Positions 1-60,229 of a stretch of DNA of 60,229 nucleotides are shown here, in pieces (position 1 is the stretch's first letter; every line of letters begins with the position of its first letter). A program made the position numbers and the translations under genes. Below the pieces are notes generated by a model. It saw only the letters and a list, made by a program, of their open reading frames with translations. It was not told the origin of the DNA and searched no databases. Origin of the DNA: a virus. Lineage: Duplodnaviria; Caudoviricetes. The stretch covers positions 1-60,229 of the IMG/VR virus record IMGVR_UViG_3300025101_000003. One strand, 5' to 3'.

Positions 1-99
1 CCAGGGTCTGTTCTTGTAGACGGTCCAAGTCATGCAATGGGAGGCCACTCAAAACCAACTCATGGTTCACATGGTTCTCACGATAAGCATGACAGTCAT
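1..99. repeat. Terminal 99-bp direct repeat, copy 1 (circular assembly overlap)
   Basis: 1-99 is identical to 60131-60229. Confidence 0.97.
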
Positions 100-690
100 G
101 GTGAGCATGGCAGTCATAGTGAAAAGCCAGTAAAGAAAAAACATGCGACGTCTCACGCTAACCATTCTACATTGCCACTCGGCGCTAAAATTGATATGGG
201 TATAGAGTCTGTGGTAAAATCAGTCCCGTTGGCGAGGCAAGGGAAACAAATGCTGAACATGACTGGGGCTGGTAATATTGCCAAGGCCGCTGGTAGTGGT
301 GCTGCTGAAGCTTACTTGGGCCATGCAGCTTTTGATTCTGGGCTGACTCTCGGACAAAGACTGGGAGGCGCTTTGCCTTTCATGGGTGCCGAAGGATACA
401 GAACAGACGCAGACGCAGAGAAAGAGCTGCAACGACAGGGGGGGCAGACTTTCATGCAAAACTTAGGGGAGAATTTCCTTTATGAGCCAGGCAAAGGTCT
501 TGACCGCTTGCAGACTGCAGTAAGAAAGCTGCCGGGAGATTTATATCAAATGCAAAAAGACGCACAGAAAACCAAGGACATGGAGTTCCAGCAGAGAGCG
601 CGTCGTGGGGCAGCGGCAATGAACAAACCTGAATATGGAGACAACATTAGGATGCTCCAAGGGCTTATGGGTAACAGACAGCAATACTAG
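37..690 (+). CDS. His-rich hypothetical protein, probably virion-associated; true start likely ATG 60080 across the circular junction
   Basis: The frame from ATG 60080 (MGMLDAGRKLLGGLIHA) runs without a stop into position 1 and into this ORF; HGS/HDK tripeptide repeats. Confidence 0.75.
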   Translation: MGGHSKPTHGSHGSHDKHDSHGEHGSHSEKPVKKKHATSHANHSTLPLGAKIDMGIESVVKSVPLARQGKQMLNMTGAGNIAKAAGSGAAEAYLGHAAFDSGLTLGQRLGGALPFMGAEGYRTDADAEKELQRQGGQTFMQNLGENFLYEPGKGLDRLQTAVRKLPGDLYQMQKDAQKTKDMEFQQRARRGAAAMNKPEYGDNIRMLQGLMGNRQQY

Positions 691-757
691 ACGAAACCTC
701 TTAAATACCCTAATTTTCCACTACTTAAGGAACATAAGCAACTTGAAATTTTCCCTA

Positions 758-787
758 TTGACTTTCTTTAATAGACACGCTTACACT
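758..787 (+). promoter_or_regulatory. Putative sigma70-type promoter for the replication block
   Basis: TTGACT (758-763), 18-nt spacer, TACACT (782-787) in an AT-rich gap upstream of 825. Confidence 0.45.
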
Positions 788-824
788 GCCTCCGCAGATC
801 ACGCCCCCCCTATTACAGAAGTCA

Positions 825-1730
825 ATGGTAGCTACTCAAGAAAAGCCTCAAGCAGAAGCACCGGATCAAAGCAACGACTGTGCAGATCTTATTGCTCGCC
901 TCAATTCGTTCGTTGCAACTGTCACGGTTGGCGAACCTATAACCAAATATCACGGCGACAAGAGCCGGATAAGCTGCTCTAGCTTCAAGGACTTCTTGCA
1001 TGGTTCTGACTACTACCATGCTCGGCATGTCGACAAGACTCTTCCGGCACCGTACTCGAACTCTTTGACTCACGGTACTCTACTTCATCACTGGTTTGAA
1101 ACGGCAGACGACGACCTGTCTTTTGCTATTTCGCCCCCTTCTTCAATGCTAACTAGCACGGGAGCGATTGGGAAGAAGGCTAAGGACTGGGCTAAAGAAA
1201 ACTGTCCTGACTGCATGATAGTAGGCCCCAAGGAAAAAGATCAGCTTGCTTGGGAGGTGAAGAATCTGCTACAAAACAGAGCGTTCTGTGAATGGCGGGA
1301 ACAGATCGTTCTTGCCGAAGCAAGCATTCGCTTTGAGGGACCAGAGGGGATTCTGATGCGGACTCGATTTGACGCCGCTACGCTTCTGCGATGGCTAGAC
1401 CTCAAGACGACTAAAGAAACAGACATATTGGGAGGTGGATTTGCCAAGAGCGTTAGGACGTTTGGTTATGACATTCAGGACGCATGGTATCAAATGGCGA
1501 TGGAAGCTTGCGGCCTTGACCCCCAGCCCCTCGTTTTTATTGTAGTTTCTACAGTCCCCCCTCACAGAACACAGTGCCTGACGCTGCCACAAGATGCGGT
1601 GCGGAAGGCAAAAGACGTTGTGCTTAGAGGTCTTGCCGATCTCCGTCTAAGAAGAGAACTCGACTGGTGGTTGCCGGATACCACTAACGAAACCGTGGAA
1701 ATGAACTATCCGGATTTCTATAGGAGATAG
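825..1730 (+). CDS. RecE/exonuclease VIII-like PD-(D/E)XK nuclease (DUF3799-like)
   Basis: ISCSSFK, HGTLLH, RFD..DLKTT, YDIQDAWY motifs; next to an ERF gene. Confidence 0.85.
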   Translation: MVATQEKPQAEAPDQSNDCADLIARLNSFVATVTVGEPITKYHGDKSRISCSSFKDFLHGSDYYHARHVDKTLPAPYSNSLTHGTLLHHWFETADDDLSFAISPPSSMLTSTGAIGKKAKDWAKENCPDCMIVGPKEKDQLAWEVKNLLQNRAFCEWREQIVLAEASIRFEGPEGILMRTRFDAATLLRWLDLKTTKETDILGGGFAKSVRTFGYDIQDAWYQMAMEACGLDPQPLVFIVVSTVPPHRTQCLTLPQDAVRKAKDVVLRGLADLRLRRELDWWLPDTTNETVEMNYPDFYRR

Positions 1731-1733
1731 AGA

Positions 1734-2318
1734 ATGGAACGACCAACTTTATTTGGCGAGCGTTCGCAAAGCATTGGAGAGCTTACTAAGGCTCACGCGA
1801 AGGCTATTGGAGAAATGCGAAATGCCCCTCGCAATCATCAAGGTCACTTCGGAAAGTATGCTGACCTCGGAGATATTATTGACGCGATTCGCAAACCTTT
1901 TTCGTCTAACGGCCTGAGGTTCTCACAAGAGTTTCAGCCGTTCGGTGATCAGTGGGTTCTTGTCACAGAGCTTTCTCACGTTAGCGGCGAGTGGCAGCGA
2001 TCTGCATTGCCTATCAATCATCGTCTTAAGCCTCAAGATTTCGCAGCGTCAGCAACATACATGAAGCGAATTGCGTTGTCTGCGATAGCAGGTATTGCGG
2101 CGGAGGACGAAGACGACGGCACTGTCGCTCAAACTTCCGCGATGGTTAGTGAAGTCGATGACCGCATTCGTTATGAGAAGATCATCCGCGAAAAGTGGGA
2201 TGCTGCTGACACGGAAGAGAAGAAGGAACAGGTTATTGCCCGTGCCATAAAGGGCGTTGAGAAGGGCATGATTAGTAATCAATTTGTTGAGTCATTGCAA
2301 GCCGCACCGCAAGCATGA
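1734..2318 (+). CDS. erf: ERF-family single-strand annealing protein
   Basis: KYADLGDI, L.HVSGEW, TYMKRIAL..IAGIAAEDEDDG signature. Confidence 0.9.
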   Translation: MERPTLFGERSQSIGELTKAHAKAIGEMRNAPRNHQGHFGKYADLGDIIDAIRKPFSSNGLRFSQEFQPFGDQWVLVTELSHVSGEWQRSALPINHRLKPQDFAASATYMKRIALSAIAGIAAEDEDDGTVAQTSAMVSEVDDRIRYEKIIREKWDAADTEEKKEQVIARAIKGVEKGMISNQFVESLQAAPQA

Positions 2319-2396
2319 ACGCGGGTCTCCTATGCGCTGCGCGGTCCAGCGCCCAACATGCAAGGCCGCAACCATACACTTTAATTAGGAGATGAA

Positions 2397-2660
2397 ATGA
2401 TTGACAGTAAGTTAGTAGACGAAGCTCGTGCTTTCGTGACGGTTATTGGGTCGGGCAGATCAGAGCTAAGCTATGAGCAGATTAGGCTTGCTTTCCTTAG
2501 ACTTGTGCCTGACTTGATTGCCGAAGTAGAGATCATGTCGGCCATTCAAATGAGCCTTCCTGTGCCGAAGAAACCGAGGGTTCACAGTGCCCCTAAGAAG
2601 AAACGGGCTGCAAGAAAGACTACAAAGCGAAAGGCCGCCAAGCGTAAGACGAAGAAATGA
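2397..2660 (+). CDS. Hypothetical protein with Lys/Arg-rich histone-like C-terminal tail
   Basis: AGGAG RBS; tail KKKRAARKTTKRKAAKRKTKK. Confidence 0.7.
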   Translation: MIDSKLVDEARAFVTVIGSGRSELSYEQIRLAFLRLVPDLIAEVEIMSAIQMSLPVPKKPRVHSAPKKKRAARKTTKRKAAKRKTKK

Positions 2661-4168
2661 AAACACCAAGAGATTACCAAGGAAGGTCTTTTGGTGTGGT
2701 TGTGGACAGGGCAACACAGGGTCATCGGAAGACACTCATTGACTTAGCAACTGGAATGGGCAAGACGTACATTATGTGTATGTTGGCTGCTGCTGCAAAG
2801 AAGCCGCTGCTCATCACGAACAGTTTGCCGATCATGAAGCAGGTGCTAAACGCTCTGTCTATTCACTTAGACCAAGACGTGGACTTAGAGCAAGCTGAGA
2901 ACTTTATTAGCAACAGTCCTATATTTAGACGCAAAGCCCAAGTTGCTAGCAAGGACTCGTTACTTCGAGGCAGGTATAAGCGAGAAGCCTTTAAGGACAG
3001 GACTATTGTTCTAGTCGACGAGGTTCATCACGGTTGCTCTAGTCCACGATTCATTGAGATGATGGAATACTTTGAGAGCATCGGTGCTTTCATTGTTGGG
3101 TTTTCTGCTACGCCGTACAAGGGCAACGGATTGCCTTTGCCATACTGGGGCCGTCCAGATTTTTCGTACTCGTTCCGCGATGCTGTCAGGGATGGTTGGC
3201 TTGTTCCTGAAGAGTGTGTTATTAGCGAAGCAATTTCTCATGACCTTTCGGCAGTCAAGACAGTGCAGGGTGATTTCCATAGCGGTCAACTAGAAGCCAT
3301 ATTATGCGAAGAGCAAGCTGTGCAGGAGGCTTCCAGTCTTGTGCTGCAGACATTTAATGGTCAGCCTAGCGTCATTTATTGCAGCGGTAAGAGACAGGCA
3401 GTCTTGCTGTTCGAGGTGTTTGAGCGATACGGTGCGACTGTTTCCATTGTTCACGACGGACAGACACAAGCCGAAAGATTCATGAACATGCAGATGTTTG
3501 AGACCGGCGAGTCGAAGATTATCATCAGCATTGATGTCTTGGGGTTTGGTTGGAATTTTCCTGAGCTCAGGAATATCTACAACTTGGCTCCAACGAAGTC
3601 TGTCACGAGAATATTGCAGCGTTTAGGACGTGGGGCCCGGACTAGGGACGCGGTACTCAAGGAAGGTATGACTCGCGAAGAACGTCTATCGGCCATTGCA
3701 GCCGACGAGAAGGACCATTTCAAGTGGTATGACGGAACAGAAACAATTTCTGGCTTCCAGATGAAGTCGACTCACGAGATAATGAACGAGGCGGAGGAAA
3801 GGGAACGCAACAAGAGAAGAAGAAGGGGTGTCCGGAAGAACAAGGGAGAAGGCAGCAATGAAGATTACGAGCCATCTGAGTATGATCCGGACGAACGTCG
3901 TGAACGTCGGCAAGGGATCGTTGTTGGTCACAGCTTTCAGCATGCCGACCGTGATTTAGATACAGCTCCAACCAAGAAGAAGCGTGGGTGGAGAATGCTT
4001 TGGGGTCCTCACAAAGGGAAGCTGATTGCAGACCTGCCGACAAGCTATTTGCAGAACGTGCTTCGGAATCGAAGGGTTCCTAAGACAGAAGAAGGAAAAC
4101 GCAAACATAAAGAGCCGCCGATTTACTCTGGAATCCGAAGAGAACTTCAGCTCAGAGAGGCTGTCTGA
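2657..4168 (+). CDS. Superfamily 2 (DExH) helicase with a short C-terminal DUF3820-like motif
   Basis: PRDYQ, ATGMGKT (Walker A), DEVH, SATP, QRLGRGAR; C-terminal WGPHKGKLIADLPTSYL. Confidence 0.92.
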   Translation: MKTPRDYQGRSFGVVVDRATQGHRKTLIDLATGMGKTYIMCMLAAAAKKPLLITNSLPIMKQVLNALSIHLDQDVDLEQAENFISNSPIFRRKAQVASKDSLLRGRYKREAFKDRTIVLVDEVHHGCSSPRFIEMMEYFESIGAFIVGFSATPYKGNGLPLPYWGRPDFSYSFRDAVRDGWLVPEECVISEAISHDLSAVKTVQGDFHSGQLEAILCEEQAVQEASSLVLQTFNGQPSVIYCSGKRQAVLLFEVFERYGATVSIVHDGQTQAERFMNMQMFETGESKIIISIDVLGFGWNFPELRNIYNLAPTKSVTRILQRLGRGARTRDAVLKEGMTREERLSAIAADEKDHFKWYDGTETISGFQMKSTHEIMNEAEERERNKRRRRGVRKNKGEGSNEDYEPSEYDPDERRERRQGIVVGHSFQHADRDLDTAPTKKKRGWRMLWGPHKGKLIADLPTSYLQNVLRNRRVPKTEEGKRKHKEPPIYSGIRRELQLREAV

Positions 4169-4557
4169 TGTACGACAAGCTCAAGACAACTCAGGTTGGT
4201 CAGATAGGGGTTTTACTTGTGATGGCCGACTTAATCCGTCACGGATTTGAAGTTGCTGTTCCTGTTAATGACATGGGATTTGACCTTCTTGTGTCGGAGG
4301 GGTCAGACTACTGGCGACTGCAAGTAAAGTCGCATTACAATCCCAAGCGAAATTTGGTGAGGACTAGGAGGTCTAGGGTTTCAGGCAAGCAACGCCCCTA
4401 CGATAAGGATGTGGTTGACGCATTCGCGTTTATCTGCCTTAAGACGGGTGACGTACAGGTTGCTTCGATAGGAGACCTTGAAGGAAGAACCGGCATTACC
4501 ATAACATCAGACCTTCTTGCGTCAATAGACACATTGAGAGAGATAGATCCACATTAG
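4168..4557 (+). CDS. PD-(D/E)XK endonuclease resembling the group I intron-associated family
   Basis: GFEVAVP...FDLLV...RLQVKS...Y..DVVDAF. Confidence 0.75.
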   Translation: MYDKLKTTQVGQIGVLLVMADLIRHGFEVAVPVNDMGFDLLVSEGSDYWRLQVKSHYNPKRNLVRTRRSRVSGKQRPYDKDVVDAFAFICLKTGDVQVASIGDLEGRTGITITSDLLASIDTLREIDPH

Positions 4558-4574
4558 CTGTTACATTTTCTCGT

Positions 4575-4800
4575 ACGGACCAGCGAACAGAAATTAAAAC
4601 CGTCGAGCATAAATAAGCTGCCTTGAACTTGATCAGGCAGGTAGTTGACCTCGCTTGAAATCCCGGCAACGAGTTGGTATTAGATCCAACACAACCCCCG
4701 CGTCCGGTGTCAGAGCTGAAACTTAGAAGACTAAGGGTGAGGTTGGCTCTCCTAAGGACAGGAGTGAATGGAAGTTATCCCCTTTCAGCAGGGAGGGGGT
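4575..4800 (+). ncRNA. Candidate structured non-coding RNA or origin-associated structure
   Basis: ORF-free gap; 12-bp long-range helix 4643-4654/4737-4748 enclosing several hairpins, with flanking hairpins. Confidence 0.45.
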
Positions 4801-4816
4801 GTACACGGAGGACATT

Positions 4817-5119
4817 ATGTCGATGCACGAAATAGGAATCTTAACCGCGTCCGACGCCAACGACGAGAGTCTGTTCGCAACGATGTACGATGGCGTAAAC
4901 GGGAGTCTTGTCCGGGTCTACGGAGAGGACGGCGGACTCGATATTGAGTTTGGGAACAGTGACTTTGAGCTACAGGAAAACAGCAGCATTATCGTGCGGA
5001 CAAGTGGGGTGCTTCAGTTCACCTCGTCGTCCGAGGTACTGCATCTGTCGATGTGGTTTGAGCGAGCTGCTATGTGGCTAGCGATGATGGAAGAGCAACA
5101 AGGAGAAGGTGATTATTGA
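4817..5119 (+). CDS. Hypothetical acidic protein
   Basis: GGAGG RBS before ATG 4817; coupled to next ORF. Confidence 0.65.
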   Translation: MSMHEIGILTASDANDESLFATMYDGVNGSLVRVYGEDGGLDIEFGNSDFELQENSSIIVRTSGVLQFTSSSEVLHLSMWFERAAMWLAMMEEQQGEGDY

Positions 5120-5289
5120 TGTGCGCAGTTGGAGACTTGGCAGAGGTTGTTGTGAAACATGCACCGTTTCAAACAGCCGTGGCTGATGGCGGGTTATTGG
5201 TTTCAGAATTTGCAAATGAAGAACACGCAGCAGAGTTTGTGCAAGCTCTCGAAAAGTTGTGTGAACACTGTAAGAAAGAACCAGGATGA
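5119..5289 (+). CDS. Small hypothetical protein (56 aa, MCAVGDLAEVVV...)
   Basis: Fills the gap with TGATG and ATGA overlaps at its two ends; below the ORF-track cutoff. Confidence 0.6.
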   Translation: MCAVGDLAEVVVKHAPFQTAVADGGLLVSEFANEEHAAEFVQALEKLCEHCKKEPG

Positions 5290-5993
5290 GCAATGAAACA
5301 CTCGGACAATTTGCAGAGCAGTTCCAGTACTGCGCAGTTTGCTGGTCCCCGGAAGGGCTGCACATTCACCACATCGTCGGGGGTGCAGGGCGTCGACACG
5401 AGCGTTACAACCTCGTCCGATTATGTCACACCTGCCACCATAAAGTTCATTCCGTCTCAGGACGGGAAGGCTTGTCGCATGGTGCCGTCCTCAACGCGAA
5501 GAGGCTGTGTGACGACTCGTTTTATTCGCCTCGGTCCTTGGCTGCTTTGCGTCACAGGCAAGCTCTCCCGTATAGTCTCGAGCCTTTGCCGGACTGGGCG
5601 AAGGATATCCGCAAGGGTTATGATCCTTTTATTGGGGAGGAATTAATGCCTATCAATTCTAGGAGGAAGGGGAAAGCCCGAGAGCTAGAGCTGGTACACA
5701 AGCTCAAAGACATTCTTCCAGCGTCCGGGGCTCGTCGTGCCCAGCAGTATTCGGGGACTGAGAGTGCCAGTGATGTGATAGCGACAGGGCTAAGCGGTTT
5801 GTGGATTGAGTGCAAAGGCGTTCAGAATTTGAATTTACACAAGACGATGGATACGTCTGTTGAGCAGTGCGGGGAACTCGTTCCTGTCGTGTGTCACAGG
5901 AAGAACGGAACTGGTTGGCTCGTTTCGGTTCGCATTGAAGATCTTATTGAGTTTGCAGAGGAGGTCGTTCAATGCCGAAAAAGAAGCGCCTAA
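5286..5993 (+). CDS. HNH endonuclease domain fused in frame to a Holliday-junction-resolvase-like PD-(D/E)XK domain
   Basis: CAVC..HIHHI..NLVRLCHTCH; from Met 5646: NSRRKGKARE..SDV..IECK..PVVCHRKN. Confidence 0.8.
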   Translation: MSNETLGQFAEQFQYCAVCWSPEGLHIHHIVGGAGRRHERYNLVRLCHTCHHKVHSVSGREGLSHGAVLNAKRLCDDSFYSPRSLAALRHRQALPYSLEPLPDWAKDIRKGYDPFIGEELMPINSRRKGKARELELVHKLKDILPASGARRAQQYSGTESASDVIATGLSGLWIECKGVQNLNLHKTMDTSVEQCGELVPVVCHRKNGTGWLVSVRIEDLIEFAEEVVQCRKRSA

Positions 5994-6304
5994 AGCTTTA
6001 CCCAAGAACAAAGAAGTGGTTGCGCCGCAATTACCCTTTGCCTTGGCCGTGTCGTATACGCCTCACAGACGAGGGTACCATCAAGGGTTTGCTTGGTCAG
6101 TTCTTGCATGACGGTGAGCGTGGTCTTATTCGCATCTGCAAACAAAGCCCCATGCCAATACAGGCCGAGACGCTAATAGAAGAGTATGCACATGCCCTAA
6201 GACACGCACTTCCTGTCGACGTTGACTATGATGGTGAGCCGCATGATGCAATCTTTTGGGCAATCTACGGAGAGTTAATTAATAAGTGGAGGTCAAATTG
6301 CTAG
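5972..6304 (+). CDS. Zincin/metallopeptidase-like small protein with degenerate motif
   Basis: TLIEEYAHAL...H...FW, an HExxH-like pattern with the first His replaced by Glu. Confidence 0.5.
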   Translation: MPKKKRLKLYPRTKKWLRRNYPLPWPCRIRLTDEGTIKGLLGQFLHDGERGLIRICKQSPMPIQAETLIEEYAHALRHALPVDVDYDGEPHDAIFWAIYGELINKWRSNC

Positions 6305-6786
6305 ACGTTGAATTGACGCTTACTGAGTTTCATGCTGCAGTCTCTGTCGGTATGCAGCGGTTGATTGAAAGCTCTGCATTAAGGCTAAACGCTCACAACG
6401 TGGGTGTGTCTAGGACTTGGATGGAAAGGCTGGGTGACGAAGTTCGTGGCGCACTCGGAGAGATAGCTTGGGCTAAGCACAGGAACCAATTCTTCTGTGG
6501 CAGCTGCGGGACATTCCATCACGAGCCTGATGTCCAGGGTGTGGAAGTGCGTTCGATGAGAAGACCAAACGACTCGCTGATTGTTCGCAGTAATGATGTT
6601 GCCGAACGACCGTTCGTTCTGTCTTATGCGACAGGCGAAAAGGTTAGCTTTATGGGATGGATATATGCGAAAGATGGCATGATAGATAAGTTTAAGAAAG
6701 CACCTCGTGGTGGAAACGAGGCATGGTTTATACCGCAAAGAGCACTAAATGACTTCTCTAGTTTTCCTTATCACGAAAGGGGGTAG
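6286..6786 (+). CDS. Hypothetical protein, possibly PD-(D/E)XK fold
   Basis: GALGEIAW...PDV..VEVRS...GWI pattern. Confidence 0.55.
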   Translation: MEVKLLDVELTLTEFHAAVSVGMQRLIESSALRLNAHNVGVSRTWMERLGDEVRGALGEIAWAKHRNQFFCGSCGTFHHEPDVQGVEVRSMRRPNDSLIVRSNDVAERPFVLSYATGEKVSFMGWIYAKDGMIDKFKKAPRGGNEAWFIPQRALNDFSSFPYHERG

Positions 6787-6845
6787 ACATGCTGACAGCC
6801 AATAGATACAACGAGCAGCTGGTCAATAGAATAAAGGAGAAAAGC

Positions 6846-7220
6846 ATGAGCAAAGAACCGAAGAAGGTGAAGCTCGGTAATACTGTAGAGTATGAGACTG
6901 GAGCCGTGCGTTCCAGTGACGCCGAGCCTTATCGTTTTGATTTAATTAGTCCGGTTGGTTTGAAGGCAGTTGCAAGAGCGTGTGCTGAAGGTGCGAAGAA
7001 GTACAGCGACTTCAACTGGGAGGCCGGGATGCCTGTGAATGATTTACTTAATCATGCCATTAGGCACATTTACGAATACCTGTCTGGAGACAGGGACGAG
7101 GATCACCTTGGGCATGCCGCATGGAATGTCATTGGTGCTATACACTCCGTTGAGCTTTGGCCTGATATCAACGAGGGTGCTTTACGAGAGCAAGGCTGCA
7201 AACCCCCTGTTAAGGAGTAA
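6846..7220 (+). CDS. dATP/dGTP diphosphohydrolase domain protein (DUF5664-like)
   Basis: RFDLI, GAKKYSDFNWEAG, HAIRH, EDHLGHAAWN; AAGGAG RBS before ATG 6846 (ORF track starts at 6789). Confidence 0.8.
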   Translation: MSKEPKKVKLGNTVEYETGAVRSSDAEPYRFDLISPVGLKAVARACAEGAKKYSDFNWEAGMPVNDLLNHAIRHIYEYLSGDRDEDHLGHAAWNVIGAIHSVELWPDINEGALREQGCKPPVKE

Positions 7221-7223
7221 GTT

Positions 7224-7592
7224 ATGGAAGGTTTGAATCAGTGTACCTTTACTGGAAACGTGACGAGAGATGCAACAGTTCGCAAAGTTAATGACAAGGA
7301 TGTCGCAAGCTTTGGTATTGCTGTGAACGGTCGTCAGAACCAAGACGTCCTTTGGGTCGACTGCAGTTACTGGCGTCCGAATGGTGTGATTGAGTACATC
7401 AAGAAAGGCAAGCCGATTCTTGTAAGTGGGAATGTTCAGCTGAACACCTACGACTCGAAGTCCGGCGAAGTTAAAGCGGTGCTACGCTTGAATGTACAGA
7501 AGCTATTGCTGCTTGGAAGCGGTGGTGGCAATTCCTCAAATGCCGTGCCAGTTGGCGCTCAAGGCAAGGAGGATGACTGGGGTGGTTTCTAA
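7224..7592 (+). CDS. ssb: Single-stranded DNA-binding protein
   Basis: NQCTFTGNVTRD, FGIAVN, KKGKPILVSG; acidic tail EDDWGGF. Confidence 0.92.
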   Translation: MEGLNQCTFTGNVTRDATVRKVNDKDVASFGIAVNGRQNQDVLWVDCSYWRPNGVIEYIKKGKPILVSGNVQLNTYDSKSGEVKAVLRLNVQKLLLLGSGGGNSSNAVPVGAQGKEDDWGGF

Positions 7593-7596
7593 CGCA

Positions 7597-7992
7597 ATGG
7601 ATTGCATTGAGATCGGGGGCCCCAAGGAAGGGGCCTCCGGTTTTTCTGAAGACACTAACTACACAGGCGTCAAAAGATTCGCTGCGACCGTGATGTCTCA
7701 GGCCATCAAGTCTTCTAGGTTTGTCGCTGAACAGGCTCGCACGTTCCCTCAGGGCTCCCGTATGCCATTCAGTAGGGTTGTTGACGATAAGCTGCTAGAC
7801 GGCTGTGCTGCGTGGCTGTGGATGTCAGGAGAGGGAAGTAGGGACCTTACGTTTGAAGAGTGCTCATGGGCTACTGGCCTTGACCCAGACTGGGTGCGGG
7901 AGAAAGTAATGCTCCCGTACGGGGATTTAGGGGACATAAATAAATGGGTCCAAGAAAGGGCCAATTCCCTTGGTCCTCTTTGGGGCGATTGA
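7597..7992 (+). CDS. Hypothetical protein, possible transcription regulator
   Basis: AATVMSQAI..AWLW..TFEECSWATGLDPDWVR pattern recalled from phage proteins. Confidence 0.55.
   Translation: MDCIEIGGPKEGASGFSEDTNYTGVKRFAATVMSQAIKSSRFVAEQARTFPQGSRMPFSRVVDDKLLDGCAAWLWMSGEGSRDLTFEECSWATGLDPDWVREKVMLPYGDLGDINKWVQERANSLGPLWGD
7919..7942 (+). promoter_or_regulatory. Candidate late promoter motif, copy 1
   Basis: ACGG-N9-GGACATAAATA; related motifs at 23411 and 48198. Confidence 0.4.
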
Positions 7993-7997
7993 GTTGC

Positions 7998-8267
7998 ATG
8001 GAAAACACGTACAGGCAGTCCGGCAAATTTCCGCAGCACATGGCATCGTTGAGTCGTATAAACAACTTGCGTCAGCTTGCGAAGGTTAGCCCTACTGATA
8101 CGAATGTGGAGGCGGCTTACGACGCAATGCTTGGTATCGCATCTCACATGTCGTGGTTGCCTGAAGATCTAGGTGATCGAATGCCAACGCTTCAAGAACT
8201 AGAACGCGCCGTGGACCGTGGGACGCAAAATATAGTCAATGCTCAAAACGCTACGATGGGTGGATGA
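7998..8267 (+). CDS. Hypothetical protein
   Basis: Open frame between coupled genes; start 7998 or 7944. Confidence 0.55.
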   Translation: MENTYRQSGKFPQHMASLSRINNLRQLAKVSPTDTNVEAAYDAMLGIASHMSWLPEDLGDRMPTLQELERAVDRGTQNIVNAQNATMGG

Positions 8268-8458
8268 TGGCAGACAAAGCAGGTGACCGAGTACGCAAAG
8301 CTAAGGGTTCGGGTATGACTGAGCGTCAATCTGATGCGTTAAAAAGACACGCTAGTCATCATACACCCGAACACATGAAGGTCATGATGAGTGCAATGCG
8401 TTCAGGTAAAACCTTTAGTGAAGCTCACCAAATAGCCATGAGTAAAGTAGGTAAATAA
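8264..8458 (+). CDS. Small basic phage protein
   Basis: HASHHT..HM..M...G.TF.EAH..AM.KVGK pattern. Confidence 0.75.
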   Translation: MMADKAGDRVRKAKGSGMTERQSDALKRHASHHTPEHMKVMMSAMRSGKTFSEAHQIAMSKVGK

Positions 8459-8459
8459 G

Positions 8460-8744
8460 GTGGCAGACAGAAAAGGTGACAGGGTACGCAAGGCAAGGAG
8501 GGGCAAGAAGACTCCTGCTTGGACTCGCAAAGAAGGACAAAACCCAGAGGGTGGCCTGAATGCAAAGGGTCGTGCTTCATATAATAAGGAGACTGGTGGG
8601 AATCTAAAGAGACCTCAACCTGAAGGTGGCAAGCGAAGAGATAGTTACTGTGCTCGGTCTGCCGGTCAGATGAAGATGTTCCCTAAGGCAGCTAAAGATC
8701 CGAACAGTCGTTTGCGCAAAGCAAGAAGGAAGTGGAGATGCTGA
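8460..8744 (+). CDS. Small basic phage protein (DUF6321-like)
   Basis: PAWTRKEGQNPEGGLNAKGRASY...RRDSYCAR...DPNSR..W.C. Confidence 0.75.
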   Translation: MADRKGDRVRKARRGKKTPAWTRKEGQNPEGGLNAKGRASYNKETGGNLKRPQPEGGKRRDSYCARSAGQMKMFPKAAKDPNSRLRKARRKWRC

Positions 8745-8920
8745 TGGCTAAGAGTAAAGTCAATGAGGCTGGTAACTATACCAAGCCTGGGATGAGAAAG
8801 AAATTATTTAATAGCATTAAGGGCCGTGCTACTCACGGCACTGCTGCTGGTCAGTGGAGTGCTCGCAAGGCACAGTTGTTAGCAAAGCTCTATAAAGAAA
8901 AGGGTGGGGGTTACACTTAA
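8744..8920 (+). CDS. Small basic protein, N-terminal half of a DUF5872-like family
   Basis: YTKP...GQWSARKAQLLA..Y...GGGY. Confidence 0.7.
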   Translation: MAKSKVNEAGNYTKPGMRKKLFNSIKGRATHGTAAGQWSARKAQLLAKLYKEKGGGYT

Positions 8921-9171
8921 TGGGTGTGCTGTCCGGGCTAAGAAAAAGCCAGAAGTCCTTAAAGGATTGGGGGAAGCAGAAGTGGCAGACTAAGAGTGGG
9001 AAGAAGTCTAGCGACACAGGGGAGAGATACCTACCGAAGAAAGCAATCGAGTCTCTGAGTGACAATGAGTACGCAGCTACCACTCGTGCTAAGAGAGAAG
9101 GCAAATCAAAAGGCAAACAGTTCGTAAGGCAGCCTAAGGGGATAGCAAAAAAGACAGCGAGGTACAGATGA
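8920..9171 (+). CDS. Small basic protein, C-terminal half of a DUF5872-like family
   Basis: QKSLKDW.KQKW.TKSG...ERYLPKKA...KQFV.QP. Confidence 0.7.
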   Translation: MGVLSGLRKSQKSLKDWGKQKWQTKSGKKSSDTGERYLPKKAIESLSDNEYAATTRAKREGKSKGKQFVRQPKGIAKKTARYR

Positions 9172-9350
9172 AATCCAGGTCAGTTCTAGGAGGGTTAAGA
9201 AGCAATAACCCTAAGGTTTCAAGGACAGGTTACATGGGAGGAGCGACCCAAGGGCGTGTGCAAAGGGGTCCTGCTAACACAGTAGGCCGCTTTCAAAGAG
9301 GTGGTGGGGGTAGGGCTCAGCGCAACTCTCAGTATGGGAGAATGCGATAA
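9168..9350 (+). CDS. Small Arg/Gly-rich protein
   Basis: Translationally coupled on both sides. Confidence 0.6.
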   Translation: MKSRSVLGGLRSNNPKVSRTGYMGGATQGRVQRGPANTVGRFQRGGGGRAQRNSQYGRMR

Positions 9351-9712
9351 TGCCAGAACGACCAGAGCTGAAGGCTAGTAAAGCCGCTGAGTTTATACAA
9401 GACATACAGGTTGCTGTTGAGGCTGCTGCTGCAAAGGCGCATGACGGTTTGACTCTTAAAGAGTTCGGTGAAATTTTCTACGACTTCATGCGAATAACAG
9501 TTGAAGGTTTAGAGTCAGTCCCAGTACCAGGGCCTCTCAAGAAGAGGTGGGCTTTGGATGCAATCACTGCACTGTTTGACGCTATCGCTGACAAGGCTGT
9601 GCCTGTCTACTTCTATCCCGTGTGGCTGATTATCAAACCGTCCGTTCGGTCGCTCTTAATTCATTTCAGTGACGGTGCAATCGAATCTGTTCTTAGACTG
9701 TTGAGGGAATAG
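9350..9712 (+). CDS. Hypothetical protein, possibly holin-like
   Basis: Amphipathic/hydrophobic helices; first gene of the membrane/secreted cluster. Confidence 0.6.
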   Translation: MPERPELKASKAAEFIQDIQVAVEAAAAKAHDGLTLKEFGEIFYDFMRITVEGLESVPVPGPLKKRWALDAITALFDAIADKAVPVYFYPVWLIIKPSVRSLLIHFSDGAIESVLRLLRE

Positions 9713-9969
9713 TGACTTTATTATTAATCGCAGTAGGACTTGCTGTGTTGTTTTGGCCTAGTAAGCAGAAGGGTAAGTCGACAGGGTTTGACTTGTCGGA
9801 TTACGAACTCGACCCACCTCCTGCAGGTGAGTGGCCTTCGTTTCCTGAGTCAATAGGCTGCTTAGCGAATGTTAGAGACAGGCTGGAGAAGACAGAAGAG
9901 CTTAGTTCTATAGAGCTTGAATCGATTGATGTGATAACTCTTGCTCTAGTAAGAGGGAGTGGAAAGTAA
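9712..9969 (+). CDS. Hypothetical membrane-anchored protein
   Basis: N-terminal hydrophobic LLLIAVGLAVLFW. Confidence 0.65.
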   Translation: MTLLLIAVGLAVLFWPSKQKGKSTGFDLSDYELDPPPAGEWPSFPESIGCLANVRDRLEKTEELSSIELESIDVITLALVRGSGK

Positions 9970-10415
9970 TGAGGCGTCTCATTGGTATTGCTGTGCTGAT
10001 TGCTGCGTGTGTGATCGCTTATGTTGAGTATCAAACAGCTGCCCCTTCCCCTGCTCCGGTTGAGAACGACATACCTTTGAAGGGGCTGTTTATTGGACCC
10101 ACTGCAGGTGAAGACGCTTTGCTAATGGCTGCGTTGTGCGAAGAAGTTGCTTCAGAGATTGAGTGGGATGGCATGCAAGAAGATCCTGTGTTGAATACAG
10201 GTGTGCAGTATGATCTGTTGAGAGTCAGGGCTCGCAATCTTTTTCTCCGTGGAGACAGCATCGGCGAACGACAGCCCCATGTGGCTGATGCAGTTGGAGA
10301 ATACTTAACGAACAAGCTCGGCGTGTCTGGTGGTCCGGTGACTCCAGAGCAACGTGCGAAATGGGTGACGGCGTATAGAGAACTAGCGAGGTCGGCAGAA
10401 TATGCAGCGCGCTAG
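9969..10415 (+). CDS. Hypothetical secreted or membrane-anchored protein
   Basis: MRRLIGIAVLIAACVIAY followed by a Pro-rich linker. Confidence 0.7.
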   Translation: MRRLIGIAVLIAACVIAYVEYQTAAPSPAPVENDIPLKGLFIGPTAGEDALLMAALCEEVASEIEWDGMQEDPVLNTGVQYDLLRVRARNLFLRGDSIGERQPHVADAVGEYLTNKLGVSGGPVTPEQRAKWVTAYRELARSAEYAAR

Positions 10416-11442
10416 GATCTTTGCGATAGCGGCAATCCTTGGGGTTGCCTTGTGTAGTACGTGCTCGGCACCACGCCCAACTGCCGAGGCACTTGGTCTA
10501 GGGTACGATCCAAATCCCGAGGGAACGCAAGCATTCCTTAGTGAATTGGACCAGCCCCTATTCCGAGACGCCGGGAGGGAGGTGATCGAAAAATCTCGTG
10601 GCATTGACACGTTCCTTTATAGGTCAATGTTTCGTGCGCACCAAGCGCGATACAACAAGCCCTGGGTTCCCGGAAACCAAGGCTCTGTAGGCAGCTGTGT
10701 TGGCTGGGGCTTTAGTCAAGCAGCTTACTGTTCATTGTGTGTGGCGTGGTCAGAAGGAGAAGTCCCAGAGCCTCCGTTACTTACCAGTCCCACTAGCTGT
10801 TATGGTGGAAGTAGGGTTGAGGCGCGTGGAAAGCCTGAGGGGACTGGGGGCTACCGAGACGGAAGCTACGGTGGAGCTGCGGCCAAGTGGTTGTCGCAGT
10901 GGGGGCTGATCTTCCGGGACAATGTTGGCGGACATGACTTGCGGAAGTACTCGGTATCTCGGTGTAAAGACTGGGGCCATTGGGGTAACGGTGGAGAAGG
11001 CGACGAAGGTAAGCTGGACTCTATTGCCAAGCGGCACCCAGCTCTGCATGTTGCCCTAGTCACAAACTTTGATGAAGCCGCTGCAGCTATAGAGTCAGGT
11101 TTCTGTGTGGCTATATGCTCTGGTGTAGGTTTCAACCGCACTCGTAATGCTGATGGGTGGTGTGAACGAAAAGGCAGCTGGGCTCATTGCATGTATGCAG
11201 CAGCTGTGCGATACAAAAAGAATGGGAGCAGCCATGACGGACTGCTAATTATTAATTCGTGGGGGGATTATGTGAACGGAGGCAAGTTCCCCGACGATCA
11301 GCCGGACGGTTCTTTCTGGGCAAAGCGTGACGTGGTGGACTCGATGCTCGGTACTTGGCGCGATTCGTTCGCGATTGGTTCAGTTCAAGGATTCCCTTAT
11401 CGAGACCTTCATCATGGAGATTGGTTGGATGCAAGTCAGTAA
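10402..11442 (+). CDS. Secreted papain-like (C1 family) cysteine peptidase
   Basis: Signal peptide; NQGSVGSCVGWG (Gln/Cys), WAHCM (His), IINSWG (Asn), DGSFW. Confidence 0.85.
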   Translation: MQRARIFAIAAILGVALCSTCSAPRPTAEALGLGYDPNPEGTQAFLSELDQPLFRDAGREVIEKSRGIDTFLYRSMFRAHQARYNKPWVPGNQGSVGSCVGWGFSQAAYCSLCVAWSEGEVPEPPLLTSPTSCYGGSRVEARGKPEGTGGYRDGSYGGAAAKWLSQWGLIFRDNVGGHDLRKYSVSRCKDWGHWGNGGEGDEGKLDSIAKRHPALHVALVTNFDEAAAAIESGFCVAICSGVGFNRTRNADGWCERKGSWAHCMYAAAVRYKKNGSSHDGLLIINSWGDYVNGGKFPDDQPDGSFWAKRDVVDSMLGTWRDSFAIGSVQGFPYRDLHHGDWLDASQ

Positions 11443-11674
11443 GAAACAATTAATACTAGGGGTCTTCCTAGTCTTTGCAATCGGTTACGGCGCGTGCTCT
11501 TATGTGGAGTATAAAAAGAATGACCGGCCAGTTCTTACATTCATTATGAAGGCAGCTCGCATGGGGTTGTGGGTCATGATGTTTGCAGAACCTCCAGATG
11601 TTTTTGATAAGAATACAGTCGGTGCATCTCCTGCATCGGACGCTCCGTATTTGGATCACTCAAGGAGCCTTTAA
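11429..11674 (+). CDS. Small membrane protein
   Basis: MQVSKKQLILGVFLVFAIGYG; second hydrophobic stretch RPVLTFIMKAARMGLWVMMF. Confidence 0.65.
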   Translation: MQVSKKQLILGVFLVFAIGYGACSYVEYKKNDRPVLTFIMKAARMGLWVMMFAEPPDVFDKNTVGASPASDAPYLDHSRSL

Positions 11675-11934
11675 TGTGGAAGTATATTCTTGGCTTATTA
11701 GCCACATTGTCTGCTGACCCTAGCCAAAGAGATGACATGCGGCACGACGCTATCGTTGCTGTATCAGTAGCTCGAGCAAGCCTAGAGCGAGTAAAGATAA
11801 GAGAGGAAGAAGAGGAGGAAGAGGAACTTCCTGAAGAAATTGCCCCCGAACAGGACGTATCTACACAAAAAAAGGCAGAGACCCCAGCCTGTCCTGATGG
11901 CAAATGCAACGTGGTCATTCGACGCAGACGTTGA
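11674..11934 (+). CDS. Small secreted protein with a C-terminal CPDGKC motif
   Basis: Signal-like N-terminus, poly-Glu tract, CPDGKC. Confidence 0.65.
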   Translation: MWKYILGLLATLSADPSQRDDMRHDAIVAVSVARASLERVKIREEEEEEEELPEEIAPEQDVSTQKKAETPACPDGKCNVVIRRRR

Positions 11935-12022
11935 CTTACCAAGGACAAACCAGGGTCTCCCGATTGTGTTTCCCTATTAGTGTGATGCGTAATAAAATCA
12001 GCTACCTACGGGGGGTAGATAG

Positions 12023-12544
12023 GTGAAACGTCTTACAAAAAAACAAAGACGTCTAGCTGAAGATGCGCTTGAGATTGTCCCGAAAGCAATCCACGGTTTT
12101 TGCAAAGCTTATCCAGGTATCCGAAGAAAGCTTGCGCGCATCGACGCAGTTGAGGTAGCTAACCTCGCAGTTGTCAAGGCAGCTAAGACGTACGACAAAA
12201 GCAAGAGTAAAGTCACCACGTATTTCACGATGGCGATCTTCAACTCGTTGCTTAAGGAACTCGCACGGGAACAGCGACGAGGATGTGATGGTCCCGGGCG
12301 GGTCCCGCTTGAGTTCCTAGATTGCGATGAAACCATTGACCTTCGGTCTCGTGATGTACGAAACGCAATGTCTTCGATACCCGACGAGTCTCGGAGACTG
12401 CTTCACAGCAGGTACTTTCACGGTAAGACGCTTGAAGAAATGGCTGGTGAGTTTGGCATTGACCGTCGCACTGTAAGGCGAAGGTTGGAGATTGCTGTTA
12501 CCCAGTTATCATCCGCTTGGGATAACCTCGCTCCCTTGCGATGA
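12023..12544 (+). CDS. Phage-encoded sigma-70-family factor (regions 2 and 4)
   Basis: LAVVKAAKTYD..VTTYF..I.N.L (region 2); RYFHGKTLEEMAGEFGIDRRTVRR (region 4 HTH). Confidence 0.85.
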   Translation: MKRLTKKQRRLAEDALEIVPKAIHGFCKAYPGIRRKLARIDAVEVANLAVVKAAKTYDKSKSKVTTYFTMAIFNSLLKELAREQRRGCDGPGRVPLEFLDCDETIDLRSRDVRNAMSSIPDESRRLLHSRYFHGKTLEEMAGEFGIDRRTVRRRLEIAVTQLSSAWDNLAPLR

Positions 12545-13205
12545 GAGCTCGGCGGATTGTGTTCCGATTCCAGAAGCGACCATTAGTCCTTTTGATCCTG
12601 CGACTTCTTTGCTCTAGCTTCTCGTACGACAGGTGCTCTGACATACGCTTATCTCGTATGCTGCTGATCTGCTTGCGTTCTTCTTCGTCGGGAACAAAGT
12701 AGCCGTGACCGTTAGATCCTATCTTCTTCCATCCGTATGGCACGTAGGGTCCGTATGGTTTACCTTCAGCCTTTAGTTCTTGCATGGCAACTGAAGTACG
12801 AGCACCACCGACATCTCGTTCTAGTTCAGCAAAGACTGTCTGCGTTCTACTGAATGCCTTGCCGTAGGGATTCTCGAAGTCAATGTCTTGGTCAACACAC
12901 TTAAACGTAATCCCTTTTGCTTGAAACATCTTGACAGTCTTGATGCTGTCTTCGAGATCACGAAACGCTCTGTCTAGTTTAGACACAACAACGTAGTCTC
13001 CGGGCTGAGCTAAGAAGTAGATGCCTCTAGCTTCTGGTCTCTCAGAGAATGACTTGCCACCTGACACAGCTGCATCATAGCTCCAGCTAAACTCAACGTC
13101 ATCTCCGAATGTTCGCTTCGCGTACTCAGATACGGATTGCTGTTGGGCTCGTTCAGTAATATCTTGATCGTCTGTTGAGTGACGACCGTATCCCCATACT
13201 TTCAT
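12498..13205 (-). CDS. Serine recombinase (resolvase/invertase family) with a short recombinase-like C-terminal domain
   Basis: YGRHSTDDQ (catalytic Ser), D.AVSG, RP, VVSKLDRAFR, AELER; PYGW...W...TIRR; GAGGAGG RBS. Confidence 0.92.
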   Translation of the reverse strand: MKVWGYGRHSTDDQDITERAQQQSVSEYAKRTFGDDVEFSWSYDAAVSGGKSFSERPEARGIYFLAQPGDYVVVSKLDRAFRDLEDSIKTVKMFQAKGITFKCVDQDIDFENPYGKAFSRTQTVFAELERDVGGARTSVAMQELKAEGKPYGPYVPYGWKKIGSNGHGYFVPDEEERKQISSIRDKRMSEHLSYEKLEQRSRRIKRTNGRFWNRNTIRRALIARERGYPKRMITG

Positions 13206-13369
13206 ATCACCTCCTCTTCTACTTCGGTATGTCCGTACTCCCAGTCAAGGTCGTTTAACTTTCCGGTGCCGTCCCGCAAGTCAACGCTTAGTTCGCATAG
13301 CACCTCAGCTAAGTCTACATCATTTGCTACCCGGAATTTTACCGTGATCTCTTGATGAACTACTTTCAT
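13202..13369 (-). CDS. Small hypothetical protein (55 aa, MKVVHQEITV...)
   Basis: ATGA overlaps at both ends; below the ORF-track cutoff. Confidence 0.6.
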   Translation of the reverse strand: MKVVHQEITVKFRVANDVDLAEVLCELSVDLRDGTGKLNDLDWEYGHTEVEEEVI

Positions 13370-13719
13370 TCTGTCACTTTCTCCTCTCTAAAGAATACAT
13401 TCCGGATTGCTTTTACTGCTGCTTTTAGTCTTGTTGACGTCAGGTAGTAGTCCTCTTCCACACTGAACATGGTCTTTCGATGATGACAGTAGTGTTTTAT
13501 GGTGAAGTTTAATGCGTCCAAGACTTCTGCTGCAATCTCCTTCTGTAGGTACAGGGTACCGGCCTCTAGTTCCGGGTCGTAACAATCATCACACAGGAAC
13601 CGATGTCCATCGGGGGAGTTGATGTCGCATCGTTGCGGGATGTCTTCTCCGCAACCGTCGCATGGAATTTCGTCACCCTCGTACGGAGAGTTATGGTCAT
13701 TGCTACACGAGTTCGTCAT
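13366..13719 (-). CDS. Hypothetical protein with a CxxC...CxxC zinc ribbon
   Basis: CDGC, CDDC; AGGAG RBS before ATG 13719. Confidence 0.7.
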   Translation of the reverse strand: MTNSCSNDHNSPYEGDEIPCDGCGEDIPQRCDINSPDGHRFLCDDCYDPELEAGTLYLQKEIAAEVLDALNFTIKHYCHHRKTMFSVEEDYYLTSTRLKAAVKAIRNVFFREEKVTE

Positions 13720-13846
13720 TGGCTTGATCTCCTGCTGCTTCGTCGTTAGGGAAAACATTACACTCATCACACTTCTCTATAGTCCATCGTGATAGATTGA
13801 TATTAAACGTCAGTAGCCATCCTTTGTTATTGCAAGGTTCACACAT
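13703..13846 (-). CDS. Small Cys-containing protein
   Basis: CEPC...CDEC; AAGGAG RBS. Confidence 0.6.
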   Translation of the reverse strand: MCEPCNNKGWLLTFNINLSRWTIEKCDECNVFPNDEAAGDQANDELV

Positions 13847-14144
13847 TGTCGTCTCCTTCTTCGAGGCTTGCGAGGTGAGCGTCATGCTGGACTTGCCATG
13901 CGTATGCAAGACGCTCTTTCAGCGCAGAGAAAGAGTCCCTGCCTGTCATACGCTTTAGCTTTAACCCCAATTCGATTCCAATTCCTTCAAAGAAGTCCAA
14001 CCGCTTTTCCCACCAGACAGAAGTGTCTTCGCAATCATGCGCTTGCTTGACCGTATCGGTATAGAAGTTAAGGGCGAACATGATAGCGTCCACTTCTTCA
14101 GGAAGCAGGTTGTATTCTATTCTTGTTGGTTCTAAGTCTGACAT
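13839..14144 (-). CDS. Hypothetical early protein
   Basis: GGAG RBS before ATG 14144, just downstream of a terminator. Confidence 0.65.
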   Translation of the reverse strand: MSDLEPTRIEYNLLPEEVDAIMFALNFYTDTVKQAHDCEDTSVWWEKRLDFFEGIGIELGLKLKRMTGRDSFSALKERLAYAWQVQHDAHLASLEEGDDNV

Positions 14145-14156
14145 GTAGTCTCCAAA

Positions 14157-14195
14157 TAAAAAAGCGAGGGGCGCAGCACAATGGCCGCGCCCCTC
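14157..14195 (-). terminator. Rho-independent terminator
   Basis: GAGGGGCGCGGC-loop-GCTGCGCCCCTC followed by GCTTTTTTA on the minus strand. Confidence 0.8.
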
Positions 14196-14205
14196 TAGGT
14201 GTGGA

Positions 14206-14526
14206 TTAGTTATGGTGAGCACCAAGGTTGGTGCGATCAATCTTCGGTCCGATCAAGTCTGATGCAGCACGTAAGGCACGGAAGTTGTGGTGCCGTGTGT
14301 CCTCTACGTACCCAGTCTCGTACAGATGCCTGATGCTAGCAAGAGAGTACATGAAAGCAGTTAGTACTAGCGGGACGATCTCTTTTGTTTTCGCTTCCCG
14401 TTCAGACTTTTCTGCCCAAGTACCCTTTAGCTTTTCGTAGTGTGCTTTGAGGATCTCTGGTCCAAGCTCTGGGCCGTCACCGTACTCGTCGAACACGGCT
14501 CGGCTAGTGCTGGGCAAAGTCGACAC
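14206..14526 (-). CDS. Hypothetical protein
   Basis: Open frame coupled to the GATase gene. Confidence 0.6.
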   Translation of the reverse strand: MSTLPSTSRAVFDEYGDGPELGPEILKAHYEKLKGTWAEKSEREAKTKEIVPLVLTAFMYSLASIRHLYETGYVEDTRHHNFRALRAASDLIGPKIDRTNLGAHHN

Positions 14527-15556
14527 CCCCTAACTTGAAAGGATTGTCGTCTATCTGGTCACACAGGTGGCAGTACAGAACCTCTGCGGCTTCCGGGTCC
14601 CAGTTGACAAGTTCCTCAAGGGTTGCGAGGGGCAGTCCATTCGTTGCTAGGCACTGCACTGCCTCGTAGTCTGATGCTGACAAGTCCTTGAACGCTGCCA
14701 GTATTGGGTCGTCTGCATCAAGAGCCATCATGTCTCTGTCGTTCTCGTCAAGATGCGATGAGTCGTTGTACTGCTTCCTGTCGTTCTCCCGCCACAGCTT
14801 CTCGTGCTCATCAGCATCTGCTTGAGCCTGTTCATCAATCTCCTGAACGTGGCTCGTGTACTTGTTAGTGGACTTGTAGTAATCATCGAGGTAGGGGTTG
14901 CTTTCCTGGTGACCACTAGAGACGCCAACTCCTGTGGTAGTTGTGCCTCGGAAGTTCAACCAGTTGTTGGAGGCTGACGTCACCTTCTTAGGCTTGCCCG
15001 TGTACCGGCTGTAGCTGGTGTAGCTGTAGTTGCTGTACCAGTGCTTGTCTGGTGCTCGGTGTCCTAGATCTGAGTTCCAGATAGTGTGCTCGCCTGTTGA
15101 TTTGAGGAACACCATCTTGTTTCCGTTGCCAAGGAACTGCTCGCCAAGAAACGAACTGCCATGATTCCAAGGGAAGTTGCAGTCACCCTCACACATTGGA
15201 CGAAGCACCTGTGTTACGAAGTGCCATGTGTCGGACATCTTCTTGTTGATGTTGAGTTCTATGTCAAGTATGCCGTTGTGAATAACACACAAGTCTTCGG
15301 TAACTGCAAACGGATGACAGTTCTTGTCGTTGATCTCACCGCTTGTCCTGATCCTGAAGTGTACTAAAGCAGGGTATGCTCGGTACCTCTGGAACTTCTT
15401 CTTGAAATTATTGAACGACGTTGTGCCCTTCTGTGTGATGAGCTTGCCGTCCTTTGCTACAGCGAAACCCCAACCGTCTGGGTTAGACTTGAAGGCTCGC
15501 TTGTACGCGGCCCAGTCAGGCTGGGTCTTGCGTGGTTTGAATATTGCGATGCACAT
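14504..15556 (-). CDS. Class II (Ntn) glutamine amidotransferase
   Basis: Start MCIAIFKP (Cys2 nucleophile), NPDGWG, HFRIRTSG, NCHPF, HNGI, SDT; TAATG coupling. Confidence 0.92.
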   Translation of the reverse strand: MCIAIFKPRKTQPDWAAYKRAFKSNPDGWGFAVAKDGKLITQKGTTSFNNFKKKFQRYRAYPALVHFRIRTSGEINDKNCHPFAVTEDLCVIHNGILDIELNINKKMSDTWHFVTQVLRPMCEGDCNFPWNHGSSFLGEQFLGNGNKMVFLKSTGEHTIWNSDLGHRAPDKHWYSNYSYTSYSRYTGKPKKVTSASNNWLNFRGTTTTGVGVSSGHQESNPYLDDYYKSTNKYTSHVQEIDEQAQADADEHEKLWRENDRKQYNDSSHLDENDRDMMALDADDPILAAFKDLSASDYEAVQCLATNGLPLATLEELVNWDPEAAEVLYCHLCDQIDDNPFKLGGVDFAQH

Positions 15557-16650
15557 TAGGCACCCCTTTCTGCTGTTCGAGTGTAAGAGCGGGAGATATC
15601 TACGAATGATCTGCCGCTTGGGACACTTGCCCCATTTGATCCCATCATGAATGAGTGTCGCATGGGTGATGCCTTCGCTACATCTAAGAACCATCTGCGA
15701 AGGAACGGATACTTGTGGTGATTCTCTCCGACGAACCATCCGTACGTTTTGTCGGAAGTATCGTCCAGCATATACAAAGGAGTTTCCTCCATGAGGTCGA
15801 TGATAGACTCAACGACTTCGATGTTGCGGAGAAGCATCAACGGGTTGAGAGATGAGCGAAAGCCCCTGAACTCAACAAGTGATCTTGGCTTGACGCGAAG
15901 CTGAGAATACTTCTCGTACCCAAGCATGTTGTCAAGCTCCTCTTCGTCGTAGTCTGAGTCCCCGCTGAAAGCACGACGTATGCTGTCGTACGCTTTGATG
16001 TCACTGCCGTACAACTTCCACGCACGCTCTCCGTTTACCATCGCTCGTCTCTTCAGGCGAACACTCCGAGTGTTGCAGTAGTTGGTTGGCTCACGCAAGA
16101 ACAGCGTCTTGTGCATACCGTAACGAGCGATATGGTTGATCCAGTACAAAGTCTTGCACCATGTCAACCGAGAAGCACTCCTGTCAGAGACAGTAACGTG
16201 CATGCCGCAGGACCTGTTAGTCCAAGCACCACCTGTCGGAAACCAACGACGACGGTTGCCTACCATCGACCGAAGTGCATGCCGGTAGGTAGTTGGAACC
16301 GTGTTCGCCTTGTGCTGCTTGCGGCTGAACAACCAGTGATAGAGCGTGTGCTCTGTCTTGGTAAGCGGCACGGTCTTGAGCTCTGCACTCGGCCCACTGC
16401 GAGCCCTGATTGAACCGTCATCGGTGGGCAGGTAGTAGGCGTCAGCAATCTTCACGCCTAGCAACTCGTCCTGAAGCCAGTTCCATATTGAGTCAGCTTC
16501 TTCAGCCTCGTACTCATCGAAGTTATCCATCTCAACCTCGATCCCGTACAGTCTGTTGCTGCTTGTTTGAGACTGCCGCAACCTATGTCTTCTGTCATAG
16601 TTCAGATGACTAAGGGGACAGCAGTCGTATCCGTGGATATCAGTCGGCAT
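15556..16650 (-). CDS. Amidoligase (COOH-NH2 ligase, glutamine synthetase-like fold), copy 2
   Basis: YGIEVE, DDGSI, AELKT.P, SCGMHV, VEFR; GGAGG RBS before ATG 16650. Confidence 0.85.
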   Translation of the reverse strand: MPTDIHGYDCCPLSHLNYDRRHRLRQSQTSSNRLYGIEVEMDNFDEYEAEEADSIWNWLQDELLGVKIADAYYLPTDDGSIRARSGPSAELKTVPLTKTEHTLYHWLFSRKQHKANTVPTTYRHALRSMVGNRRRWFPTGGAWTNRSCGMHVTVSDRSASRLTWCKTLYWINHIARYGMHKTLFLREPTNYCNTRSVRLKRRAMVNGERAWKLYGSDIKAYDSIRRAFSGDSDYDEEELDNMLGYEKYSQLRVKPRSLVEFRGFRSSLNPLMLLRNIEVVESIIDLMEETPLYMLDDTSDKTYGWFVGENHHKYPFLRRWFLDVAKASPMRHSFMMGSNGASVPSGRSFVDISRSYTRTAERGA

Positions 16651-17740
16651 CGTACCTCCTCCATGCGCCCAGAGCTCTGTCTGGATCTTCTGTGGGTAGT
16701 TTAGAACAAAAGTCTGCGTACTCAACAAAGTCTGCCCACATCTTGGCGTGTGCAGTTCTGTCGATTGCAGCGATACTATAGAAGCGAAGGAACTCTATCG
16801 AGCACTCGATACAAGTGAGTGCGTCTGACAATTCCTTGAGTGACGCCGGTGACTTGGGTAGTCGTATCTCGATAGTCTTCCGTCGATGAGATACTGCGTC
16901 AGTCCTGCTGAACTGGCGTCTGTTGATGCGTGAGTTAGCCCCTCGGCTGTATGTCCTTGGGCGATCTCTCCATCCCGGTCGTTGATACGGAGTCTGAATA
17001 CCTTCAATCGGTCCGGGCTCACAGTAGTCTGTGCATTTCCTGCCGAACACATTGCCTTGGTACCCCTGGTTTGACACGATGTTCCAGAACAACGACAGCT
17101 TGCCGACGAGCAAAGGGGTTAAGTCTCTGCGGTCGACATGAACATGCAGTCCGCAGTCCGGCCTGTCCTGAAAGTAATCGAAGTCTACCGTGCTCCAACA
17201 AGCAAGGTGGTTGGCAGTTGTCGCTGGTATGCAGCTGAACTCTGTGCCGATGCCAGGAATGCTTCCGTCATTCTTTGCAATGCAATAAGCACTGGCCTCT
17301 CTTTTCGACAACATGCTGTAGTTGCGATTGAGTTGTGCGTACAGCTCAGTGAATGCGTACGAAGCTGCCACTTTAGCGGAAGCCCCGCGTGGATTGTTAA
17401 GAACATCGTCACGATAAGAGAGTTCAACCTCGATCCCAAGACGGACGCTGCTTTGTCTGAACTTGCGGCTGAAGTTAGTCTTCTCGATTGGGTCTGCTCG
17501 GTAGTGATGATTGCGGATCGTGTACTTCGGGGGGTCTTTGAGCCGGAGGCTACCAACGATCATCAACTGGCCGATTGTTGCAGAGTAGTCCGGCATGTCG
17601 TAAGCAACCGGATAGAGCCAACCACCACAACTGTCACAACGAGCCGCCGTCCTCATCCGAAGCCTTGACGGGTGTCCGTTGCACTCGCACTGGCTCTGCA
17701 TTGAATTAGGCAGGTCGCTTATGGGTATTGCTTCAGGCAT
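16640..17740 (-). CDS. Amidoligase (COOH-NH2 ligase), copy 1
   Basis: LGIEVEL, KNDGSI, GTEFS.IP, DCGLHVHV, TIEIRL. Confidence 0.88.
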   Translation of the reverse strand: MPEAIPISDLPNSMQSQCECNGHPSRLRMRTAARCDSCGGWLYPVAYDMPDYSATIGQLMIVGSLRLKDPPKYTIRNHHYRADPIEKTNFSRKFRQSSVRLGIEVELSYRDDVLNNPRGASAKVAASYAFTELYAQLNRNYSMLSKREASAYCIAKNDGSIPGIGTEFSCIPATTANHLACWSTVDFDYFQDRPDCGLHVHVDRRDLTPLLVGKLSLFWNIVSNQGYQGNVFGRKCTDYCEPGPIEGIQTPYQRPGWRDRPRTYSRGANSRINRRQFSRTDAVSHRRKTIEIRLPKSPASLKELSDALTCIECSIEFLRFYSIAAIDRTAHAKMWADFVEYADFCSKLPTEDPDRALGAWRRYDAD

Positions 17741-17760
17741 TTAGTTTGCCTTTCTAGTTA

Positions 17761-17832
17761 GGGGAGAAAAGAGGGACAGGAACACGCTGCTCCTGCCCCT
17801 CAAAAGAAAGAGCCGACCCTGTAAATAAGGTC
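17761..17832 (-). promoter_or_regulatory. Repeated element copy 1 (core at 17809) with 11-bp stem-loop 17771-17801
   Basis: Minus strand: CCTTATTTACAGGGTCGGCTCT-7nt-GAGGGGCAGGA/TCCTGTCCCTC-TTTT. Confidence 0.75.
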
Positions 17833-17923
17833 AGATAAACATACGCCCAAGCAGTTCAATGACGAACCTCAAGAGCGTTTGAACAATCCAAATCTGTGTC
17901 TCATCCATAAGACATCGATCTCC

Positions 17924-18244
17924 TTAAAGTGCTTGGACATCAAAGCAGAAACTAATCTCTGCTTTCCTTTTACTAGGCCCCCTCTTCCTACTGTGATGCT
18001 TCGGCATCGCATGCGGGGCATACTCGTGCATGCCTTGAAGAATGGGGTACTCAATACCATGCCTTCTGTAGAACATCTGGCATAGCTGCCACTCCATGTG
18101 GCTCAGGCTAGCAAGCTGCTTGAACTCTTTGAGCGAGAACTGTGCAGCCTCTGCTTGCTTGAGAAGCTTCAAGACTTTACGTGCCTTGCGAGCTCTTGCA
18201 CTTGTCCGTCTCTTCCTGCGAAACGGAAGTTTGGTTTGCTTCAT
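17924..18244 (-). CDS. Basic hypothetical protein
   Basis: GAAAGGA RBS. Confidence 0.55.
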   Translation of the reverse strand: MKQTKLPFRRKRRTSARARKARKVLKLLKQAEAAQFSLKEFKQLASLSHMEWQLCQMFYRRHGIEYPILQGMHEYAPHAMPKHHSRKRGPSKRKAEISFCFDVQAL

Positions 18245-18255
18245 CCCGGTCCTTT

Positions 18256-18471
18256 CTAATGAGATGGTTCACTGTACTTCTTAACTCTTAACATCAACGC
18301 ACGGACTTGTGTAATCTCACGCAGGTTAGCCTCGTCATCTGTGGAACTGGGTGTGTCCTCGATGAAGTCTTGGTAGTCGCCAAGAGCTGCAACTAGAATC
18401 CCAAGATCCTCGAATGTGAACTTGCAGTCCACTTGATGACGTGAGCATTCCCGTTCTTCTTGAATAATCAT
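18256..18471 (-). CDS. Small hypothetical early protein
   Basis: Coupled ORF. Confidence 0.65.
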   Translation of the reverse strand: MIIQEERECSRHQVDCKFTFEDLGILVAALGDYQDFIEDTPSSTDDEANLREITQVRALMLRVKKYSEPSH

Positions 18472-18704
18472 TCATCCTCCTTGATGATGGCTATGGTTTC
18501 TTTCCGGTTCACTCGTATCTCGACATGACCACGACCGGCCATGACCACGTTAGGCTGACTGTTCCTATGACGAGTGGACACAGGAACAGTGCATTGAATA
18601 TGATCCACGTAATGACAAGTACCCCTCTCGTGAACAGTCATGGTTGGTTTGCCACGCTGACGCGAGAGGGGCTTGTTGAAGTGGAAGAAAAAACTTCTCT
18701 TCAT
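18468..18704 (-). CDS. Small phage hypothetical protein
   Basis: FFFHFNKP.S......TVH..G.C.......C.VP......QP..VM.G pattern; GGAG RBS. Confidence 0.7.
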   Translation of the reverse strand: MKRSFFFHFNKPLSRQRGKPTMTVHERGTCHYVDHIQCTVPVSTRHRNSQPNVVMAGRGHVEIRVNRKETIAIIKEDE

Positions 18705-18712
18705 CGTGTCTC

Positions 18713-19012
18713 CTATGCACAAGCTGCAAGGGAGTCCCAGAACTCGACAGTGCTTTCCATTCGCTCCTCGGATTCGATCCTCGACTCTGCGTCCATCGTG
18801 TCGAAGATGTGCTGAGCCACAAACCCAGCGAACTGAGCGTCGTCAATGCTATCGTAAGGGTGATTGATCTCATCATCAGAGAACCTGTCGTCCATCAAGA
18901 CAACATGGAAATGAAACCCACGCTGAAAGATCCAGCCGATGCGATTGGCATGGGCATCAGTGACGTAAGCTGCAATGTGACCGTCGCAAGTGGTGGTAGT
19001 TGTCGAGTTCAT
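18713..19012 (-). CDS. Hypothetical early protein
   Basis: AGGAG RBS downstream of repeated element copy 2. Confidence 0.65.
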   Translation of the reverse strand: MNSTTTTTCDGHIAAYVTDAHANRIGWIFQRGFHFHVVLMDDRFSDDEINHPYDSIDDAQFAGFVAQHIFDTMDAESRIESEERMESTVEFWDSLAACA

Positions 19013-19041
19013 AATTAAGAGTCTCCTATTGCATGGTTGAT

Positions 19042-19118
19042 AAAAAGAAAAAGGGACCAGTCACCATGCAGTAACTGATCCCTTCACAAGTAAGAGCCGA
19101 CCCTATAAAACAAGGGTC
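19042..19118 (-). promoter_or_regulatory. Repeated element copy 2 (core at 19093) with a terminator-like hairpin
   Basis: GACCCTTGTTTTATAGGGTCGGCTCT-7nt-GAAGGGATCAGTTAC/GTGACTGGTCCCTTT-TTCTTTTT. Confidence 0.8.
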
Positions 19119-19216
19119 TTCAAGGTTTGCTGTCCGTGTATAGAGACGGACTGATAACAGCGGTCTGCTTTACAGGCATTGACCGTACTATGTCCAGTAA
19201 GTGCTGGAGTTGATTC

Positions 19217-19432
19217 TTAGTAGAGCTGTCCTTGGATGGTGAAGCTTTCTTCTTCATCAGGATTGTCACTCCTTCCTTCTTCACGCCTTTCTATTGCGGT
19301 TTTAATCTTGTCGTAGTGATACCACAGGTTGTACCACTCGTAGATATGACAAACGCTGTCTGTTCTCATCACTTCTATGTCAGTCAGCATTGACTTGACC
19401 ATACGCTCTAGTGCTAAGTCAGGCATCTTCAC
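19217..19432 (-). CDS. Small hypothetical protein
   Basis: Coupled ORF, AAGGAG RBS. Confidence 0.6.
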   Translation of the reverse strand: MKMPDLALERMVKSMLTDIEVMRTDSVCHIYEWYNLWYHYDKIKTAIERREEGRSDNPDEEESFTIQGQLY

Positions 19433-19808
19433 TCCTTACTTTTGGGGGCCAAAACTTTGATGGGTAATCTGTGTTGAACATGTAGATCTTGCAGTCGTCA
19501 AACTCTGGATCAACTTGCTCAGCCCAGTCTTCCTTGAAGACGAACTCGCACATGTCCTTGCGGTACATGCCTCGACTTACGCCCTCGATTGCATCAGCTG
19601 TCTTCTCTGCCTCTTCGGTGAGTGTGCAAAGAGATAACTTAAGCTGTCCGTACTTGGATGGTAGTATTCGTGCGACACCATACTCGTAGTCAACATTCCA
19701 TCCAGGAACTGCAAGCTCGTCACTGATGACTTTGTAACCGTCTGAACCAAACGCTCGTCGCCGCGTCGGGTCATCTCTGAATATGCCATAGAAGGCAAAG
19801 CTACTCAT
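19419..19808 (-). CDS. Gamma-glutamylcyclotransferase (GGCT/AIG2-like) protein
   Basis: N-terminal FAFYGIF; ADAIEG..GMYRK; in the same region as the amidoligases and GATase. Confidence 0.65.
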   Translation of the reverse strand: MSSFAFYGIFRDDPTRRRAFGSDGYKVISDELAVPGWNVDYEYGVARILPSKYGQLKLSLCTLTEEAEKTADAIEGVSRGMYRKDMCEFVFKEDWAEQVDPEFDDCKIYMFNTDYPSKFWPPKVRSEDA

Positions 19809-20044
19809 TCGTAGATATCTCCTGGGTTAAGGGGCCTTGTAAAAGGTAGAGCCGACCCTGCAAAACAGGGGGTCATGCTCATCTCCTGCATCTCTTCTTG
19901 TCGAAGCAGCTCGTCGCGAAGCTTCATGCACTGGTCGCACGCAACAGTGTGTCTCTCTTCGTTCTCAAAGTAGTAGTTGCGAACCATCGCCAAGCTGTTG
20001 ACGATAAGATCAAACTCTGACTCACTCACGGTTATGTTTAGCAA
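19805..20044 (-). CDS. Small hypothetical protein (probable TTG start at 20044)
   Basis: AGGTAGG upstream; ORF track extends to 20164. Confidence 0.55.
   Translation of the reverse strand: MLNITVSESEFDLIVNSLAMVRNYYFENEERHTVACDQCMKLRDELLRQEEMQEMSMTPCFAGSALPFTRPLNPGDIYE
19848..19874 (-). promoter_or_regulatory. Repeated element copy 3
   Basis: CCCTGTTTTGCAGGGTCGGCTCT, 40 nt upstream of the GGCT start. Confidence 0.7.
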
Positions 20045-20051
20045 GAAGCAC

Positions 20052-20333
20052 CTACCTTTCATTAGGGTTTGTACGCATAGGGGAAGGGTCAATCCACCTG
20101 TACTTGCCTTGAAGAAGTGGGATGATATCTGTCGGCCCCTCGTCTTCGTCTTTTCCGTAGACATACAGTCGCAGCTCGTCTTGACTCAATTCGATTACGA
20201 CAAGCGGGTCCATTTCATTGACGCCAAACTGCACGTAATTGGATGTGACTTTGGTTACTGCACCCTCAAGCACAGACCCATCATCTCCACGCAATACGTG
20301 TCTTAGTTCCATAGGAACAGGTGATTGCTTCAT
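20052..20333 (-). CDS. Hypothetical protein
   Basis: Coupled ORF. Confidence 0.65.
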   Translation of the reverse strand: MKQSPVPMELRHVLRGDDGSVLEGAVTKVTSNYVQFGVNEMDPLVVIELSQDELRLYVYGKDEDEGPTDIIPLLQGKYRWIDPSPMRTNPNER

Positions 20334-20521
20334 TTAGCACTCCATTTCTTAGTACATCGAGTTGATATGTAAACAGGCATACCGCACAGCCTGTACTCTT
20401 CAACGAGTCTTAATAGCTCGAGCTTGTATTGACTGAAGATCTTGAAATCTCTGCGGTCGAGTTCATCTACAGTCTCTACGCCTTGTTTGCCTCGCATGTT
20501 GAGGTATCTCAAATGCTGCAA
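20330..20521 (-). CDS. Small phage hypothetical protein
   Basis: YLN....GVETVDE...EY.L....YISTRC.K.W pattern. Confidence 0.65.
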   Translation of the reverse strand: MQHLRYLNMRGKQGVETVDELDRRDFKIFSQYKLELLRLVEEYRLCGMPVYISTRCTKKWSAK

Positions 20522-20528
20522 AGATCAC

Positions 20529-20897
20529 CTACCTTTCTGTGTTGTTTGCCATGCTGGTCTCAAGCTCAGTGAATGCAAGCTTGTCGAACTGTTTCTCTTC
20601 AAGGCCGTTGACTGCAAGCATGATCGCTCGCACGTCTGTTTTGTTTGTAACATGTAGGCCATGCTCTTCCAGACGTTGGACCCATTCCTCCAGGTGGTAC
20701 TTTGGGTAAGCCCACTCAGCGTTATTATTTGCATCCTTCCTCATAGCACGGTACTGATTCCATGTAAGCTTCTTGAAGAAAGCAAACTTTTCTTGAGTGT
20801 TGATATCCGTGGGATCGTATTGCCCAGTCTCGGCGAACGCTCGCTCGTATAATTCTGGGACAGCGTAACTGTCGTACATATTTTGCTCCTTAAGCAA
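20529..20897 (-). CDS. Hypothetical protein
   Basis: Open frame; AAGGAG RBS favours the internal Met (MYDSY). Confidence 0.65.
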   Translation of the reverse strand: MLKEQNMYDSYAVPELYERAFAETGQYDPTDINTQEKFAFFKKLTWNQYRAMRKDANNNAEWAYPKYHLEEWVQRLEEHGLHVTNKTDVRAIMLAVNGLEEKQFDKLAFTELETSMANNTER

Positions 20898-20961
20898 AGG
20901 TTATCGAACAAGAAACATCATGGCACCCAGCATCCAAAGACACTGGGTGACGTGGCACCTC

Positions 20962-21261
20962 TTACTCGGGGTGAACGATTGAACCAACTAATGCCTCCCT
21001 GATGTTGGTCAGGTGACGCATGGTTCCTTCAGTTGCATCAACAATAGTAATGAACTTCTTACGTTCCTTGGACTGCAGCTTCTCTTCGAGTTGCTGAATC
21101 CGAACACGCAAGACCTCAACCTCGGATGGCTGCTGCATCCTATCGACAACAGCCTGACACTGACCACGCCAATACTTACTGGCATTGCTAATCTGACCCT
21201 GGCCGAAGTAACCACCACAAATGCCAAGGGTAAAGAACGCAAGACAAATACTGATACGCAT
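20962..21261 (-). CDS. Membrane-anchored coiled-coil protein
   Basis: N-terminal hydrophobic segment; GAGG RBS. Confidence 0.65.
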   Translation of the reverse strand: MRISICLAFFTLGICGGYFGQGQISNASKYWRGQCQAVVDRMQQPSEVEVLRVRIQQLEEKLQSKERKKFITIVDATEGTMRHLTNIREALVGSIVHPE

Positions 21262-21280
21262 AGGTACCTCATCTTTCTAA

Positions 21281-21350
21281 AGGGAAAAGAAACAAGGAGC
21301 AGCAGAGTGCTGTCCCTCAATAGATAGAGCCGACCCTATAAAAATAGGGG
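21281..21350 (-). promoter_or_regulatory. Repeated element copy 4 (core at 21326) with stem-loop
   Basis: CCCTATTTTTATAGGGTCGGCTCT-7nt-GAGGGACAGCA/TGCTGCTCCTT-GTTTCTTTT. Confidence 0.78.
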
Positions 21351-21716
21351 TTAAACGAACTTACCGGACAAAATTCTCTCAAGATCATCAGCTAGGGAGA
21401 TAGCGTAGGCAGAACCGAACCTGCCCTCTCCTCCTTCGGCATACTCGTCCGCAAGGCTTTCGCCCATGCGTTTGAGTGCTTGAATGATTGAACGCATCTG
21501 CGGGGGTGTGATTGTGTAATTATCCCTACCCTCAAACTTCAGGTCATCGTAGAGCTTCTCGTTCACTGCCCTCACTTCCTTAAGCTCCTCGCTAAGCTTG
21601 AGCTTCTCTTGCATAACTTCCTCCCAAGCTTGATTGGCCGCTGTTACCGACTTACGTAAGTCAGCTTGCTTGTCGAGAAGCCTGGCAAGCTTATAGACGT
21701 TAATCTTTACGTTCAT
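21351..21716 (-). CDS. Hypothetical coiled-coil protein
   Basis: Coupled ORF. Confidence 0.65.
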   Translation of the reverse strand: MNVKINVYKLARLLDKQADLRKSVTAANQAWEEVMQEKLKLSEELKEVRAVNEKLYDDLKFEGRDNYTITPPQMRSIIQALKRMGESLADEYAEGGEGRFGSAYAISLADDLERILSGKFV

Positions 21717-22123
21717 GAATCTCTCTCTTTCTTGAGTTCTAGGTACTGATCAAGTAACGTCTTCGCGACATCAACCCACTTATCCATAGGTGGGTCTACA
21801 ACTGAGGGGCCGTCGTCAAAGTGACCCTTGGCGTCTATGGAATAGTCCCACAATGCGTAGTACATACATCTCTTTGCCTCGACATCGAACTCGCCAAGCG
21901 GCTGTTCCCAATATGCCTGATCCCTTTCTTCTTTTTCAGGAAGCTCCTCGCACAGGTCCTTGTCCTTCATTAAAGACTTGGCTGCCTCCAAGTGTTCAAG
22001 CTTTGGGTTGACGAGGTTGAACTTCGCATAGTCGTACGGCCTAGCGTTCTTGACGTGGTAATCAAGCACGTAAAGCACACAGTTCAATTCAGCATCACTG
22101 AGTTGTACTTGTGTAGTTGTCAT
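21713..22123 (-). CDS. Hypothetical protein with an internal duplication
   Basis: LSDAELNCVLYVLDY and FDVEAKRCMYYALWDY. Confidence 0.65.
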   Translation of the reverse strand: MTTTQVQLSDAELNCVLYVLDYHVKNARPYDYAKFNLVNPKLEHLEAAKSLMKDKDLCEELPEKEERDQAYWEQPLGEFDVEAKRCMYYALWDYSIDAKGHFDDGPSVVDPPMDKWVDVAKTLLDQYLELKKERDS

Positions 22124-22150
22124 ATCTATCTCTCTTTCTTAAAGGGGAAG

Positions 22151-22200
22151 GTTGATGCAAAGGTACATCAATCCGCCCAGCCCCGAAGGACTGAGCGATT
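22151..22200 (-). promoter_or_regulatory. Tandem hairpins including a cUUCGg tetraloop
   Basis: CGCTCAGTCC-TTCG-GGGCTGGGCG, then TTGATG/CATCAA. Confidence 0.55.
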
Positions 22201-22210
22201 TGGCGAACCC

Positions 22211-22423
22211 TTACCAAGGCTGACCCAGCTCCCACGCTAGGCTGGACTCGAGCCGGACAATGGTGTCCCGAACGCTACTCGGCATTGGCTTGCCTTCGTA
22301 GTCGCGTACGACCTGCTCCATGCTGTGCAGGAGGTGGTGAACATCGTCTGCTCGGTCAGCAACGAAGTCACCGGCTTCGACAGCCTCGCGTAAGGCAGGG
22401 TTCGGGATGTATGAAAGCGGCAT
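22211..22423 (-). CDS. Small hypothetical protein
   Basis: Start downstream of element copy 5. Confidence 0.6.
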   Translation of the reverse strand: MPLSYIPNPALREAVEAGDFVADRADDVHHLLHSMEQVVRDYEGKPMPSSVRDTIVRLESSLAWELGQPW

Positions 22424-22445
22424 AGCATTCTCTCTTTCACTAAGA

Positions 22446-22510
22446 GGGGAAAAGGAAGGAGAACAAGACTGTCTCGTTCTACCTATAGAGCCGACCCTAG
22501 GAACAAGGAC
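22446..22510 (-). promoter_or_regulatory. Repeated element copy 5 (core at 22487) with stem-loop
   Basis: CCTTGTTCCTAGGGTCGGCTCT-7nt-GAACGAGA/TCTTGTTC. Confidence 0.75.
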
Positions 22511-22872
22511 TAAGCGGCTTTCGTAAACCGCCCAGTCTTTGGGTCACGTAACCTACGCTGTATCTTGGCAACCGAGTCACGGGTAGAATCCAGACGGACG
22601 TGGTTGTAAGTGACGACATCCTTGATGCGGTGGACTAAGTTCCGCAGTGTCATCAGCGTGACGAAGAACCAAGCAACCATGAAGACACCAGCAATCGCAA
22701 GGATATCTGTAACCGTCAGCGTTACCTGTGTGCTGCTAACCCATGCAGCAACAGTGGGCATAGCTTCTGCGTACAAGTCCTGTGCCAAGCGTACGGTGTT
22801 GTCGAACCCGTAGCGGTTAGCACTGTAGATACCTGAACCAACAACAGCACCAAGCATGAATACAAATCGCAT
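22510..22872 (-). CDS. Membrane protein, first gene of the minus-strand block
   Basis: Hydrophobic segments; AGGAG RBS; ends RDPKTGRF. Confidence 0.7.
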   Translation of the reverse strand: MRFVFMLGAVVGSGIYSANRYGFDNTVRLAQDLYAEAMPTVAAWVSSTQVTLTVTDILAIAGVFMVAWFFVTLMTLRNLVHRIKDVVTYNHVRLDSTRDSVAKIQRRLRDPKTGRFTKAA

Positions 22873-22884
22873 AGCTCAATCTCC

Positions 22885-22960
22885 TAGCAGGTAGCAGTAG
22901 CAGTCACCGTTGCTGCCACTGTCATCCGCTACAGATAGAGCCGACACTAGGAAAACAGTG
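22885..22960 (-). promoter_or_regulatory. Repeated element copy 6 (core at 22937) with stem-loop
   Basis: CACTGTTTTCCTAGTGTCGGCTCT-7nt-GCGG..CAGTGGCAG/CTGCTACTG..CTGC. Confidence 0.72.
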
Positions 22961-23188
22961 CTAAGCCACAGGGCAGCGGTAGGGTATAAGAGGAAGAAGG
23001 AAACACGGTGGGGTGTTATGGTGCTCGCGTCGTCTTAGCATAGATGGGGTCCCACCTGTTATGGTATAACGCTAGGAATTACGGCAGAAACGGAGGCAAA
23101 TTGCAAAGACCCCTTCCCCCCCATCGCGGTCAAATCATATATTACGTTCCGCCCCTGGATTTTTTCCCGATTTTGCGTTTGAGGTCAC

Positions 23189-23434
23189 ATGACGTCCATC
23201 CACCAATGCTCGCCTGAAATTCACGTATTGACCCCAAAAGGCGAGGGTCATTGCCTGTTTCTGATTGACTATGGCCCCATGATCAACACTGTGTGGGTGG
23301 TGCATTTGTTTAAGGACGGTACGGTTTTACACTTTGATTCCTCAGATGTCCGTATCTACGGCAACTTGATGTATGGGATCAAGGACCCTGAGGAGCATCA
23401 TTGCACCAAGACGGTAGATACTGGGCATGAATAA
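23189..23434 (+). CDS. Small phage hypothetical protein
   Basis: TPKGEG....IDYG....WVV....G pattern; GAGG RBS. Confidence 0.7.
   Translation: MTSIHQCSPEIHVLTPKGEGHCLFLIDYGPMINTVWVVHLFKDGTVLHFDSSDVRIYGNLMYGIKDPEEHHCTKTVDTGHE
23411..23434 (+). promoter_or_regulatory. Candidate late promoter motif, copy 2
   Basis: ACGG-N8-GGGCATGAATAA just before the structural block. Confidence 0.35.
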
Positions 23435-23437
23435 AGT

Positions 23438-25021
23438 ATGGACCCACTAGATAAAGCAATTTACGACTCGCTGTTTACTCCTAGCAATCCAGGTCGACCT
23501 GGTGATGACTATGAGGCAATGTACGGGGATTACCAGTTAGCTGGTGATGTAGCAGGGACAGGCACCCCGGATTCTTTGGAAGAACAGGCAGCGTTAAGGG
23601 AACAACTCCTTAATCAGTTAAATGACAGATATAGTCGGTCGGGTCCTGGGGCTCGCTTTTCACCGCAAGTATTGGCCGACAGGACTGGTGAAGCGTATCG
23701 GAGAGAACTTGAACGTCGCGGGTTTGATCCTGACGAGTACATTAATCCCGAGGGGGTTAGGATAAAGTATCCCGAGCTGATGTTTGACAATGCAGGTCAG
23801 ATGGAGGCAGCAAAGGCGGCTTATCGTAGGCAGGGTGTCCCCGGCTTGATTGAGCTGGACCCCGAAGGCTATGGGGCATACGAAGGCTTTGAGCCAAACT
23901 CGGACTTTCTGGCATCAGGTAGAAATACTGACGCCTATGCGGAACATCTACTTCCCCCCGGCTATGCGGACCTGCTTCGTGCTGAACGCGATTACGATAT
24001 CGCAAGAATGATGGCAAAAGATCCGGAGCTAGAGGAACTTGGGATGGGTCCTCTCCGGGCGTATACGCAGGACAACATACCGTTCAGTAGACACAGCAAT
24101 CTAGCTGGTGAGCCATATTACCCAAGGTTTCAGGGGACAATGCGTGGCATGTTGAACGCTATGGAAAGTGGATCAAATGCTCCTGTCATGAGTGGCATGG
24201 AGCAAACGATGGGTCTTCTTCCCAACGCTATTTACTTCAATGCCGACACGCCCGTTAGCACTGGTGGTCCGGTTGCAACACCAGCCGGTGTGATTTACCC
24301 ATCGTCACCCCAGCAAGACTCCGACTTCGGTTCGTCATTCGATAAGGCGAGTAAGTTTCTAGGGGAGCGAGCTGACGTCAGAAGCGGCATGGCAGACAAG
24401 ACAGCATTGGACAACCCATACGGCACATCGACATCAGACAACATTAGAAGTCTTCGCAACGAGGAAGAAAGGTTGCGAGACAGAACACCTGCGATGGGGA
24501 CGGACTCAATACGAAGCCTCACTGGTTTAAGTGTGCCACCTGTTCTTGGTGATATTTATGACGGTGTAGCTAATGTAATGGACGGCAGTCAGGCACTTGG
24601 CTTGATAGGCGGAGGGCCTCTTGGTCCTGCTTTAACTGCCACAGCAAAGGGCTTGAAGGGAGATGCTGCTCTCGACCTTGGGATAAGCTCAACGCTTGGT
24701 GCTGCTTACGGAGGAAACCCGGATCGAAGTTGGGGAGAATATCTCTTTAAGCCTGATACAGAAAGACAAGCTGCTCCTCAGGCAGTAGTCGACCAAAGGT
24801 CGCGCGAGCCTGTGTTTGGCACTGGTGAACGAAAGTTTGGCACCATGAGTGAAGCCAAGGAGTTCGCTAAGTATGCCACACCCCCTGAATTAGCAGAACA
24901 ATATAAAAATTCGCGAAGCGAACGCGCGGCGCAAATGTTGCAGAAGCAACGCGAAAAACGCGAGGCTGAAGCCGCAAGGCAACGAGAGATCATGGGGAAC
25001 CCATTTAAGTTCCAACCATAG
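23438..25021 (+). CDS. Hypothetical protein, probably an internal virion protein
   Basis: 527 aa, G/A/P/D-rich like the ejection proteins; precedes the scaffold gene. Confidence 0.65.
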   Translation: MDPLDKAIYDSLFTPSNPGRPGDDYEAMYGDYQLAGDVAGTGTPDSLEEQAALREQLLNQLNDRYSRSGPGARFSPQVLADRTGEAYRRELERRGFDPDEYINPEGVRIKYPELMFDNAGQMEAAKAAYRRQGVPGLIELDPEGYGAYEGFEPNSDFLASGRNTDAYAEHLLPPGYADLLRAERDYDIARMMAKDPELEELGMGPLRAYTQDNIPFSRHSNLAGEPYYPRFQGTMRGMLNAMESGSNAPVMSGMEQTMGLLPNAIYFNADTPVSTGGPVATPAGVIYPSSPQQDSDFGSSFDKASKFLGERADVRSGMADKTALDNPYGTSTSDNIRSLRNEEERLRDRTPAMGTDSIRSLTGLSVPPVLGDIYDGVANVMDGSQALGLIGGGPLGPALTATAKGLKGDAALDLGISSTLGAAYGGNPDRSWGEYLFKPDTERQAAPQAVVDQRSREPVFGTGERKFGTMSEAKEFAKYATPPELAEQYKNSRSERAAQMLQKQREKREAEAARQREIMGNPFKFQP

Positions 25022-25026
25022 TTCCT

Positions 25027-25057
25027 GCTTGGGCCTATCTCGGTACAGACGTATACT
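25027..25057 (+). promoter_or_regulatory. Putative promoter of the scaffold/capsid operon
   Basis: TTGGGC-17nt-TATACT containing GGTACAGACG, shared with 27971-28000. Confidence 0.5.
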
Positions 25058-25091
25058 TCTGCGGTCCCTTCAAAACCCGCAGGAGTAAATC

Positions 25092-26183
25092 ATGAGCGAA
25101 GAACAAGCTCCGGAACAAGAAAATGCAACTGTTGCTGATCAGCCTGTGGAGGCGAGTCCTCCAGTTGAGAATACGTCGCCCGAACAGGAAGTGGCGTCAA
25201 CGGTGGATCAGCCGGTCCCATCAACTACCGAACAGCCTTCGGTTTGGAACGCCTTTCGCGCTCTCCCTGACTTCCAAGGGCAAGAAGACTCTGCGATTGC
25301 TCAAAGCCTATACGAAACAATGGAAAGAGAACGTGGGGCTCAAAAAGCGCTAGCACAATATCAGCAGCTGATTCCATACGCCAACGAGTATCTTCGTCAC
25401 CGGGATGACTTTGAGACTTTCTTAGCGAGCCGAAACGGTCAGGTCCAACAACAATCGCCAACTCCAGTGCAGCAACCTGCACAAGAACAGTCTTGGTGGA
25501 ATCCCCCTGAACTGAAAGATAGTTTCAAGAGATTTCTCGTAAGAGACGAGCATGGCCGAGAAGTTGTTTCGGAGGATGCTCCGCCCGAAGCTCGACTTGC
25601 CATAGAAGACTTCATGCAGTATCGGGCCGACTTTGCTCAAAAGTTCTTAGCAAACCCCGAAGAAGCACTTGGTCCGATGGTTGAGAAGGTGGCAACTCAA
25701 AGGGCCCAGCAGCTCTTAGAAGACACCTTAAGTACCCGTGATAATGAAACGTACGTTAATTCGTTAGAGCAAGAGAATGCAGATTGGCTGTATGAGGCTG
25801 ACGGGTCAACTCCTACGCAAGAAGGTTTAGCAGTCCAGCGGTACATAGAACAAGCGTCACAGCTTGGTATTCAGAGTGCTGAACAGCGATGGGAGTACGC
25901 TACTTCTATGGTTGAACGAGACCTTCTGGTGCAAATAAAGGACTCGGATGAGCGTCAGGCTGCAATTAGTCAGGCTTTGCAAAACCCAGCAGCTCAACCC
26001 GCAGCGGCTCAGGAGGCTCAGATACCCCAAAACCAAGCTGAACAGGACATAGATTACTTAAGAAGGGAAGCCTCTAGGAACCCGTCGCGATCAAAGGGAT
26101 CGTCGGACCCAAGGGCTCCCCAACAGCCAATGACGTTTGAGCAAAGGCTAAAGTCGCAGTTGGCAAAAGACAACTTAATTTGA
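25092..26183 (+). CDS. Capsid scaffolding protein (putative)
   Basis: Acidic, Q/E/P-rich, helical; directly upstream of the major capsid gene. Confidence 0.7.
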   Translation: MSEEQAPEQENATVADQPVEASPPVENTSPEQEVASTVDQPVPSTTEQPSVWNAFRALPDFQGQEDSAIAQSLYETMERERGAQKALAQYQQLIPYANEYLRHRDDFETFLASRNGQVQQQSPTPVQQPAQEQSWWNPPELKDSFKRFLVRDEHGREVVSEDAPPEARLAIEDFMQYRADFAQKFLANPEEALGPMVEKVATQRAQQLLEDTLSTRDNETYVNSLEQENADWLYEADGSTPTQEGLAVQRYIEQASQLGIQSAEQRWEYATSMVERDLLVQIKDSDERQAAISQALQNPAAQPAAAQEAQIPQNQAEQDIDYLRREASRNPSRSKGSSDPRAPQQPMTFEQRLKSQLAKDNLI

Positions 26184-26193
26184 AAGGTATAAC

Positions 26194-27312
26194 ATGCCGT
26201 CGAGTACAGATTGGGCCAGGACTATCGGGACGACGTTAGTCACCCACCTCAAAGAGGAAGAGCAGACTACGTTTCGCAAGTTCAAAGTGTTCGCTGCCTT
26301 GGAAGGTAGCGGTCGTGTTGCAATGAACCAAGGTGGTCGTGGTTTCGACTGGCAGGTTCGTTGGAGAAATCAACCAGTGACATCCAACAACGGAGAGTCA
26401 CCAAGAGTTTTCAGTCGTCATAACCTATGGCACCGAGCATATCTTCCCTATCGTGGCTACACCGTCACGGACCAAGTAACAAAACGGGAGATGCTTGAAA
26501 ACAGAGGCGCACAGGCGCTTGTCGACGTTGCAGGTAAAATGGCTTCGCGACTACAAGAGTCCATGCAGGAACATCTCTCCAAAGAGATTTACATTGACGG
26601 TAACTCTGCTGGTAATGAAAACCGATGGCACGGCCTAGAGTCAATCTTTGCTGTCAACGGCACTGTAAACATTAACACTGGAGCCCAGCGTGCAGCAACT
26701 GCTGATGACATGTTTGGCTTCCCGGCTGACACTTATGCCGGTCTTAACACTGGTCTTGGTCACTACGCTGGTAGTCAGACTGAAACTGGTTCATGGCCGA
26801 GTGCAGCAGCCGACCCAGAGTATGACTTCTACTCTCCTGTAGTTGTTAATTACACGAGCACTGGGTTTGGTGGTGCAACCGCGACTTGGAAGGATCAGTG
26901 CATCGAGGCAATGCGAGAGGGTGTTCATCACGCCAAACGCAATGACACTCGTGAAAGCCAGATCGACATGATCTTGGTTAATCGCAAGATGTACATTGAC
27001 TTCCTTAACCGACTAGATAGCCGTGAGCGAGCAATCGTTTCAAAGACTAACGGTCTACGTAGCTACGGATTCGGCGACGTCGTTGAACTCGATGGTATCG
27101 AAGTTTCAACAGAGTACTCAGTACCTGCTGGTGTTGGCTATGGAGTCAGCATTGGTAACATGGAACTGAAGTGCATGGAAGGTCAGTTAATGGTTGGCGA
27201 GGGTCCTTTCTACAATGAAGAACTTCAAAGCCATCGTTATGCCGTTTCAGTCTTGGCAAACATCAAGATGAAATCGCCTCGTAACTTCGTCAAATTCGCA
27301 GCGCTTGCTTAA
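26194..27312 (+). CDS. Major capsid protein
   Basis: 372 aa; position after scaffold; IYIDG...W.GL and DGIEV..E patterns typical of HK97-fold coat proteins. Confidence 0.82.
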   Translation: MPSSTDWARTIGTTLVTHLKEEEQTTFRKFKVFAALEGSGRVAMNQGGRGFDWQVRWRNQPVTSNNGESPRVFSRHNLWHRAYLPYRGYTVTDQVTKREMLENRGAQALVDVAGKMASRLQESMQEHLSKEIYIDGNSAGNENRWHGLESIFAVNGTVNINTGAQRAATADDMFGFPADTYAGLNTGLGHYAGSQTETGSWPSAAADPEYDFYSPVVVNYTSTGFGGATATWKDQCIEAMREGVHHAKRNDTRESQIDMILVNRKMYIDFLNRLDSRERAIVSKTNGLRSYGFGDVVELDGIEVSTEYSVPAGVGYGVSIGNMELKCMEGQLMVGEGPFYNEELQSHRYAVSVLANIKMKSPRNFVKFAALA

Positions 27313-27327
27313 TCCAGAAAGGTACAG

Positions 27328-27882
27328 ATGAGCACTCTTACTACAGATCCCGGTTTTCCTCGCGGTTCAACGCTTGGTATTACCAACAGTAACACGTACG
27401 ACGCACAAGTCGGCGATGGCAGTCATCTTCTTGGGGTACATAAAGTATTCCTTGATACAAATCCTGCCACGCAGTCGGTCACTACCAACGAAACCGTTGA
27501 GTGTATCGCTGTGAAAAATTGTTCAGGTAGCGCTCTGCTGCCTAAGACCCTTGTCAAGTTTAAGGAAGCGGCAACGCTTACTCAAGTTGACGCAGCAGCC
27601 AACAACACGCATATCCGTGTTGGGGTTGTTGATGAGTATCTTCCTGCTACGGGGGTACCAAACAATGAGGTGTTCTGGGTTGTTGTACGGGGTCCAACAA
27701 CTATCCTCAAAACGTCAGGTTCTGGGGAAGCAATCACCGCTGGTGAGTTTGTTTCCGTTGCGACTTCCAGCGATGCTGGTAAATGTCTCGACGGAACGGG
27801 AGCAAAGGTAGGCATCGCCATTGAGGCTGCCGGAGATAATGCTACCGAACTCCGAGTACTTGCGAAAACTTCTGCTGTCTGA
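27328..27882 (+). CDS. Capsid decoration/cement protein (putative)
   Basis: Follows the capsid gene; FWVVVRGP, AITAG..V...DAGK, GIAIEAA. Confidence 0.65.
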   Translation: MSTLTTDPGFPRGSTLGITNSNTYDAQVGDGSHLLGVHKVFLDTNPATQSVTTNETVECIAVKNCSGSALLPKTLVKFKEAATLTQVDAAANNTHIRVGVVDEYLPATGVPNNEVFWVVVRGPTTILKTSGSGEAITAGEFVSVATSSDAGKCLDGTGAKVGIAIEAAGDNATELRVLAKTSAV

Positions 27883-27910
27883 GCATGACTCGATAGCAGA
27901 TGGGGGGGCT

Positions 27911-27946
27911 AAGCGGCGCTGGGGTACCACGACCTCAGCGCCGCTT
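27911..27946 (+). terminator. Strong stem-loop after the capsid operon
   Basis: AAGCGGCGCTGGGGT/ACCTCAGCGCCGCTT 15-bp stem; no clear U tract. Confidence 0.55.
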
Positions 27947-27970
27947 GCTGTATGTATAGGGATAAATTGA

Positions 27971-28000
27971 GCTTGCCCACCATTGGTACAGTCGTATAAT
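27971..28000 (+). promoter_or_regulatory. Putative promoter of the packaging operon
   Basis: TTGCCC-16nt-TATAAT containing GGTACAGTCG. Confidence 0.55.
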
Positions 28001-28038
28001 GTACACCAATTCCCCCCTAACTAGAGAAAGAGGTCTAC

Positions 28039-28248
28039 GTGATGGATAATCAGCCAACTGATGACAGGCCACTTACTGACGAAGAAGTTCGCGAACGACT
28101 GAAAAGATTTGCTCGTTCACTACGAAGCGCAGGATTGGTAGGCGACACTGCCGCTAATGTTGGAGAGGCTCGTGAAGCCAACATTAACCAAGACCCTAAT
28201 GATGGACTTCCTCCCATGATGAACTCGGTTCCTCAAGTTGACCGTTAA
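28039..28248 (+). CDS. Small hypothetical protein
   Basis: GAGG RBS. Confidence 0.6.
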   Translation: MMDNQPTDDRPLTDEEVRERLKRFARSLRSAGLVGDTAANVGEAREANINQDPNDGLPPMMNSVPQVDR

Positions 28249-28254
28249 TGACAC

Positions 28255-28932
28255 ATGGATCACAAGACATGTATGGACTGCGGGATGGATTTACCTGCAG
28301 ACAGCGAACACTTCAAGGCCGATAAAGATGGAGCTTTAGGTCCTCGCTGCCTACCGTGCCATAGAGCAAAGCGTCAGGAGTATAAGAAGAACGAAAAGCA
28401 GAAGACGATGAACGACGTGGAGCACGAAGCAATGACTTCGTTTCTGCGTCAGACATCTTCTGGTGGAGAGAACATACCTCATTCAAGTGAAGTGCTTGAA
28501 CGAGTGATGTTATATCTCGGTGGTGTTAATGGGTTTGCTGGTTGCCTTGTCAAGCAGATGTTTGACTCCCCCCCAGGCAGTGCCACGCGAACCAAGATGC
28601 TAGAGGCCGTACTGCGGCTAATAGTGAAGAACACAGAGATGGGTGGTGCGAAAAAACCACTTGAACAGTGGAGCGATGCCGAACTTGAAGACGAGTTAGA
28701 CAATCGCCTTAAACGAATTGCCGCGCAGTTTGGGGGAGTAATAGTAAATGGCTCGCTCGCCGAAGAAGGAGCATCAGCCGACACCAATTCCTTCCTTGGA
28801 ATCAATGGGGGAATTTCAGGCAGCTCAACTGAAGGAGATACAGGCGGAACTGTCGAACAGGAGCATAGAAGCCCTGAAGCTGTACCGTCCAACAAAAGAT
28901 CAAGAAAAGATTCACGAAAGCAAAGCAAGTGA
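28255..28932 (+). CDS. Putative terminase small subunit with N-terminal zinc finger
   Basis: CMDC...CLPC; LEQWSDAELE near the end; directly upstream of TerL. Confidence 0.55.
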   Translation: MDHKTCMDCGMDLPADSEHFKADKDGALGPRCLPCHRAKRQEYKKNEKQKTMNDVEHEAMTSFLRQTSSGGENIPHSSEVLERVMLYLGGVNGFAGCLVKQMFDSPPGSATRTKMLEAVLRLIVKNTEMGGAKKPLEQWSDAELEDELDNRLKRIAAQFGGVIVNGSLAEEGASADTNSFLGINGGISGSSTEGDTGGTVEQEHRSPEAVPSNKRSRKDSRKQSK

Positions 28933-30430
28933 AATCTTAGTTATCGGTGGTAATAGATCCGGTAAGTCACTGTCTACATTCGTAGAAGATGCCCGTGCTG
29001 TTACAGGCATGGACCCTTTCAAGAAGTACCCTGAGAAAGACGGGAACCTTGTTATTATTGGGAGGGACTGGAAGCACATAGGTATGGTCGTGTACCCTAT
29101 GCTGTTTCGAGCCGGTGCATTTAAGATCATAAAGGACAAGAAGACTGACGAATGGAGGGCATACAATCCCATAAAAGATGCCAAACGCAAGGATGAAGCT
29201 CGTCCAGCCCCACCCTTAATACCTCCACGTATGGTCGAAAAGACTTCTTGGCTTCTTAAAAGTGCGAGCTACATACAGTCAACAACCCTGACAAATGGTT
29301 GGACTATCTACTTCTTTAGTTCAGAAGGCGAGCCTCCTCAAGGTTTCCAAGCCGACCGCGTTCATATCGACGAAGATATCGCGAATGAGAGCTGGGTTCC
29401 TGAGATGCAAGCAAGGCTTTCTGACCGCAAGGGATGTCTGTGCTGGAGTGCTATGCCGCACTCTCGAAACGACGCCTTGTTGGGACTGTCTGAGCGAGCT
29501 GACGCCGACGAGAACAAAGACAATCCAGATATAGCTAAGTTCGTCCTGAGGTTCTTGGATAACCCTCACATTGACGAAGACGAGAAAAGAAAGAACGTAG
29601 AGCGATGGTCTGCTTTGGGCAGAGATGTTCTTCGCATGAGAGCTGAAGGCGAGTTTATATCTGACTCAATACTCGTTTACCCTACATTCTCAATGGATGT
29701 TCATGGGTATGACCGAGCAGACCTTCCGCAGAATGTAGTACCTCCTGACTGGGCTCGGTATGTTGCTATTGACCCAGGACACGCTGTAACTGCTGCTATA
29801 TTCTGTGCGATACCACCAGATGAATCCATAATGCTGATATACGACCAGCTGTACATCAGGCAGTGCAACGCTCAGATATTTGGTGAACAATTCGAGAAGA
29901 AGTGTCGTGACCAATACTTTCAGTCGTTTATTATCGACATGCACGGTGGGCGACTGCGAGACATTGGCTCAGGACGTCTTCCGGTTGAGCAGTACACGGA
30001 GCAGCTTCGCGACAGGAACTGCAAGAGTGCCGTAACGGGCCATAGTTTTATGGCTGGTTGTGATGACATAGCAGCACGACTAGAGGCTACTCAGAACTAC
30101 ATTTACATAAACCCTACCACAGGGCAGCCTAAACTGCGTGTCTTACGCGGAGCTGTTCCCGATTTGGAGAGGGAAATCAAGAAATACAAGAAGAAGGTGA
30201 ATAACTTGGCCGGTAACTACATAGTTACTGATCAGCCTAACACCAGAGGGGAAGTTCACGCCTGTCAATGCGTCGAATACCTTTGTGCGTACAGACCTCG
30301 GTATGTCCAACCTATGCTCGCGCAGGAAGAGGAACCGTGGTATGTTGAATGGGCTCTCAGGCGAAAGAAGAAAAAGCAGGGGGGCGATGGATTCGTATTT
30401 CTTGGACCACGATCAGGAGGAACAGAATGA
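28748..30430 (+). CDS. terL: Terminase large subunit
   Basis: GGNRSGKS (Walker A), VHIDED (Walker B), DNPHI, AIDPG nuclease motif, HACQCVEY. Confidence 0.92.
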   Translation: MARSPKKEHQPTPIPSLESMGEFQAAQLKEIQAELSNRSIEALKLYRPTKDQEKIHESKASEILVIGGNRSGKSLSTFVEDARAVTGMDPFKKYPEKDGNLVIIGRDWKHIGMVVYPMLFRAGAFKIIKDKKTDEWRAYNPIKDAKRKDEARPAPPLIPPRMVEKTSWLLKSASYIQSTTLTNGWTIYFFSSEGEPPQGFQADRVHIDEDIANESWVPEMQARLSDRKGCLCWSAMPHSRNDALLGLSERADADENKDNPDIAKFVLRFLDNPHIDEDEKRKNVERWSALGRDVLRMRAEGEFISDSILVYPTFSMDVHGYDRADLPQNVVPPDWARYVAIDPGHAVTAAIFCAIPPDESIMLIYDQLYIRQCNAQIFGEQFEKKCRDQYFQSFIIDMHGGRLRDIGSGRLPVEQYTEQLRDRNCKSAVTGHSFMAGCDDIAARLEATQNYIYINPTTGQPKLRVLRGAVPDLEREIKKYKKKVNNLAGNYIVTDQPNTRGEVHACQCVEYLCAYRPRYVQPMLAQEEEPWYVEWALRRKKKKQGGDGFVFLGPRSGGTE

Positions 30431-30747
30431 AGGCAAATCAAGAAGTTCGCTTAGGCGATTGCGTTTACTGGTATTTAGACCCCCTAAATCCTGGCGATCC
30501 ACAGCTAGGCTGGGTGTGCCGAAGACCGGGGCAAAGCACGGTTTCTATCCTTGTTTTTGCTCCAGATGTTGGATGGGTCGAAAAACCCAGTGTTCGTCAC
30601 ATAAATGATACAGGGCTACTTGAAAATCCAGCTTGGCAGGAATGGGGATGCTGGGACTTCGCCGATTGGATGAAGGACCTGAAGAAAGCCAACACTGTCA
30701 AGAATATCGTACAGAGTGAGCGCAGCAAGGTAAAAGCGAATGTCTAA
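30427..30747 (+). CDS. Hypothetical protein between terminase and portal
   Basis: AGGAGG RBS before ATG 30427. Confidence 0.7.
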   Translation: MKANQEVRLGDCVYWYLDPLNPGDPQLGWVCRRPGQSTVSILVFAPDVGWVEKPSVRHINDTGLLENPAWQEWGCWDFADWMKDLKKANTVKNIVQSERSKVKANV

Positions 30748-32776
30748 TGAACAACCGGAAGATGTACTGAAGTCTATTGCTAGAGGTTGGTTGAAGAAGA
30801 TTGAGTTAGCTAAAAAACACAAGCGGCCTTTCACAGAGGACGCTCGTGAAGCTATGGACTTCTTTGATGGTCCTCAGAACTGGTTCTGGAAAGAACAGTA
30901 TTCAAAGAGTGAGTATGGGTACAACAGATCCATCGCTCCCCCCGGTTTCCGCATGCAGGTAAACCGAGTCTTTGAAGCGGTTAAGCTATTTGCTTCAGTT
31001 ATCTATCATCGCAATCCGGTTCGGTCAGTTAGTCCCAACAAGTATCCCACGCTAACGCCAGAGTCTATTGGGCTGAATCCTGAAGACCCTATGGCTATGC
31101 AACAATTTGAGATGGCTACTCAGCAAAGCGACATGCTTAAAAGTAATCGCTCAACAGTTGCACAGCTCATGGCAAGATTGCTGAACTACACTCCCAATGA
31201 GCTTGACTTAAAAAGCCATTCTAGGCGAGTTGTAGATGAAGCAATTATCAAGGGTATGGGTGTTTGGTGGACAGAAATGGTTACGTTTAGTAACGGTCGC
31301 CGCATGGTCGGTTCGTTTGCTGATTCAGTAGACAACCTGATACTAGACCCAGACGCAACGGAGATTGAAGACATCTTGTGGTGCGCGAGGCGTTGTGTTC
31401 ACCCTATTGACGTCGTGGCTGAAAAGTACGGCGTTGATAGGGAGAAGCTCAAAGGAAACCTTCAGGGAAGGAATGCAACTCGCTCTGGCGACGGTTCAGG
31501 AATGCTGGAAGACGACAGCTCCCTTGATTACAAGCAAGTTGGCAAAACAAACGAGCTTGTCACTTATTATAAAATTTGGTCAAAGACCGGAATAGGTGAT
31601 CGCCTGAAAGACATGCCTAAGGAGGTAAGAGGCATCTTTGATGGTGTTGGCGAAAACTGTTATGTGGTAGTAGCACAAGGATTGGACGAGCCACTAAACA
31701 TACAACCTAATCTCCTGCAGGAGCCTGTTGATCCAGAAACAGGATTGCCTCCGAACTTATTCAGGTCAGTTCAGTGGCCTATCCCTTTCTGGGCAGAGAA
31801 CAACGGATGGCCGTTCACTGGTTTGGCGTTTCACAGGAAGCCTGGGTACGTTTGGCCCATCTCGCACATTAAGCCAGGGATACCTGAGCTCAGGTTTCTT
31901 TGCTGGGCGTTTTCGTTCTTGGCTCAACGTGTTGCTACAAGCTGCGAGACTCTCATTGGTGTAAGTAAGTCAGCTGATCAGGATATTAAGGATCAGATAC
32001 TTAGTCAGTCAGAAGCTGGATTTAAGATTGTTGAAGTATCAGAAATGATGGGACGGTCTGTAAACGACCTTATCTCAGTGTTTCAATTACCAGACGTTAC
32101 TGGGGAAATCTGGGGCGTCATTTCAGCAGTCACTGACATGCTGGACAAAAGACTTGGAATGACTGAGCTGATCTATGGTTTAACGTCTAGTCAGATGAGA
32201 TCAGCAACAGAAGCTTCAGTTAAGTCTGAGCAAATCAGTGTTCGTCCAGACGACATGGCCGAGCAGCTAGAGAACTCCATGAGTCAGCTTGCTCGAAAGG
32301 AAGCTATTGCTTCCCGTTGGCTTTTAGAGCCAGAAGACGTCGCGTCTATCTTGGGTCCTATTGGTGTTTACGCTTGGCAGCAATACATCATGCCACTTGA
32401 TCCTTCAGAGGTTTCTCACGAATACGACTACAGGATTGAGAGTGGAAGTGCTCGCAAGCCTAATAAGGCTACTCGTGTCGAGCAGATGAACACTGCATTG
32501 CAAACCCTTGGTCCGGTTTTACAGCAACTAATACCAATGGGCAATGTACAGCCGTTCAACGCCTTGGTTATGGATTGGGCGGATTCTATGGACCTTGATG
32601 CCACGCCATACCTGATTCCAGAAATGGCTCCGCCGCAACCAGAACTTCCTCTTCCCGAAGGTGGGCAGCCATTGCCGTCGCCGGAAGAAGCCCAGTCTGT
32701 AGTGGATGCGGGTGCTGCACCCGAAGCACCGGCTGAAGAGCCTCCGCCACAAATACCTCAGGAGCTGCAAGTATGA
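30740..32776 (+). CDS. Portal protein
   Basis: 678 aa after TerL; DEAIIKGMG, LILDPDA, SATEA motifs; Pro-rich tail. Confidence 0.85.
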   Translation: MSNEQPEDVLKSIARGWLKKIELAKKHKRPFTEDAREAMDFFDGPQNWFWKEQYSKSEYGYNRSIAPPGFRMQVNRVFEAVKLFASVIYHRNPVRSVSPNKYPTLTPESIGLNPEDPMAMQQFEMATQQSDMLKSNRSTVAQLMARLLNYTPNELDLKSHSRRVVDEAIIKGMGVWWTEMVTFSNGRRMVGSFADSVDNLILDPDATEIEDILWCARRCVHPIDVVAEKYGVDREKLKGNLQGRNATRSGDGSGMLEDDSSLDYKQVGKTNELVTYYKIWSKTGIGDRLKDMPKEVRGIFDGVGENCYVVVAQGLDEPLNIQPNLLQEPVDPETGLPPNLFRSVQWPIPFWAENNGWPFTGLAFHRKPGYVWPISHIKPGIPELRFLCWAFSFLAQRVATSCETLIGVSKSADQDIKDQILSQSEAGFKIVEVSEMMGRSVNDLISVFQLPDVTGEIWGVISAVTDMLDKRLGMTELIYGLTSSQMRSATEASVKSEQISVRPDDMAEQLENSMSQLARKEAIASRWLLEPEDVASILGPIGVYAWQQYIMPLDPSEVSHEYDYRIESGSARKPNKATRVEQMNTALQTLGPVLQQLIPMGNVQPFNALVMDWADSMDLDATPYLIPEMAPPQPELPLPEGGQPLPSPEEAQSVVDAGAAPEAPAEEPPPQIPQELQV

Positions 32777-33336
32777 CTGCCGCATTCGACAAACACTACC
32801 CGTTAGAGATAGCACGACAGGGACACCACGTAAGAGCCGCATACGACAGAATGATTGCAGACGGGCAAACCGAGCAATGGGCCGTCATGTGTGCATTACA
32901 GCAGCCTCCGGGCACAAAAGGCTCGGACAGGGCCTTTATGGAGGGGCGAAATAATATGGAGTGGATGAATAATATGCCCCCACATCAAGCAGCACGAATG
33001 GTCCGGGAAGCCGCTGCATCGGGCATAAATACTTCAGGCAAGTTTTATATGGGGGGCATTGCTGACAAACGCGGACACCGCGATCCAGAAGCATGGGTTG
33101 GTTCAGTAGATGATGTGAAACATGTCGCAAAACGTCGAAATCTTGAAGTTCACGGAAGCGTGGAATACACCCCACCTCAAAAAGATACCCGAAAGAAGAA
33201 GGTCGATATTGCACCAGACATTCTTGCCGAACAGGTTAAAGCTGAACGCAAGAAGAATCCCGATCTATCAATGGGTGATGCCACGGAAAAAGTTAAAGAC
33301 AAGATCGTTCCTCGCTGGAAGAGAAAGAAGAAATAA
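32773..33336 (+). CDS. Hypothetical protein
   Basis: Coupled ORF after the portal gene. Confidence 0.7.
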   Translation: MTAAFDKHYPLEIARQGHHVRAAYDRMIADGQTEQWAVMCALQQPPGTKGSDRAFMEGRNNMEWMNNMPPHQAARMVREAAASGINTSGKFYMGGIADKRGHRDPEAWVGSVDDVKHVAKRRNLEVHGSVEYTPPQKDTRKKKVDIAPDILAEQVKAERKKNPDLSMGDATEKVKDKIVPRWKRKKK

Positions 33337-33650
33337 TGCCAAATAAGATTGAAAGACTTAGTAGCGTCACCTCGTCATTGTCAATTACTGCAAGCGCCTC
33401 AACAACACCCGTCATTCCGTTTGGTGCTGCGGCTGGAGGGACTGTATTCGTCGATTCGGTCAGTGGGGCAAGCTCAATATCTTGGGTCGTGATGCACGAT
33501 ACGGAAGGAACGAACTACGCTACGAGCGAAACTACCAGCGTGTCTGCGTCAAATGCGTACGCAATTCCAGACGCTCTTTATGCTGCACCGTTCCTCAAGG
33601 CTGTATGCAATAGCGGTACGGCAGTCATTACGGTTAGCGTTAAAGGTTAA
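33336..33650 (+). CDS. Small beta-rich virion protein (putative)
   Basis: Ser/Thr/Ala-rich, coupled. Confidence 0.6.
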   Translation: MPNKIERLSSVTSSLSITASASTTPVIPFGAAAGGTVFVDSVSGASSISWVVMHDTEGTNYATSETTSVSASNAYAIPDALYAAPFLKAVCNSGTAVITVSVKG

Positions 33651-33655
33651 TTCGC

Positions 33656-35014
33656 ATGGCAATGGACCACAAAAAGATGCGACCAGCTGCTTCTGGTGGC
33701 GGAGGCGGAGGAGGACCGACTGCACCGTCTGTACCTCAAAGTCTTTCTGCGACTAGAGGAAATGCTCAGGTTGCGTTGTCGTGGTCAGCGCCGTCCAGTG
33801 ACGGTGGTGCAACAATAACAGGGTATAAAGTTTATCAGAGCACTGATGACGCTAGCTTTACCGAAGTAGCTACTCCATCTGGAACATCGCAAACAATCAC
33901 TAGCCTTTCAAACGGAACGCCTTACTACTTCAAAGTTGCAGCTGTAAACTCGGTTGGACCTGGTACGCAGACTGCTTCCGTAACTGCCACTCCTGCAACA
34001 GCTCCTGCTGCACCTACGAGCGTTGCTGGAACAAACGGAGACACGCAGTCTGTCATCACTTGGACGGCACCGACTAACACTGGCGGCTCTGCAATTACCG
34101 GCTACAAGATAAAGTGCGGCACAACAAGTGGCTATCCGGGAAGTGCTACTGTTCATCACCAAACAAACACAAGCACGACGTACACCAAAACAGGCCTGAC
34201 CAACGGAACAGAATACACCATTCAGGTTGCAGCAGTGAATGATGTTGATGACGGCACATACAGCAGTACGACGACAGCAACACCAGCAGCACCTAGCACT
34301 GGAATTACTCCAAACACGGACGGAAGTGCTCGGTTCTACCTTCCTGCATCAGTAACAGTGTTCAAAATATCTGCAAACACAAGCACCGGATACTACAAGA
34401 TATCGTCCCCTGGAAAGTCGGATGTGATTGGTCAAGAGTACACAGCTACAGCACCAACGTACTACGCGGGTTTGAATAACGGAACTCAAGCTACTGCCAA
34501 TATTCAAATGACTGGATTGTCGTCGTCTGCGGTTAAGACAGTAACTCTATCCTCTTGCAATTCCGGAGGAACTGTTACTGGGAATATTCTGGGCATAGAT
34601 ATCGGTTCAGATTCCACCAACAACATAACCGCCGTTGATGTTTCTGGCTGCACCTCATTAGCGACTTTTCATGCTGGTGCAACTGGCGGATCTTCAGTCC
34701 AAAACGCTCGGTTTGCTGGTGGCGGACCTGCAGGTACTAGGGCTATGGTTAGCAGCATAGAAGAAGTTCGTGCAGTTAATTGCGACTTTAGTGGAGCCAA
34801 TGGATATACATCTCCTTACACTCCAGCGACTATTTACGCTGCGGCTGGAGGATGGGATTTGTTCGGCCATGACATGGACGCTACTGCCTTAAATCAGATG
34901 TACACGGACTTAAGTGGCGGAACTGGTGGAGGTGGGATTTTTGTCGGCGGAAACCCTGGTACTGGAAGTGACAATCCAAGCATCGCATCAAACTACAATA
35001 TTCACGGGTCATGA
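33656..35014 (+). CDS. Fibronectin type III domain virion protein
   Basis: Two FN3 repeats: LSWSAP..GG..ITGY.V...L.NGT.Y.F.VAAVN..G. Confidence 0.88.
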   Translation: MAMDHKKMRPAASGGGGGGGPTAPSVPQSLSATRGNAQVALSWSAPSSDGGATITGYKVYQSTDDASFTEVATPSGTSQTITSLSNGTPYYFKVAAVNSVGPGTQTASVTATPATAPAAPTSVAGTNGDTQSVITWTAPTNTGGSAITGYKIKCGTTSGYPGSATVHHQTNTSTTYTKTGLTNGTEYTIQVAAVNDVDDGTYSSTTTATPAAPSTGITPNTDGSARFYLPASVTVFKISANTSTGYYKISSPGKSDVIGQEYTATAPTYYAGLNNGTQATANIQMTGLSSSAVKTVTLSSCNSGGTVTGNILGIDIGSDSTNNITAVDVSGCTSLATFHAGATGGSSVQNARFAGGGPAGTRAMVSSIEEVRAVNCDFSGANGYTSPYTPATIYAAAGGWDLFGHDMDATALNQMYTDLSGGTGGGGIFVGGNPGTGSDNPSIASNYNIHGS

Positions 35015-35616
35015 TGAACTATTTTATTTGCGGTAATAGGCTGTTGGCTTTCAATGCAAAGTGCGCAACGTCGTCTTTTAGTTGGGCGATTTTGCGTCAA
35101 TATCACCCTGAGGTTGTTGAGCAGCTAAAGAAAGATCAATGGGCGAACGGGCAGAGCGTTGAAAATCAAATGCTTCACCGTTGGGTACCAAAGCGTTTTA
35201 GTTCGAGAGGATTTATGGTTGCCCAAATTGTTCGTGAGCCTGTGGAAAGATTCCGAAGTGCTTATGGATTCATGGGCTTAGGAAAACGAATCGGCTCTGT
35301 GGATGCTGTGCTTGACGACCTAATTAATGAAACCCACGCTTTAGACTCAATACGTGGCACTATCGCCTCTAATATTCACTTTCGTCCACAAAACAGGTTT
35401 GATGGAGACATAACATTTTTCAGAATGGACCAGCTCCAAGATTGCGCAGATTTTCTTGGAATAGAAGTTCCCTTAACTCGAATCAATCAGACAAAAGTAG
35501 AGAAGCCGATTTTGACGCTTGCTCAAGAAAAAACAATACGCGATTACTATGCAGAAGATGTTGACCTGTGGGACTCGCTGCAAGAGAGCAATAAGAAGGA
35601 GATGGCATGGCTGTAG
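35011..35616 (+). CDS. Sulfotransferase family 2-like protein
   Basis: KCATSS (5'-PSB loop), VREPVERFRSAY (3'-PB), HFRPQ, YAEDVDL. Confidence 0.8.
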   Translation: MMNYFICGNRLLAFNAKCATSSFSWAILRQYHPEVVEQLKKDQWANGQSVENQMLHRWVPKRFSSRGFMVAQIVREPVERFRSAYGFMGLGKRIGSVDAVLDDLINETHALDSIRGTIASNIHFRPQNRFDGDITFFRMDQLQDCADFLGIEVPLTRINQTKVEKPILTLAQEKTIRDYYAEDVDLWDSLQESNKKEMAWL

Positions 35617-36488
35617 TACCTAAAAATTACCCCGGTGCAGGAAGGGCTCCGTCTGCCTCAAGCCTTGTGGAGGGCGAGCTTGCTCTAAATACTGGCGACG
35701 GCTGTCTTTACACTAAGCTTCGGGACGGTCGTGTTGTTAAGATTGTTGCCCGAAGTTACTCAGGCGACGAACAAACAGGTGGGACAACCGTCTCGTCCGA
35801 TATAAGTTTTATAGATGTATTAGACGTCACTTCTTACGCTGGATCAGCAATGGCTACTGTTCCTGGCACTCTTATACTAGATGCCGGTAACGGAAAGGTT
35901 GAGCTTCAAGGTGGGTCAGGAAACAGTGCTGAGCTTACTTTTAATTGCAGTGCAAACTCGCACGGCGTAACAATTAAAAGCCCCCCTCATTCTGACAACG
36001 CGACCTACTCTTTGATTCTTCCAACGACAGCTGGAACAGCAGGGCAAGTGCTGACAACAAACGGCTCAGCAGGTGTTCTCAGCTGGTCAACAATGTCATC
36101 TAGTGGAACAAATCACGGATCAAATCACCATACGGGTGGCGCTGATGAATTAACACCGGCGAATATAGGTGCGGCGGCAGCGAGCCACTCATCAAATCAT
36201 CACACGGGCGGCAGTGATGCTTTGACCCCAGCAAACATCGGTGCAGCGGCAGTCAGTCACTCATCGAGTCATCACACGGGGGGCAGTGACGCTTTGACCC
36301 CAGCAAACATCGGTGCAGCTGCAGCGAGCCACGCTTCAAATCACCACACAGGCGGAAGTGACGCACTGACACCTGCAAGCATTGGTGCCCCTGCAAGCAC
36401 AACAATTACGCATATCGTAAAGCTGACACAGGCTCAGTATAACGCGCTGAGTTCAACACCAGCAACAACCCTGTACATAATCACATAG
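35607..36488 (+). CDS. Tail fibre-like protein with His-rich repeats
   Basis: L.EGELALNT.DG.LY N-terminus; GQVLTT.G; C-terminal LTQAQYNAL...TLYII. Confidence 0.75.
   Translation: MAVVPKNYPGAGRAPSASSLVEGELALNTGDGCLYTKLRDGRVVKIVARSYSGDEQTGGTTVSSDISFIDVLDVTSYAGSAMATVPGTLILDAGNGKVELQGGSGNSAELTFNCSANSHGVTIKSPPHSDNATYSLILPTTAGTAGQVLTTNGSAGVLSWSTMSSSGTNHGSNHHTGGADELTPANIGAAAASHSSNHHTGGSDALTPANIGAAAVSHSSSHHTGGSDALTPANIGAAAASHASNHHTGGSDALTPASIGAPASTTITHIVKLTQAQYNALSSTPATTLYIIT
36114..36401 (+). repeat. Four 72-bp coding tandem repeats (24 aa, HxSNHHTGGSDALTPANIGAAAAS)
   Basis: Units start at 36114, 36186, 36258 and 36330. Confidence 0.9.
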
Positions 36489-36507
36489 GGACTAACGGAG
36501 TAACAGA

Positions 36508-39500
36508 ATGACACTGGTACGAGTACAACTACGCAACGACACGGCAGATAACTGGCAAACTCTAAATCCACTTCTTCGTGCCGGTGAGTTGGGATGTGAA
36601 ACAGATACAGGGAAGGCCAAGATAGGCGACGGAAGTCGCAACTATAACTCGCTTCCGTACGTCGGTGGTTCTTTTAGCTCTGCCTCACCAAGTACGATTG
36701 GCACTTCTAGCGTTGGTACGTCAACCACAGTTGCAAGGTCAGACCACAACCATGCACTGCCTGACGCAGTTTCGGTGACTCAAGTTACTGCTAGTGGCGC
36801 AACTATTAACGGGAACCTCACAGTCACCGGGAATCTTTTAGGCAACGCAGTACACCTTCACGATATCGCTGACGTTACCGGACTGTCAACTGCCCTAAGC
36901 GGCAAGGCTGACACGAGTCACAATCACACAATCGGAAGCCTTACAGACACTCCCACAACACCTACAGACTCCACAGAGAGGTATCTGCACTGGAACGGAA
37001 ATGCTCTTGTGTGGACTAGCACGTCATCTCTTGGTGGTTCTGGTCAAACCAGCATTTCCAATGAAGCTATTGATGACAGGGTTGCAGCTCTGCTTCAAGG
37101 TGGGTCGGGTATTGATGTCGTTTATGATGACGCCGCAAACACGCTTACCGTGTCGACCGACATAGAACAGTACATACCAGAGCCGACAGTTCCAGAAACA
37201 CCAGAGCCTAACCTTCCTCCGGCCCCACCTGTTTCGCCGATGGAGCTAACGACCGATCTTCCGCCAAGTTTAACAGTCGGCGGAGAAGGGTTTGCTGTAA
37301 CAGTAACTGTTAGCGGAGGAACTTCCCCTACTTTTCAGTGGCAGAAACTTAACCTAACTTCGACGATATATGAAGACCTTGCGGCTACATCCAATATAAC
37401 TGGCGTTACAACAGGCACCCTGTCTTATGCCGCAACAGATGAAGTCGATAATAATACACTACTGCGGTGTGTTATTACAGACGGCGACAATCAGATCATA
37501 TCAGGCACAATGGGAGTAGTTTGGGTCAGTAGAACTGCTCCCGTGCCACCACTAGCTGTGATATTCGCTGCTGACAGTCTCAGTACTCCGAATGAAATAG
37601 AAGTAGTCGAAGACTCTAATGGAAACTATGACGTAAGTTCCGCTCTTTCTGTTACTGCATCTGGTGGCGCAGAAAGCTACGTTTATCAGTGGCAAGCTGC
37701 TAATGTCAGTGGTTCTGTGGTGTCAGGCTTTGGCAGAGGAACTCTCTGGCAAAACATCCCTGGGGCTACTTCGACGTCTCTGGCAAACATAAGTGCTTCA
37801 AATGTTATTTGGCTGCAACATGCAGCCGACAACCCATCGCTTGAAGATCAGATAATTTTTGTCCGTTGCAGGGTAACTTCAGTAACAGACGCCTTTAACC
37901 AATCCGGCCCTCAGGTCGTAACTAATGAATGTCGTGTTGTCATAAAGGCACCTATTGCAGCTGTCACTGTTCAGCCAACAGACCAGGCTATGTCTAATAC
38001 TGGCACGGCGTCTTTCACTTGCACTTATCAGGGTCGAGCCATAGCTGACTGGGAAGTGCAGACGAATGATGGCATTGTTAGAGATGTTGCTGAATCAAAC
38101 ATGGAGTCTGTAATCTCCAACGGAGGCAATCCAGAGACATTTACAGCCACACTTGCATTAGCAGACTTGAAAACAAACAACATCGGGAATCGGTTCCGCT
38201 TAAGGTTTACGTCTCCGGACGGAAGTCAAAATGCGTTTAGTAACTGGGCGAACCTTACGGGAACCCCTGTTGCCATTACGCAAGAACCACCGACTACATT
38301 AAATGTCATCTACGGAAACGCTGCGAATGTTTCATTTGCCTTCACTCCAGCCGGTGGAGCCACTATTTCCTGGGAAGAGCGTGACGATGCGTACGACACC
38401 ACAGTCACAACGATATCAGGACAAACAACCACCACGCTATCGCTGTCGAGCGTTACAGCCAATAAAGAGGTGCGAGCTAGGGTCACAACTGCTGCTGGAG
38501 TGTCAATAACAACATGGTGTCTGATTGGGGTATCTGTTCCTTCTTCAAATACGGGAGACCCTCAATTCACGCAAAACCTTGTTGGTGGAGCAGTGTACGA
38601 AAACGGATCGTATACAGATGAGTGTACATCCAATCTCTTGGCCGGTTCTGCCGCAATAGATCATTACGCAGTCTTGTTGGTGGCATACGCTGACGGAAGA
38701 AAGCAAGTTAGGCCGCTAGCAAATGGAGTTTCCACAGAGTTTGGCCCCTTGAAGTTTTTTCCAGCCAACAGCGGGTATCAGAAATATCGAGTTAATACCA
38801 CTCTTGATGGGGACTGTGATGTAAGCATTATGACAACAACCACTCCGCATGCGTACAGCGGAACAAGTGGTGCTGTACAGGCTACTCCTTGGGCAAGGAT
38901 TGGTAATAGTGGCTCGCGCTACTTTTCTCAGGACGCACTGAGACCAACCATAAACTTTCCTCAAAGTGCTAAAACGCATGCCAATGCAGTCTTCAATGGA
39001 AGTCTAAGCTACCCATTCCCGTTATACGGCTTTGCTGAGAGTCAAAGGGTTACAATAAACATACAGAAGCAAGAGCCTTTTTACGGCCCGATTGAGCACG
39101 CATTTTGGTCTCCTCCGCAATCCTACTCGTTTCGTGGTGCTGCAAACACGAGCAATGTAGTTGTTGCGTGTCCTCACATCCACCCAGACTCGACGTACTT
39201 AAGGAGTACTGACCAAGGAAGGACTTGGGATTCGTATTTCATGCCCTACTCTTGCCAAGCTTACGACGTTGTTTTTTGGAACAGCAAGTTTTATATGCTT
39301 ACTTGCGACCCAACTAACAAGATTACCGCGCTTGTCAGCTCCAACGGACTAAGCTGGACTCCTACAAACTGGACGTTTTTTGCGAGACAAAACCTGACCG
39401 GCACTCAAGGGTACAATGATAATTACGAAACGATGTTTACGCCAGACACGTATGACCCCACAATGCCTACTAAGAAGGCTGAAGACTTTCGCATGTCTGT

Positions 39501-40431
39501 CGTGAATGGGGCTCTTTACGTCACTGGATTTCATTGGACATCAGGTTACGCCAATTTTGGGCATTATGGCGCTACTTACCCAAAAGTTGTTAGCGTTGTC
39601 TGGCGATTAGTCAGTGGTGGAACGTGGAGCAGAAAAGAACTTCCTGCACCCACTGGAGTAGTCACTGGACCGTCAAACTATCTAGTTGCCGGTGATTGTT
39701 ACAGCACTAACGGCGGCTCTACTTGGTCGCGGTTTCCTGGTGGATACAGCTATCCTCAGTATTGGAATGGAAGGTCGGGCAACAATGCAAGATTCACAGG
39801 ACATCTGAGTAATGGCAATAGCGGAATTGCCGCGGCCTCAACATATTTTGGCTATAGGCCGTCTCACGGTCAAAACTGGCAGATGAGACGAGTATCCCCA
39901 GCTCCGTCAGCTACCTACTTTATTTCTCAAAACCGTCCCGACGACCGCAATCACTACCACTACACTCCAACTGCTGCAAACCCAGGATCAAGGATTGCCT
40001 CCTTAGATTCATATGTCTCTGCGTCTGGTGGGCAGCAAGGATGGAGGTCTTTCATTGGCCCACCTATTGGCAATTACTTGTATGCCATGACAGGCGACTT
40101 AAAGCTGGTAAGAATTGATGCTCGTTATCCAACAAGTCCTTCTGGACCAGAAACTGTGGTTGAGTTTACCGACGTAGCTAACGAGGTAGTTGACACGAAG
40201 GCTTTTGACTTTGGTCAAACATCGTCTTCTATCTATCGCGGTGGCTACCAGTACGGAACAAAAGATCAACTTGACGACCAATACTTAAACGGAACGTATT
40301 CTCCTAACAGCGGACCTTTGATCTTCTGTAAAGATAGGGTGTTGGCGATGTTCCGTACATACACCGGAAGACCAGCTAGTACCGGACGTCCAGGTTGGGG
40401 AACAGCAGCCGCTGGTTTCATACGAAGATAA
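36508..40431 (+). CDS. Large tail fibre/receptor-binding protein (Mtd_N-like N-terminus, Ig-like domains, Asp-box propeller)
   Basis: QLRNDTADNW..NPLL.AGELG.ETDTGK.KIGDG; FQWQ/YQWQ..RC; RSTDQGRTW, SSNGLSW, STNGGSTW. Confidence 0.82.
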   Translation: MTLVRVQLRNDTADNWQTLNPLLRAGELGCETDTGKAKIGDGSRNYNSLPYVGGSFSSASPSTIGTSSVGTSTTVARSDHNHALPDAVSVTQVTASGATINGNLTVTGNLLGNAVHLHDIADVTGLSTALSGKADTSHNHTIGSLTDTPTTPTDSTERYLHWNGNALVWTSTSSLGGSGQTSISNEAIDDRVAALLQGGSGIDVVYDDAANTLTVSTDIEQYIPEPTVPETPEPNLPPAPPVSPMELTTDLPPSLTVGGEGFAVTVTVSGGTSPTFQWQKLNLTSTIYEDLAATSNITGVTTGTLSYAATDEVDNNTLLRCVITDGDNQIISGTMGVVWVSRTAPVPPLAVIFAADSLSTPNEIEVVEDSNGNYDVSSALSVTASGGAESYVYQWQAANVSGSVVSGFGRGTLWQNIPGATSTSLANISASNVIWLQHAADNPSLEDQIIFVRCRVTSVTDAFNQSGPQVVTNECRVVIKAPIAAVTVQPTDQAMSNTGTASFTCTYQGRAIADWEVQTNDGIVRDVAESNMESVISNGGNPETFTATLALADLKTNNIGNRFRLRFTSPDGSQNAFSNWANLTGTPVAITQEPPTTLNVIYGNAANVSFAFTPAGGATISWEERDDAYDTTVTTISGQTTTTLSLSSVTANKEVRARVTTAAGVSITTWCLIGVSVPSSNTGDPQFTQNLVGGAVYENGSYTDECTSNLLAGSAAIDHYAVLLVAYADGRKQVRPLANGVSTEFGPLKFFPANSGYQKYRVNTTLDGDCDVSIMTTTTPHAYSGTSGAVQATPWARIGNSGSRYFSQDALRPTINFPQSAKTHANAVFNGSLSYPFPLYGFAESQRVTINIQKQEPFYGPIEHAFWSPPQSYSFRGAANTSNVVVACPHIHPDSTYLRSTDQGRTWDSYFMPYSCQAYDVVFWNSKFYMLTCDPTNKITALVSSNGLSWTPTNWTFFARQNLTGTQGYNDNYETMFTPDTYDPTMPTKKAEDFRMSVVNGALYVTGFHWTSGYANFGHYGATYPKVVSVVWRLVSGGTWSRKELPAPTGVVTGPSNYLVAGDCYSTNGGSTWSRFPGGYSYPQYWNGRSGNNARFTGHLSNGNSGIAAASTYFGYRPSHGQNWQMRRVSPAPSATYFISQNRPDDRNHYHYTPTAANPGSRIASLDSYVSASGGQQGWRSFIGPPIGNYLYAMTGDLKLVRIDARYPTSPSGPETVVEFTDVANEVVDTKAFDFGQTSSSIYRGGYQYGTKDQLDDQYLNGTYSPNSGPLIFCKDRVLAMFRTYTGRPASTGRPGWGTAAAGFIRR

Positions 40432-40446
40432 CAGGAATTAGTTTTT

Positions 40447-41379
40447 ATGTATTACTGCGCCCAAGACATAATTGAGTATTTAATGTCTTCTGTCGGAGGT
40501 GGTGCTCACGACAACGAGCATCGACTGCTTCGTCAAGCTGCACATCACGGCTACAGGGATGTTGTGTACGCAAGGGCGTGGAGGTGGCACGAAGACTCTG
40601 CTGTACTAGGAACTCCATTAACTGGAACTAACAACAAGGCTTTCTTGCTGCCGTCTGGTGTTCGTGAGATTGACGCTCTTGTAACTCCTGATAGGACTAC
40701 AGGTACAGCTTATGTCACAAACCAAGAGTACATACGATTAGAAGAATACCCTTCAAGTTACGGAGATGTGGTTTTCTATACCGTGATGTCATCACCAAGC
40801 TACCCTGGCCGTTGGCAGTTAAACATAGCCGGTAATCCAGCAAGCGTCGATGTCAACCGGCAATACTTCGTTACCTTTAGAAGAAAGCCTTCGCCTCTGA
40901 AACACATGGGGTACGAGAAGGCATCTCGGGACGGATCTCTTACTGCATCCAATGCTGCTGGTGCTGTAAAGAGATACGGAACGCTAGACCGTTTTCCCGA
41001 AGGGCCTTCCGGCGCATATCCGTTTACAGCAGAAGAAGTACTGGGTACTGCAAATAGCTTAATAGGAACACCACCTGCTAACGCAAAGACCGCAGTCTCT
41101 GATAAGCTCGATATAGCAGAACACATGTTCTCTGCAGTTTTATCTGGAGCTGAAGTGTGGCTTGCTCGTCTGCAAGGCAAAAATGTAGAAGGTGCCATGA
41201 CTGTACACATGAGAGACATGAAACTTGCAATGGAAGCAGATACTGTAAATCCTGCTGCCGGTAGAAGACTTAATGTCAACCGTCAGCCTGAAGGCATACA
41301 GATTCCGTACTCTGGGCAAACAAGTACGGCGCGTGACCTTGGATACTATTCACCATCACAATCCGACACTGGAACATGA
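40447..41379 (+). CDS. Head-tail adaptor (tail tubular protein A-like)
   Basis: Position; W.W...LP pattern of podoviral adaptors. Confidence 0.6.
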   Translation: MYYCAQDIIEYLMSSVGGGAHDNEHRLLRQAAHHGYRDVVYARAWRWHEDSAVLGTPLTGTNNKAFLLPSGVREIDALVTPDRTTGTAYVTNQEYIRLEEYPSSYGDVVFYTVMSSPSYPGRWQLNIAGNPASVDVNRQYFVTFRRKPSPLKHMGYEKASRDGSLTASNAAGAVKRYGTLDRFPEGPSGAYPFTAEEVLGTANSLIGTPPANAKTAVSDKLDIAEHMFSAVLSGAEVWLARLQGKNVEGAMTVHMRDMKLAMEADTVNPAAGRRLNVNRQPEGIQIPYSGQTSTARDLGYYSPSQSDTGT

Positions 41380-41942
41380 GAGCAGAGAATTGGCCTGGAC
41401 TGTTTAGTAACGCATCACCGTTCGCACTTCCTCCGGGTGCCGCAACGGAGCAGGTTAATTTGTGTTCTGACGTGATGGGTCAAATCTACTCTCGTGGTGG
41501 CATGGCTCCTGTAACGTATGCAACAGCCGCCGGAGAAGTTTTAGATACACACTCCTACGTCGAAGACAATAAAGAGTACATCATAGCACTTACTGCTAAC
41601 GGTTTAGAAATACTTGAGTCACCAGCAATACAGGAGAGAAATGAAAACGCCCTCGATCCTGCGCTCAGTGCTTCAGCAGGTCAAACGCAAACTTCGTATC
41701 TCTACAAATACGACAGCGCAATCGAATCTTCGCTGCAAACGACGACGCCGGTTGTAACGACAGCTGAGTCTCTTATTTATGGCGGACTAGCATCAACGGC
41801 AGATTCCGCTTACCTGCATTACATAGACGCTAATACACAATGTAGCGGCAGTAATAGAATTTCTGAGTTCACTTCAGGTAATGCAGGGACTACTTCGTAC
41901 CCAGAAGGTGCGTTCGAGGAATCGCAGCTTTGCGACAATTAG
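41376..41942 (+). CDS. Protein resembling the N-terminus of a tail nozzle/stabilisation protein
   Basis: WPGLFSNASPFALPPGAA..QVN....GQI..RGG. Confidence 0.55.
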   Translation: MRAENWPGLFSNASPFALPPGAATEQVNLCSDVMGQIYSRGGMAPVTYATAAGEVLDTHSYVEDNKEYIIALTANGLEILESPAIQERNENALDPALSASAGQTQTSYLYKYDSAIESSLQTTTPVVTTAESLIYGGLASTADSAYLHYIDANTQCSGSNRISEFTSGNAGTTSYPEGAFEESQLCDN

Positions 41943-41954
41943 TAAGGTGATGTC

Positions 41955-42842
41955 ATGGCAGAGGCAAGAACGGGCTCAACTTTACCGGCTGACTACAAAG
42001 TTGGTGATGCAGATGTAAATAAAATTTACTCTGGCGATACGTTAATTTGGGAGAGGTCTAGTAGCGGCACTGGCAATGAGCCAACGAATTTTAGTGTCTC
42101 ACCTCCAATAAGCTCTCCTGCTACCATGTCTATAACTGAAAGGACTAATGCTAGCGCATGTGTCGATCAGCTCTTAATCGACTTACCTAGTCACTCAACG
42201 TACACAAGCGCAACTTATGCTTTGTCAGTCACTGGGACGGGTAGTCATGACGACACTTATGGTGCGACTTACACTGCAACGCTCACTGACACTGGTGGAT
42301 TGGCAGACCTTGGCGGTAATACGAATAACTGGAGTATTACGCATAGTCACACGTCCGGGAACAGAACAGCCGGAACATGGTCTATGAGATTTAATCCTGT
42401 CGAAGCAGCATCAGCAACTACTAATACTGGTTACGGGACGTTTAACTGGATGAACAATGTCGTTAGTGACGGAAGGTTCTCTAATGGCAGCTTAACTATA
42501 AATATTTTCGGTGCTGGAGATTTGAATACAGATTTTACTTGGAATGCGCCTTCAAGTCCAACCGGTACTATTACTGGCTACCAAATACAATACAAGAAAC
42601 TAACAGCTATCACTTTTGACTGGCAGGACTACCTCGGGGCGTCAAGTGTGTCTGGCTCAAGCTACACATTAAGCGACTCTGCAAGTGAGTACGAACACGA
42701 GCATCAATATAAATTTAGGATTCGATCCCTGTTATCTGGTAGCAATAGCGACTGGGTTGAAGACCCAGCTACGTACACCATGCAACTAGCGACTCATAAT
42801 GCGACGAAGACAGGTATAGCGCACGCTTACTGCGATGATTAA
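41955..42842 (+). CDS. Tail-associated protein with a C-terminal FN3-like domain
   Basis: VG..DVNKIYSGDTLIW; FTWNAP...ITGYQIQY...YKFRIR. Confidence 0.7.
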   Translation: MAEARTGSTLPADYKVGDADVNKIYSGDTLIWERSSSGTGNEPTNFSVSPPISSPATMSITERTNASACVDQLLIDLPSHSTYTSATYALSVTGTGSHDDTYGATYTATLTDTGGLADLGGNTNNWSITHSHTSGNRTAGTWSMRFNPVEAASATTNTGYGTFNWMNNVVSDGRFSNGSLTINIFGAGDLNTDFTWNAPSSPTGTITGYQIQYKKLTAITFDWQDYLGASSVSGSSYTLSDSASEYEHEHQYKFRIRSLLSGSNSDWVEDPATYTMQLATHNATKTGIAHAYCDD

Positions 42843-42868
42843 TACACAGGACTTTACCGGAGTGATGG

Positions 42869-45800
42869 ATGCCACTTACCACGAGATTTAATCAAACGAA
42901 GCCTCTATGCACAGCTCAAGGTCGTTACGGCGAGATGATTGTTGTGCAAGGAGACGGAGTTAGACCATTAAGAATATCCAGCCCTACTGTCGCTGTAGAT
43001 GCCGGTATGGATAAACCTGCGTCAGCACCATCATGCGTATTAGACCCGACTGACAACTATTATGTTGCTCGCTGCGATGTGGTTAAGCCGGGAGCCGTGT
43101 ACAGCTCGCCTCCAGAAGTGACTTTTACACCTTCTCCTAGTGCAACACTGGGTAGCGCCACAAAAGCAAAGTCTTACTTAAGCCAATCAACTGTTTCTGA
43201 AGTTCTCGTAGAGTCCGGAGGAAAATATTATCCATCACCGCCTCTAGTGCAGCTAAGTGCTACGCATGGATCTGGTGGCGTAATAGAGGCTGATACAGGC
43301 GCAAGTGACTCCACAGGCGTCAACGAATGGATTGTAGCAGCGACTAATGAAAACGATCCTTCACAAGACAGATTAGATAAAACAAGATATCCGATTCCGC
43401 CAATGAAAATAGGTTTGGAGATAACAGGCAACGGCACCTTCTCTAAGAATATACTTGACTGTATTAACATTGCGTATCCCAAAAGAGGATCAAACAACTA
43501 CTTCACAAAACGAGTGTTTGCAACAGACTCTACGGACTTTAGCGCACCTACCCAGCCAGGATGTGGATCGCAAGCACAGCTAAACTCCTTTCTTGCAGCA
43601 GGGTGGACTGACCAAGTTAAATACAGGGTCAGTGGTTTTACGCCCGGAGCTTCCAAAATAGTCCTTCTTGTTTTTGGAGTAGATTATTTAAGGCGTGGGG
43701 GCTGTGCTGACCTGCATAGCTTCGGTGGTATTGGTGCTTTTCAGTCTGCATACGGAAGCTCGCAGATTGGTGCAATAACTGCCAGAGAAGTTGGTTCTGG
43801 TCACGCGCAAGATGAAATTATTACAGTTGAAATACTTCCAAGCTGGAAAATAGGTCAACCTCTTATCATAGAAGGATTTCCTGTTGGGCATCCAGAGAAC
43901 ACTAAAACAAAAGGCCAGTCGATACGGAAAATGACGATTACTAACAAGGGGTCTGGGTATGTAGTAACACCTCAATTAGAAATCGTTAGCCAAACAGGTT
44001 TTGGCGGATACGCAACATGCACCATAAATAGCAATGGAGAATTAGACACAGTTACGCTAGAGAACAAGGGCGGCAACTATAAGACAGATCCTGAAGTGCG
44101 AATCTTATCTGGAGGCGCAGAAGCTTTTGCAGTTGCTCGACCTCACTTGCGAGGAAAGTACCAGTGCTATTACAGGCATATTGATGACACACCGAAAGAT
44201 AAGGGTGGGCCATTCCCTTCTGTCCTGTCGGATGTCACTGAAGTAGATGCAGGTGAAGCATCGACAAGTATTGCTTGGACAGTACCCGCACCTTCAGGAA
44301 GAGCCAAGAAGATGGAGCTTTGGAGATCAACTAGCAATCAAGCTCTTACTCTTTACAAGGTAGCGACTATAGATGCGCAAGAAGCAGTTTCTATAGCTAG
44401 TATAACTGTTACTGACGGAGGCCTGAATTACACTTCCACGCCTACCGTGACCATAACAGGAGGCAGTCCTTCTAGTAACGCAACTGCGACAGCAACGGTT
44501 GCAGGTGGAGTCGTGACGTCAATCACTATTACGGATGCTGGTTCTGGTTATGTATCTGCTCCAACAGTAACAATTACAGGCGGAGGCGCTATTGCAGATG
44601 CGACAGCAACAGCAACCCTGACAACAGGACTGGCATCAACTGCCACGTTCTTAGACGACCTGACGGATATGGAGCTTAGAGATCCTGACAGAGCTGAATA
44701 TGCAGCAATGCCAATCATATTGCCTAACGGCGAACTAAACGCTCAACGATTCGTTCCTCCGCCAAGCGACAAAAAGGCTGTTGTGAAATTTCAAGACAGA
44801 TATTGGTATGGAGTTGGTGGCAGTAATCCGGACTCCATCTTATTCTCTGAGTTAGATGAGCCAGAGTCCGTTCCAGTAGAGAACGAAGTGATTATTCAAG
44901 AGAACGCGACGAGCACAGATTCCCTGAAGGCAATGATTCCCTTAGGTGGCATGCTGATGCTGATGCAATCACGTCATGCCTACGGTCTTACGTTTTCTAA
45001 GCAGCCGTTACTTGACGCTCAAGTGTCACAAATTGCATACAGGGGGTGCTTGAATCAAAGATGTTTTGATGTCCACGGCGGATTTGCTTATGTCATGGAT
45101 CAGTACGGCGTGTATCAGATTGGTCCATCGGGTGCTACAAAGAACTTGTCGGATGCCATTGACGACCTGTTCAGAAAGGAACTGGACCTTGGCAGAACAG
45201 ACTGGAACTTTGTTCGCATTGACCCAAAGACAAAAACTCTTCGAGCGTTTGCGGTATTTACAAGCGATGGCCTTTCCGTGTTTCCAACTCGTGCGTTGTG
45301 CATGAACTTAGACACGAATGCTTGGTGGATTGAGATGTACCCTCAAAGGATTTCTAGCAGTACATTGACTACATTTAGCAATGGAATGCACGGCGCTTTG
45401 TATGGTGGGCAAGGAGGGACATACGCACTTAATAACGGACCAACTGATGCAGCAAGAGGGAGTATCAGTACAGTCACGTTGACAAACTCTGGTACGGGAT
45501 ACACAAAGCCTCCAAAGGTGACTGTGCAAGGCGGCTTGTCAGGCAAGGTTCAGGCAACAATCTCAAACGACGGAACGCTGTCTGGTCTGTGGATTTTGAA
45601 CCCCGGTCACGGCTACACCAGCGGTACCCTTTCTATTGAAGCACCGAATCGTTCCGGTGGCGTGCAAGCAACTGGGACCTTTACAGCAACATCTTTGACC
45701 CAAGACACAGCACTGGCTCCAACCTTCCGCTATCGAAGTGGTTTTTACGAATTACCTAACGACAGCAACGCAAAGGACGGTGGAACTGACCAAAGCAGAA

Positions 45801-46135
45801 GCATCGCGTTGTCTTATGAACCTCAGGAATCTACGAACGAGGTCAGCGTAAGGACTTATTACAACGGCTCGCAAGTACCTCGACCAAACTTAGTTTCTAG
45901 GGATAGGGGCGATGGCTTTCGGCATAGTGTCGTAGACCCAGCAGCTAGGCTTAACCTTGGTCAAGAGGAAGACTACTCTCCAGACACCGGGGTTGCTGTT
46001 GCTAAATACAGCGGCAAGAGCATGGACGACATGAAAAGCTCAGACCGGCATGTTGCAGTCGGATTAAACGGAGCCCGAGGGAATGGCGAAGAAGTTGTGT
46101 TTTACAAGTTGGACGTTTACGGAGTCGGTGAGTAA
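42869..46135 (+). CDS. Tail nozzle/tubular protein B-like body with inserted GxGY..P.V repeats
   Basis: AGMDKP..AP, ILFSELDEPE, GCL propeller-like segments; about 8 GxGY/PxV repeats. Confidence 0.7.
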   Translation: MPLTTRFNQTKPLCTAQGRYGEMIVVQGDGVRPLRISSPTVAVDAGMDKPASAPSCVLDPTDNYYVARCDVVKPGAVYSSPPEVTFTPSPSATLGSATKAKSYLSQSTVSEVLVESGGKYYPSPPLVQLSATHGSGGVIEADTGASDSTGVNEWIVAATNENDPSQDRLDKTRYPIPPMKIGLEITGNGTFSKNILDCINIAYPKRGSNNYFTKRVFATDSTDFSAPTQPGCGSQAQLNSFLAAGWTDQVKYRVSGFTPGASKIVLLVFGVDYLRRGGCADLHSFGGIGAFQSAYGSSQIGAITAREVGSGHAQDEIITVEILPSWKIGQPLIIEGFPVGHPENTKTKGQSIRKMTITNKGSGYVVTPQLEIVSQTGFGGYATCTINSNGELDTVTLENKGGNYKTDPEVRILSGGAEAFAVARPHLRGKYQCYYRHIDDTPKDKGGPFPSVLSDVTEVDAGEASTSIAWTVPAPSGRAKKMELWRSTSNQALTLYKVATIDAQEAVSIASITVTDGGLNYTSTPTVTITGGSPSSNATATATVAGGVVTSITITDAGSGYVSAPTVTITGGGAIADATATATLTTGLASTATFLDDLTDMELRDPDRAEYAAMPIILPNGELNAQRFVPPPSDKKAVVKFQDRYWYGVGGSNPDSILFSELDEPESVPVENEVIIQENATSTDSLKAMIPLGGMLMLMQSRHAYGLTFSKQPLLDAQVSQIAYRGCLNQRCFDVHGGFAYVMDQYGVYQIGPSGATKNLSDAIDDLFRKELDLGRTDWNFVRIDPKTKTLRAFAVFTSDGLSVFPTRALCMNLDTNAWWIEMYPQRISSSTLTTFSNGMHGALYGGQGGTYALNNGPTDAARGSISTVTLTNSGTGYTKPPKVTVQGGLSGKVQATISNDGTLSGLWILNPGHGYTSGTLSIEAPNRSGGVQATGTFTATSLTQDTALAPTFRYRSGFYELPNDSNAKDGGTDQSRSIALSYEPQESTNEVSVRTYYNGSQVPRPNLVSRDRGDGFRHSVVDPAARLNLGQEEDYSPDTGVAVAKYSGKSMDDMKSSDRHVAVGLNGARGNGEEVVFYKLDVYGVGE

Positions 46136-46896
46136 TGTCTTTCCAAAGTCAACACGGTTCTATAGCTGCCGAGCTTCGCAAGCTTGGAGTGTCTGTTGAT
46201 ACAGCCACAAGACTAGCTACGATACTGGGCAATCCAAATCAAGAGACTCGATCTGGGCCGCAAGTCCAAGACCTAACACCTAAAGCGTTGCGTTACGTTG
46301 ATAGCCAAACAAGAAAGTTGCAGCTTTCTAACTTAGACTTTAACGAGGGTGACCCTGACTTTAGAAGATCTCATGTGAGGCCGGGGCAAGAGGCTGTAAG
46401 ACCAACTCAGATAAGTTCTGTGCAAAGCTCAGTAGCTCCTCAAGCATCAAGTGCAAGCCTTGGTGTTTCCTCAGGAAATTTCACTTCGGTTAAGTCCCAA
46501 GGAGATTCTGTTCAAGTCGGCCTTAACATAAAAGGCAAAGGCAACTTGATGGCAATGAATCAAGGTGGAGACCAGCTGCTTGGCAAAAACCTTCGCGTTG
46601 ACGCACAGTCTCTGCAGGAATCTGGATTGTCTGCCTCGTTGGAGAACTACGGAAATGAAATGGCTATTAAAATGGGAGTTGACCTTCCAAAGTTATCCGA
46701 GGCTATAAGTGGTTCTAATCCTACCAGTGTGCCAAGCCCTGTACCACCAGGAGATGAACCGGGACCTGTACCGGGGCCAAGCGACAATCCGTGCGACACC
46801 AAATCAGACAGGACAACTGTAGTTACAGGAGTTTCTTGCGTCAACGGAAACCTTGTTGTTACTACAGGAACAATCCCAGTACCAAGTTGTAGCTAG
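46135..46896 (+). CDS. Hypothetical virion protein
   Basis: Coupled; Pro-rich C-terminus. Confidence 0.65.
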   Translation: MSFQSQHGSIAAELRKLGVSVDTATRLATILGNPNQETRSGPQVQDLTPKALRYVDSQTRKLQLSNLDFNEGDPDFRRSHVRPGQEAVRPTQISSVQSSVAPQASSASLGVSSGNFTSVKSQGDSVQVGLNIKGKGNLMAMNQGGDQLLGKNLRVDAQSLQESGLSASLENYGNEMAIKMGVDLPKLSEAISGSNPTSVPSPVPPGDEPGPVPGPSDNPCDTKSDRTTVVTGVSCVNGNLVVTTGTIPVPSCS

Positions 46897-46898
46897 AG

Positions 46899-47759
46899 AT
46901 GCCAACAATAAACCTTGGCCCGTGCGCTTGTTGCGGTGCCGTAGATCCTTGTGCTTCAGTTACGTGTCCTTCAGACGACGTGTGCCTAGAAGGTACATGC
47001 TTCCCGCTTCAAGCCTTCTATTGTTGTTACGATGAGACTCCACCTGCGGATGTTTCGTTGCTAGCAGACTTCTTAAGAACAGCAGAGTTTAGTTGTCAAT
47101 TTGGCCCATGCTTCGACGAGAGCTCTTCCACTGGGGGTGGCATAACTTACAATGCACGCAAAGTGAAGGCTGGTCCATTCGTCACAGATATTGAGTGCGA
47201 TGCTGTTTGCCAGAGATTTACTTGCGCGGGATTGCCAAACTATCAGTGCATCCCTGACCCCAATGGCGAATACCCTACAATGGATGAGTGCCGAGAGGCA
47301 TGCAGGGATTTAACGGCATGTCAGCCGGGGCGTGCAGCTGATAGCTTTTCTAGCATAGATTTGTCGTCTGGGTTCGCGCCTAATCCGGGCATCGGAAACT
47401 TAGGCGATAACTTTATCAGCGTGGTTGTTCAGCTTCCTTATGCAGCTGGGCAGGTCAAACTAGATTACCGAGCCTTCAACATACCAGACCGATTTCAGCT
47501 TTGGGGTCCTACCCTCGATGGTCAGAATAACATAATTGCATCGAGAGTAATTAAAGGAGACAGTCAGTATAGGGGCAACGAAAACAGTTTAGGCAGCTGT
47601 CCCGATGACCATACAATTAACATCGAAGGTCCGGGTGAAGGCTATATCATCTGGAACAAACCAGAAGCCGCTTGCTACGTAGAGTTAGCCGTTTTTGCTC
47701 CGTGTGCCGGAACTGCTTGGGATGCTACTTTGACATTCACGGAGAACAGTGCGCCATGA
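46899..47759 (+). CDS. Cysteine-rich protein
   Basis: CACC, CC, ECDAVC, ECREAC repeats. Confidence 0.7.
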   Translation: MPTINLGPCACCGAVDPCASVTCPSDDVCLEGTCFPLQAFYCCYDETPPADVSLLADFLRTAEFSCQFGPCFDESSSTGGGITYNARKVKAGPFVTDIECDAVCQRFTCAGLPNYQCIPDPNGEYPTMDECREACRDLTACQPGRAADSFSSIDLSSGFAPNPGIGNLGDNFISVVVQLPYAAGQVKLDYRAFNIPDRFQLWGPTLDGQNNIIASRVIKGDSQYRGNENSLGSCPDDHTINIEGPGEGYIIWNKPEAACYVELAVFAPCAGTAWDATLTFTENSAP

Positions 47760-48217
47760 AGTTACTGCGTTCACATGTCGAAGGAAGGGCGGATGAGAGG
47801 GGATACGATCCTGAGTGGATTTTGCCGTGCTTCGTGAAGGATCTCGGTGATGGTTATTGGGAGGTTGATGTTGATCACGAGAGGTACCCAAGAAAAAGAA
47901 ATATCGCAGTTAATAAGAACGAAGAAGAGCCTGTCGTGGGAGGCCCTGGCACTGAGCTCAAGAAGCTCTTGGCGTTTGCTGGTATTACCAGTAGCCCGAG
48001 CTGCAAATGCAACGCTAGGGCGAGGACAATGGACGCAATGGAAGCACAATTTCCCGGCTGGTGCAAGAGGAATATGGAGACAATACTAGGTTGGCTCAAA
48101 GAAGAATCGTCCAAGAGAAAACTGCCTTTTATACCTTTTGCTGCAGAACAGGCCGTAAATCTTGCAATCCGGCGTGCGCAAAAAAAGGCGACAAAACACG
48201 GGGGGAAGAGGACATAA
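47756..48217 (+). CDS. Conserved hypothetical protein (GPGTELKKLL...CKC motif)
   Basis: GGAG RBS before ATG 47756; ATGA coupling. Confidence 0.7.
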   Translation: MKLLRSHVEGRADERGYDPEWILPCFVKDLGDGYWEVDVDHERYPRKRNIAVNKNEEEPVVGGPGTELKKLLAFAGITSSPSCKCNARARTMDAMEAQFPGWCKRNMETILGWLKEESSKRKLPFIPFAAEQAVNLAIRRAQKKATKHGGKRT

Positions 48218-48220
48218 AAT
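48198..48220 (+). promoter_or_regulatory. Candidate late promoter motif, copy 3
   Basis: ACGG-N8-GGACATAAAAT before the ejection-protein block. Confidence 0.4.
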
Positions 48221-48231
48221 CATGAGGAGAG

Positions 48232-48507
48232 TTGACAATGATAGGGTTTAATCATCCGGCACTGGCACACCATAGAGACATGGTGAAAGAGACCAATAAG
48301 AAGGTCGGTCAAATTCTTGAGGGAAATGCCGAACGCATAGCTCAGCAAAGACGCCACAACCAAAGAATGCTTGGTGATAAGATGGCAGTGGAAGCTGAAG
48401 AGCGAATAGCAACAAAGAAGATTGAAGCTGACCGGGAGCAGGAACAGGCTAAAAGAAACCTGCTAAAAGGACTTCTTGACAAAGCAGGTATAGAGGTCGA
48501 TGTATGA
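48232..48507 (+). CDS. Small helical protein (putative internal virion protein)
   Basis: GAGGAG RBS. Confidence 0.65.
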   Translation: MTMIGFNHPALAHHRDMVKETNKKVGQILEGNAERIAQQRRHNQRMLGDKMAVEAEERIATKKIEADREQEQAKRNLLKGLLDKAGIEVDV

Positions 48508-48854
48508 ACCTTCTTGGTGGATTGAAACAAAAGCGAAACACCAACGCCGGTCAAGCTGCGTACGGTCGCTCTATGGCTAATAAGGCCAACTTAAATTTAA
48601 CCAAAGAGCAGAACAAGTCAGACTTTTCTGCCAAACAGTTTGCTGCTGACCAAGACGCGAGGATGAAAGAATCGGGTCTTAAAGGCAAGCGATCAACTGA
48701 TCACCAAGGTCTTCGTGTGGATCGTGCTGGATTAGCTAGTCGAAAAGCTGTATTTGATCAGCAAATGAAAGACGCCTACGACTTAATAAACCGAAGGAAG
48801 AAAGTTAATTTCAAGCAAGCTTTAATAAACCAAGCATCAAGGCATTTCACGTAA
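48504..48854 (+). CDS. Small basic protein (putative internal virion protein)
   Basis: Coupled ORF. Confidence 0.65.
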   Translation: MNLLGGLKQKRNTNAGQAAYGRSMANKANLNLTKEQNKSDFSAKQFAADQDARMKESGLKGKRSTDHQGLRVDRAGLASRKAVFDQQMKDAYDLINRRKKVNFKQALINQASRHFT

Positions 48855-49387
48855 TGGCATTAGGAACAGACAACAAGCTCAAAAGTTCCTTAGTATCGCC
48901 TCTTAAGCCCCGCAAGGCCCCGGCGTTAAAAACTAAGGCAACCCCTGCGTTCTCGCCAATGATAAAGTTGGTAGACCAGGGTGCAGTCGATGACGTAAAT
49001 AATAATGTGCTCGCTCAAGCCGCCGGTTCTGGGAGAATGGCTTCAGACAGCATGGCAGGTCGAGGAATGTCTGCGGGGAGAGGTCAGCAGTATAGAGCTG
49101 ATTTAGCCCAAGGATCGGCAGAAGCTGACGCCGCGTTAAAAGCCAATCAAAACAATCAGCAAGCAATGCAGCAAAATAAGTTGAAGCAGCTTGCGTACGA
49201 TTCAGCAATGAAGCAAGAAGACCTAGCCAACCAAGGACTGTTGCAGCAACTTAGGATGGGCAAGTTTGGTGAAAGCCTTGCCAAACAAGGGTTTGCTCAA
49301 GACATGCTTGAAGCAAAACGTCGAGGGCAATTAGCACGCGATCAGATCTACGCCGATTATACGCCATTACTTAAAGGGTTAGCATAG
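48854..49387 (+). CDS. Gln/Ala-rich protein (putative ejection/pilot protein)
   Basis: Composition and position. Confidence 0.6.
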   Translation: MALGTDNKLKSSLVSPLKPRKAPALKTKATPAFSPMIKLVDQGAVDDVNNNVLAQAAGSGRMASDSMAGRGMSAGRGQQYRADLAQGSAEADAALKANQNNQQAMQQNKLKQLAYDSAMKQEDLANQGLLQQLRMGKFGESLAKQGFAQDMLEAKRRGQLARDQIYADYTPLLKGLA

Positions 49388-49680
49388 TGAGTAAAGAAAT
49401 AGACAGCTACGAAGTTGACATTGAGGATCTTCCAAGAAAAGAACTCCTAAAGATGATCCGCAAGATGAAGGCCGGTCGTGTTAGCTCTACAGAGGAAGAG
49501 AAAGAAGAAGACATCAAGAAGTCTGAGGAAGAACGCGAAAAGCTCTCTAAGCTTCGCGAAGAGAAGAAGGGCAAAGCGGATAGCCCTAAGGTCGAGAAAG
49601 ACGACTTGCCAGAAGGCTTTGGCAAGAAGAAAGAAGACGACGAAGATAAAGACGAAGACGACTCAGATAAGGACGACTGA
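49387..49680 (+). CDS. Highly charged Glu/Lys/Asp-rich protein
   Basis: Coupled ORF. Confidence 0.65.
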   Translation: MSKEIDSYEVDIEDLPRKELLKMIRKMKAGRVSSTEEEKEEDIKKSEEEREKLSKLREEKKGKADSPKVEKDDLPEGFGKKKEDDEDKDEDDSDKDD

Positions 49681-52600
49681 TGGCTTCACCAAGTGCTGCC
49701 CGTAAAAGACGGATTCTCAACCGTCTTAAAGACGGAACTCGACAGACAAAGCCTGGGCCAAATGCGCCGAGGCCCAGCCGTCTTCGTGGTATGTCTCAAG
49801 CAAACCGCAGGTCTGTGCTTCGGATGCAGCTGGACAAAATAGCAGACGAGCTCAGCCTACCACGCGATGAGATAGCACAGCTTTTTGATGCCAAGGATGT
49901 CCTTGATTTCTTGGAGGCGTACAACCCCAAAGAAGACATATTTGCTAGAGGCATGCTGCGAGACGACGTAGTTAATTTCCTTAGGGAGGAGATGCTTAAC
50001 TCTCGTAATCAAGACTACACTTCGATGAAGGCGAGGCTTATCAATGCTGAGAAGTCTGCGCCCCAACCAACACGCCCCGGTCAAGACTTAAGCGCAGACC
50101 CTGACTTAGCTGAAGAAGCTATTCAAGGACAGATAGGCGAACCAGCACCAGAGGTTGCACCCGAGCTTAAACAAAAACCTTTAGGTGAAGGCAATGTCAT
50201 GGGCGACCCCGACTTGCCTCCGCGTTCTGGCGAGTCTATTGGGCCGTCTGATAAAAGAAGTCAAGCAAGGACAGCTTCCAACGAAATGCTTGAAGGTCTA
50301 AGGACCAATCAGGAAACGCCACCTGCTGGTACTAGGACGATTGTCCGTGATCCCGATAACGCCATAACTAAGCCAACCGGATCAATCCTGCCTGAAGAAA
50401 TAATAAGAGGCGAAGAGCAGATGCTCCAAGGCCTCCTGAAGCAGCAAGATCAAGGCAAAATACCATTAGGGGAAAGACGTTACGGTCCTATTACAGGGCA
50501 AGAAGGTTCGCGTGTCGTTGAAGGACCTGATGGTCTAGGCGTGTTGCGAGGTGAAGAGCAAGTTGGTGGCAACTTGTATTCTGTTGATGATGGCAACATG
50601 TATATCTTCCAAGATGAAAATGGTGCTTTGTTTAGGTTTGACAACCCAGACGCCGATCCTGTGGAGATAAGCGACCTTGAACTTCGCCGTATGGTTTATG
50701 AGACCGGGGGAAAGGTTGAACCGCAGGGGCAAGCAAGTCTTGCCGAACTTCCTCTTCGCGCTGTAGGCGACCCTAACTCTATAGAGCAACTTGCATCGCA
50801 GCTACCAGAGTTCTTAGACCCTACGTACAAGACCTTGCGTTTACCGGATAACATTAACCTACAAAACCTCCAGCAGTTGATAGAGCAATACGACTTACTG
50901 GTCGAGATTGATCCGGACAACGCCTTGCAAATTATAGCTCGTCAATTTGACGGGGACGCGGATCAAGCAAATCAAGCAATGCGTAACGCCTCTCAAGTCT
51001 TCGATGAGATTACAGAGGCTCGCAGTAGAAGCAGGTTGTTGCCAAGATCCGAAGAAGCTCCTATTACGCCTCAACGCCGGACTCCACCTTCTGATGCCGA
51101 ACTGCAAGCAGCGAACGAGAGGCTTGCTGACAATAAGCAAAAGAAGGAAGATATTGAAATTATTCTTCGGAATGCAGACACTCTCATAAAAGCTGATGAA
51201 CTCAACCAGCTTACTGATGACATGCTTATTGAGTTTGTTGAAAGCAACAGACTTTCTCAGATTGAGTTCGACGAGTCTAATCCTTTTAGCGACCTTGCTT
51301 ACAAGTTAAAGAATGAGGGTGTATCGGCAGGAAGCATAGACACTATTCGGCAAGTCCAGTTAGAAGCTCAGCCAGTTCTTTACGAACTTGACAAGAGTAT
51401 TGCTAGAGACAATCTCTTATTTTCTGGTCCTGACCAGCCGACAGATGCAGAGTTCCTTGGCAACCTGTCTCCAGGAGGGAGACGTTTTACGCCAGATAAT
51501 GAACTTATTCGTATTAAACAGAAGACCCGTTTTGGTGGCGAGGAGACTGGTTTCTTCACTCGGGCTGAACTTGAAGAGACTCTGAAAGCGCTAGAGGTAA
51601 GTGATCTTCCGGATGCTGAAAGCACTGCTCGGGATATTCGCAGACAGATGGGTAATGTTACTACGGTTAGCGACCAGCCTAATCTTCCTGGGGACGCTGC
51701 TGTGCCTCCTCGTTCAACAATGCCTCCTATTCTAGGAAATATAAAAACTTCTATTCGGGAAGCGTTCAGGTCTAGGCAAGCTACTCCTCCACCTATGTTC
51801 ACTAGGGTCCTTGAGGACAGATCAAAAACCCTTAGGGGAATGCCAACTGAAGCTGACATTGCTGACTACAATGCTGCAAAAGCACCGTTGTTAGAGCAAA
51901 ACACGCCAGATGCCCAGAGGCAACTACGAGAACTGGATCAAGATTTTCTCTCAAGGTTTAGTCGTGACGCAGACTCTCTTCCACCTGCGCAGGTAGCAGG
52001 AGAAATTCAACGTCGGACACTGGAGGGAAGCGGACCAGCAACCCAAGAAGTGCTTGAGTCTGAGTTGGGTCTAAAGGACCTGAGCATATACGATCAATAT
52101 CAACGTATTAACCCATTCGTCGATGCACCTGCCGACCTGACTCCACAAGAGTCCCTTGCTAGACAGGCGATACAAGACCAGTTTGGGAATGATGAAAATT
52201 CTTTTAGTAGAGCAATAGAGGCTATCTATGTTGGCAACAAGAACCCAGAACTAGCCAACCAAAGACTAAGAGTTGCCGGTGATATAGAAACTGCTGAAGC
52301 AAGACAACAGTCAGTAGCATCTAAGCGTCCGGGCTTGATCATGCGTCTGCTTGGCCGAAGTCCAGAAAAAGTGGATCGCGTTAGCGGCAAGATTGGTGAT
52401 AAGATAACAGGCCTTAAGAAAGAGGCCGCAGACTTAAATCAACCACTGCTTAGCGTCAATGATGGACTTATTGAGAGAGCAGCAGTATCAGGCGGAAGCG
52501 GTCGGGGTCGTGCTAGAAGAGCAGAGGCTCCGATAGAAGGCGACTCTCTGCCGCCGTTCTCTAAAGAGGAAGCAACAAAAGACATTGACTATGATCCCAA

Positions 52601-53873
52601 CCCCGAGACAGCGACACAGGCAGACGCACCTGAGCGTATAAGCACTTTTGAAGATACAGATTCCGTAGTCCGTTGGAACAGCATAGAAGCCGATATGGAC
52701 AATGCCGTTCCATTAGATCCAACATCGCCGCTGTACACAGACACGGCTGGACAGGCTGAAATTCTGTCGAGGCTAAGGACTGGTACGCCTCTTGATAATT
52801 TGCCTGAAGACCTAAAGGAAGCGGCTGATAGCCTTGGCCTAAGGATGGAGATGCCCGGAGATCGGTCGCAGCAGCTGCGAAGACTTAACGAGCAAGACAC
52901 ACCTACAGGATTCGAGCTATACGAGCTTGATGACGGAAGAGTTTTTGCCAAAGCACAAATCAACCTTGTGACGCCTAACGGAGCAAGGAGTCCAAAGAAG
53001 CTTACAGTCGGTGTCCCGGTTTACACTAAAGAAACTCGCCCTGTGGGATTAGGAAAGCAAGTGGTGTATGAAGTGAGCCCTCGTGGCGAGGCTCCTAGAC
53101 GCATGGTTCGTGACGGAGACAAGCTAGAGGCAGCTAGATACGAGGAAGCGTTTAAGGGCACCCCTTTCTCTCCTGACTTCATGGACACATCCGGAGGCAA
53201 AGTTAAAGGTCAGGCATCAACAACCGACAATATCAGGGCTGGTCAAAAGAAAAAGCGCAAGAAGGTTGTTGCCGAGAGCGACTCTGCAACTGGAGCCGGA
53301 AGTGACGAGACAGATATTAGTGACACACTTACATTGGAGGAACGTGCTGCTGCTCAAGACCCCGAGATGCTCGAAAGTCTCCGCACCGGCAAGGAGCCTG
53401 ATACGTCAAGCCCCGTCGTGGAAGTTGAAAGCAAGAAAAGAACATCATCCGACGAGTACTTGGATGAACAAAACAAGACTATTGCAAGGCAAGCAGGAGA
53501 ACAAGGCGAATCTATACCAGAGCATCGCCGAGACCGAGACTTTGACTACAGCGACCCTGATGAAGCTCCGCCTCGTCCACGAAAGGTAACAAGTGCGGAT
53601 CGAATAAGATCAGCCGCTAGGAAGGGACTTCTTCCTGCGGTTGGGGCTGGTATCGTTCTTGGTACCCAGACAGGTATGGCCCCAGAAGGAATGAGTGCAT
53701 ACAACGGAGAAGTCAGTCCCGAGGACATAAATACTGCACAGCAACTAGCCGCTCTTGGTGCTGGTGAAACAGACGCACTCTCTCGTGCGGAACGAATAAG
53801 ACGTTTACGCGGTGGTCGATCAGGTAAATTAGGCCCAGCAGCTTTTGGAACATATCAGAATATCTCTCCATAA
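49680..53873 (+). CDS. Large putative internal virion (ejection) protein, 1397 aa
   Basis: Size, position after the tail genes, no recognisable enzyme motif. Confidence 0.65.
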   Translation: MASPSAARKRRILNRLKDGTRQTKPGPNAPRPSRLRGMSQANRRSVLRMQLDKIADELSLPRDEIAQLFDAKDVLDFLEAYNPKEDIFARGMLRDDVVNFLREEMLNSRNQDYTSMKARLINAEKSAPQPTRPGQDLSADPDLAEEAIQGQIGEPAPEVAPELKQKPLGEGNVMGDPDLPPRSGESIGPSDKRSQARTASNEMLEGLRTNQETPPAGTRTIVRDPDNAITKPTGSILPEEIIRGEEQMLQGLLKQQDQGKIPLGERRYGPITGQEGSRVVEGPDGLGVLRGEEQVGGNLYSVDDGNMYIFQDENGALFRFDNPDADPVEISDLELRRMVYETGGKVEPQGQASLAELPLRAVGDPNSIEQLASQLPEFLDPTYKTLRLPDNINLQNLQQLIEQYDLLVEIDPDNALQIIARQFDGDADQANQAMRNASQVFDEITEARSRSRLLPRSEEAPITPQRRTPPSDAELQAANERLADNKQKKEDIEIILRNADTLIKADELNQLTDDMLIEFVESNRLSQIEFDESNPFSDLAYKLKNEGVSAGSIDTIRQVQLEAQPVLYELDKSIARDNLLFSGPDQPTDAEFLGNLSPGGRRFTPDNELIRIKQKTRFGGEETGFFTRAELEETLKALEVSDLPDAESTARDIRRQMGNVTTVSDQPNLPGDAAVPPRSTMPPILGNIKTSIREAFRSRQATPPPMFTRVLEDRSKTLRGMPTEADIADYNAAKAPLLEQNTPDAQRQLRELDQDFLSRFSRDADSLPPAQVAGEIQRRTLEGSGPATQEVLESELGLKDLSIYDQYQRINPFVDAPADLTPQESLARQAIQDQFGNDENSFSRAIEAIYVGNKNPELANQRLRVAGDIETAEARQQSVASKRPGLIMRLLGRSPEKVDRVSGKIGDKITGLKKEAADLNQPLLSVNDGLIERAAVSGGSGRGRARRAEAPIEGDSLPPFSKEEATKDIDYDPNPETATQADAPERISTFEDTDSVVRWNSIEADMDNAVPLDPTSPLYTDTAGQAEILSRLRTGTPLDNLPEDLKEAADSLGLRMEMPGDRSQQLRRLNEQDTPTGFELYELDDGRVFAKAQINLVTPNGARSPKKLTVGVPVYTKETRPVGLGKQVVYEVSPRGEAPRRMVRDGDKLEAARYEEAFKGTPFSPDFMDTSGGKVKGQASTTDNIRAGQKKKRKKVVAESDSATGAGSDETDISDTLTLEERAAAQDPEMLESLRTGKEPDTSSPVVEVESKKRTSSDEYLDEQNKTIARQAGEQGESIPEHRRDRDFDYSDPDEAPPRPRKVTSADRIRSAARKGLLPAVGAGIVLGTQTGMAPEGMSAYNGEVSPEDINTAQQLAALGAGETDALSRAERIRRLRGGRSGKLGPAAFGTYQNISP

Positions 53874-53886
53874 CTGAGGATAAGAA

Positions 53887-56355
53887 ATGGCAATCGGCAA
53901 GAAACAATCAACATCACGTTCTGATATAGCAAAGTTGCGCAAGGAGCGAGAAGAAAAGAAACGTCAAGAAAAAGATCGCAAGGATTACCAAGAGGAACAA
54001 GCTAAAAAGCCTAAGCCGAACATTGGAACAGAAGGCAAGAAGAAGCCTGAGCAGGACGCTCCTTTCATGAAAGGCATGAAGAGAAAGGGACCAGATGATT
54101 TAAGAAAGGACCTTAAGTCATCTGCTAAAGACGCTGAATCCAGAGGCGATGTCAGCCGCACTGCCAGTGAAACTGTTGGAGCAGCTAAGGATTTTGGTTC
54201 TAAGCTAATGACTTCAATCAAGGACATTGGCAAGGCTGCTACTGCACCAGACGAAAAGGTGCCTGTTGGTTCACAAGGAAAGCCAACTAATCCATTTGAT
54301 GAAGGCTACATGTCCGCTGATGACCAAGATACTATGACTGGAATTGGAGACATCGGCCAGTACTACTACAATCGATACAAAGACCCAGTACGAAGAGGAA
54401 TCGGAACAGCAAGCGACTTTATTCGTGGAGCACAGAAGAAAGCTCGCGAGGGCGCTCGCAGTGTTGCCGATTACATGTCTGATGACAGTATAGAAGCAAG
54501 GAAGCAAGAGGCAGCTAAGAACAGGTCGAACGACAGGGAGGTCGAGCGTGGTGAAGATCTTCAGAAAGAACTGTCGGAAGCCTATACCAATAAGAATATG
54601 CAGAAGGCTTACGACAGGTACTTAAAGAATCTCAAGAAACAGTATCCTAATGCAGAGAACATGTGGGATTATGAGAAAGGGTCGGAAGACTACGAGATTG
54701 GGTACCAAGAGTTTGTGCAGGACATGACAGGCATCTCGCCTAACGAAGACACATTCGCCTTGCAGTCACACGAAAGACACAACGCTGGTATTACTGGAGA
54801 GCAAGCCCTGCAAAATATTAAGGGCGAAGTACCAATGAGTATGCCGGGCGCAGTAAAGATTCCTAACGCTCAAAGAGATTTAACAAACGCAGAACGAATA
54901 CGAACGATCAAGGGTCAACGTGTTGCCGCAGGTAAAGATGAACTTGATGACGGAATGAAGCAATACTCCAGCGAGACTGGCGTCGATCTGCAAACAGGAC
55001 TTCCTGTTATCAAGGGCGACGTAATGGTCGGCGATGGTGCCGGAGGGTTTACACGTAACCGCAGAGCTCCAACGGACGAGCTAATGGACGTAGTGAATCA
55101 GCTGCCTCCAGGTGAGAAGGAATTGTACTTTGCTCAGCAAATGGGATTAAACCTAGAAGCGATACCTGAAAATCAGCGCATTGCTGCTGCTCGCAAGTTC
55201 TATGCCGCAAAAAACCCCGATGCAATGGGGGAAAACTTTGAGGCCGTTCCAGACCTCGACGCACTGGGTTACGACGACGACGGCAATATTATCCAAGGCT
55301 CTGCCCCAATGGTTTACAAGAGGAGCGAAAAGGGAAGGCAGCAGCTGGAAGACCGAAAGAACTATCAAAACTTCTTGCGTCAGACTAGAAGCCATAACGC
55401 AAGCAGCGCTTTTCAGAATAACGACGGTGGCGTGTTCACTAACAAGTATCGTCTTGAAGACGGTAGCTTTGACGCCGAAAGCTTTAACGCAGAAAACCCC
55501 GGCATACTTCCGGTAGACGAAGAAGGCAACCTTAATCCGAATGACCCTGGATACAATCAGAGGCTTCGCAGGGTAGAGGATGCCATTGATAGGGGCACTG
55601 CAGTTAAGCAGCAAACCATCAACCGTGGCTACATGCAGAACCTGCAAAGTCCAACCCTTCGTCCAATGATGATGAAGCAGAGCTTGGATCAGACAGACGA
55701 TCTTCGTGAGAAAGCAGAGATTGCTGTAGCCCACGGAAGGCCGGACCTGGCTGAAATGTACATACAGATGGACGCTGACGACACTGCGCTGTTAATGGAA
55801 CAGGAAAAGGCAAAGGCAGCACAAGAGTCTAAAGAGTTTGACCCTGAAGTACCCGGAGCTATTGCTGGTCTCCAGATAAAACAGATCCAAAGCGGTCAAC
55901 AAAACACTACTGGTTTAGCTACCGAGTTGGCAGCTACAGGAAACATGACCAAAGAACAAGCGTCCGATTACGCTGCTAAGCAGGGAGTGAGAGCTCTTAA
56001 GGACCGAATGCCTACCAAGATGATTTTAGCAGACCCTCAGGTCATGGCTTCACTCGACAGAATGTTGACTGGGCAATACGGGCTTAGTGATGAAGTTCCA
56101 GATGCCATGCGAGGCAAAAACTTCTACCACATGGCCGAGGAAATTCCTGTAATACGAGACAAGTTTATCCGTGACGCCATGATGACTTACGGATTTGCTG
56201 CGGGGTCTGAGGCTGACTTAGGGGAGTACTTCGATGTATTCCAGAAAGAAAGATACAACTACGCAAACTTCAAAGTACTTCCTACTTATAGTAATCGACA
56301 AGATCAAACCGAAGGCTCTGCTGTTGACCAACCTCCTGCTGGTGAGAACGCATAA
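53887..56355 (+). CDS. Putative internal virion (ejection) protein, 822 aa
   Basis: GAGG RBS; position. Confidence 0.65.
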   Translation: MAIGKKQSTSRSDIAKLRKEREEKKRQEKDRKDYQEEQAKKPKPNIGTEGKKKPEQDAPFMKGMKRKGPDDLRKDLKSSAKDAESRGDVSRTASETVGAAKDFGSKLMTSIKDIGKAATAPDEKVPVGSQGKPTNPFDEGYMSADDQDTMTGIGDIGQYYYNRYKDPVRRGIGTASDFIRGAQKKAREGARSVADYMSDDSIEARKQEAAKNRSNDREVERGEDLQKELSEAYTNKNMQKAYDRYLKNLKKQYPNAENMWDYEKGSEDYEIGYQEFVQDMTGISPNEDTFALQSHERHNAGITGEQALQNIKGEVPMSMPGAVKIPNAQRDLTNAERIRTIKGQRVAAGKDELDDGMKQYSSETGVDLQTGLPVIKGDVMVGDGAGGFTRNRRAPTDELMDVVNQLPPGEKELYFAQQMGLNLEAIPENQRIAAARKFYAAKNPDAMGENFEAVPDLDALGYDDDGNIIQGSAPMVYKRSEKGRQQLEDRKNYQNFLRQTRSHNASSAFQNNDGGVFTNKYRLEDGSFDAESFNAENPGILPVDEEGNLNPNDPGYNQRLRRVEDAIDRGTAVKQQTINRGYMQNLQSPTLRPMMMKQSLDQTDDLREKAEIAVAHGRPDLAEMYIQMDADDTALLMEQEKAKAAQESKEFDPEVPGAIAGLQIKQIQSGQQNTTGLATELAATGNMTKEQASDYAAKQGVRALKDRMPTKMILADPQVMASLDRMLTGQYGLSDEVPDAMRGKNFYHMAEEIPVIRDKFIRDAMMTYGFAAGSEADLGEYFDVFQKERYNYANFKVLPTYSNRQDQTEGSAVDQPPAGENA

Positions 56356-56364
56356 GGAGATGCC

Positions 56365-59300
56365 TTGCAACCTTCCAACCTGTATCAAAACAATCCGTAT
56401 CAAAGGCGTCTTGCCTCGCAGCAACCAGCCCAGACCGGGATTGGAACTCTTCTTGAGTCTCTGACCTACCCGCAGCGTCTTGCGTTCGGTGCCGCAATCG
56501 GTCGGCCCTTGGGGGAAACGGCTGAGATAAGCGATGTCTATAGAAGATATGGGATAACCAGCAATCCGGTTACTCGCACAGTTGGCGAGGTAGTATTAGA
56601 TCCAATTAACCTTATCGGCATTGGGCCACTTACTAGAGCGGGTAAGGTTCTTCAAAGGGCAGGTAAGCTAGATGACGCTGGTCGTTATCTGACTAGAGCT
56701 GCACAACTTGGCAAGGCTTCTCCTCAGGTTACACAGAGAGCAGCGAAAGGTGCCCAGAAACTTGGGAAGCGTCTTGAGGATTTATCAAGGGCAGAGATTG
56801 CCGGTATGCCAACGGTTCGACCTCGTGCTGCTAGACGCTTCGGTTCTATTGAGCAGGTGGCATCTGGCATGGATAACGCGGAGGATGCACAGAAGTTAAT
56901 ACAAAGCGTTGAGGGGAAAACCACAGGGCTATTCGGGCAAGCGCCCTTAAAGCAGCAACAGCTAACGAAAGACATTGGCATTGGCTTGCCATTCATGAGA
57001 CCAATAGTATCTATGGATGTTCCTGGCGGACGAATTGTTCGGGACGCTATGGACGCAGCTGTGCTTGGGGCTAAGACCAGTCGAGTCGGAAGGGGTGTGC
57101 GACAGGCTTTAGACAAGACTGTGGACAACGCCTTCGCGCTAGACGAACAGATCTTGTCGACGGGTGCTAAAACTCTTGCTAAAGAAGCCGAGCTGAAAGC
57201 TACTGCTGAAGGTATCGCAAGCATGACTAAGCTGCGGTCTCAGGTCCCTGAAGCATTTGAAACGACAGGCGCACGCGCTTTAACTAGGCTGATAGAGAAA
57301 CCAAAAGTAAACCCATTAGCCGCAGCTGACGAGGCGTTTGAAGCAGCCAACCCAGCCATCAAAGAATACATGGACTGGTGGTCTAAGAAGAGCGACGACT
57401 TACTTACTGAATCTGAATCGCTGGGCATTGGCTCTAAGAAACTCGTTGACGAGAACGTAGAGGGCTACCTTCCAAGGATAGCAAGAGACGTTACCGAAGA
57501 TCCTATCTCTCAGATACTGGGCGAATCACCAGCCCCACAAAGAACCCTTTCTCCATCAAGCCCCGATCAAATGGCACGGGCTGACTTTACAAAGATACCT
57601 GGAGGAAAAGACAGACTGGCTTATGAGCTTGCTAATCCAGAAACAGACATTGGCAAGAAGCTAGTAGGTGGAGCACGGTCAGCTGCAAATGACGATGAGG
57701 CTGCTGATGTTATCGGCCAAGCATTATACGGAAACCCAAAGGCAAAAAGGGAAGACACCAAAAGGCTTGCCACACTCCTGAGTAAGCTAGATCCGAAAAA
57801 GATGGGAGCTACAGGACTCTTCCAAGAGAACCCTACAACCGCGATAGCTCAATACACGAAGAACCGAACGAAGGCTATTGAGAACGCCAAGTCCATAGCG
57901 GATTACATGGGCAGCAAAGCGGTCAAGAGCACAGAAAGCCCTCAGACGTCTGTGACTGTCAGAGAAGCACTGAAAAGAGGTGGTCTGCAGAACGCAGAAA
58001 AAGGCGCTGAAGGGGCGATGGATATTGTTCGTGATGTCTTAGGCCGAAGGTTTAACATTGACCCGAAGAAGATTGATCTTACCGAGTTCTCTGTCCCGAT
58101 GTCTGCTGTAGAAGGTGTCACTAATCTTGTAAAACCAAAGACTGTTGAACAGCAAGGCAAGCTTTTCGAGCTGCTGAATTACGTCAGTCGAATCTGGCGC
58201 AACTCCATACTTTCCTTTCCTTCTCGCTATGCAAGAGATGTTGTCGGTGGTATTTACGCCAACTTCCTAGAAAGTGCTTCTAGTCGTTACGGGTATACAA
58301 CAGCTCACAGAATAATGCGTCACGGCATCGAGAAATCAGTAGCACTGATTAGAAAGATACCTGCTTATTCTGGAATAGAGGACAACTCTGCGCTGGTCAC
58401 TAAATTCTATAGTGACTTAGCAGGAACTGGACTGATGGAGTCAACCCTGAAGTATGACCTTGGCAGGGCTACAACAGGCGTCACCCTTCCAGGCTTAGAC
58501 AAAATCGCTCCGTCCTTGTCGCTTCGTGATGTTACAGTCGGCTTGCCTAAGAATATTGGCAAGATGGTTGGGGGTTCTTTTTTTCCAGACTCTGACTTCG
58601 CAAAGGGCGCTAATGCCCTTAATGATTACGTTGACACTTTCTCTCGCCTTGCTGGTTATACAGAGCTTATGAGACAAGGCTTTGATCCAGCCGAAGCAGC
58701 AAAGCGAATGCTTCGGACTCATGTTGATTACGCAAACCTGTCCGATGTAGAGAAACAAGTAAAGAAGCTGTACCCCTTCTATACATATACATCAAGGATA
58801 ACAGGTGAGACTGCTAGAAAGCTTGTCAGCGAGCCAAGAAGACTGGTCGGCTCAATGAAAGCATTTGAGGCAGCGCCAGAAATCTTCGAGAACCCGACAC
58901 TAACAGGAGATGTCGCAGAAACAGATTCGACGTACATACCGAAAAGCCGAAGAGAGAACTTTGCGGTACCACTTAGCTCTGGGCCTGAAGGACTTACTAC
59001 CTTCGGGAACATTGACCTTCCAGGGTTCCGAGAAATAAACAGAGCTTTTAGTGACGGTGGGCTCCTGTCAATGACTACGGATATAGGTCCGCTTCCGAAG
59101 GCAGCTATCGAGCAAATGACAGGACGAGACCTGTTTACTGGTGGTCCTATATCGAGAAAGAGGGGTCCTTTACAAAGGGTAACTGGATCAGATAACGAGC
59201 TGGTTAGATATGCGGATGCGATTGGGGAGCAGATGCCTCTGGTTCCGCGATTCGGAAGGCTTGCTGCTAACCTACTTCAGGACAGCGACACTGTTCCTCT

Positions 59301-59559
59301 TAGCACTCGTGCGTCAAACGCTGCGTTGAATGCCTTAACCGGCTTCAGGAGAGACACATACACTCCAGACGAATTAAATCGACAGCGGCAGTACGAAATG
59401 GAAGACGAGCTCCGGCCATACATGAGCACGTTTGAAAACCAATACGTTCCTGAAGATGTCTTTAATGCCATGTCTCCTGCACAACAAAGACAATACGAGC
59501 TTCTCAAGAAGCTTCGGTATGCCAACAAGAAGGCAAGAGAAAGGCGGAGTGGAGGATGA
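56365..59559 (+). CDS. Large DNA-transfer/ejection protein with LPD38-like C-terminus
   Basis: AA......VDY.NLS..E......PFYTY and EQMTGRDLFTG.PI patterns; TTG start after AAGGAG. Confidence 0.65.
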   Translation: MQPSNLYQNNPYQRRLASQQPAQTGIGTLLESLTYPQRLAFGAAIGRPLGETAEISDVYRRYGITSNPVTRTVGEVVLDPINLIGIGPLTRAGKVLQRAGKLDDAGRYLTRAAQLGKASPQVTQRAAKGAQKLGKRLEDLSRAEIAGMPTVRPRAARRFGSIEQVASGMDNAEDAQKLIQSVEGKTTGLFGQAPLKQQQLTKDIGIGLPFMRPIVSMDVPGGRIVRDAMDAAVLGAKTSRVGRGVRQALDKTVDNAFALDEQILSTGAKTLAKEAELKATAEGIASMTKLRSQVPEAFETTGARALTRLIEKPKVNPLAAADEAFEAANPAIKEYMDWWSKKSDDLLTESESLGIGSKKLVDENVEGYLPRIARDVTEDPISQILGESPAPQRTLSPSSPDQMARADFTKIPGGKDRLAYELANPETDIGKKLVGGARSAANDDEAADVIGQALYGNPKAKREDTKRLATLLSKLDPKKMGATGLFQENPTTAIAQYTKNRTKAIENAKSIADYMGSKAVKSTESPQTSVTVREALKRGGLQNAEKGAEGAMDIVRDVLGRRFNIDPKKIDLTEFSVPMSAVEGVTNLVKPKTVEQQGKLFELLNYVSRIWRNSILSFPSRYARDVVGGIYANFLESASSRYGYTTAHRIMRHGIEKSVALIRKIPAYSGIEDNSALVTKFYSDLAGTGLMESTLKYDLGRATTGVTLPGLDKIAPSLSLRDVTVGLPKNIGKMVGGSFFPDSDFAKGANALNDYVDTFSRLAGYTELMRQGFDPAEAAKRMLRTHVDYANLSDVEKQVKKLYPFYTYTSRITGETARKLVSEPRRLVGSMKAFEAAPEIFENPTLTGDVAETDSTYIPKSRRENFAVPLSSGPEGLTTFGNIDLPGFREINRAFSDGGLLSMTTDIGPLPKAAIEQMTGRDLFTGGPISRKRGPLQRVTGSDNELVRYADAIGEQMPLVPRFGRLAANLLQDSDTVPLSTRASNAALNALTGFRRDTYTPDELNRQRQYEMEDELRPYMSTFENQYVPEDVFNAMSPAQQRQYELLKKLRYANKKARERRSGG

Positions 59560-60080
59560 CATTAGGACCATGCTTCTGGCCTTGCATTAGAACTTTTGTG
59601 CGAACACTGTTCTACCAGCTATTCCTCACGTTCACGATTGCGGCCATCACCTTCATTGTAATGCCTGAGCAAGTTGGCTTTCGGTCCATGACTCTGTACA
59701 TGAGCTACATAAACCACTTTCACCAAGTGGAGTTTGAGAGAGCATTGCCGTTACTTAAAGGCATGGGGCAGTGGCGGATCTGGATAATGAACAGAAGCCC
59801 AAAAAACTTCAGGGTTATTGAAGATGCGATAGCTGCCGAGGAATGGTATTGGTGCAAGTTTGAGTACGAAAACAGTCAAGGAAACTTGGTAACAGACATA
59901 CAGAGCTTAAGGATCAGGTGGAAAACTTGGGAGTATTACTACGAATTAGAGCCACCGATGAGCGAAGAGGACATGGTTGAATATCTTAATGATGGCTCTC
60001 TTAATAGCCAAGAAACAGATAGAGCTTTTAAGCTAATGCGTGAATTGAAACAAATGCAACAATCGAGGACTGAAATATAA
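59556..60080 (+). CDS. Membrane-anchored hypothetical protein
   Basis: N-terminal TM LFYQLFLTFTIAAITFIVM; GGAGG RBS. Confidence 0.65.
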   Translation: MTLGPCFWPCIRTFVRTLFYQLFLTFTIAAITFIVMPEQVGFRSMTLYMSYINHFHQVEFERALPLLKGMGQWRIWIMNRSPKNFRVIEDAIAAEEWYWCKFEYENSQGNLVTDIQSLRIRWKTWEYYYELEPPMSEEDMVEYLNDGSLNSQETDRAFKLMRELKQMQQSRTEI

Positions 60081-60130
60081 TGGGAATGCTTGATGCGGGT
60101 AGAAAACTGTTGGGTGGATTAATTCATGCA

Positions 60131-60229
60131 CCAGGGTCTGTTCTTGTAGACGGTCCAAGTCATGCAATGGGAGGCCACTCAAAACCAACTCATGGTTCAC
60201 ATGGTTCTCACGATAAGCATGACAGTCAT
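60131..60229. repeat. Terminal 99-bp direct repeat, copy 2
   Basis: Identical to 1-99. Confidence 0.97.

Follow-up and report, generated by a model that had tools for sequence, protein, structure and literature searches.

Repeated intergenic elements in an uncultured phage family as candidate promoter and leader-hairpin cassettes

The PeSL elements of T4-type phages are described as a promoter combined with a G/C-rich stem-loop that attenuates transcription arriving from upstream; the sets are reported to vary in sequence by phage lineage, and recombination between copies to shuffle genes (PMC2839356, PMC4122927). Promoters of the single-subunit, T7-type RNA polymerases are presented as one contiguous block in which an A/T-rich upstream part is succeeded by a specificity core, a stretch that melts easily and a purine at +1 (PMC4496689). 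The same source gives the promoter of the N4 vRNAP as a hairpin of 5 to 7 bp whose loop has 3 nt and whose centre is at -11 (PMC4496689). For the sigma factors of phages phiEco32 and 7-11, the promoter motifs span 9 to 12 nt at -10, have no -35 element, and are listed with the cores tAATGTAtA and TGATGT (PMC4331800).

Here we describe an intergenic element in a 60,229-base stretch of DNA (the window) of a marine phage from a widespread uncultured family that has genomes of about 60 kb and no recognisable RNA polymerase. A long signal, lineage-specific and not of the sigma70 type, marks one gene block in this family in as many as 14 copies. If this signal is a promoter, its sequence would offer a direct route to the reader, be it the family's own sigma factor or a hidden polymerase.

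Six copies in the window and their leader hairpins

A first-pass annotation had reported six co-oriented copies of the element, each 40 to 80 nt upstream of a minus-strand start codon, and both statements were confirmed, at 39 to 80 nt. The copies all share a 26-nt motif and fall within 17.8 to 23.0 kb of the minus strand; a PWM trained on these same six copies scored them at 32.5 to 39.9 bits, against 12.2 bits for the next best site on either strand of the whole window. Exact matches to AGAGCCGAC were found at plus-strand positions 17809, 19093, 19848, 21326, 22487 and 22937, and additionally at 37179; because the next best PWM site reached only 12.2 bits, we take the motif copy number to be exactly six and the match at 37179 to be a chance 9-mer. 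Matches to TCGGCTCT numbered eight, six of which are the minus-strand motif copies, compared to a shuffle mean of 2.05 (maximum of 5; 0 of 100 shuffles reached 8). The distances from core end to ATG in the six copies are 64, 63, 64, 39, 80 and 68 nt. Exactly 7 nt past CTCT there is a purine in every copy, again as annotated, with G in five and A in copy 4 (19855).

Copy 1 (22929-22961, 36.3 bits) is the first element of the block and consists of the dyad CACT(G)/(T)AGTG, the core GTGTCGGCTCT, ATCTGTA and a predicted +1 G at 22929. In copy 2 (22479-22509, 32.5 bits), a weak dyad, (T)CCT/AGG(G), precedes the core AGGGTCGGCTCT and a predicted +1 G at 22479. The dyad and predicted +1 flanking the core are CCCTAT/ATAGGG and G 21318 in copy 3 (21318-21350, 39.9 bits), CCCTG/CAGGG and A 19840 in copy 4 (19840-19871, 35.1 bits), GACCCT/AGGGTC and G 19085 in copy 5 (19085-19118, 36.5 bits), and GACCTT/AGGGTC and G 17801 in copy 6 (17801-17832, 37.7 bits). 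Copy 4 is located inside the 3' end of an upstream ORF, whose TGA shares bases with the ATG that follows, and this copy lacks a leader hairpin; copy 5 (19100) reads GCTCTTA. The upstream palindrome, said earlier to have co-varying arms, was recovered in part: the dyads have loops of 3 to 9 nt, are centred near -24 and exhibit modest covariation (the observed score was reached by 28 of 2000 permutations), but the dyad is weak in two copies, with 3 to 4 pairs including G.T. No strand asymmetry was seen when the dyad was checked for it.

A sigma70-like scan of 12 to 24 kb yielded four promoter-like sites, none of them at any of the six copies, consistent with the annotated lack of sigma70 boxes. 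Elsewhere, sigma70-type promoters are found on the plus strand at 758-786 (TTGACT-17-TTACAC) and at 27973-28000 (TTGCCC-16-TATAAT), so that the host signal is an ordinary one, from which the minus-strand block stands apart.

Folding and scanning also bore out the claim that five copies have a hairpin at the predicted +1 purine (at that base or at most 1 nt away) and that four of these are followed by a pyrimidine/T tract. All five are on the minus strand. The hairpin of copy 1 (22885-22931, MFE fold, z of -1.98) has no T tract and runs directly into the Shine-Dalgarno (SD) sequence AGGAG, with the ATG at 22872. That of copy 2 (22460-22480) contains 9 pairs and is followed by CCTTCCTTTT, whereas in copy 3 (21294-21318) an inner stem at 21300-21312 precedes a T-rich tract, the outer stem having been read by eye; the copy 3 hairpin is orthologous to one in relative L076, from which it differs by a compensatory G-C to A-T change. 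Copy 5 has a terminator-like hairpin (19050-19085, z of -4.69) of 16 pairs followed by TTCTTTTTAT, and copy 6 has a hairpin (17771-17801, z of -4.56) of 14 pairs followed by TTTTCTCCCC, which in relative L001 retains the stem with a different loop.

Lineage-specific cores, RNA structure and cassette turnover in relatives

A capsid-gene search provided 80 relatives from marine and other metagenomes. PWM scans of related phages, as had been suggested for the motif, together with 10-mer counts, revealed that relatives carry 5 to 14 copies of their own versions in the same gene block, antisense to the structural genes. Three other core types, GCGGAGTC, GGTCGGCGAGT and CACTTTTCT, occur in relatives. 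Common to all types are a T-rich 5' part and a (T)TGTAG-like 3' end, spaced 17 to 18 nt apart, and the core is lineage-specific. For eight complete genomes (the window and seven relatives) there were 77 core matches on one strand per genome and none on the other, the set including seven window matches with the chance site at 37179. A gene start was found downstream of 75 of these 77 matches, at a median of 63 nt from core end to start codon. According to whole-genome PWM scans, the high-scoring copies in the antisense block amounted to 14 of 18 in G003, 10 of 13 in G004 and 6 of 9 in G001, and the remaining hits in these genomes had lower scores and were mostly outside that block. Counts of 10-mers gave 7 copies in G006, 12 in G008, 9 in G002 and 5 in G009, and at least one motif copy is present in G005. 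The commonest type (type A) possesses no upstream dyad or small hairpin. A capsid scan of 185,579 species, one genome per species, returned a single relative on a 25.5-kb MAG contig, and thus no prophage was seen.

Across the same eight genomes, an MFE of -20 kcal/mol or lower within 50 nt after the motif was obtained for 49 of 77 matches, versus 110 of 1600 random windows, and a hairpin followed by at least five T for 22 of 77 copies, versus 7 of 960 random windows. The U tract is associated with roughly one third of hairpins and is absent from about two thirds; none of the eight block-first copies has a T-rich tail, and U tracts occur only where something precedes upstream. Among the first-copy leaders of seven relatives, 7 of 18 predicted pairs have compensatory changes, and 16 G.U cells were counted against 1 C.A cell, which identifies the large hairpin as a sense-strand RNA structure. 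Copies that lack a hairpin and stand directly before the SD were noted in the window (copy 4), L146 (5597), G004 (3885) and G003 (56347), and the motif appears to work without the hairpin. At G003 56347 the SD starts about 1 nt past the predicted +1, so the 5' end would be at or upstream of that position.

Gene content between copies varies among relatives and population variants; whether content changes at element boundaries had been proposed as a check. The cassettes do differ, and breakpoints fall in conserved intergenic sequence: homology blocks between L140 and L114 begin 5 to 17 nt before the motif, some consisting of motif and hairpin only. In population variants single genes are replaced or deleted. 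One clean 477-bp deletion, 20048 to 20526, lies between two 31-nt ribosome-site repeats rather than motif copies; the other variant breakpoints are at start or stop codons of single genes. The turnover of cassettes at conserved intergenic sequences looks like homologous exchange.

Proposed function and competing explanations

We favor, with moderate confidence, the view that the elements are phage-specific promoter and 5' leader hairpin/attenuator cassettes, similar to T4 PeSLs but not of the sigma70 type. A PeSL-like, non-sigma70 phage promoter was also the leading proposal of the first-pass annotation, and it best fits the comparative sequence data with a predicted +1; the accompanying suggestion of released RNAs of about 40 nt could apply only to the U-tract minority. 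The signal would be contiguous over about 26 to 33 nt, comprising a T-rich upstream part (flanked by a short dyad in the window lineage) and the invariant core, which spans about -19 to -8; positions -7 to -1 are again T-rich, and the predicted +1 is a purine. With its first base the mRNA would enter a stable hairpin, after which come a pyrimidine tract, the Shine-Dalgarno sequence and the start codon. Such a hairpin may shield the 5' end of its own cassette's mRNA, and hairpins with a U tract may additionally attenuate read-through arriving from the upstream cassette. Because they share about 30 to 70 nt of near-identical sequence, the cassettes could double as homologous-exchange sites that shuffle small genes.

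The reader is presumably phage-specified, given a signal that is not of the sigma70 kind and a core that differs between lineages. The simplest candidate would be host core RNA polymerase with the phage ECF-type sigma factor (173 aa, 12023-12544, plus strand; TIGR02937, 64.2 bits versus a cut-off of 42.9), which is the only transcription-specificity gene recognised in the window and is encoded in all 11 family genomes examined (the window and 10 relatives). The fit is imperfect. In the usual ECF geometry, a -35 and a -10 stand 16 to 17 nt apart around an unconserved spacer. The shared T-rich and TGTAG parts are 17 to 18 nt apart, but the "spacer" between them is the best-conserved part; type A, the commonest, has no AAC-type -35 and no conserved element at the ECF distance from a -10. 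Were the T-rich and TGTAG parts read as -35 and -10 (17-nt spacing), the start would land inside the SD in G003 56347. Alternatively, the reader may be a polymerase or factor that sequence methods fail to recognise. No RNA polymerase gene was detected on the large ORFs by PHROGs and Pfam, PF00940 and PF00623 had no match in six frames (PF00940 at E<=1, without a positive control), and the three large virion proteins gave no PDB sequence match. The conserved p1064 family (about 1,100 aa, 1,308 cluster representatives in metagenomes, no known domain) gave a probability of 0.3% when its profile was compared with the N4 mini-vRNAP. We assign a small probability to a new promoter class, with a signal that is contiguous over about 26 nt and, in some lineages, aided by the upstream DNA hairpin. 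Its reader would be a polymerase or specificity factor unrecognised by sequence methods (e.g., p1064, if delivered from the virion) or an ECF-type sigma for which a single long element takes the place of -35/-10 boxes.

Several observations count against this promoter reading. A +1 at the hairpin base would place a complete terminator in the element's own transcript for about one third of copies; other points are the failure to find an RNA polymerase gene, the poor fit to ECF geometry, and the dyad with its modest covariation and its absence from the commonest type. In a different account, a long transcript of the block is cut at the motif by a host or phage endoribonuclease, so that one mRNA would end in the small upstream hairpin and the following one would begin with the large hairpin. 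The hairpin-conserved linker-hairpin layout, with a large sense-strand RNA hairpin always at a fixed offset, agrees with this scheme, as does the failure to find a polymerase able to read a non-sigma70 promoter; moreover, the core, being lineage-specific, could change in step with a phage nuclease encoded among the unannotated small genes (PHROG match for 0 of 10). We nevertheless regard cleavage as unlikely, since a polycistronic precursor would be halted at the terminator-like U-tract hairpins of 22 of 77 copies, an upstream hairpin is missing from the commonest type, and cutting at copy 4, being within the upstream ORF, would remove the stop codon of that ORF. The first copy would also need another promoter upstream, where no sigma70-type one was found.

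Stoperators, as in mycobacteriophages, are sites spread genome-wide in temperate phages with an immunity repressor. The asymmetric, co-oriented, intergenic, multi-copy and lineage-specific elements described here could be protein-binding DNA sites, either stoperator-like or operators over promoters, at which a phage regulator blocks or tunes transcription of the block. This possibility is distinctly unlikely: the elements are confined to one block and held in fixed register with hairpin start and start codons, no repressor was recognised, no prophage was seen in the capsid scan, and each site would still require a nearby promoter.

The boxB/boxA-like antitermination sites put forward in the first-pass annotation would have a nascent small hairpin and linker recruit a phage factor that carries polymerase past the adjacent downstream terminator. 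Four window copies stand directly before terminator-like hairpins, the order is hairpin then GCTCT (GCTCTTA in copy 5), and the upstream dyad covaries modestly. This proposal was weakened by the comparison with relatives, and we judge it very unlikely, as the core and its GCTCT are not kept in the other types, the commonest type lacks the small hairpin, several copies lack any hairpin and most of the hairpins present lack a U tract; furthermore, the 120-aa product of the block's first gene is hydrophobic and does not look like a basic RNA binder. Highly improbable, finally, is the earlier suggestion of recombination sites defining excisable gene cassettes: the end of the block does carry a gene for a resolvase-type serine recombinase (235 aa, 12498-13205) and inter-copy gene content differs, but six to fourteen direct repeats would promote deletions, the one clean deletion lies between repeats other than the motif, the other variant breakpoints are at start and stop codons, and the fixed hairpin and start-codon offset has no role in recombination.

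Comparison with known phage systems

In lambda nut sites, a conserved boxA linker is recognised by host NusB/NusE. Some window copies resemble these sites in placing a hairpin and GCTCT-containing linker upstream of terminators; the linker here varies in relatives, however, sites number one for every gene and not one for every operon, their loops are rich in U, and many copies have no terminator. The likeness to phiEco32 and 7-11 is that of a podovirus-like phage with its own sigma factor and a short phage-specific motif without a -35. Their cores, as listed, resemble the shared (A/T)TGTAG end, a short, candidate resemblance, and the strongest conservation here is 8 to 19 nt upstream of the predicted start rather than at -10.

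With the N4 promoters as described, the elements share a short DNA hairpin in which variable stem bases are kept paired, next to conserved bases, in what would be early-type promoters. They differ in having the dyad centred near -24, longer loops in some copies and no dyad in type A, and a giant virion RNA polymerase was not found here. T7-type promoters, as presented in the cited account, are matched by the contiguous block extending to the predicted +1 with a similar succession of parts, the lineage-specific specificity and the many copies per genome; unlike in that system, no T7-type polymerase gene was found in the window, and the block is longer, reaching about 26 nt upstream of the predicted +1. 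The lineage-differing core would, if the promoter reading is true, supply natural orthogonal promoter/reader pairs.

The T4 PeSLs (promoter-early stem-loop cassettes) provide the parallel drawn in our favored reading. In the available descriptions, their promoter is a near-consensus sigma70 -35/-10 pair, and no such pair exists at any window copy; their stem-loop is part of the promoter or immediately precedes it and does not extend past the start site, whereas the large hairpin here follows the predicted start and would be transcribed; and the core here is a contiguous 12-nt lineage-specific block, unlike that of PeSLs. Both nevertheless would join a promoter to an attenuating stem-loop, in sets that differ between lineages and with genes that may be shuffled between copies, and here too a stem-loop able to terminate or attenuate follows a stop codon and precedes the SD of a small orphan gene. 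The cassettes point to a modular exchange of genes, like that of PeSLs, in phages other than the T4 group.

Genome layout and the six copies

The 60,229-base window is the entire virus record; its 99-base ends are identical, and its classification gives direct terminal repeats and 100% completeness. Its genes form a plus-strand and a minus-strand block. The plus-strand block starts at 23189 and runs through the structural genes (capsid gene at 26194, probable terminase gene at 28748, portal gene at 30740, and tail fibre genes) and three large unannotated proteins (49680-59559), reaches the exonuclease, Erf, helicase, and RusA genes of recombination and replication across the record ends, and finishes with the gene for an ECF-type sigma factor (12023-12544, plus strand). 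The 1,307-aa tail fibre has an Mtd_N domain, and the end of the gene preceding it contains three or more tandem 72-nt repeats (36113-36395, plus strand). The minus-strand block begins near 22960 and ends with the gene for a 235-aa serine recombinase (12498-13205), with ∼20 small genes en route, and none of 10 small genes tested had a PHROG match. This block also holds a cluster, kept in relatives, of two paralogous proteins and one class-II glutamine-amidotransferase-like protein (14504-17740, minus strand). Both paralogues possess GxExE/HVHVD-like motifs and an N-terminal zinc ribbon, and we presume them to be amidoligase-like; no family match was found for them.

The six copies of the 26-nt minus-strand element sit where the first-pass annotation had placed them, with predicted +1 bases at 22929, 22479, 21318, 19840, 19085, and 17801 for copies 1 to 6. 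The core TCGGCTCT occurs eight times in the window versus 2.05 expected (at least eight in 0 of 100 shuffles), and a 26-nt weight matrix scored the six copies at 32.5 to 39.9 bits, whereas no other site of the window, whichever the strand, exceeded 12.2. Read on the minus strand, every copy consists of a T-rich stretch followed by YAG(G/T)G, TCGGCTCT, and seven bases, mostly T/C, ahead of a purine (G in five of six copies), and the start codon follows the end of the core by 39 to 80 nt. Hairpins of unrelated sequence had been noted downstream; they are present in five of the six copies, opening at the purine or one base earlier, and a pyrimidine/T tract then follows in four of those five. Two points had been missed. 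First, copy 4 (19855) has no hairpin and lies within the last codons of the ORF that precedes it, the stop of which shares bases with the following ATG. Second, the small dyad 5' of the core, although present as noted earlier, amounts in copies 2 and 6 to just three or four pairs if neither a G.T pair nor a GAC...GTC extension is counted.

Several other observations were made in this region. Minimum free energy (MFE) folds of copies 1, 5, and 6 pair the GGCUCU.. of the motif with the downstream Shine-Dalgarno region; by these models, the motif inside a read-through RNA could mask the ribosome site, or the pairing may be a chance match of pyrimidine and purine tracts. Hairpins lacking the motif occur between minus-strand genes at 14166-14195, about 22165-22200, and about 20925-20950, the first being strong, terminator-like, and likewise beginning GAGGGGC. 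A search of Rfam with window positions 12400-23500 (E≤1) returned no matches. For the 366-aa protein beside copy 6, a single relative was found, a contig of 8,094 bp starting 2 nt past the predicted +1; a break in the assembly at a repeat is the simplest account of this end, and we dropped it as evidence.

The element across relatives and the exchange of cassettes

A search of IMG/VR with the capsid protein identified 83 relatives among 85 candidate stretches, and 80 were kept; most have a G+C content of 60 to 66%. No cultured relatives were detected by DNA search or by tblastn with the capsid protein or p1064, a 1,064-aa virion protein of the window. The suggestion that related phages be scanned was borne out: in the block antisense to the capsid gene, relatives have a repeated motif of their own. 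Three motif types were found besides that of the window. Type A (..GATTTCCCGCTGCGGAGTCTGGTTTGTAG) occurs at 11 or more loci and type B (CCCCTTGTTTTCAGGGGTCGGCGAGTTCTTTGTAG) at seven, the latter being nearest to the window motif; the third, that of L146, a relative with 49% G+C, is composed of a dyad and CACTTTTCTATATGTAG. Cores in relatives include GCGGAGTC and GGTCGGCGAGT. High-scoring copies make up one same-strand cluster per complete genome (14, 10, and 6 copies in G003, G004, and G001), the few remaining matches in these three scoring lower and lying mostly outside the cluster block. Exact 10-mer counts gave 12, 9, 7, and 5 copies in G008, G002, G006, and G009, and G005 has at least one type-B-like copy. 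In eight complete genomes, all 77 core matches are confined to one strand of their own genome. Among the matches listed, the type-A 15-mer was multi-copy only in contigs of this phage family; a scan with a 14-base pattern yielded 71 single matches, in line with chance. Common to all types are a T-rich 5' piece (TGaTTTC or TGTTTT) and a (T)TGTAG-like end; the 12 to 14 nt between these parts depend on lineage, yet are the best conserved within one genome. On these comparisons, the element is a family trait with a lineage-specific core.

Two further conserved sequences were observed. A non-coding element, ACGTTCC..CCCCTGGATTTTTTCCC, lies at 23144-23168 (plus strand) in the divergent region 5' of the first plus-strand gene; it also occurs in L073, G001, and G004, being kept from 49%-G+C to 63%-G+C relatives. 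Within it, CCCCTG(G)ATTTT is similar to the 5' half of the early motif, and the element may be the plus-strand counterpart signal. In one cassette of type-B relatives (L129 about 4527, L130 about 3817, L083 about 2161, and L088 about 833), a long conserved leader (GTAGCAGGTCAGCGGCACC...CCGCATTTCC...), which may be a structured RNA, replaces the simple hairpin.

The cassettes differ in content between relatives and within the population. Between loci L140 and L114, homology blocks start 5 to 17 nt ahead of the motif, and three are scarcely more than motif plus hairpin (67-147 nt), with extra cassettes in between. Population variants, i.e., contigs from four runs that are ∼95% identical to the window, differ from it in four ways. 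They lack the gene at 21727-22158; they have 162 other bases for the body of the gene at 22215-22412, where the start codon, copy 2, and the copy 2 hairpin are all kept; and they have the copy-4 region swapped for a junction with a copy-5-like motif. They also lack 20049-20525 (477 bp), the stretch between 31-nt direct repeats (20041-20071 and 20518-20548) that span the GAAAGGTAGGTG ribosome site and TTG start. Thus, gene content, for which a test at element boundaries had been proposed, does change at conserved intergenic sequences; one deletion falls between the 31-nt repeats. To judge by these alignments, the pattern is one of homologous exchange, as for the promoter-early stem-loop (PeSL) cassettes described in PMC2839356 and PMC4122927, rather than of sites for the serine recombinase, as had been proposed.

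The large hairpin and the small dyad

The large hairpin is a general feature of the cassettes. Folding within 50 nt past the motif reached MFE ≤ -20 kcal/mol for 49 of 77 copies versus 110 of 1600 random windows; this threshold replaced MFE ≤ -10, which was too lax (64 of 77 copies but 597 of 960 random windows). Among the orthologous first-cassette leaders of seven relatives, 7 of 18 predicted pairs show compensatory changes, and G.U cells outnumber C.A cells by 16 to 1, which marks the large hairpin as a sense-RNA structure. The copy 3 hairpin differs from its L076 orthologue by a G-C to A-T exchange, and that of copy 6 differs from L001 in the loop alone. The well-supported helix opens at the G after ..TTGT or ..GTA, the +1 predicted in the first-pass annotation. 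Stem-loops at the very 5' end protect E. coli mRNAs. If hairpins were selected to open precisely where transcription starts, this would account for the fixed offset between motif and hairpin. A hairpin plus at least five T in the next 10 nt was found for 22 of 77 copies versus 7 of 960 random windows, and for none of the eight first copies of a block, where the hairpin leads directly into the Shine-Dalgarno. U tracts are thus present only where upstream transcription exists to be stopped, which fits a general role for the hairpin in the leader of its own mRNA, with added attenuation of read-through in some cassettes.

The small upstream dyad and the large hairpin are different things. The arms of the dyad change together in a few copies (CACT/AGTG in the window, GCCTA/TAGGC and TGTCTA/TAGACA in L146). 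For 27 distinct copies, with relatedness ignored, the mean stem score was 5.31 for matched versus 4.93 for mismatched arms, with the observed value reached in 28 of 2000 permutations. No strand asymmetry was detected in the dyad (15 G.T versus 19 A.C), its loops span 3 to 9 nt, and it is missing from type A; hence, it is real but dispensable.

The promoter reading, its candidate reader, and known systems

Every copy lies in front of a gene start and shares its orientation, even copies lacking a hairpin (window copy 4, L146 5597, G004 3885, and one in G005), and one copy lies within coding sequence. No gene lies 5' of the first copy on its strand, and a scan of 12-24 kb found no sigma70-like promoter ahead of it. 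At G003 56347, the Shine-Dalgarno begins ∼1 base past the predicted +1, so the mRNA must start at or before that base. These facts suit a promoter and are hard to square with sites of RNA cleavage, nut-like sites, or recombination sites. In layout, the element looks like a contiguous, polymerase-specific promoter, in which an A/T-rich upstream part precedes an invariant specificity core and a T-rich stretch, and a purine start opens a G-rich initial transcript. Two good promoters of the ordinary sigma70 type lie on the plus strand, TTGACT-17-TTACAC at 758-786 preceding the exonuclease/Erf/helicase genes and TTGCCC-16-TATAAT at 27973-28000 just past a terminator hairpin that follows the capsid genes. 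The host thus uses a standard signal, from which the minus block differs.

Searches of PHROGs, Pfam, NCBIfam, and six-frame Pfam revealed no RNA polymerase (in the six-frame controls, PF00623 matched 14 of 14 genomes; PF00940 had no positive control), and PDB sequence searches for a polymerase were also negative. The p1064 family (56365-59559, plus strand, in the window; 1,308 cluster representatives of about 1,100-1,250 aa) keeps an AHVDY..PFY..SR block and has no known domain and no Pfam or PDB match; its nearest ESM Atlas clusters are viral hypotheticals, one carrying LPD38. Comparison of this family with the N4 mini-vRNAP by hhalign was negative, and a DxDxD motif in the 1,397-aa protein was set aside, as it is not kept in relatives. 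The two proteins preceding p1064 are of low complexity and poorly conserved, a pattern expected of ejection proteins.

All 11 family genomes examined (the window and 10 relatives) encode the ECF-type sigma, the only specificity factor so found; as no polymerase was found, it is the simplest candidate reader, by elimination. The shared T-rich and TGTAG parts have a sigma-like separation of 17 to 18 nt, and the TGTAG-like end looks like the phiEco32 and 7-11 sigma promoters (tAATGTAtA, TGATGT) of PMC4331800. Across motif types, both sigma region 2.4 and this end are almost constant, and sigma differences aligned against motif type track lineage. Three points speak against a sigma as reader: conservation would be highest in the "spacer", the window itself has variable TGTAG-like hexamers (CTGTAG, AGGTAG, CTATTG, CTTTTA, CTTGTG, and CTTTTG), and a start 6 to 8 nt further on would lie within the Shine-Dalgarno of one copy.

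The signal resembles promoters of phage-specific polymerases or sigmas, and it departs from the T7-type, N4-type, and canonical ECF promoters; the interest of the cassettes lies in which factor reads them in a phage family without a recognised polymerase. The closest known system is the PeSL of T4-type phages, alike in place, parts, and evolutionary role. The PeSL (PMC2839356, PMC4122927) differs from the window cassettes in that its promoter is of the sigma70 type and its stem-loop sits before the start or at it.
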